DNA from: Lingula anatina
Taxonomy: Eukaryota; Animalia; Brachiopoda
Direction: 5' to 3'
Assembly: GCA_051362555.1 (NCBI GenBank)
Contig: CM120640.1
Coordinates: forward strand, 52,740,788-52,804,787
Length of the DNA: 64,000 nucleotides
Each line of letters opens with the position of its first letter. Within the stretch, counting starts at the first letter, position 1. Shown in pieces: positions 1-64,000 of the stretch. The position numbers and the translations under genes are program-made. A model generated the notes under the pieces. The model was given only the letters and a program-made list of their open reading frames with translations. It was not told the origin of the DNA and did no database searches.

Positions 1-169
1 ATAAAATGGCACGTGGACAAATTTATAAGTTAGAATTGAATAATCGAAAATCGCATACATATACAACATTACAAACTATTTATCCATTTGGTATCCCAGC
101 ACAGCTTATGGGAAAAATGGACCATAGATACATGTACTAGCATATATCGGGAGAAGGTCAAATTTAGGG

Positions 170-172
<3 letters not shown>

Positions 173-246
<74 letters not shown>
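173..246. repeat. (TA)n microsatellite
   Basis: Perfect TA run of about 37 units in an intron of the AKAP7-like gene. Confidence 0.98.
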
Positions 247-247
<1 letters not shown>

Positions 248-326
248 CTAGTTTCTTTATAGTTTGAGTGATGTAACTGGTCATATGTTTTTTTCATCTA
301 TCAATTGTTTTGTTTATCTATAACAG

Positions 327-732
327 AGGCAGTGAGAGCAACCTTCAAACAGGCGTCAGTAAAACCATTTGAAGACCGACCTTTCATCCCACATATTACC
401 ATTTTGCATTTGTATCCACACATGAAATATGAGCTCGGTAAGAGACGCACAATTTTCCCCACGTACTACAGAAATGCACAGTTGTAGAACACATTAACGT
501 TATCTTACAAATATTTCTATTGTCTTGTTTATTTATTTATTATAATTTGTATACCGAATGTTCTATTCAAATTCGTTTTGTTTTAGGTTTACGGAAAATA
601 GACCCGAAGTGTTATGAGCCGTACAGGGAGATGTACTTTGGCCAAAAAAAGATCACCAGCGTGCAGCTGTGTAAAATGGGCCGACCAAAACACGAACCTT
701 ATTATGAAATTGCACACGAAGTTTTCTTTTGA
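327..732 (+). CDS. AKAP7: 3' end (last two exons, join 327..437,587..732) of an AKAP7-like 2H phosphoesterase (2',5' RNA ligase-like domain) gene
   Basis: AG acceptors at 325-326 and 585-586, GT donor at 438. The spliced peptide EAVRATFKQASVKPFEDRPFIPHITILHLYPHMKYELG/LRKIDPKCYEPYREMYFGQKKITSVQLCKMGRPKHEPYYEIAHEVFF* has the second HxT motif (PHIT) and the KIDP..Y....FG....I.LCxM....YY pattern of AKAP7_NLS-type domains. Orthology versus paralogy not established. Confidence 0.75.
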
Positions 733-968
733 AATGTTGGATGACATAGGTCTATAGGTCTAAGTGAGTTAAATGAACATTCAAAGAATGACGTACTTTG
801 TTTCCAGAGGAACAAAGGTGAATCAAATGAAAACGAATAATCATTTTAAGTGAATAATTGAGTTAATCAATGTGTGTGCCCTTAATTTTATAAATGACTT
901 AAAAGCTTAAATATGTTTTTCAAAGATACAATGTGTAATTCACATGAAATATTCAATGAATACATTCC

Positions 969-974
969 AATAAA
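969..974 (+). terminator. Probable polyadenylation signal of the AKAP7-like gene
   Basis: AATAAA about 240 nt after the stop, followed by a T/GT-rich tract (ttgtttattttgatttcttttgttttg). Confidence 0.5.
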
Positions 975-1799
975 ATTGTTTATTTTGATTTCTTTTGTTT
1001 TGATGTTCAAAGGAAAAAAGGAGAAAATAAAATACTCACTTTAATGAAATCTCGAAATCATGAAACAAAAATAAATTACTGTTGATCATGGATTTCCCAT
1101 GTAACAGAATCCAGGATAATTTTTCTTCACAAAATTTGTTCTTTAAAATTACAGGGAATTAAATTGCGTCGTGCATAAATTGGATAGAAAGATGGTTAAT
1201 AAACGAAGGATACAAAATAAGCCTACTTTAAGGATAGTGCTTACCTAATTTTTGACATTCAAAAAGGAAAGATGTTATTTTTAAGCAATAGGGTGAGACT
1301 ACCACCAGAGTTACTCAAAATAAATGCGGCTTACTGTTGGTGCTATTTGCGTAGCTGGTACTTTAATACTGTCTTATCTGTTCACAATTGTCACGAAGTA
1401 ATTATTCAGACAAAAAAAAAAAAAAAAATTCACACCAAAGTGGAAGTCGTTGTGCTGCAACAGACAGTCAATTCTGTCCTAGATAAAGACTTCAGCATTG
1501 TAAACCTCCGCTGTAACCAACACTAGACGCGTGAACAAATGTAGAAGTTTAATATAGGTAATAATGGGAAAAACTTACAATTTAATCAGTGCTAAATAGT
1601 TGTGAAATTTAATCAAGTTGATAGGAGCCACAACGTTTTTGTTGGATCAGCGAGTGCAAATCGTACCATCACATCGTGGTGAAAACTTGGTTTTCTCTAA
1701 GTCCAACACAACCTCAACTGAAATCCGGTTGGAAATGGTGGTCACTGAATGTCTAGTTTTTTTCATAATAGATGTATATCTTTATATCATCTTAAAATG

Positions 1800-4086
1800 A
1801 GCAAAAAAATGTTTTTCTTTATTCTTGTATAATTGTGACTGTTACATGTACATCCTTCAGCATGGCCAGACAGTTTGACATTGACATATAAGCACCCCCT
1901 CCCCCAAATATTTCTCCTGTACACATTTTCAAGTATCTGAACCAAACACTATAACGAAAAATACTTTTAAAAAATGAGAAGGGCGGGCACAATTACAAAA
2001 AGAAAGAGTTGTATGGTCAGGAAATGTGTAAATTACGCTGAAATCATTCTAAATTAACAACAGTTGGTGTCACAAAAGGCCATTTCAACTACTGATAATA
2101 TTAACTGGAACAATTCCCAAAACAAAACTACAGGCAAGGGCCATCCATATTCACTTACATCAGCAGCAATAAAATAATTTGGAACAATATTAACTGTATC
2201 TATTTCAAAGAGCACTTTGAAAAATGGTAGTGGTGGATTTTTTGCAACTGTTGTTCTGTACAATCATGAAGCAACAATATAAAAACTACTGAGAAGTATG
2301 ACATTCTTTAATTGACCAAGAAACACATTTCTCATTCAGAGTATAATAAAAATCTTATGATTGCACATTGAAGTGTTAATTAATTAATTTGTTAATAGCA
2401 TTATATAAGTGAATGACAATTCCTGAGTTGACTGTCAGTGGTCGGTATATAAATACTGAGTATTAATTGAGTAATGGAGAGTCAGGCTAATAAAAATTGA
2501 ATTATGAAAATAATAATAATGACAAAAAGATAAATTTTTTCAAACCTCTCAAATACATTTGTTCTTTTGTAAGCAATAATTAATTTAACATCTAAAAGCC
2601 AACTGCAGTAATGCACATGAAAAGTTGCAACGCCATAGTTGGCGAGGGATTTGTAGCCTCATAAAATTAACAAACTTATTAATCATATCTAAAGTAATAT
2701 TTACATATACACATGTGTAAATGCTAGCTATGTATGTATTTGTTCTATATTTTTAAAAGTTAAATAAAAGACCTCTACATAACATAATGTTAACTAACAC
2801 TTGAGACAAAACAAAATACATTGTTGAACAAGTCATAATTTACATACATGATACTTAAAGACAAGATCTTCAGTTTATAAACCATTGATAAACAATGTTC
2901 TGGCAATAACAAATATGTATCAAACCAATTCAGGACATATTCTTGTTTAAATTAGTTCAGTTATTATAATATTGTAAAATATTTATTATTTTGTTTCAAA
3001 CCACTAGAATATTTTAAAAAATGAATTATTTGTAATCAAAAAGCTCACATAATATCTAAACCTGAAGCACTTACACAAGACTATAATAGTGTTATCAAAG
3101 GATTGTAACTGGACATAGCATCTAACAGCTATAATACATACATATATATATGAAAATAAACAGGTTTCTAATAGTCAAAAAGTATAAGATTGAAATGCTT
3201 GGCAGTGATGCAGCTCAACAATATAAATAACAGTTTCTATCACCTAATATTACAAACTAACTGTGTGAGATTTTGGTTTCAGAATCTTTTTTGTTTGATC
3301 ATTCAACTTTGAAAAATTCAAAAGCAAAAAAAAACTAAGCAAAGCTCCCTCATTCATTTCTTGGTTAATTCTACCATTCACATAGTTCTGACTTGGCCAT
3401 TAACATAGATATATGGAAAATCATCTGACAACAACTATCTGACATAAAAACAAGAAAGACAATAACTTAACTATGCTCATAAAGAATGCCAAGTTTCAAT
3501 TGCATTATTACCTTGCTTTAATATTACAAAACTACTATAGTAACTCTGTCTATTGTCAATAATATAAATACTTTCCATATCTTTAAGCAGGACAGAAAAC
3601 AAAAAAAGGGTCTCAGCTTAGCTTTGAAACCTAAACAATTGAGGTAGATCCACCATATAAGACATTTCATACAGTTTTAATGAAAAAAATGAAAAAAGAT
3701 GAACCATGATACTACATTGTCCATTTAATAATTTTTCCCAAAGATTTTACTAAAGGTGCACTTTTTCATATTTTTTTCAATGAATGGTAAATGCCATCTT
3801 AGAACATCTTAAAATATCCATCATGCTCACTATTAATATGTACAACTTGACCATACAGTCATCTTGTACAAAAAATTGTTGGCAAAGGCAGCAGTACTTC
3901 TCAATTGAAAAAAACAATAAATGATGCATACCCTTTGAATATCTCACACTAATCATAAAACTGAAAGGATATCTTCGGAATTTATTGCAGTCTATGCTGT
4001 AAATCCAAATCCATATAGTCTGGTCTCAGAATTATCAATATAATTTAAATGTGAAAAAAAATGAAACCTATAAAAACAGCTATTTA
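1800..4086 (-). other. Probable ~2.3 kb 3' UTR of the laminin gene, with candidate AATAAA at 1823-1818
   Basis: AT-rich, CpG-poor sequence continues from the stop codon to about 1830. Minus-strand AATAAA at 1818-1823, beyond which CpGs reappear. A proximal AATAAA also exists at 3981-3986. Confidence 0.4.
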
Positions 4087-7000
4087 TTATTTGGTACCAG
4101 GACAGTAACCAATTTTAACATCCACTGTCAAGACCTTACTGCTTGACCAGTCCACTTCAGCTCCATTAATCTTCATGTTCCGTATACAGCCTTGGAATTT
4201 CTCATTTGCCTGTGCTGCACCCTGTGGTTCAGCATAATCTAGGGAGAGAGAGAGGGAAAATACATAGGTCACTCATTTTCTAATCAAAATGTTGGACTCA
4301 ACAATTTTCATTAAGTATAGTACTGTTATGTTATTAGTCGCATGAATGTAAGTGCTTATGCCCACCTGCATGTGTGTGTTTGCGGTATAAGTGTGAATGC
4401 ACTTGCAAATGCATCATGCATATAGGCCGCTCAAAAAGGTTTACATAAACTATCTGTGTGGAGTGCTGGGTAAGTTAAATGGAGTCCAGGTATCATTGCA
4501 TTTACAAGTTATGACTATAATGACAATTTATCTTCACAATGTCATGATATCATGCTGAGAAATTAAGAGATGATTTTTTTAGATAAGTGATATGTGTCGT
4601 TTATGATATATATTCCTGTGTAGTCAGCTCAGTATTATTATAAATAGAACTCAATTGATGTACTCTTGGGCTGTAGGCCTGAAATACAGTGAAATAAACT
4701 AGAAAAGTTTAATTCTATTCAATACTTAAGCAAACCTATACTTACATGGGTAGCCTCCAATAAAGAGAGGATGATCTGTGGCTAGGAATTCTGAGCCCCC
4801 TGTCTCTGACAGCTGTTCAACCCCATCTACAGTTAGCATTATGGTGTTTTTAACCAATTCTGCTCTTACTGTGTGCCATTTATTATTGCACAGTCGGAAT
4901 GGATTTTCATATTCAGTCATAGAGAATATTAAGCCATCCTCATTGTTTACTGTAAATTGCAGCTGGAATGAATATCAAATTGGAATAAGTATAACTTCAG
5001 TACTTTAACATGAGGGTAAATTTCTGAAATACAACTTAACGTCAGTAAACATTTCTGTAATGAACAAATTATAACATAAAACATTATTAAACATGTTTTC
5101 AATCATAAATGCTTTGTTTTAAAAGATTTTTCTATTGCTGAGATTTTACATAACTGAAATAATAAAAACAATACATCAATGTAGGCTTAGGATTATAGTC
5201 AAAGACACACTGTTAGTCTAAATCAAAAAACCAACCATCACACCAATTACAGCAATTCAGGAAACATCTATGTGTACCACCAAACGCTTTGTAACCCCTG
5301 TAAAAAAAACCTCTCAGACCTATTATCACTTCATTTCTGACAAATTTAAATACCTCGGACCATGAATATTTTGAGCATACTACTCACCTGCCCATCAAAC
5401 AGTTCCAGTGCCATGGAGGGTCGTCTATAGGGATGACTTATTGTCAAGATTACACCCTCAGGCTTGGTGGTGCGGAAATCAAAGGTCAGCAAAAAATTGG
5501 AACCGACCACAAAATTAGAATCTGCAATGGAGAAACACCATTCTGAACTGGATGCTATGATAATTTCATGCAGTAACATTTCATAGATTTTGACGTTATC
5601 ATATCATTAAGTTCATATTTTAAACAACACAAATACACCAGCTGACAATAGGATCTTACATTATGTTGGATCTTAGGTTGACATATTGCATAGTGCAGCA
5701 GTACCACATTATGTAATAATACTATATTATGATGTAACATTTGAGTTCAGATTTATTAGCCCCAAGAGAAAATTACATTCATATTTTAAAACATTATAAT
5801 AAAGCATTGAGAACTTGCATCCCTTACCATATATACCATAAGCATAACCACTGAAGTAGACCCCCTTCTCATAGTACTTGTTACAAGTACTAACACCCAT
5901 GATAGCCTTGCTCTGGATGAGATCAACCTTCTGGCTGTTCAGGCGGAACCCTCGCACACAGCCCTTCAAACTGTCTGGAACCTAGACGGAAGATGTCAGA
6001 AAATTGCTTCATTATGTGTTTTTGAAGGTACTGTATTAACTTAACAAATATTGCCATGAATTTGGAAGTCACATGTATGACATGGAGAAAATAGCATTTA
6101 CTAAAAACAATTAATACACAGAAAGTGTCTAGTCATGGTTACATTTGAAACATTTGATCAAACCTAGAACATTAAATTGACATCAGTAATCTACCACCAA
6201 ACAGTATCTATCATAAAATCAATATCTGTGTATTCAATTCTTTCTTGCTTGCTCAAGTGCATGGTAAGGAATTGAAACTAACCAGACCCATCCTCATGTT
6301 GTATCCTCGTGGCAATCCACCAACATACATAGGAGCAAGCACATCAATCTTGTTTGCTATACGCCCCACAATGTCCGGGCCTTCATCCACTTTGAAGATT
6401 ATGTTATTTGCTGACTTCATTAGTCGAATCTACACATAGAAAAATATTTTGTCTTATCAGTGTCTTTACTTTGGATTTGTTTATCTTTTACATTCAACTA
6501 AATACTACTTTAATCACATACTTTTATAATAATACATCATTACCATATACTTAATCTTTGAGTTTTTATCATCTTCTTGGCTAGCAAACAGTAAGACTGT
6601 CACATGGTTAAGCATTCATACATTCCCACTAACTTCTGTAATCTTTTAAGCCAAGTACAAAGGGAGATCACAGTTGGTGCAAACTATAATGATGGTCTTT
6701 GATTTGACCATGGCCTCATGGACTATAGATACATGCACTTTATCACCAAGCCATTCAGTTCTGTCAGAAACAAAATAGGAGTAAATAATTTAGGTTTCTT
6801 AATGAAAAATTTTGGTCATTTTTTCATATTAGTGGACTTAGCTTTTCTATTAATGCTTTTACCTTGTGCCACTTCCCATCATCCACCAGTACAGTGGCTC
6901 CCTCTGTCAAGTTGACTGGAACACCAGTTTTCTGGTCTGCATATGATGTCATCACAGTGCCGCCAGCCATTTGGATGGCAACATATTCTGACTGGTCTTC

Positions 7001-9199
7001 ATTACTAAGGTAGACCAGGAGCCCATTAGGATAGTAGGTGCGGAACTCCAGCATGATGTCAAAACTAAAGGATAAATAAGAGTACATTCAGTGATATTTG
7101 AAAAGCACTTGTAAACACACGTACAGTTTGCCCACCTATGAGATGAAGGATGATACTATGAACAAGATCTGACCAACTCCAAAAGGAATGAAAATGGATA
7201 GTCTGATAAAATGAAGGCACATATATGCAATAATCTGTTACATATATATATATATATCTAATGGTTTTTAAGCACATTGCCTATATGTTTCTTTGTCCAA
7301 CTAGGTGAAACAAAATCATAAACATTTACTTGGAGCTGATCTCATCTCTGTCCACCAGTATCTCACTGTGACTATTCCTCACATCACCAAATGCAGCTGC
7401 CTCAGGTTCTATCTCCGGCTCTGGTTCATAGGCACACTCCTCTGGCTCCTGAAATATATTTGGCTGCTGTTACTTCCATCATATCAGTCCTTTATGAACA
7501 TGCATGTTGTATGTAAAAATGATATTGATACGACTGTATTGTAATCATGTTTGAGAAAAGAAGACTGGTTGTATAGGCAAATTTGAAATGCATTGTATAC
7601 CTACTTTGAGTACGTATGCAGTTGGATATGAAGCAAAGGGTAAATAATACAACAATACAGTAAATAATACAAAGTTACAGGTTATTTTTTAAACAACAGC
7701 ACAAACTATGACTTCAATAAATGTGTTTTAAAAAACAATATCATGCTGAAACTCTAAATGAAAATCAGGATAATTTTCCTTACTGCTGTTGTAGTGGACA
7801 TCGTGGTGGTACTTGTACTCATAGTTGTAGTTGTGGATACAGTTGTTGTAGTTGTATCTTTTATAGGGATTGGCTTTGTTGTTGCAGAAGTTGTTGATGT
7901 TGTTGTGGTTACATTTGGGAGAGGTAATGAGAATATGTTTTCTGAACATCTTCCAATATCTGCCCTCTGGTATGAGACAGGTTGGTCTAGTTGAACTAAT
8001 CTGCAAAGAGATGGAATTTTAACTTTGTGAGACCTATGAAAAAATCTTTTTCAATTTTGAACACAATTTGAACACAATGTTTAAAAAAAATTTTTACAAT
8101 GAATCCTTTTGTGGAAAATCCTCCAGGACAGCAGTAAAAATACTTTTGTATATTTTGATTACATCTACTGCTTACTTTCCATTCAGAACCAAATCTCTAA
8201 TACATCCTTGCAAAGGTTGGCTGGTAGCTGATGCTGAAGCAATGTCAAGGTCAGCTGGGACACCACCGAGATAGAGGCTACTGATCTCCACCTTACTGCC
8301 CTTACTCAGTCTCTCTGTTCCGACTGGTAAATCATCAACAAACATGTCCAATCTGCAAGACAACAGTTTACATGCGTAAGAAACATTTACTAGTTTTAAG
8401 CACATATCTCATGGGCTCTAAATGCAAATTTATACTACTGCCATGTGTTTTGTTAAATTTCTGATTGCAAAACACTTCACTGTCAAGTGTGCCAAAGTTG
8501 TTTAGATAACCTTTGCTGAATTAGGGACCGTTCACATGGAAAGTCTATTTTTAAAAAATCTATTTTCTATTCTCGGTATCTTGTGATCACGGTCTGTGCC
8601 CTGAATATCCCGCAGCGTAATTACTGGCAGCGCGAGCCAGTTACTTCTGTGATCACAAGATACCGCAAATAGAAAATAGATTTTTAGAAAATAGACTTTC
8701 CATGTGAACAGTCCCTTAAATTTCACCACCATTTTGTGCTTAATTCTGAAACAACAATCACTCAGATTATAGCATTACTTAGTACATGCATTTGGAGGTA
8801 TCAAACAGATTAATGGATGAAGTGGAATCATTCTTACATATTTTTGTTTATTTGCTTCAACCAAACTTGGCAGTATTACTATGTAATTCAATGAGCTATC
8901 CACCGATGTAGTAGGTTGTGTACTTACTTTCTCCTATTCCTGATTATGGACACTCCATGCAACATGCCATCATTGAAAGTATCATCAGAGGTAATGGTGA
9001 CTTCTCCATCCCCAGCATCAAACTTGGCCTGGAGCTTACCATCTATGAGGGACACTGAGTAGAAGTGCTGAAAATACACATGGATGATGATGTGTGGTTA
9101 AAAAGTACAAAGTTATGCCAATATCAATGGATAAATGGGGTTGTCAATCTATCTATCAAAGCATCTTCATCCATCTTAATAGAAAAATGTGGTGTAAAA

Positions 9200-9251
<52 letters not shown>

Positions 9252-12200
9252 AGCAAGTCACAAATAACCCGGTTGTTGTTTTAAAGATTCTTGCTGTATA
9301 TACTTACAGGGTCAGCCTGCCCTCCAAGTCCCAGCAACAGAAGTGCAATGTCTTGAAGTGAGCGGAAAGAAAAGGAAATATCTGCCTCTCTTCCCGGAAG
9401 ACTATCCCCTGTCAGTTGAATATAGCCATCACCATGGAAACCTGCCACACGGGTTTTCTGAAATGAGTAAATACTCATTAAAACATCTAAATTTCAAATC
9501 AATGTCACTAGTATATGTAAGGAATATACCATTTAGACTCCATGTATCTACACTGCCTAGGTATAACTTAATTTGTTATTCTTTTAAATAATCATTGCAC
9601 ACCATCTAACATAGTGATCTTATTGATATACCAAGTGTCGTTCTGCTTCAAGAGCATTTCTTGTTACTGTGTTATCATACAGTACTCACATTTTCCCTGC
9701 ATCCTAGAGTCATTCCTATACTGAGCCCCTTGTACAGTGGTAGAGCATTGCCTCCTGCTGTCACCTGTATGCCCTTCATACAGCCTAGGAATGGAGTACG
9801 CACAGACAGAGGGAAGCTAAAGGAACAAAATACACATTGAATGATGAGCACTTCATGCAAAACACTGACCATCTGCCACTAGGTATTTCATCAAGCTTTA
9901 TACAAAGGAAACTGAAAAAATAGAATGGTTTGATATAAAGGTGAAAGAACAGAATCTTAACAAACCCACTGGCATATTTTGCATCAAAGATTATAGACAT
10001 AGTTTTAGTCTGGTTTTAACTTGGTTTAAAAGTTAGATAGATAGTTAGATAGATTTTTGGGAAATCCAGAATCATTTAAAATTTTTTTAAAAATGATTGA
10101 AAGCACTGCTTTTATTTAACACAGTTGTGGTCTGGTCTATTATACAATGCACATAACTTCCCGGCCCACCTACCTGTCAAACTTTGATGTAGAAGGTATT
10201 CCTCCAAAGTACACACTGGCGTTACTGATGTCCAGACTGTCCTCTCCACTTGCAGTGGCCTGAGCTCTCTTCAACTCTTCTCTGCCTTCACTTGTGGTCA
10301 CTTCAAGCTGACCTGCAGCATTAGGATTACATATCTTAGTTTAAAACATATCAAAACAAATACAATGCAGCAATTTTTATATCTATTGCAATTTGCTAAA
10401 AACTGGTTCATAACAGAATTATTATCACTTTACCAAACACTGTTACTAAACAACTAGATAAAATTTAATCATTTGATAATTATTTTACACTTCCCAAAAT
10501 CAGGGTGATTTTGTTTACTAACCTGCATTTCCCTGTGTCTCAGCCTTTACTGTCATCCACTGGTTAGTGTTATATTTCTCTCTGCTCTCAATGGAGATGT
10601 TATTACCACCTCCAAAGTTGACACTGAACACAACCTTGCCATTCACTAGTTCAACAGCAATATACTCTCCCTGGATTGAGAAAAAACTCAAAAATGTGCA
10701 CCAAGTTTCCATTTGTTTAAAGGTACATACAAACCGAGCATCGGTGGAGTGTGGATTCCCAGTAACACATGTAAACCACTTCTACTAGATTCTTATATGA
10801 CTCAAATAAATTCGACATGCCAAGGAATAAACTGAATAGATCACTCGATCAGCCATAAAAGACCTTTAGACTGCTCCTTTTTTTAAATTTTTGGTTGTAA
10901 ATTTAACCTACTTTCGTGACCTACTTTCCTGCCCCATTGACATACAGCTTAGAATGCCAGCAGAAAAATCCGTTCAAACATCATTTTCGGGTAAAATTAA
11001 ACAATGCCTTTTGGTAATTCTCTTAGTTATACTACTTGAAACTATATGCTGGCATTTGGTTGGTTTTTGTGACAAAAAATTGACTTTGTATGCATCTTTA
11101 AGTACTTTTAGTGGCATACATCCTACATTAATTAGTGCAGAACACGGACTTGTTTATTGAAAGAAAAGTATTTTAACATTTTCATAGGTATATGAAACAT
11201 ATCTTCTCTGCAAATTTTAACTTATTTCATTTAACCAATGCCAGTAAATCCCCTCTCTACCCAACCACAGTTGACAAGGTAGACTTACATTAGCCTTGTT
11301 GCCAGAAAAGAATAGAAGGGCATCCTCCCAGAAGGTGCGGAATTCAAACAGAGCCAGATAACCTGTGGAGTCATAGCGCTGTATAGGAGGCACCTCTGCA
11401 TAGCCTGTACCATCAAACTGGGATATATCCTTAGGAGCCACTGGTGTTGGACTGGAAATTTCATAGATTTAAAAAGTAAATAAAAAGTTACTCATAAATT
11501 TCTCTCAAAATTTCTGTCAGGCAAATTCCAGGACAATACTAAACAAAAGAACAAATCTCACCTTTCTGTGCACATGCCACACTCTCCAAATGACTGGTTG
11601 AAATTGTGCAGCCCAATCACACGGCCATCCAGTGTGACATCAGCAATACAGCCAACAAACATTCCTCCTTTCAGGGCAGGATCACGCTGGAAAAATGAAA
11701 TGTAACTCAATGTGAAAAGGTCTATCTAATAACTTAAATAGGGACTCTGATTAAAAAGGCCCCTAAATATCCCAATATGTGGTTTTGTTTATACTCAATA
11801 CACATCCACCTAACTCTCACACACGTCACTTGAACACATCTGTCACGCTCAGATAGCAAATAAATATACCTTTTACTACATCAATGATCATTATATGTAG
11901 GATTTTAAAAATCCCATCAGTTTTGTCTGAACAAATTAGTTAACTTTCTTTAAAAGCACCAAAATTTTGTTTTTCTTTAACTTAGAGATTGTAAATTGAT
12001 AAACCAAGTTAACCTGTTAACCATTTATTCATCAAAATCCAAAAGAAAGACTCTCCCTACCTCCACAGTTCCCTGGGGAGCACCAGCCACATATAACTTT
12101 GCCCTGTCATTTAGGTCAAGTTTTGTGAACTGAGCAGACGATGAGCTGCTGGCCAGAGCAGGATCATCATTTTCTGCAAACTTGATCTTCTGAACAGCCA

Positions 12201-13158
12201 AAGTACCAACATTGGCAGTTCTGAAAATGAATAAATAATATAAAAGTCATTGATTGTATATTTGAGTATGGTCACTTTCATATTTTTGTGGCATTTTACA
12301 GCATTTATACATGCTCAGTGATAATAAACATTATTCTTTTTTCTTACTTGTATTATAAATGATTATTAATACAAGACAAAATGGTTGAAAAAAAATAATT
12401 CTCATCATTAATATGACTGATTAGACTGTTGTACTAAGTGTTTTGATTGCAAGTTGTCATTTATTGCATACACATAATCATGTAAAGGACTCTGAATCAA
12501 TGAACTTTAAACTTTCAGAATGAATGATCCCAATCTTTATAACTAATTATATTATCCATCATGTTCTGTGTCTACTTACCTTTTAGCAATGACACTGTAC
12601 CATTTCTCATCCGGTTGTATTGAAGCTTCCTCACTCTCTATCTGTAGGCTGTGATTTGCCATGGCCACACCCCCACCACTGTTCCAAACAAACCGGAGCT
12701 TTCTTTCCACTATCTCCACTGCCATGAACTCAGACTATAAATACAGAGAGAAAGTACACTGCTACTGCTCTTGATAGTAAAAGCACCAACTCATACAGCA
12801 AATCCAAAAAGGTTGCAATATTCATACATGAACTTTGTTTATATGTTTTATGATAACACAATGTACATTAAGTTGGTTTCTTGAAGCTTTCCACCTTTTA
12901 ATCCATGACAAGAAAAATGAAAATATGGCAACAACCTAAAAAGTTTGTTTTGTCAATTTTTTCTCATCCCCCACCCTCCTTAACACGGATCACACAGTTG
13001 CCTACTTTTTCTTCTCCCTGCACATAGAAGAGCAACATGTCCTTCTCTGTGTTGTTGGTCTTGAAGTTGAAACTGATGGTGTTGGTAGTGCTGGGCTTCA
13101 GCTCCTCTGTCCTGTACTCACGGTGACAACTACCACCGGCTGCCAAGGAGACTTTTAT
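4087..13158 (-). CDS. LAMA1/2: Laminin G domains LG1-LG5, 19 exons
   Basis: [11 protein letters not shown]; [19 protein letters not shown]; [20 protein letters not shown]; FHGDGYI; [12 protein letters not shown]; DDGKWHK; LCNNKWH; [19 protein letters not shown]. Confidence 0.95.
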
Positions 13159-16100
13159 CTGCAATGTGTTATGTAAGATTTGGCTATCATATAGATAAAA
13201 GACTGTACCCCTTCAATTCTAACAAGGATATATGGGCTTTGTGATGATGAAATCTGGTTACCATTCAACATAATAAATCAATGATGTGTGTGTGTGTGTG
13301 TGTGCGCGCGCGCATGCGCAGATATTCATGGCATGAGTGTGTTCCTTACATTATTGGCCTGTTCCCTAGCCTTCTGTATGCTTTCCCTGAGCTCCTCCAG
13401 GCTCTGTGACAGTGACATGTTGAGTCTGTTCAGAGCTCCAAGAGTGGTGTGGATAGAGCGGTTCACATCACGAATACCATCAAGATTATTGTTGATCTCC
13501 ATCACTAAAAGATACAAATGTTTGCATTTCATTAAAATCATGAAATGTGTCGTAATCACCATTAGAACTGGATATCTATCACTACTTAAGTGTCTTCAAA
13601 AGTTCTTTCTTAATTTTGAATCTCAGAATACAATATCCACACTGAAAATAAAATCGGTTAAAAAAATTTATATATTTATGAATCAACTATATTTCAAAAA
13701 ATAAAACATAAAATAATGAAATATATCAACCACTTACTGGTTCCAGTCATGGTCTCCAAGTCCTGCAATTCCTTGGTATTCACTTTCACAACATCAAGTT
13801 TTGGTTTGAGGTCATTGTCTAATCCTTCTTGAATAGAGTCAACACTTGTCACAGTATTCATTGCCTTTTCCAGGGCTCCAGTCGCATTATCATTAGCCTC
13901 AATGAGTTTCTCATGTATTCCTGCAGGAAGCCTGTCCATACCTTCTGTCAGACGTTCTTTGGCACTGTCCACTTCATCCATTCTCTTATTGGCCTGGTCA
14001 ATATCCTTGTCAATGCTGCCCAGAAGGTCTTTGAGGTCTTTGCTGCTATTGACCAGTCTGTTGGCTTCATTCACAAAGTCCAAGCTTGTGTTGGCTGACT
14101 TTTTGGCTTTCTCTTGCAATGTGCTGCCATCTGCTGTGGTAGTCTTGAAATGAAAACATGAACATGATAGATGTGTTATTGTTTCAGTATTTTATTTCAT
14201 ATCAATTTCTTTTAACCTGTATGTAAGTAAACTGCTCTGTGCATATACATGCATGTTTAGAACAATGTATATATTGCATACCTTATTCATGGCCTCTGAG
14301 GCCAAATCATGTGCACTCTGTGCCTCTTTCAAAGCATCATCCACAGCCACTACTATGCCTTCATACACCTGAGCAGCTTTAACTGCATCTTCTGAGGTGG
14401 CACGAGCACCCTGAAACATGCTGCAAAAAAAAAAAAAAAAAAAAACAGAGATGGATAAGTAGACAGAAATGACAAATATTATCAAATGAAATTGAATGAG
14501 AAACTAGAGGATCAGAGAGGCGATACCGCCTCCGAATATTGTACCACCAGCTGGAGCAAGCGCATTCGTATAGACCCCCACATACACAAAATAAGGGACA
14601 CAGCCACCAGTCTTTTGCTTGACAAGCTGTAAAAATGCAATCAACAAGAATTTTCAAAATATGCAAAAAAATATATCAAAAGTTCATCAAAAGGTAGGTG
14701 AAAGGTCAATTTCACAGTAAGATTGCCAGTATATGACTTCCTATTCAACTTCAAAAGTAACTTTGGACCTATCTCTGCCAGTTTGGGAGATAAAAGGGAA
14801 GCAAAATTTGCAAAGTTCAGTTCATGGTGAAAAGTAGGTCAACGGTCAATTTCAAGGTCACATTTAGATTGCCAGTGTATGACTTCCTATTCTAGATCAA
14901 TAGTAACTACGGACCTATCTCTGCCAGTTTTGGATATGAAAGGGAAGCAAAATTTTCAAAGTTCAGTTCATGGTGAAAAGTAGGTCAAAGGTCAATTTTA
15001 AGGTCACATTAAGATTGCCAGTGTATGGCTTTCTATTCAACTTCAATAGTAACTATGGACCTATCTCTGCCAGTTTTGGAGATAAAAGGGAAGCAAAATT
15101 TGCAAAGTTCAGTTCATGGTGAAAAGTAGGTCAAAGGTCAATTTCAAGGTCACATTTAGATTGCCAGTATATGACTTCCTATTCGACTTCAATAGTAACT
15201 ATGGACCTATCTCTGCCAGTTTTGGATATGAAAGGGAAGCAAAATTTGCAAAATTCAGTTCATGGTGAAAAGAAGGTCAAAGGTCAATTTCAAGGTCACA
15301 TTTAGATTGCCAGTATATGACTTCCTATTCGACTTCAATAGTAACTATGGACCTATCTCTGCCAGTTTTGGATATGAAAGGGAAGCAAAATTTGCAAAAT
15401 TCAGTTCATGGTGAAAAGTAGGTCAAAGGTCAATTTCAAGGTCACATTTAGATTGCCAGTATATGACTTCCTATTCAAATTCAATAGTAACTATGGACCT
15501 ATCTCTGCCAGTTTTGGAGATAAAAGGGAAACAAAATTTGCAAAGGTTAGTTCATGGTGAAAAGTAGGTCAAAGGTCAATTTCAAGGTCACATTTAGATT
15601 GCCAGTATATGACTTCCTATTCAAGTCCAATAGTAACTATGGACCTATCTCTGCCAGTTTTGGATATGAAAGGGAAGCAAAATATGCAAAGTTTAGTTCA
15701 TGGTGAAAAGTAGTCAGGCGGCTCAGTCCAAATTTTATCCAGAATTGTGCAAAAGATGATAACAGCATGAAATTTTCCACGATGAATGACCATTGGGTGT
15801 TTGTCAACCCCCTGATCCAAAATAGATGAACACCCAATGTTAATTCATCGGGGAAAGTTTCATGCTTTTATCATCTATTGCACAATTCTGGAAAAAATTT
15901 GGACTGAGCCACCTGACTATACCGTACTGCACATTTTGCTTTCACCACCAATATGTACTTTTTGATAGTGTAACTCGAAAACCATTTGGAATACAAAAAA
16001 ACGGAGACCACTACCAGTGTTGGGCTTTACATGCTCTACAAAATGCAAAAAAGAATGGGTCTCTAGCATTAACGGTTCCCGAATTAGAGACAGTTTTCAG

Positions 16101-19100
16101 TTTCGGCATCTTATGGCCGTTACTCCAGTGAAAATGCACCGATTGACCCCAAATTCATGGAGATGAAAGATGACTTGAAGGGTAACAATTTCCAATAATA
16201 TTATTGGTTAAGTCTGTGTAGTGTCTGAATAACAGGGAAAAAAATTTTTTCATAAAAAATATTCTTTTTTTGAAAATTTTGGCCCGTTTGACCTTGAAGT
16301 AAAGGTCAAAGGTCAAATCCAAGGGCATATTTGAAATCTACACATATGACTTTTGGAAAGCCGTCTGTAGAAATTTTTCCCATAACCCCTTCCGTAGGGT
16401 AGATAATTAGCATTTAATTTTGCCATTTTTGGACAAGGGTGCATTGCAATGAGTGCCACACCCAGACCCTAATACCGGCAAAGCCCAAATTTTACGTGGA
16501 ACGAGCTGAGATTATAGGTGACCTAAATCCAAGAGATGGGTACGGGGGCCCTTACCGTCTAGGAGGAGAAGCGATAACGGTAGCCGTCTGGCGGAGCTGG
16601 CGGAATGATCCGGACGAGACCGAAACCATGTGTACCGCCAGCGCTAACGCTGGTGGTACAATTAATACAATGGAAATTAAGAATGTATTAATAGGGGTTG
16701 AAAAATTGATTAAAAATTAATTTTTGTCTTATATAAAATTATTCATAAACAAGCACTTCAGCTTCTACCTTTACTTCAGGCATAAAAAAATTGATAACAC
16801 TTTAAAACAATAACTGATAGCATTAAAGAAGAACAAAGGTGTCTTTGGTTTAGGCATATTCCTTACTTGTCTAAGTTATCTGCTTGCATTCTCAGCTTCT
16901 CTGCCAGTTCCTCTGCTTGCCTCACTTTTGGCTCTAGATTTGGAAGATTTTGCCTCAGAAGTCCAGCAGCTATGGTCAGGTTTTCAGTGTCCTTTTTCAG
17001 CTGCTCAAGCAAGTCCTGGAACAATAAAACAAAATTCCACATAAAACTTCATAAACTATAAAAAATGAAGTTAGGAAATTTCATAATTATCATATAATTT
17101 CTTTAGAGATACACAATTTTTCATGAATACAATAAGACAAACACACAAATGTCAAAGTATAATTATTTTCAGTTTATAATGTATTATAAAATTGTAGCTT
17201 TACAGGTAACCTAAAAATACCTACCCTAAGGAATTCAGCACTACTGTTCGGTAATGTCATGTTGGCTTCTTTCAACATCTCTGAAGACATGTTCAACATA
17301 GACGAAACAGCCAGAGCTCTGGTCTGGAGAGCCCGGGTCATGTTCTGCAAAATAAAGAGAATTAAACTTGAAATATCTGACTGCAGAACAAAGTTCCAAC
17401 ACTACACAAACCTGCAGTGCAATTTTCACAATGAAAGAAAGAAAAAAACTGGGTCACCATGATATTCACTCCCATTTACCTGCAGTTTTTTTATCAGTTC
17501 ATCATTTTTCTGGTTAAGCTCCAGAGCTGCTCTAGAATCCTTGGCTGATTGCTCTGCAAGGCTGATAAGGTCATTCAACCGGTCAGCCAGCTCCTGGATG
17601 CTAATGGCAGCATCAGTCACATTGGTCAGCTTGGACTGGAGGTCACTTATACTGGACTTGAGTGCCTTGGCCAATCTGAACAAAAATTGATGAATTATTG
17701 AAGAAATTCTCTCCATGTTTTAGTCATTTGAAAAAATGATTAGTTTTTTAAAGTAACCATCTGGTGCACTGAAATGCAGTTCCATTTCTGGATGATGATC
17801 TTGCCGCTCATCTAAATTGATCCCTTAGCAATTGTATGAATGGCCCACTTTAGTACAAAATACTCATTTAAAATCTTTATCTAACTGGGTAACTTACTCT
17901 AACTCATTATCAGCATTCTCAATATTAGCTTTGAAATCCCTCTCTCTGATCATCTTCATTATGTCCTGGGCCCTCATCATTACTGAGGTCAGGTTGACAT
18001 TACCAGATAACTGATGTACATCTGGGAGGTTGTCTAGGAGATCTGATAAACAAAAGTCAAAGCAAAATAAACTACAACAATATTAATTATGTAATATTGC
18101 TTCTGATTTCCTGGTTAATTCAAATCTGTCACTGTGCACTCTCAAATTCACTGGCAAATATACAGTTGACAAATTATAAATATGTCATTTACTTTTACTA
18201 TCTACTAGTTCTGTCAATACAGGTAAGATGTGTTTGGTAATATGGCACTTCAATATTCCATGACTTATTCTCACCTCTGGCTGAAGTTATTATCTCTCTG
18301 ATCTCTTTCTCCATACCATCTGCAGTTTTGCTTAGGTTTGATGCCACCATGCTATAACCCATTGCATCATTTGCCATACTGGAAGTCTGTGCAACACAAT
18401 AAACAGTTAAGTAATTCCTCAGTGCAAAGTTATGTACAATCATGACATTGCTGACATAAGAAAATTTTTTTTTAATATGTAACTCTATTTTCTTTTTCAG
18501 TGCATAAAACGTGGAAGTATGTTCCAATATAAGTAACCACAAAATTCTAACCCTTTGCAATAAATAAAGTCCTCAAAATGACAGAAGCAGTTGGTCTCTA
18601 TGCCCTACCTGAGTATATAACTTGGTGGCATTGGCCTGAAGCTCTTTAACAATGACCTCCATATCTCCCACTTTGACTTTCCTTATAGCATCCAATTTGC
18701 CCTGGAATTTGACAAGGGGATATAGTCATTCTCTTGGTGCTTCTTTGTCATCACTTTATGCTATAGGTTATGGTTGTATTCTATGTAAGATTAACTCCTA
18801 TATAATATAGCTGTGAATCAAAGTAAATCAAATTTGCACATCACCGCCCATTTACCCAGCCATGCAAACTAACACTTTACCATGCATGTTGCTGGTACCT
18901 CTAATCAAATGTCCAAAGAAGTACCGCCATCACACTCAGATTATCTTGATTTTGAGAAACATTCTGACAGTAGTACCTGATGACTCAGGGGATCATAAAT
19001 CCTCTCCTGTGTGGTATACAACTAACACACTTACCCTAAGAACCTGGGTCTTGTTCTCCATGGCAAAGAATCTCTCCCATGGAATCACCACCATGGTGGA

Positions 19101-22100
19101 CGTGTTGACCCCTCTGACCATCACCTCCATCTCATCTACTGCCACCATTAAGTCTCTGGTACAGCCAACATCACATGCTGTAAAATATAGAGAATATACA
19201 GTCTCTGGTTGTATGCTTATAAAAATTGAATACAAGGGCATGAATTAAAAATATAAAACACAAAAATCCAAGAGTAACAGCAAATGGCTAAAATGGCAAT
19301 TTGTTAAACAATACTGACTTGTTATGTACATTGTATATGTATGTATTGAGTAAAGCAAAATCATACATAAGTGAATTACACTATTTTGGTAATTTTGACA
19401 TTTCTGACATCTTGCCACATATAATGTACATTAACTATAGAGGCAACTTGTTTGATAGTACTGCTAAGATTGGCATTAAATCTATGCAGCTTAAATAAAA
19501 GTTGAAACAATGATGATGCCAAGAATGCAACAAAAAATAGAATTTTTGTGCCTTACATTTACATCTTCCATTCACAACAGCATATCTAGGCTGACACTGG
19601 TCACAGGCCCTGCCCAGTACCCCAGGGTGACAGATACACTGGCCACTCTCCCTGTCACAAAGATTGTCCAATGAACCATCCTCACTGCAGTCACATGGTA
19701 CACATTCCCCACCCAGCTTGGTAGGATCACCATAGAAATAGTCAGAACATCTGAAACAATTTTAAGTAAGTCCAATAAAAATACTTATTGCATAAGATCT
19801 TCAAATAGAGTAATTTGTGGACATTTCAAATGAAATAGCATTAAAAAATATAATACATATTGCCAAGTTTTACTTCAGATGCTAAAGAGTGAAGTGACAA
19901 GATAACAAAGAAATCACAAAGTTACCGTTCACAATGATCTCCTTCATATCCCCTTGGACAGGCATTACACACATACCCATCGGCTGTGGCATTGGTTACA
20001 CAGGTGGGACTGAAACTGAAGAAAACAAGAACACGTAAAATTGAATTTGCCAAAAATGCACAATCAAATATTTTTATACATGTTATGTAATAATGCAAAA
20101 TTTTTGCACAAAAACATTTTGAAGAGAACAGGCTTAAAATCAAATTATTATAATTTTACATCTTACAAGTGAAAAAACACAAATAAGTCTGGCTATCTCT
20201 TACTAAACTTCATAAATAATAATGGTCTTCTATGATAAAGGTTTTTCTTTTATCTTACAAGGGGTACACAGGATGATTATACTTACTTATTCTGTGGTTC
20301 CAGTCTGGGACATCCACATGGTTGACAGGCATCCTCTCGCCCTGATGTGGCATTTCCATAGTAACCTTCAGCACAAGTATTACAGTGGTCACCTGCTGTG
20401 TTGTGAGCACAGTTCTGAAAGTAGTCATAGGTTATGGTTGTGTTAGGTGTGACTGCTGAAGTAATGATACATTAAGGAGTTAGGAGTAACTGCACTGATC
20501 ACAATCATTGGAAAAATATTTTGAGTCAAAATGAAATCAAAATTGCTCCATTTGAGAACAAAATAAAGCAGTTACGAAGAAGTAAGTTTTTCCTTACCAA
20601 GCAGACTCCAGTCTCCTTATTGCACATGTCACTGTGGCCATGACACTCACAGGGCTTGCTGATTCCTAACAGCTTGATAAGCTCAGGCTCCTCAAGGTTA
20701 CTGGATGGGAAAAAACGAAAGTAGCCAGGGGCTGGATCCTGAATAAGAGTTCAATTTAGAGTTGAAAGGTAGGTTCCTTAAACACCATGCACCTTCTATA
20801 ACATACTGCAGCATTAAACTCATCTCCATAATTAATACGTTTATATATAACATGTTATTTTATATCTTTAACTCACTATTATATTGAACTCAACAAAACT
20901 CTTGGCTCAAGATGCATAACAGCACAATCATTAAATAGCATCATGCTGAAACACAGTCCTGTATACTGATCGCACCAATTTAATCTCCTATAGGCACAAC
21001 ATCAAACATACAATTACACACCAGTTATAGTACCTGTCTTAAACTCTGTGGTGTGAAACAGACAGAAATTGTTAATACTATCACTCTGTCACACCTAGCA
21101 CACTGCCATACGTAGCACACTATCAACTGTCTCCCTCACTGTCACATTATACCTGACAAGAATGTCCTGCATACTCAGGTGGACACTGGCACCTCTCCAC
21201 ACCCAGAGCAGCCTCTCCTGCACTGGCATTGGTGGCATGCTGCAGACTCAACCCACGGATCCTATAATTAACAATGGTTTACAATGGTTGTTTTTAAAGA
21301 ACCACATAAATATAATGACATCAATCTAGCAACCAAGCTTAGAACTTTTTAAGTCAAATAACAATTTACCAAAACATATTTCAGTGCCCTTTTTATAAAA
21401 ATGCTTTACTTTAAAGCAATAATTAAAGCAGTCAAAAACCCCAGTCCATCGTGAACCTTGTCTCAGTCTATCCTGTATTACAATAACTTAATCTTGATAA
21501 GTTATCATTGTTTCAGTTAGGCATCACCACTTGACAACCTGTCTACTTACTCAGCATATTTGAGATTAGAATTCCCTGATGCTCGTATCTTGATGCTCTG
21601 TAAATTCTGCAGTCCCACCATTAACATCTCTCTGGTGACTGGCTTGCTGGGCTGGAGGGGGTCTGTCCACTGGTCCTGGAGATAACAGAAACAATCTTAA
21701 TATTATATCACATCTAGATCATCACACAAAATCAATCTGATTTGCCACTTGATGATGAACAATAAAGGTGTGTTTATATATAACAACAAAAACATATTTT
21801 ACCTCTCTCAGAAAAATCTCAAACTCATTCTCTACTCCAGGAGTCAATGGAGCAAAGTAGTCCAGGACCACACGGAAATTCCCAGTAATACGGACAAGTG
21901 GGAATCTTCTGTACTCAGAATGGTCCACTATGGGGATAGGGAGTGTGTTCAGGGAGTCTTGATCTTCAAAGTAGATCACAAACTTCAGCTTGCCATAGTA
22001 AGACAAGGTCTGAAAGAAGAAAGAACTGAAATACTGCAGGCCTTAAATCAACACTTTTTAATCTCAGATAGGCATTAATTTGACTACTGACAACACATCA

Positions 22101-25100
22101 GTTGCCTTATTTTTATACTGCAAGGTCGTATCTCTTTTGCTGACATACATGCATCCATTTTTAATTTCAAAATTTTATCTTCCAACTTTGACAATTCAAT
22201 TTGTTTATCATCTAATCACATATCACATTCTTCACCCACAATTTGTCACAGCTATAACCTCCTAACCTTATCACCCAGGAACTTCCTGGGAGCACTCCAG
22301 TATAGAGGGCGCTCCTCATCAGGTGAAGTGACAAAGATGGCATCTGCATCTGGAGGGATTACATGAAGGGCTGGTTCAATTGTGGTCACTGACACACCAT
22401 CAAGTTGCACTCTTACACTCCTTGTAGGCATTTCAGTCTTAAAAAACATGTGCGATACATTTCAATTTATGCTGTGTAAAATAAGACATTTACTGAAATT
22501 ACATCAGACTCACGTCAAGCTAAACCCTCTACTCCATCTTTAATGTAGCGGACATTGAAGTGGCTGTTTTTTTTTGTTTTTTTTTCTTGTGAAAGGCAAT
22601 AACCAAAATAAGAATATTTACTTTTCTGTTCTTAAGAAGATGATGCATTTTTTATTGTACATATCTTAAAAATTAAACGTTTACTTTACATTGGCTTCAC
22701 TGATAAATTGCTGTCAATAAGCAAATAAGCTTCCTAAAAATATTTATTTAAAACAGTCTCAGTCCCTCATTAACTTTGACCTGGGCAACCAGAATTAACA
22801 TACACAACTTCCTAAGTAGCTTAAACGGGTATTCTTAACAACCACATTTACCATGTTCCATGTGAGCTGAGCTTGTTCACAAATGTTTGACTTTCCAAAA
22901 CAGAAGCAGGAAGTACAGCCTTCAGGGTTGTTGGACTGCAGACTGAAGCTGCCTTCTTTGCAGTGTTTGCACTTCAAACCCTCAACATTCCCCTAAGAAA
23001 TGACAATACACAATTTGCACTGGTAACTTAGAACCTACATACAAAAAAATCCATGTCAAATCAATATACATTAATCAATCTAATGTAATGACTATAATAA
23101 TGAATTGATATGATGTTAATCAGATCTTACTTATTCTACATTTTACTCTATAAATGATTAAAAATGTGAACCTCTCATTTATGTTACAACCAATTTCTTA
23201 CATAAAATCTTTTTATTTTGGTCATTTTAGCAACACTTCACCCCCATGTTGACAGAGCCTAAACGTACCCTGCAAGGACACTGTCCATCTTCTTGGCACT
23301 GACAGTGACCTTTGGCATTACAGTCAGACATGACGGTTCCATTCTCATTACAGTGACAAGGACGGCAGTTAGGGAATCCAAAATGGCCAAAGCGACACAT
23401 ATCACATTTCATGCCATCATACTCTGGTCTGCACTCACATTGACCATCCACAGTGTCACACTGAGTGTCCAGGGAACCAGTCACGTTACAGTTGCATTGC
23501 TGAATGCAAAGAAAAAGAAAATATGCATACATTTTTTCTTGAATTCACAAAAATGATGAAAATATCTTTTAAAAATTTTCATTAACTAAATGAGCACCCA
23601 AATTTATTGCTAAATATAATAATTTCAAATTTAATAATTTCAGCACAAATCAAAAAGCTTTTTGGTACATCAAACTCTCATTTCAAAAACTCACTGCAAC
23701 ACACACCCCTTCTTAAGAATTAGTGGCATTAAGTACTTCTATCCTTGTTGACACCTGTTACATCTTACCTTACATCCTAACAGCTGATCATGTCCCCAGG
23801 TGTCTGGCACACAGCGCTCACACCTGTCACCCTCAGTATTGGTGGGACACACACACTCTCCTGTCACTGCATCACACACCTGCCCAGCCACAGGGCACAC
23901 AGGACATTCTGGAGAAGAAAAAAAGTATTAATTATATGGTATAAATATATTTCTGCACATTAGTAAATCATGCTGAATCAGTGCACAAGCTGAGGTAGTT
24001 AGCTTGAAAACTGAACAGAACTGTGTTAATTGTTACCTGTGCAGCCATTTGAAGAGAATCCATAGTATCCTGGTCTACACTGGTCACACTTCTGTCCAGT
24101 CACTCCTGGCTTACAGGGGCACTGACCACTGGTCACGTCACACTGCAGTGAGGTGGAACCTGTCACATCACAGTCACATGATTGACAGCCATTGCCAGAG
24201 TCCAAGTCATAGTAGTTGATCTGAAACAGTGGCAAAAATTAGGAACAGTACAATATTATTGTTTGAGATTAATTCTAATTACAGAGAGCAGTGTGAATAT
24301 TTTTATAAAATTATCTTTCAAAGTCAAATGTAGCAACCTTTGTGTTTAACAATTTTGCTATAATCAAATGCTGATGACAGTTTGTGTTATTCTATCATCT
24401 CAAAACTCTGAATTGTGGTTACTTATGCTAAACTTTCCACACCAATATAAAACTAAAAAAAGGAACATATCCAACTATCACTTTGGCCACTCTTTCCTAA
24501 TCTTTCTCAATAAAGCAACTACTTAAACATAAGCACCATGGCCAGAAAAATCGCTATCTTCAAAATTTTTCATTTGCAAGAGTTAACACTGCCTACCTCA
24601 CACTGGTCACATTTGTCTCCTATCACATTAGGCTGACAGGTACATGTCCCTGTCACCAAGTCACACTGGCTGTCATTAGAACCTTTCAGGTGACAATCAC
24701 AGGCTGGAACACACAATATGCAACCACAGTATTGTTATTCATATTAACACTGTTCAAAAACATTCATACTGTACTTGAATGGATATTTCTGAATATATAT
24801 CCAATCTACTATGATAAGTCTCAGCTGTCAGTGATGTATTTCATGCACAGGAACTGACATTTGATTTAACATTTGCACAATTGTCAACAATGAAATTAAG
24901 CTTTTGCTACTTATTTCTGCACAAAAAAAGTGCCATGTTGTTCTCATTTACTGCCAAAATTTTGAAAATGCTATGGTAACAAAAGTGATCCCCTAGACAT
25001 CTTTTTTTTCCATTTAGTATAGGAGGCAAGAAAAAACAAACTATGGAAATAGACCACATATAACTCACCTTTGCACCCTTCCTCAGAATACTCCCAGTGG

Positions 25101-28100
25101 TCAGGCAGACATGAGCCACAGTACTGACCACCCACACCATTTTTACAAGGACACTGTCCACTGACTTGGTCACACAGGTTGGACACAGACCCAGTCAAGT
25201 TACAGCTACACCTAGGACAACCTGCTATAATGTTACCATAGCCAGCCTGAAAAAAACAAAAATGGCAACAGAAGTTCGTGAAAATTTAAAAACAAGTTAT
25301 TGTCAGTCTAGTTGACACTGAAAAATACACAATAGCCAAATCAACAACCCTACAGCAAAACTTCAAAACAAGATTGGCAACCACTAAGGTGTAAGTTTTA
25401 ATACAAAAATCTTTGAACCCATTAAAACAGATTGAGTTTTGGTGAGCAAAAGGTAAATGGTTATTATGCTTCAAACAGAAAATGAGATGTCATCCCAGTC
25501 AAAAAATTTCATCTAGATACATGTAAATATGTTGTATCACACCCCTGTGTGCTATGCCAGACAGTGTATACTCACCACACAAGAGTCACATGCCCTGCCT
25601 TCATAGTATGGTCTGCAGGAACACTGGCCTGACCTCTGATCACAGGAAGTACCTGTAGACCCATACTGGTTACAGTCACACTCTGGAATGAGGGTTCAAA
25701 TTAAATCCACATGAAATTCTACTTCATGGGGTCAACATACCTCATACCTTTATATATCTTTAAAAAATTGTTTATCATTTTAATTATGAAGGGGCTAGCT
25801 GTTTTTACATCAGAGCACTCATTCTAAGTACATGGAAACTGACAGTAACACATTAACAGCATAATTTTTAGTTGCAAATGTGACTTGCATCATAGGTTAA
25901 TTATTGGAACTTAAAAGGAGTCTGCATTGTTTGAAATCATTGTTTTCATAATTCCATACTATCATTTCAAAAGCAATTTCTGCATGCCAAGCACAAACCT
26001 TTACATCCCTTTCCATACACCATCCCATAATAGTCTGGTTTACATTGTGCACAGTTCCAGCCTTCAGTATTAAAGAGGCATTTGAGGCACTGTCCTGTCA
26101 TACGATCACAATTGCCTACCGCGTTGGGATTGATGTTACCACTGCAAGCACAAGGCTGACAATAGTTGCCTGGGACCAAGGGGTTACCAAAGTAACCATC
26201 ATCACACCTAAAAAAGAGAAAAAAAATTTGTAGCAAATACAAACTGTCACAACTCATACCCAGTCCCTCACATCTAACACATGCAATATTCAAATTCGCA
26301 CAGGTTCAATGACGTATACTTATTCCCAACTGACATTTTTTAAGACCTGTTAAATACCTGACTATATATATCTATCTAAATATTTATCAAGTTTGATACA
26401 AACTGAAGTTCTCAGTGCATGTCCCATAGAGAAGGCACTTCAGTTTATTCAAGTGCAAACACAATGAATGAAGATAACCGCAGAATTTAAAGGATGTGAT
26501 ATTAACCTGGACTTGACCAGACAGAAAAAAAAAACTTCTATTTATTTAAGAAAAATAAGACAATCAAATTTCTTCAAGTGTGTCTCATCTTTGAAGTGTA
26601 GAAACAGGAATACTCACATTTCACAATGGTTTCCAATATAGCCATCAGGGCAAGACACACAGAAGTACTCTTCCTGAGAGCCAGGGGGAGCTGCCATACA
26701 GTTCGATGCAAAGTTATTGGTGCTGATTGCCAAAGGACAAGCACATGGTCTGCAATCATTGGGAGTGCCTCTAGTAGCATTGCCATAATAACCAAATTCA
26801 CAATTCTCACAATGTGGTCCTACGGTATTGTCTCTGCAACTCTGAAAGAACAAAGTGAAACATAGGAAAAATATGACAGTGATAATGATTTTAATGTTAA
26901 AACAGGTCTAGCCTTGGCTCATAGCATAAAAGTAAAATAAGTATTACTGTATGGCATATGAAAATAATGCTCGTTTTATGACAAAATTCATACATTTTAC
27001 ATACATTTTATTTTGTTGCTATGGAATATCCTCTTACCATAATTTCTCTAATCTTTTCCATCAATCACTGGTACACGTACAATTACTTTTTAGATTCAAC
27101 TTAAAATTGTATTCTTGAGTAGGATGTGACTGTGTTAGATACACGTGCTAGGTTTAATAGTGATATCTTGTCAAACATTCGGTATTGTACTTACAGTACA
27201 GAGCCCACTAGAAGCCTCACAGGTATCAGCATGGTTATTACAATTACACTGCTCACAAATTCCACCATACAGCACATCGTTCACACGACGGTGTCCACGC
27301 TCACACACCTGCAAGCACGATGCATGGCAAACAAAAATTACAACAAATATTTTCACCCAGGAGATCGCAAAGCACATCATAGTTAATAAACCCCAAGACC
27401 CAAACTTTTCCACTTCAATATTGAAATATAGATGAGATACCAACACAGCCAAGCCTGAGTATGTACATTATTATCTTTTTAAAGAGACCATTATTCATCA
27501 TCTTATCTGCGTGGCTTATAACTGTCACACCACAATGATATGACACCAGTGCTAGCGGAGTAATGTAAACAGTTATCTTGATGTGGTCAGTTCTTCACAA
27601 ACACAAGGACAGAGGCTGTCTGTGTTACTATCATCTACAACACCCCTGCTACGCAGGGGTCAAGACAAAATTTGAACATTGTTATCATTCAGATACACTA
27701 CAGCTACGTAGTTAGCATGTGGATGGGGTTAATATTCTGTCAAATGTCATCATAAACATCTATATTAGTGAATCTACTGTAATCATTATAATAACAACTG
27801 GCCATGTCCCCTGTGTCCTTCTTAATGACTGGTTTAAATAGAATGTATATAATGTCTGTTTTGGCATGTATGTTCTAAGTGACTCTGTTGACATGCATTC
27901 TCCACTTTAAAAATCCCTGTTAGTCTGTGAACAATATCTGTTCTTTGTGAATTCTTAATGACTGCGTGTAAACATGTATCTAATCTACAATATTGTTAAA
28001 CAAATACATATAACATAGATTTAACAAAACAATAACCAATTATTAAAAATACATGTTAATACGAGTCCATATAATATTAAAGTACAAATAAGGAAACATT

Positions 28101-31100
28101 TATTTACGAATAAACACACATTTTCTATAATTGTTCAATGACTCACTTACATATGTTCATTAAAACAAGAGAAGACTTTTAACATTCAAGGTGAATCAGA
28201 ACATAAACATCAAGCTAAGTATTAAGACTGTCTAAAGTAGATGCAAGTTAGAAAATGTAATATAAAATAGTGGTAGAGGTATGAGTTGATTAGCTGACAG
28301 AACATCACAAGACAAAACAAGCAAATGCATAATCCCTTGCCCAAAACAAAATATAAAACTTAAAAAATAAAAAGCACTCAAAAACAAAATATCTACAAAA
28401 TATCTACTTTTCTGACACCAATAAGTCATCAGTGTTATTTTCATTGATGTGAACACAAGACCATTCTACAATAACTACTTTTTGCCCTTTTGTTGACAGT
28501 TTTTGTTATTTTTCTAGTTTTCTATAATTGTCCCATTCTGAATGAGTTTTTTTCTGATCCTAGATCACACACTGGTTACTCTTCAATGTCTCTCCATTTG
28601 ACCAAGTAGTTAGCATCTTCTATAACTAAATGTTTTTATTTATTATTTTTGTCCTACAATCATTAATTCCCTAACACTGACCAGTTTCTGCCTTTCTGAA
28701 CCTGAATATTGAATATTGCTTCAATCCATCTTTACTTAAGTTATCTCAAATTCTAGGTTAAGCTACTGCTCAGCTATTTAAAAATTCCTTTGCATTTTGC
28801 GCGTCGCAACAGAGTCATGCATTTAGTTTTGTATTGATAGCACCAGCATTTACATGACAGTCTATTCCATTATCATTCTTTTAATAAGACATTTTTAGAA
28901 CCTTAACCATAATTACAAATAAAAAATGCTGGTGCCACAATGATTCTGTTATTAACTGAAATTACAGCATTTGTAAAATCCCCATTTATGTTTTCACAAA
29001 AATCACCTGACTCATATTCCCAATATGTTTCTCTCCAGTCTCTGTCAACTGTTGAAAGGCAGGAAAGAAATAATCAACATGAAATACATATCAGAGTCAT
29101 CTGTATAAATCTGTCCATCTCTTTCACATGATATTGTACAGTTCATAATTTTTAAAGTTTTGTTATAATTTTTTACCTTTACCTTCTTATATGTTCCTCC
29201 ATCATCAAATGCATTAAAAATGATTAAATTTTTTTAGTCACAGTGCAAAACCAATATATCTGATACATTATTCACAGTGATGTGCTGAACTGTTCTGTTT
29301 GCAGTCTTTAATACTTCTCCCCCCTTCGACATTCTTCCAGGCATTTAAATTATTTCAACTTCTTGTAGCTTGTGTTCACTTCCAGTTTGGTCACCTTCAG
29401 TATAGTACTATAACTTTTAAGACATTGGTTTTCCCCCCATATCCCTTCCCCTTCCAAAATCTCTAAGCCAAAAACACATTTGAAAAAGACAACACAACAC
29501 AATAAAAGTAAAGGGAACACATCACAAACAGATAAAGCAAAGAATGAGCATTATATATGGTGCAAACTCAAAGAAGCTAAAGGAGAAAATGTCAAAAACA
29601 CCACACGAAGCAAAATATACAAAGCCAGCAAAAAACAATTTAACTTGTTAAAATGAAAACAATAAAGCTTAAGCCTGCATATAAAATCTTAAATAATTTG
29701 AATATTACATTTACTTAACTTCTATGTTCTTCTTAGCATTCACTGAAGCCAAATTTTACATTTCATGCAACAAATAATAAAAAATCAATAACTTTCAAAA
29801 AAGGTTTTCAATAATAATGCCATATCAAACATAGCGTTACCTCACAAGACAAGCCTGAGTATCCTCTAGGACAAAAACACTGTTCTACAGAGGACATGAT
29901 AGAGGGTGAGGTAGAGTTCTCCACAGCCACATCCATGGCCATATCAAGAAATCTGAAATGTTGAGGAAAAACACATGAAGTCATATCCGGTATGCATTTA
30001 TAACATCATGATCTTACAGACAAAATATGTTGTTATTGCTTACACTTTTTAACTTACCAGAATATCAATTAACAGTATATACTGATATGTGGAGGACACA
30101 TATAACTATACATTTTTGTAATATAACTACTGTGGTATTTGAATTTCTAGCTGCCCAATCACTTTGTGCCCAACTATAAAAGATGCACAGTGGTCAAATA
30201 ATGGTAACAAAACAAAACAGCTGACAAAATTCTTACTGAATCTGTGTCTGATGGATGTGATAGGACGCTCGTATCAGGAGGCGCTCAATGTTGGCCAACA
30301 CAGTCATGAACTCTTGTCTGGTAACAATCTGTTGCTTTGGTAACCCTGTGTCAGGATCAACGTGATACCAGTCCCGTTCTGTCAAGAAGACTTGCATAGT
30401 GTTCTCCAGTCCTTCCCTGTAGTACCGGCCTCCATAGCCAATCAGCAGCTCATTTCCCTATAAAGAATTACATAGTGCACTGGATATCTAAAGGTGGTAA
30501 CATTTCAAGGACGGATACCTTATTTATGTGGAAGTTTAATCAATGCACTTTTCAAAATATTTACAAGCTGAATATTCTGCGTCTGATCTTCTGACTTCTG
30601 AACAAAACTAGAGGATCAGAGAGGCGATACCGCCTCCGAATATTGTACCACCAGCTGGAGCAAGCGCATTCGTATAGACCCCCACATACACAAAATAAGG
30701 GGTGCAGCCACCAGTCTTGTGCTTGACAAGCTGTAAAAATGCAATCAACAAGAATTTTCAAAATATGCAAAAAATATATATAACTAAAAATGGTGCAATC
30801 AAAGTTAAGTTCATTGTAGGGTAGGTCAAAGGTCAATTTCAAGGTCACAGTAAATTGCCAGTATATGACTTCCTATCCAACTTCAATAGTAACTATGGAC
30901 CTATCTCTGCCAGTTTTGGAGATAAAAGGGAAGCAAAATTTGCAAAGTTCAGTTCATGGTGAAAAGTAGGTCAAAGGTCAATTTCAAGGTCACAGTAAGA
31001 TTGCCAGTATATGACTTCCTATTCAACTTCAATAGTAACTATGGACCTATCTCTGCCAGTTTTGGAGATAAAAGGGAAGCAAAATTTGCAAAGTTCAGTT

Positions 31101-34100
31101 CATGGTGAAAAGTAGGTCAAAGGTCAATTTCAAGGTCACATTTAGATTGCCAGTATATGACTTCCTATTCAACTTCAATAGTAACTATGGACCTATCTCT
31201 GCCAGTTTTGGAGATAAAAGGGAAGCAAAATTTGCAAAGTTCAGTTCATGGTGAAAAGAAGGTCAAAGGTCAATTTCAAGGTCACAGTAAAATTGCCAGT
31301 ATATGACTTCCTATGCAAGTTCAATAGTAACTATGGACCTATCTCTGCCAGTTTTGGAGATAAAAGGGAAGCAAATTTTGCAAAGTTCAGTTCAAGGTGA
31401 AAAGTAGGTCAAAGGTCAATTTCAAGGTCACAGTAAAATTGCCAGTATATGACTTCCTATTCAAGTTCAATAGTAACTATGGACCTATCTCTGCCAGTTT
31501 TGGAGATAAAAGGGAAGCAAAATTTGCAAAGTTCAGTTCATGGTGATAAGTAGGTCAAAGGTCAATTTCAAGGTCACAGTAAGATTGCCAGTATATGACT
31601 TCCTATTCAACTTCAATAGTAACTATGGACCTATCTCTGCCAGTTTTGGAGATAAAAGGGAAGCAAAATTTGCAAAGTTCAGTTCATGGTGAAAAGTAGG
31701 TCAAAGGTCAATTTCAAGGTCACATTTAGATTGCCAGTATATGACTTCCTATTCAACTTCAATAGTAACTATGGACCTATCTCTGCCAGTTTTGGAGATA
31801 AAAGGGAAGCAAAATTTGCAAAGTTCAGTTCATGGTGAAAAGTAGGTCAAAGGTCAATTTCAAGGTCACATTTAGATTGCCAGTATATGACTTCCTATTC
31901 AACTTCAATAGTAACTATGGACCTATCTCTGCCAGTTTTGGAGATAAAAGGGAAGCAAAATTTGCAAAGTTCAGTTCATGGTGAAAAGAAGGTCAAAGGT
32001 CAATTTCAAGGTCACAGTAAAATTGCCAGTATATGACTTCCTATTCAAGTTCAATAGTAACTATGGACCTATCTCTGCCAGTTTTGGAGATAAAAGGGAA
32101 GCAAAATTTGCAAAGTTCAGTTCATGGTGATAAGTAGGTCAAAGGTCAATTTCAAGGTCACAGTAAGATTGCCAGTATATGACTTCCTATTCAACTTCAA
32201 TAGTAACTATGGACCTATCTCTGCCAGTTTTGGAGATAAAAGGGAAGCAAAATTTGCAAAGTTCAGTTCATGGTGAAAAGTAGGTCAAAGGTCAATGTCA
32301 AGGTCACAGTAAGATTGCCAGTATATGACTTCCTATTCAACTTCAATAGTAACTATGGACCTATCTCTGCCAGTTTTGGAGATATAAGGGACTAAATGTT
32401 ATAATTTTGGAGTTACCATAATGTGCCATAAATTTCCTACAGAAAAAATTAATTAAAATAAAGAAAAGGTCATTTTGGTCAAAGTTCTTGAAATGGGAGG
32501 TTCTCTGAAGTTGCAGAAGTTTAAATTTGATAAAATAATGTCATTTTTGACCACAAGTTGTCTGCTTTGCCAAGCATTATGTTTTATTTTTCCGGAGTTC
32601 AAAATTTATTATCCATTACCGTACTGCACATTTTTACGGAAGCCGACTGGTGCCATATGTTGAAAAAAAAAAATTATCTCGAAATTTCGAGATAGCATTT
32701 TTTTTGTTCAAATTTCAAAATACTATCTCGAAATTTCGAGATAAATTTTTTTGCTCAAATATCAAAATGCTATCTCGAAATTTCGAGATAATTTTTTTTT
32801 TTGTTCAAATTTCAAAATGCTATCTCGAAATTTCGAGATAAAAATTTTTTTTGTTCAAATTTCAAAATAGTATCTCGAAATTTCGAGTTAATTTTTTTTT
32901 CTACATATGGCACCAGTCGGCTTCCGTACATTTTCCTTTCACCACCAATATGTACTTTCTGATACAGCGTAACTCGAAAACCGTATGGAATACAAAAAAA
33001 CCGAGACCACCTACAGTGTTAGGCTTTACATGCTCTACAAAATGCAAAAAAGAATGGGTCTCTAGCATTAACGGTTCCTGAATTAGAGACAGTTTTCAGT
33101 TTCGGTATCTTATGGCCGCTACTCCTGTGAAAATGCACCGATTGACCCCAAATTCACGGAGATGAAAGATGACCTGAAGGGTAACACTTTCCAATAATAT
33201 TATTGGTTAAGTCTGTGTGGCGTCTGAATAACAGGGCAAAAAAATTTTTTTTCGTAAAAAATTTCATTTTTTTGAAAATTTTGACCCATTTGACCTTGAA
33301 GTAAAGGTCAAAGGTCAAATCCGAGGGTATATTTGAAATCTACACATATGACTTTTGGAAAGCCGTCTATAGAAATTTTTCCCGTAACTCCTTCTGTAGG
33401 GTAGATAATTAGCATTTAATTTTGCCATTTTTAGACAAGGGTGCATTGCAATGAGTGCCACACCCAGACCCCAATACCGACAAAGCCCAAATTTTACGTG
33501 GAACGAGTTGAGATTATAGGTGACCTAAATCCATGAGATGGGTACGGGGGCCCTTACCGTCTAGGAGGAGAAGCGGTAACGGTAACATGGCGGCGGAGCC
33601 GGCGGAACGGAACGGACGGGACCGAAACCATGTGTACCGCCAGCGCTAACGCTGGTGGTAAATTTTTTTGTTCAAATTTCAAAATAGTATCTCGAAATTT
33701 CGAGATAATTTTTTTTTCTACATATGGCACCAGTGGGCTTCCGTACATTTTCCTTTCACCACCAATATGTACTTTTTGATACAGCGTAACTCGAAAACCG
33801 TATGGAATACAAAAAAACCGAGACCACCCCCAGTGTTGGGCTTTACATGCTCTACAAAATGCAAAAAAGAATGGGTCTCTAGCATTAACGGTTCCCGAAT
33901 TAGAGACAGTTTTCAGTTTCGGTATCTTATGGCCGCTACTCCTGTGAAAATGCACCGATTGACCCCAAATTCACGGAGATGAAAGATGACCTGAAGGGTA
34001 ACACTTTCCAATAATATTATTGGTTAAGTCTGTGTGGTGTCTGAATAACAGGGCAAATAATTTTTTTTTCGTAAAAAATTTCATTTTTTTGAAAATTTTG

Positions 34101-37100
34101 GCCCATTTGACCTTGAAGTAAAGGTCAAAGGTCAAATCCGAGGGTATATTTGAAATCTACACATATGACTTTTGGAAAGCCGTCTGTAGAAAATTTTCCC
34201 GTAACTCCTTCCGTAGGGTAGATAATTAGCATTTAATTTTGCCATTTTTGGACAAGGGTGCATTGCAATGAGTGCCACACCCAGACCCCAATACCGACAA
34301 AGCCCAAATTTTACGTGGAACGAGTTGAGATTATAGGTGACCTAAATCCATGAGATGGGTATGGGGGGCCTTACCGTCTAGGAGGAGAAGCGGTAACGGT
34401 AGCCGTCCGGCGGAGCCGGCGGAACGATCCGGACGAGACCGAAACCATGTGTACCGCCAGCGCTAACGCTGGTGGTACAATAAATAAACATGCAGTCTAT
34501 CATGGCTTTCATTATTCCACTACATGCATTGCTAATTCTCAGACAAGTATACATTCATTTCCCTAAGTATGAAGTCATCCGGTACACATTCTTAAAAAAT
34601 GTTTTGCATAAAAAGTTCCTTACTTCCATTATTACATCCAAGTCTGCAGTGTATGCTGTGTTAACATCTTCTAATCGCTGGACCACATAGTACATGTAAT
34701 AGGTCAAGTTACCACCATAGGAGGCAAGCTAGGTAGAAAACAGGTTATGAAGTTAATATTCAATGCATAATCATGTAGAATATGAACATTTAAAGGTCAT
34801 CCCAAACAGATTTTGCAGCATCCTTAATAATTTCTACTAAAAAATACATACATACAGTTGTGGTGTCAAGCCAGATATCACGATTTGAAAGTTTGATTGC
34901 TTGCATTCAAGAAAATAAGTAGCTATATAAATACTAGTTTTTGGAATTTTTTAATAAAAACTAAATACAGCCAACAAATTCCATGACAAATGGGACATAA
35001 AGATGCGTTTTCTCTCTCTCTCTCCAACAATCTCATTCAACTATCTCATTTAAGAACAATTTCACGAGACTTTAATTACATGCATAATCTATAGTACTAA
35101 TGTATGACTAAGACAAACAGCATAAAAAATTTCAACTAATCAGTCATGCTGGTTAATTCTTCAGCATCATGCATGTGATTACAAATTAAAATATACAACA
35201 TTAAGTAATTATAAGCCAGGTATGATACACAAAATAATTGAGTGTCAACCCCCTGGTATTTACAAAATTCTCACAGATCAATTCACACTATAAATCTGAA
35301 TATCAGAACCAAACCACTTGTTATAAGGTAGAATTTGGATGAATAACAAACATAAAAAATATGCAAGTGAATATATATATTTATATATAGCACACACCCC
35401 TTCACCAACTTCCACATGACTAAAAACAAATGATTGTTTTAAATATATTTTTTCATTTCTTTTCCAAAATAAATGAATCGTTTTTGAGCAACTTTTCACA
35501 TGTTATCCAAACCCCATGGATTAAGAATTAATTTGCCAAACAGCTGTCAAATTCAGAGGATAATAATATTTAAACATCTTATTTTTGTAAAAAAAATAAA
35601 GATTAATCAAGCCAAGAACATATAATACACAATTAGGGAACAAAACTTTTTAACAGACAATATGACAAGACACTGAACACAAAAAATGCAGGCATGACAT
35701 GCTTGATGTTTGGCACAATCATATTTTTAAAAACCATGCAATTATAGCTTTAAGAGATCAGTAGGTAGCTTCACTATCAAAGCAAAAATCAAAGATTGTT
35801 ATCTGTGAAATGAGAAACTGATTTGAAATTAGGCTTTACACTATAGCAATTGTCATAAAATGCTGGGGCCAATTCCATAAAAGCATTCTAACTTAGCATG
35901 ATACTAGGCCTTAGAATGATTCTAAATCCCTAGTTGTATACTTGTTAGCAATCAACTAATTTCTATTCCATAAAACCAAACTAAGAATCATTCTTACTAG
36001 TTGCTTGCTAAGATTTGGCTAGAATGGTGTATTCATAGGAAAACCACAAAACCACAGGGTCAGTTACGCCAAACAAAAGGCAGTGACAGTGAAAGTTGAG
36101 CTGATTGCAGGCTGAGGGAAGTACTGGTCAAGGCATTCCCATGTATTCTTTAAAGGCCCTATACAGAAAGGGGTCAAAATGGCAACTTCAGGGAAGAGAC
36201 AACGAAAGCCCAATTATTCAACACAAGAAAATCTCTTTATAGCCGAATGCTATGAAGAATTTAAGGACACATTAGATAGTCAACACAAAGATGCTAACAC
36301 CAATGCTAGGAAAAATAAAGCTTGGGAAAGCATACTTAATCAGCACAAGTCCAAATGACCAAAAAAAAAAAAAAAATGTCCAACGGATTCCTTCTATCCC
36401 GAAACACTCGTTCCCGCCGCATTGCTCTGCGGAGTTCCACTATTTCTAAAATTCTCCTGGCCATCCTTACACCTCGGAGGTGTGGGTAGAAATTAATTAG
36501 AATGATACTAGTGATTTAGAAGAGACCCAGACCTACTCTAACTTTAGCATGAAACTTAGAACTATACTAGGCTTAGAATGGTTTTATGGAATAGAGTTAG
36601 TAGGTAACTAGAGATAGAATGACGTTTAGCAACCAACTAGGGCTTAGAATGGTTTTATGGAATTGGCCCCAGATCTCCATATAATTGCTTCATTGTACAT
36701 TATATCAAACACATCTTGTCTGCATCGAACCTGTCCCACTATACACAGAAACATTTACTGACTGATCCTGGAAAATGAAACAAATATCACAAGTCCCACT
36801 GTCCAATACTAGGCTACAACTGCTGCATGAGTGAGCAACCTAAGCACACAGCTAGCCACCTAGAATACCCAGTCTTACCTTGTTACCAAGAAAGTTAGCC
36901 TGGAGTTCAAAATAAGGTCAAAGGTCAGACTAAAAAATGTAGGTCAAAAGTCAAACTAAAATCAATAAACTAAGGATGAAACCAAGTTGAATTAGGTGTA
37001 TACAGAAGATGACTATGTGCTTAATAAATATCTTACTAAGATGCTTTCCAAAGGCAATTGTAATACTGTGAAGATTTTTTTCTAAAAAAAGTGGTATATA

Positions 37101-40100
37101 TATATTTTTTAATGTTTTCCAAATAGCTGTCAACTCCTGTACATCACCCAGTCATTCAAACCAAATAAAACCAACTACAACTAAAAGAAACATCATATCT
37201 ATGACCCATTTAAAAAGAAACGGACCCCCAAGCAAACATGCCATATGCTTCAATCCATACAGAACTGTCAAAGCAAATCCTTCAGATAGCAAATATTTGT
37301 GTTATAGCAAAAAATCCAAAATTAAATTTTAAAAGCACACAAATAATTCTTTGCAAAATTTTAATTAAAACATTTCTGTATTTTAATTACAGAGTAAAAA
37401 AAAGCAACGTTTAGATTTTGTGACCAATTTTGATATTGCAAATGATTTTTTTATTTTGACTTTTTAATTTCTTATGTTTTCCTTCATCTCAAATACTGAA
37501 ATCAAAGGAAGCGTTTGCATGCAGTCCCGAATACCCTTATCCTATAATGCTAAAAACATTCAACTGGGATCTTTGAATATAATGGGGATCAGACAGGAAA
37601 ATGCAATGGTCTACAAGAATATATATATGCGTAAAAACAAAGGTACATGATCTAGCCAATATGCTTTTTGTGGGATATCTAGCAAGATAAATTCAAAATC
37701 CAAGCACTGGGCAGCATTACAGACTTGGAAGCCGAAGATGTCCATACACATATTTATCCCGAGTCACTTTAATGAACAATTTTGGAAAGGTGTTAGGTGT
37801 TCCTAATATCTTGAACATGTTATTGTGCCATATCTTATAAATTGTATGCTAGGTTTTCTTGTGTGTTAATGGTTACCATGTGCTAGATGTGCAATTGTTG
37901 GTGTTTCACTCTTATCATCCAGCCTATGAGCTGAACATTTAGTATGCTGACTGTAAAGTGTGTTCCAATGTGTTAGGTGACCTAGTGTGTTACAGGTGTC
38001 ACTGTGCTGGTTGTACCAGGATGTTAAGATGTGGCCTAACATTTACCTTGCTGCCAGCATATGGGGTTGGAGCATGCCAATAATACACAGGATTCAGTCC
38101 TGCAACTTCTGTATTATCATGATCAACTGTCAGGCGACCATTTTCTAGACTGGGGACAACATATTTCTTTCCTCTCAAATCTGTCACTCTCCAGCCTTCC
38201 AGACTGGAAATCTGAAAAGATGAGTATAATTTATAACAAGGCAGCAAAGCTGTCAAATGTACAGACAAAAAGCAGGAAATAACAAAATAGGCTACTGTCA
38301 ATTCTGATGCAAAAGTACATTATGTTAAACTGCAAATTCAACATCAAATTCTAATTATGCTCAACAGGTAATACCAATGTAAGTAAAATGTGTAACAAAC
38401 ATAAGGCTTCAGGCCCATGGGAGTTCAAGTTCACCCTTTGAAAATGTAAAACTTCCAGAAAAAGATGTCAATTAGACTGCTTTTCCAACTCAGGCTGCAT
38501 TTTAGTCCTGTATTTCTTTTTTGAAAGTTTGGCAATCATAAGTAACATGGTTTTCCCATAATGGTCATCATGGCAGCAGCACCCAAGATTGTGTTTTCTT
38601 CTATTCTGATGTAATATTACATAATGGTTACCAGCATAATGACCATCAATTTTTAATAATAAAATATACGTATCATGGATTTTCAGAAAATGTGACAAGC
38701 ATGGGTCTTCAAGCCTGTGGAGCTTCAAAGTCACACCTTGAATATGCCAATATGTGAAAAATTAAAATTTCACAAAAAAAATGTTTAACTGGCAGATTGC
38801 ATTGCCTACTGAAGCTATATTTTAGTCCCATGTTTCTTTCCTGTAAGTTTGAGAACAGTAAGTGACATGGTTTTTCTTAAATGGTCATCATGGGAGCAGT
38901 GCCCAAAATAGGTTTTTTTCAAATTTTGATGCAATATTACATAATGTTTAACAGCATAATGACCATCAATTTTTAATAATAAAATGTGACTAGCAAAGGT
39001 CTTCAGGCCCATGGAACTTCAGAGTCACAACTTGAAAATGCCAAAATGTAAACAAGACAGCACTGTTCTGAAATGTTTTTTTTTCTCCATTTTTAACAAT
39101 TTTTAACATAAAACAAAATTAACAGTTTACTGCCATTTTTATATGATCAACTAAAAAAATTGATGAGATGGGAAAAATATCAATAGAACAGTGTTAAATG
39201 TCCAATTTCCTCCATTCTGAGATTCTGAACATAGTGAATGATTGAATCTGACAAACTGCAATGATATGAGTTTATTTCCATTTTTGAAACTTTATTACAC
39301 TATACACGATAACAAATTAACCATCATTTTTACAAAATCAACTAACAATGTTGTAAAGATGCAGGAAATGTCAAACAAACACTTTTAATATCTTATTAAT
39401 TAAATAATGAAACTGTTAACATGCCTAAGAATTGAATCTGAGAAAATGTGAAAAAACAACATAACTTCTAAAATAATGGCCCGATTATGCTGATCTTTTA
39501 ACTCAACCTGTGTTTAGAAGGATTGACCACTCCTGTGAGTTTAATGACAATTGGCCTATCTGTTTTTCTTATATTGTGTTTACAGTGTTGCATATATGCT
39601 GAAAAGTGAAAAAAAAAGCATAACTACTAAAATAGTGGCCTGATCATGCCGATTTTCTAACTTGACCTGCGTTGTAGTAAGATAGATTACTCCTGTGAGT
39701 TTCATGACAACAGGCCAATCGGTTTTCCTTGGAATGTGTTTACAGTGTTGCATATATGCTGAAAAGTGAAAAAATTAAGCATAACTTCTACAATAATGAC
39801 CCGATCATGCTGATTTTCGAACTTGACCTGCATTTTATGAATATTCATCAGCTCTGTAAATATAAAGCCAAAAAGTAAAGCTGCCTTCCACTTATCGTGT
39901 TTACAATGAAAGTGCACGGCGCCGGCGACGGCGATGACGGAGACGACAGACGCAGGTGATGGCAATATGTACAGACACATCTATATATATTTACTGTACT
40001 GTTTGAGAACAGTAAGTGACATGGTTTTTCTTAAATGGTCATCATGGGAGCAGTGCCCAAAATAGGTTTTTTTCAAATTTTGATGCAATATTACATAATG

Positions 40101-41222
40101 TTTAACAGCATAATGACTATCAATTTTTAATAATAAAATATTAGTATCATGGATATTCAGAAAATGTGACTAGCAAAGGTCTTCAGGCCCATGGAACTTC
40201 AAAGTCACAACTTGAAAATGCCAAAATGTAAACAAGACAGCACTGTTCTGAAATGTTTTTTTTTTTTTTTCATTTTTAAAAATTTTTAACATAAAACAAA
40301 ATTAACAGTTTACGGTAATGTGCCATGAATTTCGAACAGTAAAAAATAATTAAATTTGGGAAAAGATCGTTCTGGCCGAAATTCATGAAATGGAGGTGCT
40401 CAGAACTTCCGAAAGTTCGAATTTCATGGAATTCTGTCAATTTTGACCGGAAGTTGTCTGTTCGTCGATAGGCCTTCTGTTATCTTCTCCCGACGATCTA
40501 TTTAGAGTTACCATAATGTATGATGTGTGAATGTCGGTAATTGCGACCAAAGGTATACACGTACTTTCACCCGATCACTGTGTATGGCCCATAGATAGAG
40601 CGGTACTGTTGTCTAGGGCCGCAAAACAGCATCGTTATCAGTAGTGTCGTTTTTCAAAAGCGATTCTGGCAGCCAGAAACAAGTGTCGTTTTTCAAAAAC
40701 GATCCTGGCGCTCAGAACGGGAGTGAACGAAGGGAGAGACGGCCGACGATTAGCGTCTGCCACGGCCAGATAACCTTTACTATGGAAGCTTAGTGTTACC
40801 GTTGCTCCTTTCCGTGCACTGAAACTGAGACGACAGCCGATCAGTGTCTATGGCGCACGTGCAGGTAGCCTTCATCTGCGATAAGTGTCTTCCGCGACCA
40901 GGTTCGTTGCCTTTGCCATTTAAGTCGGGCGGAGCTTTACGCGCGAATGCGTCCTCATCTCGCCGTTCGCGGGTAGGTGTCTCCGGCGCATACGTAGCCT
41001 TCCCTGCAGAAGCCGGCCTCGGCACTACGGCCTCTCCTCCGTGCGGGGAGGCCACTACGACCGCAGATCGGTATGTGCAGCGCACAGGTAGCCTTAGCCA
41101 CGGCAGCCGAACTGTGTATTACGGTCTCTCTCCGTCGTGCGCTGCGACCAAGATGACCGCTGATTGTTGTCTGCGATCAAATATACTAGGTTTGGGGGGG
41201 GGGGGGGGGGGGGTGCAGGGCC

Positions 41223-41260
<38 letters not shown>

Positions 41261-44200
41261 CTCGCTCAGGCAACCCAATCTTAACCAGCAGCAGCAACCG
41301 ATTTCCTGGTGCATAGTTGCGTCAATGTACGCATTTGAAAAGCGTGTACGTTTTGTCATTGAAACCATCTTCAAACAAACGCAAGAGATAGGTAATCTAG
41401 AGTAAACCGAAAAGGCAGCTTTTATATTCGTTCAAGGGACTGGAAGATCGTCAATGGGAGATAGTGAGCGATCTGAGCGCGACAATAAGCCAATTTCCAC
41501 ACTAGTTCCACACTAGACTTCGTTACTATATTCGTCAGCAAGAGATCGTCAGCGATCCGAGCAAGCATAGAAGCTTGGACTTTTTGTCCATGCTAGAAGG
41601 CAATTTTCATGTAGTCAGCAGGATATGGTTTGCTGGTTTGCGACAGGGGCGTAACCAGGCATACGCACGGATACACTGTAATTAGAGGGTAAAGTGCCCT
41701 TCAGCTCACAGGTAGCTTTTGTCTTGAGTGTATCGAACGCGATATTTATCTCAGATAAAAATCTACCAGTGTGTTATTTCAAAGAGCTGCTCCAGCAGAC
41801 CTGGGGGCACTAGATAAATCTGATCATCGGGCTAAACAAGGAGCCAGAGAAACAAAGGAAGATTGATTTTTCCTGCAAAGTTTCAAAGAATTTTGACACG
41901 GACTTGATCCAGCTTAACCCTCCAAACTAACGGGGTGGCATGGGCAATTTTTACAAAATTTCCAAACAATTAAACTTAAATATATTACAATTTTATCCTT
42001 TAATATAATTTTGGGAGGCATGCACCCGCATGTAAGCTGGGTGATGTCAGTAAACCCCTAGTTAAATAAATATACCCTTATGAGCAAGGCTTTTCCCAGC
42101 GAACCGTCCAGCCGTCATTTGGACGGCCGCTGACATCACCGGACGGCCTATATTTTCAAAGACGGCTAGACGGCTTGCGACTTTTTTTTTAATGACGTCT
42201 TGGCTTGTCGGGACAGCCGTGGACGTTGTAAGAAATTTTCTTAGAGTAATTTGACGTACCTAGCTTTTATGATGCGTCACAGATGAAAGGTACTACTTTG
42301 TAGTGTACGCTGATATTCAGTCACGACGAAACTACTTCCTTAAGCTTACAAAACACAATAAAATGTTTCTATGAACTTTAAGATACACATTCCATGCCGT
42401 ATGCAGCAGTGACAAGAGTGACCTTCATGCGGTACAAAACACTAAGCAAACTACAGGCCAATTTGTGAAAGGGGACACCTTCCAGACCTTCATACGCACG
42501 GCAACTGACAAAGCTGATTGACAAAAAGGAAAATTTCAAATTTTCAGCGAGAGCTCGTTCGCAATCCGAGAGAGACCAGGAGGCAATTTTCATATTTGTT
42601 AAGGAGACTTCGTAAGCCAAAGGGCGAGACGAGAACGCAATTTTCGTATCGTCAGCGACGCAATCCGAGTGAAACGAGAAAGCTCACACTCGTTCAGTGG
42701 CTTTCGTTTGCGGCAGATCGTCAGCCGGAGATCATTCTCGATTGTTTTTAACCCTCCATCCCTCCCCATTGGAATTTATAATGTTTAAAAATATTTTTCA
42801 TTTCATTTGTACATTTCAAGGGACTTCATTAGCGGAAGATCGTCAGCGGGAGATCGTGAACGATCTGAGCGAGACAAGAAAGCAATGATGGTAATCTTTA
42901 TTGCAGCTCTTAATATTGCTCTTTTGTTCTGTTACTGAAGTCTCTACTGTTAACAATGCTATTGTGCGCCTCAGCAAAACTACCGATCGCTATCTCACAC
43001 CGAATACTGCGGTAAAGAAACAACAGCCCGACAGTACAACTCTTCATAGATTCTCCTGTTATCTGAATGAATGGATATGACGATGTTGTTTAGCGTCCTA
43101 AACTTACTGTACTGATCGTTATCTTGCACCTTGGGTCGCACACGTAGTACTCAGGTAAAGGTACGCTAGGGCAACATTGCCGACTGTTAGATCTTTATAA
43201 GCGCGAGAATAGCGCGGTGGCCGATTTTAAGGTGTACGAAATTCACGAAATGAAGATCGCGCAAAATTGCTTACTGGCCGAAATTCATGGTCCAGAAAAA
43301 ACTCCAGACGGCCGATTTTAAGATCGTTCGAAATTCAAGAGCCGTTCGAAATTCATGGCACTTTACCGTACTGCCATTTTTATATGATCAACTAAGAAAA
43401 TTGATGAGATGGGAAAAATATCAATAGAGCAGTGTTAAATGTCCAATTTCTTCCATTCTGAGATTCTGAACATAGTGAATGATTGAATCTGACAAACTGC
43501 AATGATATGAGTTTATTTCCATTTTTGAAACTTTATTACACAATACACGATAACAAGTTTACCATCATTTTTACAAAATCAACTAACAATGTTGTAAAGA
43601 TGCAGGAAATGTCAAACAAAAACTTTTACGTATCTTATAAGTTTAATAATGAGACTGTTAACATGCCTAAGAATTGAATCTGAGGAAAAGTGAAAAATAT
43701 GCTGAAAAGTGAAAAAACAGCATAACTTCTACAATAATGGCCCGATCATGCTGATTTTCGAACTTGACCTGCGTTTTATGAATATTCATCAGCTCTGTAA
43801 ATATGAAGCCAAAAAGTAAAACTGCCATCCACTTATCGTGTTTACAAGGAAAGTGCACGGCGCCGGCATCGGCATCGGCATCGCCATCGCCATCGCCATC
43901 GCCATCGGCGACGACAGACGCAGGTGATGGCAATATGTACAGACACATCTGTGTCTGTACATAAAAATACATATAAGAAAGTGATACAACCTTGAATGTA
44001 AAATATATAAAATATATTCCAATTAGACAAAGTCAACACATGTTATTACACTTTTTATGTAACATTTTGCATTTAAAAACACAAGCAGGTTAGCAGGGGA
44101 TGTTGCCTGACTCACATGGGTTACATTTTCAATAAACTCTATCCCTTTAATAAGCCTTAACTCTATTTTTCCCATAAAAACATACAATGATAAACAATCT

Positions 44201-47200
44201 ATTGCTCTATTTAGGTTTTAAATTACAAACACAGATAAGAGCAGAGTTAAAATGCAGACATAAATAAACAGTCACTTTATTCCTAAGCCACAGTGCAGAC
44301 AGCCATAACTGACACTCAAGCCCCTGCAGTCACTTTGCCCTGGTGTCACAAAGCAGTGGACTAACAGTTACAGAGCAGACGACAGACAGTGGGCCCTAGA
44401 GGGGAGACACAAATTGCTAGTAATAACCCTGTAATGAGACTCTTTAGCCCCATTTATTACCATGTTTCCTTTAACTGCTTTTGTCTGTTTAAAAAACAGA
44501 AACCTTACCCACAGGAAATCTAATTGAATTGTAGACAACTTAAATTCAGTAAGGTAAATAAAAGAGAATATTTTGTAAAACATTCTACCCTTCATGACAG
44601 TGAGAACTAGAAATCCAATAAAAGTGCTGGTTTTACATTATCAAAAAATGTCCACTGATGATTTTAAGTATCATTTCAAAAGTCTTTTATTTGTGAGAAG
44701 AGTGAGTATTTGTTGTTGATTTACAGAGCTGACTTGAAAACAAAGAGAGAAGCTCTCAAATAAGTATGACTTCATCACAGTGCATCACCATGGAATATAA
44801 AATTGGGGAAAAATTCTGAACTGGGAAATCATTTTTCTATAGAATCACACTATTTCATGGGGCATGTCTATGAACAACTTATTCCTTACATTTGATATAT
44901 GTAATTTCAAAAATCCTGAAGGATATTCACGAACAATAAATTAACTAATAAAAATGATGCTAAAGGCCATCTTCTGCAGAGAAATTAAAGCTGATCTTTC
45001 ACAATATATGTAATGGATCTTGCATTCAGTTTGTGAATGAACATGGTAAGAGGTGGGAGGAGAATATTGTCCGATAAACCCAGAGGCAAGTGTGTCACCA
45101 GTACCTCTAATAACTACATGTCCTATGATAATACATACCTTTTACTGTCACCTGTCACTGCAATTTATACTTAATGCCAGTGGCAGTGGAAGGGGGTAGA
45201 GACACAGACACCATACTGAGTGAAGCCTGTTACACCAAACAAAATATTTCTCTATTGATATGTTTTAGCTTGGTCATGTCAAGTCACTTCATGGTCAATT
45301 TCAGGGAAGAGGACAGAAGTGAGGACACTCTTCCTAAAAGCCATTTCTAGTTATTTCTTCCTGTTTTATGTTGCTTAACTGAGGGTTCTACTTGTCCTTC
45401 ATCCTATTCAACAGCACATCTGTCAACTATTTATGTGGTGGTGGGGCTGAGTATTTATATACATAATTGTTAAGAGGGTGATAGAGACTTCAACGTCCCT
45501 GCTCTTTTGAAACAAAAATTCATTGAAAGACGAGTTGGGTAAGGGTAAGAGATTTGAACTAGGTGTTATTTTTTTCTAAAACAGCCCCCAACATAAGACA
45601 CTTACTTGTGACTGTCCCCATCCAGCACTTCGACAGTTCTGTGAGATACCAAAGCAGAAACACTGCATGCAGCCTGCAGGATTGCTGGCCTCCATGTTGA
45701 AGAATCCAGGTTTACACTGGTCACAGTTCTCTCCAACTACATTAGGCTGAAAAAAAAAGTGGTTATTTTATAAAAAATGTTTTATTTTTTATTTTCACAA
45801 ATGATCTACATATTTACACTTAAGCGTGTTCAATATACTGCTGAAAAAAAAATTTATTTGCATTTCTTGTCACACTGTTCTGGAAAAAAATGGGCACTCA
45901 CACATACCCACACCACAGTGATCTTCTCTGTGCCATGCAGTATCAACCTTTAAAAAACAACTTAGCACACACATCTGCACAGTCATCTGCTGAATACCCC
46001 CTTGTTTATTGATGACACCTACCTTACAAATACAGTCTCCCTGACAGGTGTCCACATTACGACTGCCTGCCCGACTGCAGGGACAAGGAATACATGAGGG
46101 AAAGTTCTTGTATCCTGATGCACAGCGGTCACAGTTCCTGCCACCAAAACCCACACGGCAGATACAATCACCAGGCATCTGAATAGATTAAGAAAACTTT
46201 AAAGCAACATTTTTTTTAATTATCTAAAAAGAAGCCCTTTTGGGGGTGGGGGGCACAAGTACATAAATTTCCATTTTAAACATTATACTCATTGAGATAT
46301 TAGTATTTTTGCTATTTTTCCTTACTGCTTTCTGTACAAAACACTCTGTACATGTTATGTTCATGATATTTTAATTCTCACCAATCCCTCTCCTCTTCTA
46401 GAATTATCCTGTACACAGGTTCCTGTAGACCCCAGCTGGCTACACTGACATGGCTGACAGGGTTCACGGGGGTCATCAGTGGTCCTGTAATAACCAGCTT
46501 CACACTGCTCACAGTTCACTCCTGTTGTATGGTCCTAATGATTTTACAACATATTTAATACAGATTATCCTGTTGTAGTTAAGAAAAGATGTAATGCAAC
46601 AAATCTAAGGAAAAAATGCATGAAGGGTAAAGGTAATGGTGAATTTTTAACTTTTCATTACAAAGTATTGTGTTGTAGCAGTGATCTTATTTCATCTACC
46701 AATGTCTTAGAAAACAAAATATTTTTATTGACAGATTGTTCGACAAAAGTTATCGAACTACTAGTCTTTTTTCATACCTGTACTGTACATAACATTCAAA
46801 GTCACTAAGTGGTTACTGCAAGTAAATTACTTACCAGTACAAAGTGAAGCAAGACAGCTCATTCAACTTACCCTGCAGTTCATACAGACCCCTCCACCAT
46901 TCTTCTCCCCTGCTATGTTCTGACTCTGCCTGTTGTCAGCAACAGTCTGGTTGTAATAGCATTCATCAGAATGACCAAAACACTGACATTCTGAAATCAT
47001 TAAAATAAAAAGAGAATATTAAACTACATGGTTACTCTCGACAACCATTCTGGGTACTTCAACCTGAATTCTATTTGAACATATGGATGAGACATTCTCA
47101 GCAAAACTCACCCTCACAAAGTGACCTCTGCCTGTAGGTGCCAGGTTTGTATGGCTGCTGGTTAAATTTTGGACAACATTTCTCACAGTTCTTTCCACAT

Positions 47201-50200
47201 GTGTTGTCCTCACAGACACACATCAGTTTCTGGAATTCAACGAAGTCAATTAATATAACAGTGCACAACAAATCATGCCCTAATGATCAAAATAACACAT
47301 GAATGAAATTGTCATAAATATTGTTTTACTTGTGTGATATAGTTCTACTGACTTAAAATAACTAATCTGTTCTTTAACTTTAACTGACTTAAAATAACTA
47401 ATCTTCTGTTCTAAAAAAAAGCAAAATAGAATATGTTTCTACAACACCCATTTTTTTACATTTCTCATACAGCTTTGCATACAGTCCTTTCATACTACAA
47501 AAAACTATATGCTGCCGTTGAATATTTATAAATTTGCATTAAATTAAAAATAGTAAAAACTTTACAACTGTCCTTACCCCTGTGTCAGGACTCCTTGGAC
47601 AACTGCTGGCATGCCCATAGCATTTACACTGTCCTCCAATAGAAATATCTTTGATGGAATAGAAATACTGAAAAGGAAGGGCGAGATTCATATGTACATT
47701 ATATCTAAACAAAATGCATGTAGTCTGTATAAACAATGATGCAAATATAGAATTTTGCAGAAGGTTTCAAAGTATTAATTTGGACCGGGATTTTGTTTAG
47801 CACCTTAACCAAAAAAAGGCATAAATTTGGTGGACATACTATGGGCATTAGCTGGTGGCTGAATAGTATATAAGGACTTGGCTACAAATACGACCTTATC
47901 ACTGTTATTGTCGATGTTTCTTTTTTTTTACACTGTTAATGGCAAACCTTCTCTTTGTGTCATACCATGACAACAAGTTCACTAACCCTCTACTTATACA
48001 TGCAAGCAAAATACCATCTACAATTCAACATGGACAGTTTACGTCCAGGTGATCATATGATAGTACCTGACTGGACATCTAAAACCAGCTAAACCTGGTC
48101 ACTATTGACCACTGGAAGTGGACCAGGGCCACAACAAAGCTAACCTCCTGACCCTGGTCACAGACAGTACAACACATTCTGTCTCCGTGTCTGGCCAGAT
48201 CACAGCTGTCCCCATGCCTAGTATTACTGTCAGCTCCTTTGATGTCTAACTGCTAATATATTTTTTCCTGACAAAATTATGATTTGCAATCATGAGTCAT
48301 TCTTGTATCTACTGAATCTTCTTCGTGCTGTGTATATTCAAACAGCTATTAGGATTCTTTCATGGCAGTCACTTGCTAGATTATTTCATTTCTCTTCTTC
48401 TGCCATTTCTTTATAAATTTCTTTACAGTACTTGACCACTGTAATATCATTTTCCCTTTAAATTATTTTCCCCCTATAAATTTGATTTCAAATAATCACA
48501 ACAAAAACATTAAATAAATCTGCAATTATTTCAACTTGTTGCCTGCACTGGAAAAGAAATGTGAAAGAAAGAGCTGTCATATTGGAGATGACACATACAC
48601 AGAATGGTCAGATATTACTGTAGTGAACAACATCACCATTACTTTCTTTTTCTAATGCAGCAACAAAGTGTCAATCAAACTATCTACAGTGTACCTCCTC
48701 CAATTTCAAATACAATACCAGCATTGAAATACCAATCAAATATTGTTTTCTTTCATAACAAATCAATAAGGGATCTTGTAAGTCCAGCATCATATTATCC
48801 AGGCTAATTATCTTCTCATATCACCATCTGGGTCCTCTTTAAAACAACTGCCTCAGGGGATGTTCTTTTCAGTCCATCTCATTTAAGATTGATAAGTGGA
48901 AGATGGCAAATATGTTCTTTTAAAACTCATTAAAATTATCTGAATCATCTCTAACGTCTTTTTCTTGCGTGTCTTTCAGAACAATGTCTCTTACAATATA
49001 GAGAAGAGAAAAAGTGGAAAATTTTTAACAAAATGATTCAATTCTTTAATGCCATGCCACTTTAGGTGCTGGTCATTAGATATCATTTAGCAGCCACTGG
49101 ACACTGCTTGCTGGTCACTTGACACTGATTCTTTTTTATCTATTGTGTAGATTGTCCTTTACTGAACACCACTAAGAGACAAGTTTAAGTGCAATGATAA
49201 CTTCTTTTGTGAGATATTCATTGTCCATCTTGAGATGACATTTCCACTAACGTGAGATGACATATCCCTTAATGTCCACACAGGTTGAAACAACATTCCA
49301 GAAACCTAACCTTTAACCTGCCATTTGTTCCTGTGGATATGCTGCACTGCTTATTCTGGGGATAAAGTTACTATGCTCTCAGTTTCATAAAATTTTAGAT
49401 TTATTATACCTGAGCTTGAACAAACAAGATGAAGCAGTTTTTATGTACTATTATTTGGCAGTTAAGTGCAAAGAAAGGACAACAGGGGAGAACGAGACAT
49501 AGCAATCAGTCCATCCCAGCTAGTGCCTCAAAAAGTTCAATTGCCTTGAAAAAATTAATGATTGGTTATATCCCATTATAACTGCTCCATACACTTACCC
49601 TCCTAGTGACAGCTTTATCTATTTTGTCTGGGTTGCTTGTTCTAATAGTCATCAGGTCAGCATTCAATGTTCTAATCTTCTGCAGTCTTAGGCGCAAGAA
49701 ACGGGCAGTGGTGAATTCCTACAAATAAACAGTAAGAAGGGTTAAATTGTGAAAGCAACAGGAAGAAGTTCCTGTGAGATTGCAAGATTTCTAAACAGTT
49801 TGAAAAAACTTTTCTAACTGACAGGAATTTATACTAAACTCTTTTCTCCATTCCGTGCTCTTCTCTTAATTAGCTGTTTCACAGAATGAATCATTCTTGG
49901 AGCTTGTGAAATTGGCAACTTTCTTTACAAAATAGGCTTATCCCACAAGATTGTTTATTTTTTCTAAATTGTTTTTATAAAGATTACTTCTTTTCTAATG
50001 CTTGAAGCTTTGAGGCTTTTCTTATACTATTATTGTATTCCTGTGTTCTGTTTATTTCTCTACTTTTTTTTTTTTACTGAGCAAGTTCATTCTGAATTCT
50101 TTCCTGGGTGATCTTTACAAAATCCAAGTTATCCTTGAATTTTGTTTATTACTTTAGTAAAACATTATCAGGGAGCAAAAGACCAGTTTACCAAAAGGAA

Positions 50201-53200
50201 GTGAGACAAAGGTTAAGTGGTTTAAATTTTTGTGCCTTGATAAACCTTTAAACCAATCTAATACAAACAAAACTTTCTTTTTTTACTCAGCATGATGGAC
50301 ATAGTACAAAAATTAGAGTCCAGAATTAACTTGAGATGAAAATGTTCGGTTTCCTATCTTGCATGTAAAAGATAACCCATCAACCACATTTCATGATAGA
50401 CATGAGTAAAGATAAAGATCAGTCTATTCATAGAACAAGTTATGGCAAATTATCAAAACAAGGCAGCAAAGCTGTCAAATGTACAGACAAAAAGCAGGAA
50501 ATAACAAAATAGGCTACTGTCAATTCTGATGCAAAAGTACATTATGTTAAACTGCAAATTCAACATCAAATTCTTATTATGCTCAACAGGTAATACCAAT
50601 GTAAGTAAAATGTGTAACAAACATAAGGCTTCAGGCCCATGGGAGTTCAAGTTCACCCTTTGAAAATGTAAAACTTCCAGAAAAAGAAGTCAATTAGACT
50701 GCTTTTCCAACTCAGGCTGCATTTTAGTCCTGTATTTCTTTTTTGAAAGTTTGGCAATCATAAGAAACATGGTTTTCCCATAATGGTCATCATGGCAGCA
50801 GCACCCAAAATTGTGTTTTCTTCTATTCTGATGCAATATTACATAATGGTTACCAGCATAATGACAATCAATTTTTCATAATAAAATATACGTATCATGG
50901 ATTTTCAGAAAATGTGACAAGCATGGGTCTTCAAGCCTGTGGAACTTCAAAGTCACACCTTGAAAATGCCAATATGTGAAAAATTAAAATTTCATAAAAA
51001 AACTGTTTAACTGGCAGATTGCATTGCCTACTGAGCTATATTTTAGTCCCATGTTTCTTTCCTGTAAGTTTGAGAACAGTAAGTGACATGGTTTTTCTTA
51101 AATGGTCATCATGGGAGCAGTGCCCAAAATAGTTTTTTTTTAATTTTGATGCAATATTACATAATGTTGAACAGCATAATGACCATCAATTTTTAATAAT
51201 AAAATATTAGTATCATGGATATTCAGAAAATGTGACTAGCAAAGGTCTTCAGGCCCATGGAACTTCAAAGTCACAACTTGAAAATGCCAAAATGTAAACA
51301 AGACAGCACTGTTCTGAAATGTTTTTTTTCCATTTTTAACAATTTTTAACATAAAACAAAATTAACAGTTTACTGCCATTTTTATATGATCAACTAAAGA
51401 AATTGATGAGATGGGGAAAATATCAATAGAGCAGTGTTAAATGTCCAATTTCTTCCATTCTGAGATTCTGAACATAGTGAATGATTGAATATGACAAACT
51501 GCAATGATATGAGTTTATTTCCATTTTTGAAACTTTATTACACAATACACGATAACAAATTAACCATTTTTTTTACAAAATCAACTAACAATGTTGTAAA
51601 GATGCAGGAAATGTCAAACAAACACTTTTTATATCTTATTAATTAAATAATGAAACTGTTAACATGCCTAAGAATTGAATCTGAGAAAATGTGAAAAAAC
51701 AGCATAACTTCTAAAATAATGGCCCAATTATGCTGATCTTTTAACTCAACCTGCGTTTTAATAGGATTGACCACTCCTGTGAGTTTAATGACAATTGGCC
51801 TATCTCTTTTTCTTATATTGTGTTTACAGTGTTGCATATATGCTGAAAAGTGAAAAAAAAAGCATAACTACTAAAATAGTGGCCTGATCATGCCGATTTT
51901 CTAACTTGACCTGCGTTTTAGTAAGATAGATTACTCCTGTGAGTTTCATGACAACAGGCCTATCAGTTTTCCTTGGAATGTGTTTACAGTGTTGCATATA
52001 TGCTGAAAAGTGAAAAAACAGCATAACTTCTACAATAATGGCCCGATCATGCTGATTTTCGAACTTGACCTGCGTTTTATGAATATTCATCAGCTCTGTA
52101 AATATACAGCCAAAAAGTAAAACTGCCCTCCACTTATCGTGTTTACAAGGAAAGTGCACGGCATCGGCATCGGCATCACCATCGCCATCGGCGACGACAG
52201 ACGCAGGTGATGGCAATATGTACAGACACATCTGTGTCTGTACATAAAAAAAGGCTTGGAATATATATCATCAATTTCACACAAAGACATTTTCTTTTGC
52301 AAGTATAAAGATATATTCACCCAATTTGGAATATTTGGAATTATTCTTCAATCCTGAATCTTTAACATTTTTCATAGCTTTTAACTTTTAATCAAAAGAA
52401 TTGAATATAAAGGCTAAACTTTGCATGCGCTCAATGAGGCGATACTTAACACAAACTGACATGTCAGGTTTGAATTAGCAAGAAAGTACCACCCAATCAC
52501 TTAAGTAATAGTCCCTCACCTAAATTGTAAATACTTTAAGTCTTTATGTGTCTTGTGTCTGATGTCTGGAATTTTGATCACTCATATTTGCATCTGATGT
52601 GCCCAAATTCTCATCAAATTTCAACATTACCAGAACAAAATTGTCAGTAAAATTGCCTACACTGCCATTTTCATAAATGTCCAAATAATTTGATTTATAT
52701 TAATAATAAACAAAAAAAACTTAATTAACCTGCACATACACTATATCAAAGGAAATTGCTGATTAAGTACTTAGGCACAGTAACATAATAAACATGTTTC
52801 TTGACAACATGATGCCCTCTGATTGGCACGAGTGAAAATGACCATGTTAGTTGACCAGATGGATTCAAACCATCTATGATAGCCAATACTTCTGCCTTGT
52901 TGTTCCCATTAAAACTTTGTTGTTGAAGTTAACAGGTCACAGTTAACATGTGGGTCATCACCTCTCTTGACACCTATAATGTTTGCCAGGTGGACATAGG
53001 TAATACTAATAGCTCACAAAATTTGAAAAATAAAAGAAGATAATTTATGATACCCAAAATACTTTTTTGGAAAAAAAAAGGTAATAAATACATGCCTTGA
53101 AAGTTTATTGAAAAGTTCTGGAAAGTAAAAGGGGTTCATGCAAAAATGAGAAATCTTTTTTAGAATAACTCAAAATCTATATGGAATATGAAATTTGAGA

Positions 53201-54460
53201 GTAAAAACTGTAGTATGCCACCATCTTGCAATGCTTAGTGATTTAAGCACCCTTGTTGGAATGTTTCAAATTTAGATTTTAAGTACTAGATTTTTACAAA
53301 TGGTATAATTACCAATAATAAGTCACTTGGTCCATTCACAGCTCCTGGGCGTCCGTTTACCAATGAGGTGTGGATCTGAAAATAACATTTAATATTCTTG
53401 TTAAAAACTAACAAAAATTGTCTGTTTTGACTGTTATCATTTATATAGTAAAGTTTTAAAAAATTGACAGTGTTTTACAACAACATAAAATCCAGACAGA
53501 TGCCACAGATACCTTTGCACTCTTCCATTGAAATCTGCCTGTGTAGCTTAACAATAAATAACAGGTTTTATTTTTGTTAGCCAGGAGCATCAAAGTTCAG
53601 GAAATTACTCTACGCCCAAACTATTAGGAAAGGGACATTCACTTTTGTGTGCATCTCTGCTATGATCTATATCATCCTAGCTCTTTCATCAGATTTTATC
53701 CTGCCCTATCCCTGTCAACATCTGGGGCTAATAAACTTCACAAAATGTCCACTTCTCTCTTAAAGATGTCCTGCCAACCAACAGACAGAAGCCACCCTTC
53801 CCATAAACTATGGTTTAAGTGTATACTGTCAACAACTTTAAAGATAGTTACTTGCAACCACAGACAGAAATGCAGCTTTAAAAATTTTTAGTAATATACA
53901 AAATGAAAATATTTATCCTAAAGTCATACATTTGAAACGTTCTTAATTTTCAAGATTGGTATTTTAAGTTCTTCAATAATAAAAGCAAACATCCCAGTTA
54001 TTCTATCCCATTTAGTTAAAAAAAATGAGTGTCTCAAGCTCCTATGATTATCAAAAATCATACCACAATTAAAGGAAATCTAAAAGAGCAGCAAACAAAA
54101 GGGCATAATCTATACCAAACTGATTTCAAATGACATCTTTATATGTCAGAATTCTTAAAAAGTCTTTAAGAGTCTTTAAAAAATAAATAATAAACTTCAT
54201 TGCAAAGAAGACAATACCTCTCCATTCTCAATAGGATCCAGCCTGGAATAGAATGAAGTACAGATAACTTCATCATCCCTCCTGTAGCGTGGTCTTCCCA
54301 CTGTAGGGGGGACCCCAAAGGCATTCCAGCACTCTCCATCACTGAGAGCAAAGTATTGCCAAGGTGTAAATGTGATTCCATCCACTGATCTCTCTAGGAT
54401 CCAGTTTGCTGGGCGGGGGGAGTTGGCAGCTTTTACTATCACATAAGCAATTTGAAAAGC
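4087..54460 (-). CDS. LAMA1/2: Laminin subunit alpha-1/2-like (wing blister/LAM-3 class), 60 exons, 5'-incomplete
   Basis: Exons in transcript order: 54218-54460, 53313-53375, 49599-49718, 47578-47667, 47112-47229, 46872-46990, 46382-46534, 46023-46178, 45606-45746, 38047-38211, 34624-34728, 30237-30457, 29841-29952, 27195-27308, 26618-26841, 25999-26207, 25576-25682, 25069-25246, 24597-24703, 24037-24220, 23769-23908, 23269-23499, 22852-22992, 22267-22437, 21803-22009, 21551-21675, 21153-21261, 20598-20738, 20287-20414, 19926-20015, 19557-19750, 19035-19177, 18609-18701, 18275-18386, 17898-18042, 17480-17675, 17225-17344, 16867-17015, 14282-14420, 13738-14143, 13350-13504, 13006-13158, 12580-12734, 12061-12220, 11562-11686, 11289-11451, 10523-10670, 10174-10312, 9690-9816, 9308-9457, 8928-9067, 8176-8352, 7784-8000, 7330-7448, 6863-7064, 6283-6429, 5828-5981, 5388-5521, 4746-4962, 4087-4238. 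All GT-AG; total 9243 nt, divisible by 3. Two L4 domains and four LE repeats after LN indicate the alpha1/2 subfamily. Confidence 0.95.
8524..8715. mobile_element. PIF/Harbinger-type MITE (192 bp)
   Basis: ~50-bp TIRs GGGACCGTTCACATGGAAAGTCTATTTT... / ...AAAATAGACTTTCCATGTGAACAGTCCC, with a TTA target duplication on both sides. Confidence 0.8.
9202..9249. repeat. (TA)n microsatellite
   Basis: Perfect AT run in an intron. Confidence 0.97.
13284..13320. repeat. (TG)n(CG)n alternating purine-pyrimidine tract
   Basis: tgtgtg...tgtgcgcgcgcgcatgcgca. Confidence 0.9.
13350..19177 (-). CDS. LAMA1/2: Laminin coiled-coil domain (I/II), 10 exons, about 550 aa
   Basis: Begins CDVGCTRDL (inter-chain Cys pair), continues in heptad-rich helical sequence, ends [17 protein letters not shown] followed by IKVSL. 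Confidence 0.9.
14690..15710. repeat. 146-bp tandem satellite, about 7 units
   Basis: GGACCTATCTCTGCCAG recurs at 14765, 14911, 15057, 15203, 15349, 15495, 15641. Confidence 0.97.
15711..15919. mobile_element. Palindromic MITE (TAG...CTA termini, Academ-like) nested in HINE copy 1
   Basis: ~85-bp imperfect TIRs TAGTCAGGCGGCTCAGTCCAAATTT... / ...AAATTTGGACTGAGCCACCTGACTA. Absent from HINE copy 2. No TSD because adjacent host sequence is deleted. Superfamily is inferred from termini only. Confidence 0.7.
19557..20738 (-). CDS. LAMA1/2: Final LE repeats before the coiled coil, 4 exons
   Basis: [40 protein letters not shown]..; [13 protein letters not shown]; [22 protein letters not shown]. Confidence 0.95.
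21153..22437 (-). CDS. LAMA1/2: Laminin L4b domain, 4 exons
   Basis: [61 protein letters not shown]. Confidence 0.93.
22852..27308 (-). CDS. LAMA1/2: LE repeat array between L4a and L4b (10 exons, 10 complete LE repeats)
   Basis: Continuous 8-Cys LE patterns, e.g. [36 protein letters not shown] and [34 protein letters not shown]. Confidence 0.96.
27309..27380 (-). CDS. Candidate signal-peptide 5' extension of exon 27195-27308 (alternative first exon of a short laminin isoform)
   Basis: ATG at 27380 (context ACT ATG ATG) is in frame with the exon: [24 protein letters not shown]|VCERGHRR. Confidence 0.55.
27480..27980 (-). promoter_or_regulatory. Candidate internal promoter
   Basis: TATAA at about 27520-27516, AGATAA at 27508-27503 and 27578-27573, TGTTTAC at 27571-27565 and about 27970. 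CpGs are retained locally inside an otherwise CpG-depleted gene. Confidence 0.4.
29841..38211 (-). CDS. LAMA1/2: Laminin L4a (laminin B/IV) domain, 4 exons
   Basis: [70 protein letters not shown]. Confidence 0.93.
30820..32390. repeat. 146-bp tandem satellite, 11 units
   Basis: GGACCTATCTCTGCCAG every 146 bp from 30897 to 32357. Confidence 0.98.
32635..32928. mobile_element. Non-autonomous TIR element with 6-bp TSD (IS3EU-like), nested in HINE copy 2
   Basis: TIR TACGGAAGCCGACTGGTGCCATATG / CATATGGCACCAGTCGGCTTCCGTA. CATTTT is duplicated at 32629-32634 and 32929-32934; the empty site is visible in copy 1 (ctgcacattttgc). Five internal copies of the palindrome TATCTCGAAATTTCGAGATA. Confidence 0.85.
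36179..36358 (+). pseudogene. Harbinger Myb/SANT-like DNA-binding protein, N-terminal fragment
   Basis: [59 protein letters not shown] matches the RKPNFS..E...TN..K..AW..I Myb/SANT-like pattern. Confidence 0.8.
36377..36464 (-). pseudogene. Harbinger (HARBI1-like) transposase N-terminal stub
   Basis: [29 protein letters not shown]; [14 protein letters not shown] is typical of Harbinger transposase N-termini. Truncated at an A-run. Confidence 0.75.
38236..43966 (-). mobile_element. HINE-like element, family 2, copy A (1.5-mer: 38236-39985 plus partial repeat 39998-40312/43369-43966, interrupted by a 3-kb TIR element)
   Basis: High identity to 50457-52247. SubTIR ATGTACAGACA with adjacent inverted copy, (GCCGAT/GGCGAT)n microsatellite, terminal hairpin GACAGC-ttt-GCTGCC and CTTGTT end. 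Confidence 0.85.
40313..43368. mobile_element. 3.06-kb non-autonomous TIR element with TA TSD (Tc1/mariner/pogo-like)
   Basis: 25-bp TIR CGGTAA(T/A)GTGCCATGAATTTCGAAC with TA duplicated. The empty site aacagtttactgcc is seen at ~39121 and ~51364. Subterminal CGAAATTCATG repeats; CpG-rich; no transposase ORF recognised. Confidence 0.85.
45606..47229 (-). CDS. LAMA1/2: Laminin EGF-like repeats LE1-LE5a (5 exons)
   Basis: [21 protein letters not shown]; [32 protein letters not shown]; [23 protein letters not shown]. Confidence 0.95.
47578..54460 (-). CDS. LAMA1/2: Laminin N-terminal (LN) domain exons, C-terminal part
   Basis: [33 protein letters not shown]..; [12 protein letters not shown]; [27 protein letters not shown]; [20 protein letters not shown]. 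These are diagnostic alpha1/2 LN motifs. Confidence 0.96.
50457..52247 (-). mobile_element. HINE-like element, family 2, copy B (complete, ~1.8 kb)
   Basis: Both termini intact in T-runs; internal ~158-bp and ~310-bp degenerate tandem repeats; near-identical to 38236-39985. Confidence 0.87.
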
Positions 54461-56749
54461 CTAAAAAAGACAGATATCAGATAACACAATTGAGGTATGG
54501 ACATAGACTGTTAACTTTACAAATCAATGCTTTGAAAAATACATTAAGTATTACTAGTAACTGTATATAAATGGCGACCATAAAGACTAGATGCCTTGGA
54601 GTAGTGGGATAGTTAAAATTTCACATCTGCATCCTGGAATGTTTATTTATAACATATGTCCAAGACAATGTATTAAGATTACTGAAATATAACAGCTATA
54701 AAAAAAGTGGGGAGAAATTATGATGTACATGTATAACAGTGCAACAAGTTGGTATCAAGCTACTACCCATTCAAGTTTTTTTTAATGCTTTATGTTCAGT
54801 TAAAAAATGAATTTTCATGCACTACTGCCAATATGTTTTTGTGAACAGAAATGTTACTCTTTGATGCTGATATAACCAAATTACCCTCCCCCCAAACACA
54901 CACACACACAAAAAATATACAAATGTGTACACAGATATGATGACACACGGACAAACACACACCATACAGCAATGTTATAAATGCAACAAAGCATCAGTGT
55001 GAGAGGGGGATACAGGTAAATTTATAATGTCTTTTTGTACATTCTATCATATTTCAAATGCTGAAATTGACAAGGCCAGGATGGAGACCCTCTTCACTCA
55101 GGTGTGCTAATACAACTTACCTTTGTCCAAAACACATGCTATATGATGAAAAGCTTTTCAACACCAGCAACATCACAATGTTAAGAATTTATATTTTATC
55201 ACTAAGGCCCTTTCATGTAGCCGAAAAAGACGCCAAGATAAAAGGACAGGAATACCAAAACATGAATAAAGTGGATCTAATGACAGTTGACTTTTGGGTC
55301 AATTAAGTCAACTTTTGCGCTTCCGTGATATGGTCCATGCTCCTTTAAATGGAGACTGACAGGGAACAATTCTGTGATTGTTTGATGCTATCAGCACTTG
55401 TTTTATTGTACTTATTCACATTTATTTTATCCTGTGACAAAGTGTTGTAAATGAAAGGGACCCAAGACAACTTCAGAGGGAATATGGCATACACATTTAT
55501 TTTTAGAAAGATAAACTGATAAGGAGAGATGTTCAATTTGAAAAATTGTACAGTGATAGCTCAATTTTTCAGTCCATGAATTTCCTTTTAAGAAATAACA
55601 GAATTGAAACTAAATATTCTAATCTTCTCAAAAGTCTATAAAAGCCAGTAATCTTATTCCATTCATATTTTAAGTTGCAAAAATGACCTTTGCCACATAT
55701 TTAGATGCATTATCTTCTTGGGTGTCAAGTGGATTGACATGTTCCAATACATAGCCAAAAAGTAGAGTTTTACATACAAGGTGATCTGTATATGTGGACT
55801 TGCTTTCTTTCTACAGCTGTGCTGTAAGAGTTAGATAGGAAAAGCCAGTCATGGAACTTAGGAAACTTAGGAAAATTCAAGTTCCTTTTCATACAAAACA
55901 TGTTCCAAAAAGACATTTGTACTAGATTTCCAGCCAAGGAGCTGTGTTCTTCTTTAAAAAATTAACTTATTATTTTCAAAGTCTGAATAACTAATTTCAA
56001 TGAATAACTCTGGTCCTTTAAACTTTCAGAAAAGCAAGCTTGATAATACTTGTTTTTTTCAATTTTGGTATTTGGGTATATTAAAAAAAGCAATTTGTTT
56101 TTAAGATATTATCTTTAAGTTTACACAAATTCACTTATGAGCGAATTTTTTCTGCTCTGTTCTTTCTGATTTATACATGTGGTAATCATTTCAATTGCCT
56201 GAACTTTTCTCTCTAAGAAAAGCCCTTAGTATTTACACCTTACAAGACTTTGAAAGCCCTAGAAACAATGGAAGTGATGTCATTCATTGGCAAATCTCCC
56301 AGCTTGAAAATGCAAAAACTAAAACTTAAGTCTTGAAACACCAACCAGGACCTGACGTGACTTACATCAAACAGGCCCATTTGTCTCTGTGACAAAAATT
56401 TTAACTTACAAGAAAAAAAGGACCTGTCCCCTGATGCCCTTTTATATACTTGGGTTCTTGCAATCAGTACTTCCACTAGCTGTAAAGTGCTATGTTCTAC
56501 TATTAATTTGTCCAAATATCGGTACCTGAGGGGACAATTAAAGTAAGATACAAAAAAAGGAATGTCTGTTATACTTTTCTTCTGACATTTTGAACCATGT
56601 TGTGAACCCATGAAAACATACTAACAAGGAAATGGCAAATGTGATGGGAGGACAGATTCACATACCATGAATTCAATATTCATTTTTTCTGTAAGTTTTA
56701 AAACATTAAATTCTTGATTCTTGGGAGATTGGAAGAACACAGATTAACA

Positions 56750-56973
56750 CCCCATTTCCATAGATTTTTAGATCGATCTATCCCGGTGGGGAGTCTCACT
56801 AGATTACTGTCAGCTTGACCAGCTTAAGCGTCTGTCCCGCCTACTTAAAGCTGTAAGGGGGTAATTAACTATGGTGCCCGCTCGGCTGACTGCAATTTAG
56901 CGTGAACCCCCAGGGAGTTAGGTCGATCTAAATCTTAATCTTTAGATCGATCTAAATCTCTGGGAAGGCACCC
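56750..56973. mobile_element. Degenerate MITE-like inverted repeat
   Basis: TTCC(A/C)AGATTT(TT)AGATCGATCTA is inverted at both ends; palindrome TAGATCGATCTA is repeated; right end CCC-TAA. Confidence 0.5.
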
Positions 56974-56976
56974 TAA

Positions 56977-57229
56977 GACCCCATACCCATTGACAATATC
57001 AGTCTACGTGGATCAATCCAACTCTGTGGGGATTCTCATGAAGTTCAATCAGCTAAACCGAATGGTACACCTCCTCTTGTTTCCAACATATTCATATAGC
57101 CACCAGCACTTCTGTATTCTACTTATAGCCATGAGGAGGCTTGTCATTCAGTTAAGCTGACTGCAGCCGGCAAGTCCTCCACATGGATCCATCGTTCCAC
57201 AGACTGATGGTCACTATGGGATTGGGGCC
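56977..57229. mobile_element. Old Harbinger-type MITE
   Basis: Imperfect TIRs GACCCCATACCCAT..ATCAGTCT / AGACTGAT..ATGGGATTGGGGCC flanked by TAA on both sides. Confidence 0.55.
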
Positions 57230-60200
57230 TAAAAGTGAGGGATTTCTGGATGTTTCCTTTTTAAAGAAAAAAGTGCATTGCCATTCTGACCAGTGTAAAA
57301 TGTTCAACATATGTTATTTTTAACTTTTCAATGCTGTTGGTCCACCTGAACTGGGCTATCCAATCTAAATTACTTCTGGCAGAACTTGTTTTGACAACAT
57401 CTGTCACCACTCGACAATAGGAAAAAAAGAAAACTTTCAGAAGCTGAGTGAGATTTCACAGCATCCCCAATCTCACTTGATGGAAAATGAGTTTTTAATT
57501 GCAATTATGGCATAACTTTCCCACATGAAACAACAAAGGTTCCCTGTGAACTATCATCAGTACATTGTGACACCTAAAGTGGCATTTCTGAGTGCACTTC
57601 AATACATTTTATCTTTCCCCTATTTGGACCATTAATAGAAATACTCTACCAATAGCTAAAATACTGCTTCACAGGTATGGCTTGTGAGGTAAAACCTCCC
57701 TCTTAAAGACACCTTGTATAACATGACAGATTTGAAAACAAAAATTCTGTACACATCATTACATTCTAAGTAAATTTGAATGGATCAGTTTGCTATAGAA
57801 CCACCAAGAATACACATTGTTTAAGATTTTCCCAAGATGTACTTCACCCATAAAAGTCTAACTGTTCAAGCAAACTATTTTTGTAACCAAAAACCTATGC
57901 AAAACAAATGCCACCATCTCATTCCTCAAACACTGGCAACTGAACAGTGAGTTTATTTAAAGTGCAGCAGGCCAATCAAGCAATTAATGTGTGTTATTAG
58001 TGCTGATTCAATAACATTTGTAAGTTTTGACTACCAGAAGGGGGTTGTCAAAAAGATAACATATTTTATGTTCTTGATGATTGATCAATTGTCTTTGAAT
58101 CATCACTTCACTGATTAAATTTCATTATTTTTGCCAATTGAATAATATACCAGCCAGAAGTAGTCACAATATTTCCATAGATTACCAGTGAATAATCAAT
58201 TGACTTAGTTGCATCACTGGTCAATTGATGTTATTATCCACTGGTCAGTTATCTCAGGAGAGATAAGAGAATATAGCAGGGATGGGCAGTGGGACTCAAC
58301 CAGGAGATCAACAGACAAACAGATGACATTGTACTATCTAAGTGCTGTTGGCCCTAAATGGGACGTCAATGAGATTTTATACTGTTACCTTTACACCAGG
58401 AAAGTCAAGAGGTAAACTAGCCACATGTTTCATAAAATTATGCTAGAGATTTGGTTGATATTTAAAAGAAATTAAAAGGCCATGTAAATAATTTGATTAA
58501 CAAAACAATTTTACACTGTATTTTAAGCAAATGGTTTTATGCTAGAGGAACCTTTCATAATGCCCCCTCCAATATAATAATAAAATTATAATAAAAGAAA
58601 GAAGTAAGGCCAATACCACAGCTGTCATTTAATGAAACTTTGAATGCAGCCCATGTGCTATGACCCTCCCAGAGCATCTGGTCTACCAGGGTTGCTGCAG
58701 ACAGTTAGACAAGGGTGATAATTGAAAGTGACAGGTCACCCTCTACCACCTATGAGGAGTACAAAAACAGCTGGAAGGCTGTCAATTATATTTGTTGCTA
58801 CATACACAACCAACTTTAGATTTATACCCCATTACTTTTTGAGGTAATGGAATTTTAAAAAATTTTATCAAATCTTATATGAATATTTTTATCCATTTCT
58901 GTGTGGTTCACAGACACATTTTGCTGTTAACACTAAAAATACAGTTTAATGTCTACATATTTAAGTTAAAGATGTAGGTTTAACAAGACTTTTCATTCAC
59001 TACCAAAAAATACTTTGATAGAATTGCTTTTTTTCACACAGACACACAAAAAATAAAAAAACATGCACACATGTATCATTAACATTCTCAAGATATTTCT
59101 ATTTTAAAGCATACATGACAATGCATTCAGAGAATGTTGTACTAGTGAACATTAGGGAATAGTTTCTGCAGGACCTTTGACTCAGAATAATATACTCAAA
59201 GGCCAACAAGGTTCCTGGGTCTATATAACCAGTACAGTAACCACAAAGTACTTATCTGATATTACACCTGTCAAGGTAAACACATCATTCTACTTCAGCT
59301 CCATCTTTTTTTTGCACACTCTTCTGAAAATTCACTGATATTATGTCTCTTTTGTCACATATCATGTTTTGCATGAATGGGGGTCAGTCCCCCTAAGCCC
59401 CCTGGGGTATTATTTACCCTGACCAGGAACGGGCAGATAACAATAGGAGAAAGAAATCCCATCTCTTTTTATGATTTCCGCTCCTTTCTGTCATGTTTGT
59501 TATGGGAACACCATGTAGCAAGTCAAGCAGAAAAAAGGTCACCTAAGATTAAAGGTAGAGCCGCATAACATCTAGAGGAAAGAAAATTACCGCAGCACAC
59601 TTGACATAAGAGATACATGCCTCCAGGGGGCAGTAGCGAGGTCTCGTTGGATAAAGCTCACAGCGAGATAATTGACAGCCTCATGCCTGGCTGTGACAGC
59701 ATCATGAACATGACAAATAAAGGGACCCATTGCTAATGTTGTTTGTCTGCCAAATTAATTTTATGAACAAGCCTTCAGTAAGAGTGCCCCATATCTCCAC
59801 TTCCCATCATGTAACAGGAGACCCTATTTGATGTGCCCTCAGAGCCAAATTTGTCAAATTCTTCTATGACTTTATTATCCCCTGAATAAGCAGATATCAG
59901 CGTCTGGATCTACATGCAAAATGTGTAAAAACAACTTCACCATTGCCTGGATGTAATGTGAGATAAAATGCAGAGCCCCAAAAATGAAGGTTCATAATTT
60001 GAGGTAGTGGTGTAACAATATATATATATTCAGGATCTATGCTTTGGTGCTGGTTGTCATATCTAGAGGGCTGAAATCTGAATAATTTGAACAATTTCAA
60101 ATACCAACAGAGCTTACACCCCAGTAACATGTAAGCAAGCAGTGAGCGTGTGCCTGTGTCATTCTAAGTCATGTTGACACCCCAAATGGCAGCTGGAGGG

Positions 60201-62783
60201 TACATTTTCCCATTGACCAGCAGATTTTAACTAGCCCAAATGAAAATAATCTGGACAACACATGCTCAGTGGAATGAGAAAAGGGCTCATTAATAAATTT
60301 TTTCACCCGATATTAACAAAATATGGAGTTTTTGTCCACTTTGTTCTGAAAATATCTGCCCTTGCCCCAATGAAAAGATTGTTAGGACATCTGAGAGCAG
60401 GTCTTACTGTAATGTGGCCGAGGAGTCAGTTACATCATAACTCTAATGTAAAAATTTATAAACAAGAAGGTTAAAAAACAAGTACTTTCTGACACATTTT
60501 CTTCCATTAAGCAAGTAATTTGTTTTTGTCAATGGTGTTCCACATGAGAGAAACAACCCCACTATCAAGTACACATTCCTCTAATTAAGATGGACTAAGT
60601 ACATGTCCCACACTAGTCTGGTCACAAAAACATAGGTGTGTTTACATTTGCTTAGTTGATCTTAACATATTGTGATCCTGGCATGCATTACCGTTAAAAT
60701 GAAAATAAGAAGCTTCAATCATTTATATTTTTTGTCTTTTCAACTAATTCCTATCAGAGATAAAGAAGTCACCCCCCCCCCTTGCTTTTTACATAAACTG
60801 AAACAAGTGTGTAACAGTTTCAGATTATTAACCATGGTGTCAACACTCCTTAAAACAAATGTATATTCATCCAAAAAAATCTCCCAATATGGTGTGCTTT
60901 ATATTTTTTCATTAAATAAATCTTTTTCATGTCTGGTATACGTACTTGCTGGTTCTCATTTCAATTAAGTTACATAGAAAATTTACTTCATTTGCATGAT
61001 CTAATTGAAGCTTATATGTGCATTTGTGCATATTACTGGCTGCAAACCTTTTGCATTCATACAGAGATGCAAGTACCTCTTACCAATACAAGACTGACAG
61101 TCATGATCTCACTTAACTTCATGAAAATGTCAGATATTTTCTGCACAAGTGCTTCTGTTTGTCCAAGAAAATGCACTGTTTATCAAACCTGATGCAATAC
61201 GAACATATGAAAATACCTTAATTAATTTTCTTAAGCAACATTTAGCTGTGCAAATGATAATAGTTTACATAAGATGTCACAGGGAACCCTTTATTTAGCC
61301 TCTGCTCCCCAAGGGCAAGGAAATTAATGTGATGTTTGTTTTTCCTAAATAAAGTCAAATCCACTTAGTGCTGAAAAAGGCAAAAAAATTCACCTTTTAT
61401 GTACCGCCTGTCTGCAGGGCTTAAAACTAAAAAGTAACAAAAATAAATCCCTGATTCACTGGCCAATGCTACTTTAAAAATTCCCTTCTGTTTGAACTTA
61501 TTTGTGTTTTTCTCTCCCCCTCCTTTCACAAATATATTCCTCTCCAGTTCAACTGTCTCAATGAGAACACTGCCACAATACCTCTCATGTTTGAATAACA
61601 GCAGGCCTGCGGTTGAAAATTAATCCACCGTTTAGTGCACTGGGCTAGAAAGGCCCTTTCATACCACTGACCCTCCTCCATTCTAGTCTTTCCTCCCTGC
61701 TGCTGTCAGTACACTGTGATTTCATGGTGTAACTTTCATTGAAGCTGAAGAAACCCCTAATCTTCAGACTTAATCCTATAGTCTCTCCAACAAATCTCAT
61801 TTAAATGACCATCCTCAGAGAGATTGGATTCCTGTGTGACATTTGGTCAACTCCTGGACAAAATGTCAGCTAACTAGTGAGAAGAAATTAAATGTTTTGA
61901 ACCTGCATTTTGGTGTGCTGTGTAGGGATACTGAGTGCAAGGTAGTTGGATGGCTATAATGAAGGGGTGGGGACTGGTTCTCTCTATGGTTCAGGACATG
62001 CAACACCCTGAGCAATTATGTACACCAGTTAACTAACAGCTGTTCACTTTTTTGTTTTGCTATTTCACACATACCTCTTGCACAAAATATGTTCATATTG
62101 AGAAAAAAAAGTGAGGAAAAAACATACTTCCCTGTTAACATTGATAACAATCAGTTTTCTGATGTTTTCTCCCATTTTCTGGCATTTGTTCCATATATCT
62201 TAGTTTTATGCCAGACACTTACTATTATACAGTATATACCACCCCTTCTGTGCTACCTGAGTACTCGCTGATGGTATTTTTATGGCAATTAAGTGTTAAG
62301 ATGCATTTTAGTGTTAAACATAAATGTAAAATACCACTCTATAAATTGCACCATGTATCTCAAAAATTCCTGAACTACAGGTGTGAATTTAAACCAAAAA
62401 CAAGACCCACTCCTGTTGGAACAAGACTAATTCCTATTAAAGGACCTCCAAAATTACTTTGTACTTTCCAACACCCCCTACCCCATGGTCCCTCCCCCCC
62501 CCCCCCCCCCCCACTACCACTTTGCTAATATCTATCAAACTTGATTGCTCATACATGTATGACATGTACACAACTTAACAGAAAGTACACTATTGCAAGT
62601 AAGCATCTTCTCTTTCTCACATCTTTTTAGTAGTTCACAAAGATAAATAATTATTATTATAATAATTTTATTGAGCACTAAAATGTTTCAGTACATTTTG
62701 CAGGCCCTCTAAACTACTTGTATATATATATATACATTAAGTACAATCTAGACCTATTATCACAATAAAAATAAATAAGTAAA

Positions 62784-62819
62784 TAATAACAATAATAATA
62801 ATAATAATAATAATAATAA
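62784..62819. repeat. (AAT)n microsatellite
   Basis: About 12 AAT units. Confidence 0.9.
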
Positions 62820-63717
62820 GATAAAAATACCTATATTACATAATAACAATTACATTGTTCTGTATTGCGGTAGACTTGCTCATTATTATTGACAGGCTAG
62901 TCTTTTTTTAAATGTTTGTTGGATGAAGTGACACACGGTTTTTAGGGAGTGTTCACTTTGAGGATTGAGAAGCCAGGCAAGTTTTTCTAAATCAGATGAC
63001 ATTTGCGGCGGTATCATTTTTATCATTTTTTCTCTTTCATTCACATGCTCATTACATTTAAGTAGGAAATGCACTTCTGTTTCAACATCGTTGCAATGTG
63101 GACAGGGTCTCCAAACTCCCTTATTTCCTCAATATATACCTGAAGTCATTGCCATGATGCTGGAGATAATATGTACACCAAAACAAAAACTAAAAAAAAA
63201 AATTAAGGTCTCCAAACCCTACCCTTGCTTGCCTTAAGAGTTCATCTATTACATATTAACAGTCTGAACAGTACATGTACTATCATTAACTTATCTTTCA
63301 GTCAACACATGAGTTCAAAAGGCTACTATCAAAGTCAGACTTAAAGTGTGATGTGTGCAGCAATCTATTTATCTTGTAACCAACCAGACATACCAGTGGC
63401 ATACACTTAGACAGTAGTAAGAGTGTACATGTAGTTGTATACATTTATGTAGTTGTATGTATTAATGTAGTTTATGTACATGTAGTTGCAGTAGAAGTGT
63501 CTGTCACCACAGTAATGATCAGCTTGGCCTACTGATTAGGAAATAGGGGGCGAAACTGATGGATTTTTGGGGGGTCATTCTGCCATCAAATTATTTATTG
63601 TATTCATGTGGACAAGCTGTATGGGGGTCAGCTCTATGTTATGAAGGTTAGCAGCTAATACTAAGGTCTGCTAGTACAAAAAAGGCAAAAAATGTTCTTT
63701 TAGGACCTGTGAAATCT

Positions 63718-63900
63718 GGGGTTTGCTATGGTGAAGGTCTGTTATTCCAAAGGTTTGCTATTCTGAAAAGGTATATTGAAACAATAGCTATGCTTCACAA
63801 ATTGCATACGTTGCGTAATTGGTATATAATTGTACATAGCTTCTGCGCTTCTTTCGACATGCATTTCAGAAGAATACTGAACCTTCGGAAAAGTAAACCT
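63718..63900. mobile_element. Degenerate MITE relic
   Basis: Repeated GGTTTGCTATTC(C/T)GAA-like units on the left, inverted TTCGGAAAAGTAAACC-like units on the right. Confidence 0.35.
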
Positions 63901-64000
63901 GAATAAAGAAGTGCACCTGCTGCATGGTCTACAGCAAGTGGCAAAACAGTGGACTATTGCCAATGGCCCCATTCAGAATGGATGATCCGAGTACTTACTG

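What the first reader, a model, noticed from the sequence alone, without database searches (positions are those of the whole stretch)
27195..27600. Hidden signal peptide and internal promoter: candidate headless laminin alpha-1/2 isoform
Seen: the 72 nt of intron directly upstream of the exon following L4a are open and in frame. They read [32 protein letters not shown] (ATG at 27380, A at -3), i.e. short N-region with Lys, hydrophobic core and small-residue A-S-C cleavage motif. The acceptor has an atypically weak pyrimidine tract, as expected if it also codes. TATAA, GATA and Fox motifs lie 120-200 nt upstream. Known: vertebrate laminin alpha3A is made from an internal LAMA3 promoter, and alpha3A/alpha4 begin at the analogous half-LE (xC..G..R...C) after an L4 domain; chains lacking LN do not form the normal polymer network. 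Inference: this gene may independently produce a ~2500-aa secreted alpha chain lacking LN, LE1-5a and L4a through a hybrid first/internal exon. I know of no such isoform for alpha1/2-type chains, but could not search.
Basis: partly seen in the sequence, partly recalled or inferred. Interest (0 to 1): 0.88.

Follow-up and report, generated by a model that had tools for sequence, protein, structure and literature searches.

The report
Signal-peptide look-alike in a laminin intron
The end of one intron in a brachiopod's laminin gene spells a start codon and an export-signal-like peptide in frame with the rest of the gene; this is likely a by-product of the intron's T-rich splicing signal rather than a second start, with about a one-in-five chance that it makes a short laminin chain of the kind known from mammals and reported for flies.

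Summary
ATG 27380 opens 24 codons in frame with exon 14 of 60 of the Lingula anatina laminin alpha1/2 gene (99.1% to XP_013397032.1). A headless product would be 2502 aa.

For: it is the best signal-like leader of 60 acceptors (chance 0.1-0.7% per acceptor, 7-36% per gene). The site is disulfide-clean and is the gene's most CpG-rich acceptor.

Against: the leader fills a 94-nt AG-free, T-rich zone whose branch-point-like A is the 'Kozak' A. Codon choice is intron-like and the core has no leucine. None of four RefSeq isoforms starts here. None of 125 alpha1/2-like proteins starts here behind a signal peptide. The two runs with spliced reads show none on the extension, but coverage is thin.

The idea has precedent in alpha1/2: Drosophila wing blister has a downstream start whose product is reported to lack LamNT (PMC11724274). 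Verdict: likely an ordinary splice acceptor (0.72); real headless isoform about 0.22.

The parts
4084..54460 (-). Laminin alpha1/2 (wing blister type) gene: 60 constitutive coding exons in the window, 3080 aa without a stop; the first 124 residues of the RefSeq protein are not in the model
   Evidence: exon model; 99.1% to XP_013397032.1 residues 125-3218
27195..27308 (-). Exon 14 of 60, phase 0/0: C7-C8 of the L4a-split LE repeat and C1-C4 of the next repeat
   Evidence: present in all four RefSeq isoforms; cysteine numbering recalled
27309..27380 (-). Met-led 24-codon in-frame leader (candidate signal peptide), also the 3' end of the intron
27382..27386 (-). Branch-point-like TTAAC at -78; its second A is the -3 A of the ATG; near the start of a 94-nt AG-free zone (2nd longest of 60)
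   Evidence: role as branch point inferred from the consensus
27327..27353 (-). T-rich tract (15 T of 27, 4th of 60) that encodes the hydrophobic core
27415..27468 (-). Out-of-frame upstream ORF of 17 codons, A at -3, inside the proposed 5' UTR
27471..27491 (-). In-frame 6-codon upstream ORF in strong context, at the proposed start site
27503..27578 (-). TATAA (27520), GATA (27508, 27578) and Fox-type (27571) motif matches
   Evidence: 4% of intronic 100-nt windows hold all three
29007..29048 (-). 42-nt cassette exon, 14 residues inserted between C6 and C7 of the same LE repeat; in RefSeq X1, X2, X4, skipped in X3
29841..29952 (-). Exon 13: end of L4a and C4-C6 of the split LE repeat
   Evidence: joint 29952-30237 seen in reads

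Best explanation
The 72 bases are likely just the working 3' end of an intron in the full-length laminin alpha1/2 gene, and the signal-like peptide is likely a by-product of that splice signal. A branch-point-like TTAAC at -78 is followed by a long T-rich zone without AG that leads to the acceptor at 27308. T-rich DNA reads as Phe, Val and Ile, an AG-free zone cannot hold TAG, and the branch A supplies the -3 A of the ATG. The gene makes full-length chains (3211-3225 aa in RefSeq X1-X3) that vary by two small cassette exons. Shown: sequence anatomy, exon chain, RefSeq isoforms. Inferred: use of the branch point, and absence of an internal start.
For: Branch-like motif, AG-free zone (2nd of 60) and T-rich tract (4th of 60) coincide with the leader. 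Synonymous codon choice scores -5.45 bits: introns average -3.7 (sd 3.8, n=58), exons +4.5 (sd 4.1, n=59), and 1 of 59 exons is lower. The 14-residue core has no Leu, against at least one in 38 of 38 laminin N-termini (a few of these are truncated models) and none in 32 of 523 simulated chance leaders. Similar leaders arise elsewhere: 2 of the other 59 acceptors pass the heuristic at 2.0, 1 at 2.5; 4 of 55 homologous introns read through pass at 2.0, 1 at 2.5, 0 at 3.0, a set biased towards passing. None of 6 members of the Lingula cluster starts here. Of 125 alpha1/2-like proteins, 11 aligned from beyond reference residue 200; one is full length, and the other 10 start at residues 254-610, none at 741 and none signal-led. 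In X8 and X9, which carry spliced reads, depth is 0 on 27313-27469, about 5.5 on the two upstream exons and 2.6 on the three downstream exons, so no upward step. Two upstream ATGs in good context lie in the proposed 5' UTR. In human hybrid first exons the pyrimidine signal is strong, so a weak tract is not diagnostic (PMC11797052 passages).
Against: The leader is the best of 60 and passes the heuristic at 3.5, while only 9 of 38 real laminin N-termini pass at 3.0. Simulated chance per acceptor is 0.75% at 2.0, 0.35% at 2.5, 0.13% at 3.0 and 0.025% at 3.5; the last thresholds are fitted after the fact. It falls at one of only two sites in the gene that match the junction where alpha3A joins. 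The exon has the highest CpG density of 60 (4 in 114 nt; o/e 0.68 against 0.17), the 72 nt have the highest GC of 60 (0.40 against 0.30), and the 500-nt window has the highest CpG o/e (0.60, next 0.56 and 0.55). The motif trio occurs at 1 of 31 acceptors with long introns; the candidate's window holds all three. An AG-free zone is also what a hydrophobic coding stretch would give, so it is not independent evidence. The RNA test rests on 62 reads.
Confidence: 0.72

Rival explanations
1. A weak, tissue- or stage-restricted promoter near 27520 would start a transcript whose first exon runs into exon 14. The 24-codon leader would act as a signal peptide, predicted to be cut after Ala-Ser-Cys, giving a chain of about 2480 aa without LN, LE1-5a and L4a but with all cysteines paired, the coiled coil and five LG domains. 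It would trimerise and bind receptors but not polymerise on its own, like alpha3A and alpha4.
For: Top signal-like score of 60, per-acceptor chance 0.1-0.7%; start at the C7-C8 pair, the junction type at which a LAMA3-like exon also begins (P0071; label recalled); top CpG and GC ranks; motif trio; precedents in mouse Lama3a and Drosophila wing blister, whose downstream start takes 81% of use in young wild-type ovaries.
Against: Not among four RefSeq isoforms; no counterpart in 125 relatives; no reads on the extension in the two runs with spliced reads; in X1 the extension bin (0.98) is close to the mean of that intron (0.71) and reads run past the proposed start; intron-like codons, no Leu, upstream ATGs.
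Confidence: 0.22
2. Low-level internal starts would occur here (the local CpG excess marking an enhancer or weak promoter), but most would begin at or after the acceptor or be silenced by the upstream ATGs, so no secreted short chain would accumulate.
For: CpG excess and motif trio; human hybrid first exons mostly start at the 3' splice site itself (PMC11797052 passages).
Against: No place where many molecules begin was listed in either lay (thin coverage); three CGT arginine codons give 3 of the exon's 4 CpG, a chance of about 6% at the gene's CGN share of 57 of 149.
Confidence: 0.06

Closest known systems
Lingula anatina laminin subunit alpha-2, RefSeq XP_013397031.1-XP_013397034.1 (isoforms X1-X4)
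   Same: The same gene: 99.1% identity over 3094 columns; all four hold this exon as an internal exon.
   Different: None starts at this exon; X1-X3 carry the full N-terminus, X4 starts at residue 125 without a signal peptide.
Laminin alpha3A (LAMA3A)
   Same: LN-less chain from an internal promoter of a long alpha gene (PMC8388930, PMC2790989 passages); joins at the C7-C8 half repeat after an L4 domain (recalled; fits P0071).
   Different: Belongs to the alpha3/5 class and joins after the last L4 (recalled), here after L4a; uses a separate first exon 39 that alpha3B skips (PMC12071823 passages), whereas this would be an extension of a shared exon; proven by cloning and RT-PCR.
Drosophila wing blister (laminin alpha1,2) downstream-start isoforms RC, RD, RE, RF
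   Same: Same alpha1/2 class; two start sites with CAGE support; LamNT is reported only for the upstream start (PMC11724274 section 20).
   Different: Where its short products begin and whether they have a signal peptide could not be read: the text is ambiguous and the supplement was not readable.
Hybrid first-internal exons
   Same: One exon serving as first exon in some transcripts and internal exon in others (PMC11797052 passages; 10.1101/2021.05.27.446076 listing only).
   Different: Described in human transcriptomes, with strong pyrimidine tracts and starts mostly at the splice site; here no start is shown.

Membership tests
Laminin alpha1/2 (wing blister / LAM-3 type) gene | LN, two L4 (Laminin_B) domains among LE repeats, coiled coil, five LG domains, about 3200 aa | tested here: met
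   Pfam Laminin_N on exon 54460 and Laminin_B on exon 30457; 99.1% to XP_013397032.1, best other hit Owenia 42.6%; the second L4 and the LG domains were read from the exon translations
LN-less alpha chain from an internal promoter (alpha3A type) | Transcription start inside the intron | tested here: inconclusive
   62 reads in 8 runs; no start pile-up; no extension reads in X8 and X9; X1 reads at intron background
LN-less alpha chain from an internal promoter (alpha3A type) | Own cleavable signal peptide | tested here: inconclusive
   Passes a home-made heuristic at its strictest setting; no Leu in the core; SignalP was not available
LN-less alpha chain from an internal promoter (alpha3A type) | Separate first exon spliced onto the shared exon | tested here: not met
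   The leader is contiguous with exon 14; the only other exon found in this intron is a 42-nt cassette with no in-frame ATG in its 15 open upstream codons
LN-less alpha chain from an internal promoter (alpha3A type) | Begins at the C7-C8 half repeat after an L4 domain, cysteines paired | tested here: met
   Exon translations, after L4a; disulfide pattern recalled
LN-less alpha chain from an internal promoter (alpha3A type) | Isoform on record as mRNA or protein | tested here: not met
   0 of 6 cluster members; the unspliced leader ORF is not in the collection
LN-less alpha chain from an internal promoter (alpha3A type) | Leader conserved in close relatives | not testable with these tools
   No DNA of another lingulid or allele was reachable; distant homologous introns show no shared leader
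Hybrid first-internal exon | More reads leaving the exon downstream than entering it from upstream | tested here: inconclusive
   No joint at this exon reached the listing limit of 3 reads; upstream exons deeper than downstream in X8+X9, 5.5 against 2.6

The most novel reading that the evidence does not exclude
Lingula makes a secreted, non-polymerising laminin alpha1/2 chain of about 2500 aa by starting transcription inside an intron and reading the intron's own branch point and T-rich tract as start context and signal peptide: an independent invention of the alpha3A design at the L4a junction, born by taking over a splice signal.
Probability: 0.22. Interest if true: 0.55.

Novelty: not a real feature. 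Interest (0 to 1): 0.2.

Why it matters
If the best reading holds it matters little: the gene is annotated, and the case is a caution that T-rich intron ends often read as signal peptides. If the isoform is real, it would be a further origin of an LN-less laminin alpha chain from an internal start (after LAMA3A and, as reported, Drosophila wing blister), the first I found for a spiralian in ten paper searches, and it would show how a splice acceptor can be turned into a signal-peptide exon. It would then be a new variant of a known kind, not a new kind.

Tried and rejected
Whole genome: none held. Word searches with the extended exon found nothing among 115-2000 aa proteins or 37-119 aa proteins; this is weak, since the Lingula proteins sit under a 3218-aa representative. 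No RNA holder was listed for the stretch; 8 of the 9 same-label runs were laid (X6 was not), 6-30% of each was read, and X4 and X5 gave no reads, so they are no test. Metagenome scans: 0 exact DNA matches; one locus, L001, an intron-free perlecan-like stretch (label recalled) of no use here. ESM Atlas: only EGF-like leads at 0.79 or below. The bacterial promoter scan is not suited to this gene. Earlier findings: nothing on laminin; two other hidden-leader cases in other genes. Papers without bearing, passages seen: C. elegans touch preprint 10.1101/2022.02.11.479800, LAMA2 thyroid preprint 10.64898/2026.07.23.740299, Hox preprint 10.64898/2026.05.18.725834. Martin 1999 (PMC2148222 passages) saw only 11 and 10.5 kb wing blister transcripts on Northerns, so it does not confirm the short fly forms. 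Rejected: the cassette exon as a hidden first exon (no in-frame ATG); the CpG-rich block at 40250-43750 as the internal promoter (it lies among repeat copies; not tested further). No structure or complex was predicted; neither would bear on a transcription start.

Full report
Gene. The region is on the minus strand. Sixty exons from 54460 to 4084 join into 3080 codons without a stop. The model is 99.1% identical to residues 125-3218 of Lingula anatina laminin subunit alpha-2 isoform X2, XP_013397032.1; the next hit is Owenia at 42.6%. Pfam places Laminin_N and Laminin_B on single exons. It is the wing blister / alpha1/2 type with two L4 domains.

Observation. ATG 27380 opens 24 codons in frame with exon 14 (27308-27195, phase 0). 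A chain starting there would have 2502 aa and lack 602 modelled residues plus the 124 before them. It would begin at the C7-C8 pair of the LE repeat that L4a splits, so all cysteines after the predicted cut would be paired (pattern recalled).

Chance. Of 60 acceptors, 11 have 24 or more open codons and 13 have a Met-led candidate; this one scores best, 2.83 against 2.47, 2.33 and 2.13. With a stricter home-made rule (charge-free hydrophobic window, non-negative n-region, -3/-1 rule), 3 of 60 pass at 2.0, 2 at 2.5 and 1 (this one) at 3.0. In 20000 simulated intron ends the rate is 0.75%, 0.35% and 0.13%, or 36%, 19% and 7% for a gene of 60 acceptors. The same rule passes 29, 20 and 9 of 38 real laminin N-termini, and 4, 1 and 0 of 55 homologous introns read through. 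Those 55 remain after dropping 7 without an anchor, those above 320 aa and those whose upstream part is the previous exon. So the leader is good, and it sits at one of two alpha3A-like junctions, which makes the coincidence about 1 in 100 or rarer. That is real but modest evidence, chosen after the fact. SignalP could not be run.

Sequence signs in favour. The exon has the highest CpG density of 60 and the 72 nt the highest GC; the 500-nt window has the highest CpG o/e, 0.60, with 0.56 and 0.55 close behind. In a CpG-poor gene body that would suit a less methylated regulatory site (inference; three CGT codons give most of the exon's share). TATAA, GATA and Fox motifs together occur in 4% of 682 intronic windows and at 1 of 31 acceptors.

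Sequence signs against. A branch-point-like TTAAC lies at -78 and its second A is the -3 A of the ATG. The 94-nt AG-free zone is the second longest of 60 and the hydrophobic core is the fourth most T-rich tract. This one layout accounts for the open frame, the Phe/Val/Ile core and the weak last 15 bases, though a coding core would also lack AG. Codon choice is intron-like, -5.45 bits, lower than 58 of 59 exons. The core has no Leu, unlike 38 of 38 laminin N-termini, but only 32 of 523 chance leaders lack Leu too, so this is a weak sign. Two ATGs in good context (27491, 27468) lie in the proposed 5' UTR.

Annotation and relatives. The Lingula cluster has six members: X1-X4 (3225, 3218, 3211, 3102 aa) and two fragments from another contig; none starts at this exon. 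X1, X2 and X4 include a 42-nt cassette exon from this same intron (29048-29007), which shows that the annotation resolved small events here. Among 206 long proteins fetched, 125 are alpha1/2-like; 10 are N-truncated beyond reference residue 200, starting at 254-610, none at 741 and none signal-led. These come from the best 120 of 4320 hits and 18 clusters; no Drosophila wing blister and no other brachiopod was named among them.

RNA. Eight of nine same-label runs were laid on 25900-30600, giving 62 reads. X4 and X5 gave none. X8 and X9 carry spliced reads: depth about 5.5 on the two upstream exons, 2.6 on the three downstream exons and 0 on 27313-27469. X1 has depth 0.98 on that bin, but 0.71 on average over the whole intron, and its reads run past the proposed start to the 27470-27626 bin. 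That is unspliced RNA, not a start. The test has little power and the tissues are unknown.

Known systems. LAMA3 makes alpha3A from an internal promoter, and chains without LN cannot polymerise on their own (PMC8388930 passages). Alpha3A uses its own exon 39, which alpha3B skips (PMC12071823 and PMC2790989 passages). Drosophila wing blister, the alpha1/2 orthologue, has two CAGE-supported starts; the downstream one gives RC-RF and 81% of use in young wild-type ovaries, and LamNT is reported for the upstream one (PMC11724274, section 20 read). Its supplement, which may give the short forms' domains, could not be read; the 1999 Northerns showed only 11 and 10.5 kb bands (PMC2148222 passages). 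In human hybrid first exons the pyrimidine signal is strong and starts cluster at the splice site (PMC11797052 passages). Ten searches listed no paper on a short Lingula laminin isoform; most hits were seen as listings only.

Verdict. Ordinary acceptor with a signal-like reading 0.72; real headless isoform 0.22; unproductive internal starts 0.06. These odds are my judgement, not a computed result. If real it is a new variant of a known kind. Interest 0.2.

Noticed in passing
window 29007-29048 (-): 42-nt cassette exon inserting 14 residues, with an N-M-S sequon, between C6 and C7 of the L4a-split LE repeat; in RefSeq X1, X2, X4. The pattern search found such an insertion only in Lingula among 206 long proteins.
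   Followed up: partly
window 36879-36899 (-): 21-nt microexon at the start of L4a, included in RefSeq X1 and X3 and skipped in X2.
   Followed up: partly
window 27309-29840 (-): Poly(A)-selected runs X1, X3, X7 and X9 have unspliced reads across this intron (sense-stranded in X1 and X3) and none in five bins of neighbouring introns. It may be a slowly spliced or retained intron, or the tail of a head-only, LaNt-like transcript: read-through stops 10 codons after exon 13 with cysteines C1-C6 paired, and AATAAA lies at 28644 and 28104. A-rich runs at 28650 and 28514 could also capture it. About 15 fragments only.
   Followed up: partly
window 14690-15713 and 30800-32391: Two arrays of the same 146-bp tandem repeat (6.9 and 10.9 copies, about 94% alike) in different introns.
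   Followed up: no
window 15931-16667, 32843-33660, 33660-34486: Three copies of an element of about 740-820 bp, 92-97% alike and CpG-rich, next to the 146-bp arrays; probably a mobile element.
   Followed up: no
window 38235-39982 and 50457-52233; 40250-43750: A 1.8-kb segment occurs twice at 95% identity, beginning right at the acceptor of exon 38211; a 3.5-kb CpG-rich block (o/e about 1 or more) lies among partial copies, probably nested insertions.
   Followed up: no
window 7784-8000 (-): Exon encoding a Thr-rich, mucin-like linker within the LG region.
   Followed up: no
P0207, P0214, P0216, P0181, P0295, P0143, P0234, P0269: Several mollusc and arthropod RefSeq alpha1/2 isoforms lack LN and start at internal methionines without a signal peptide; they may be internal starts or incomplete models.
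   Followed up: no
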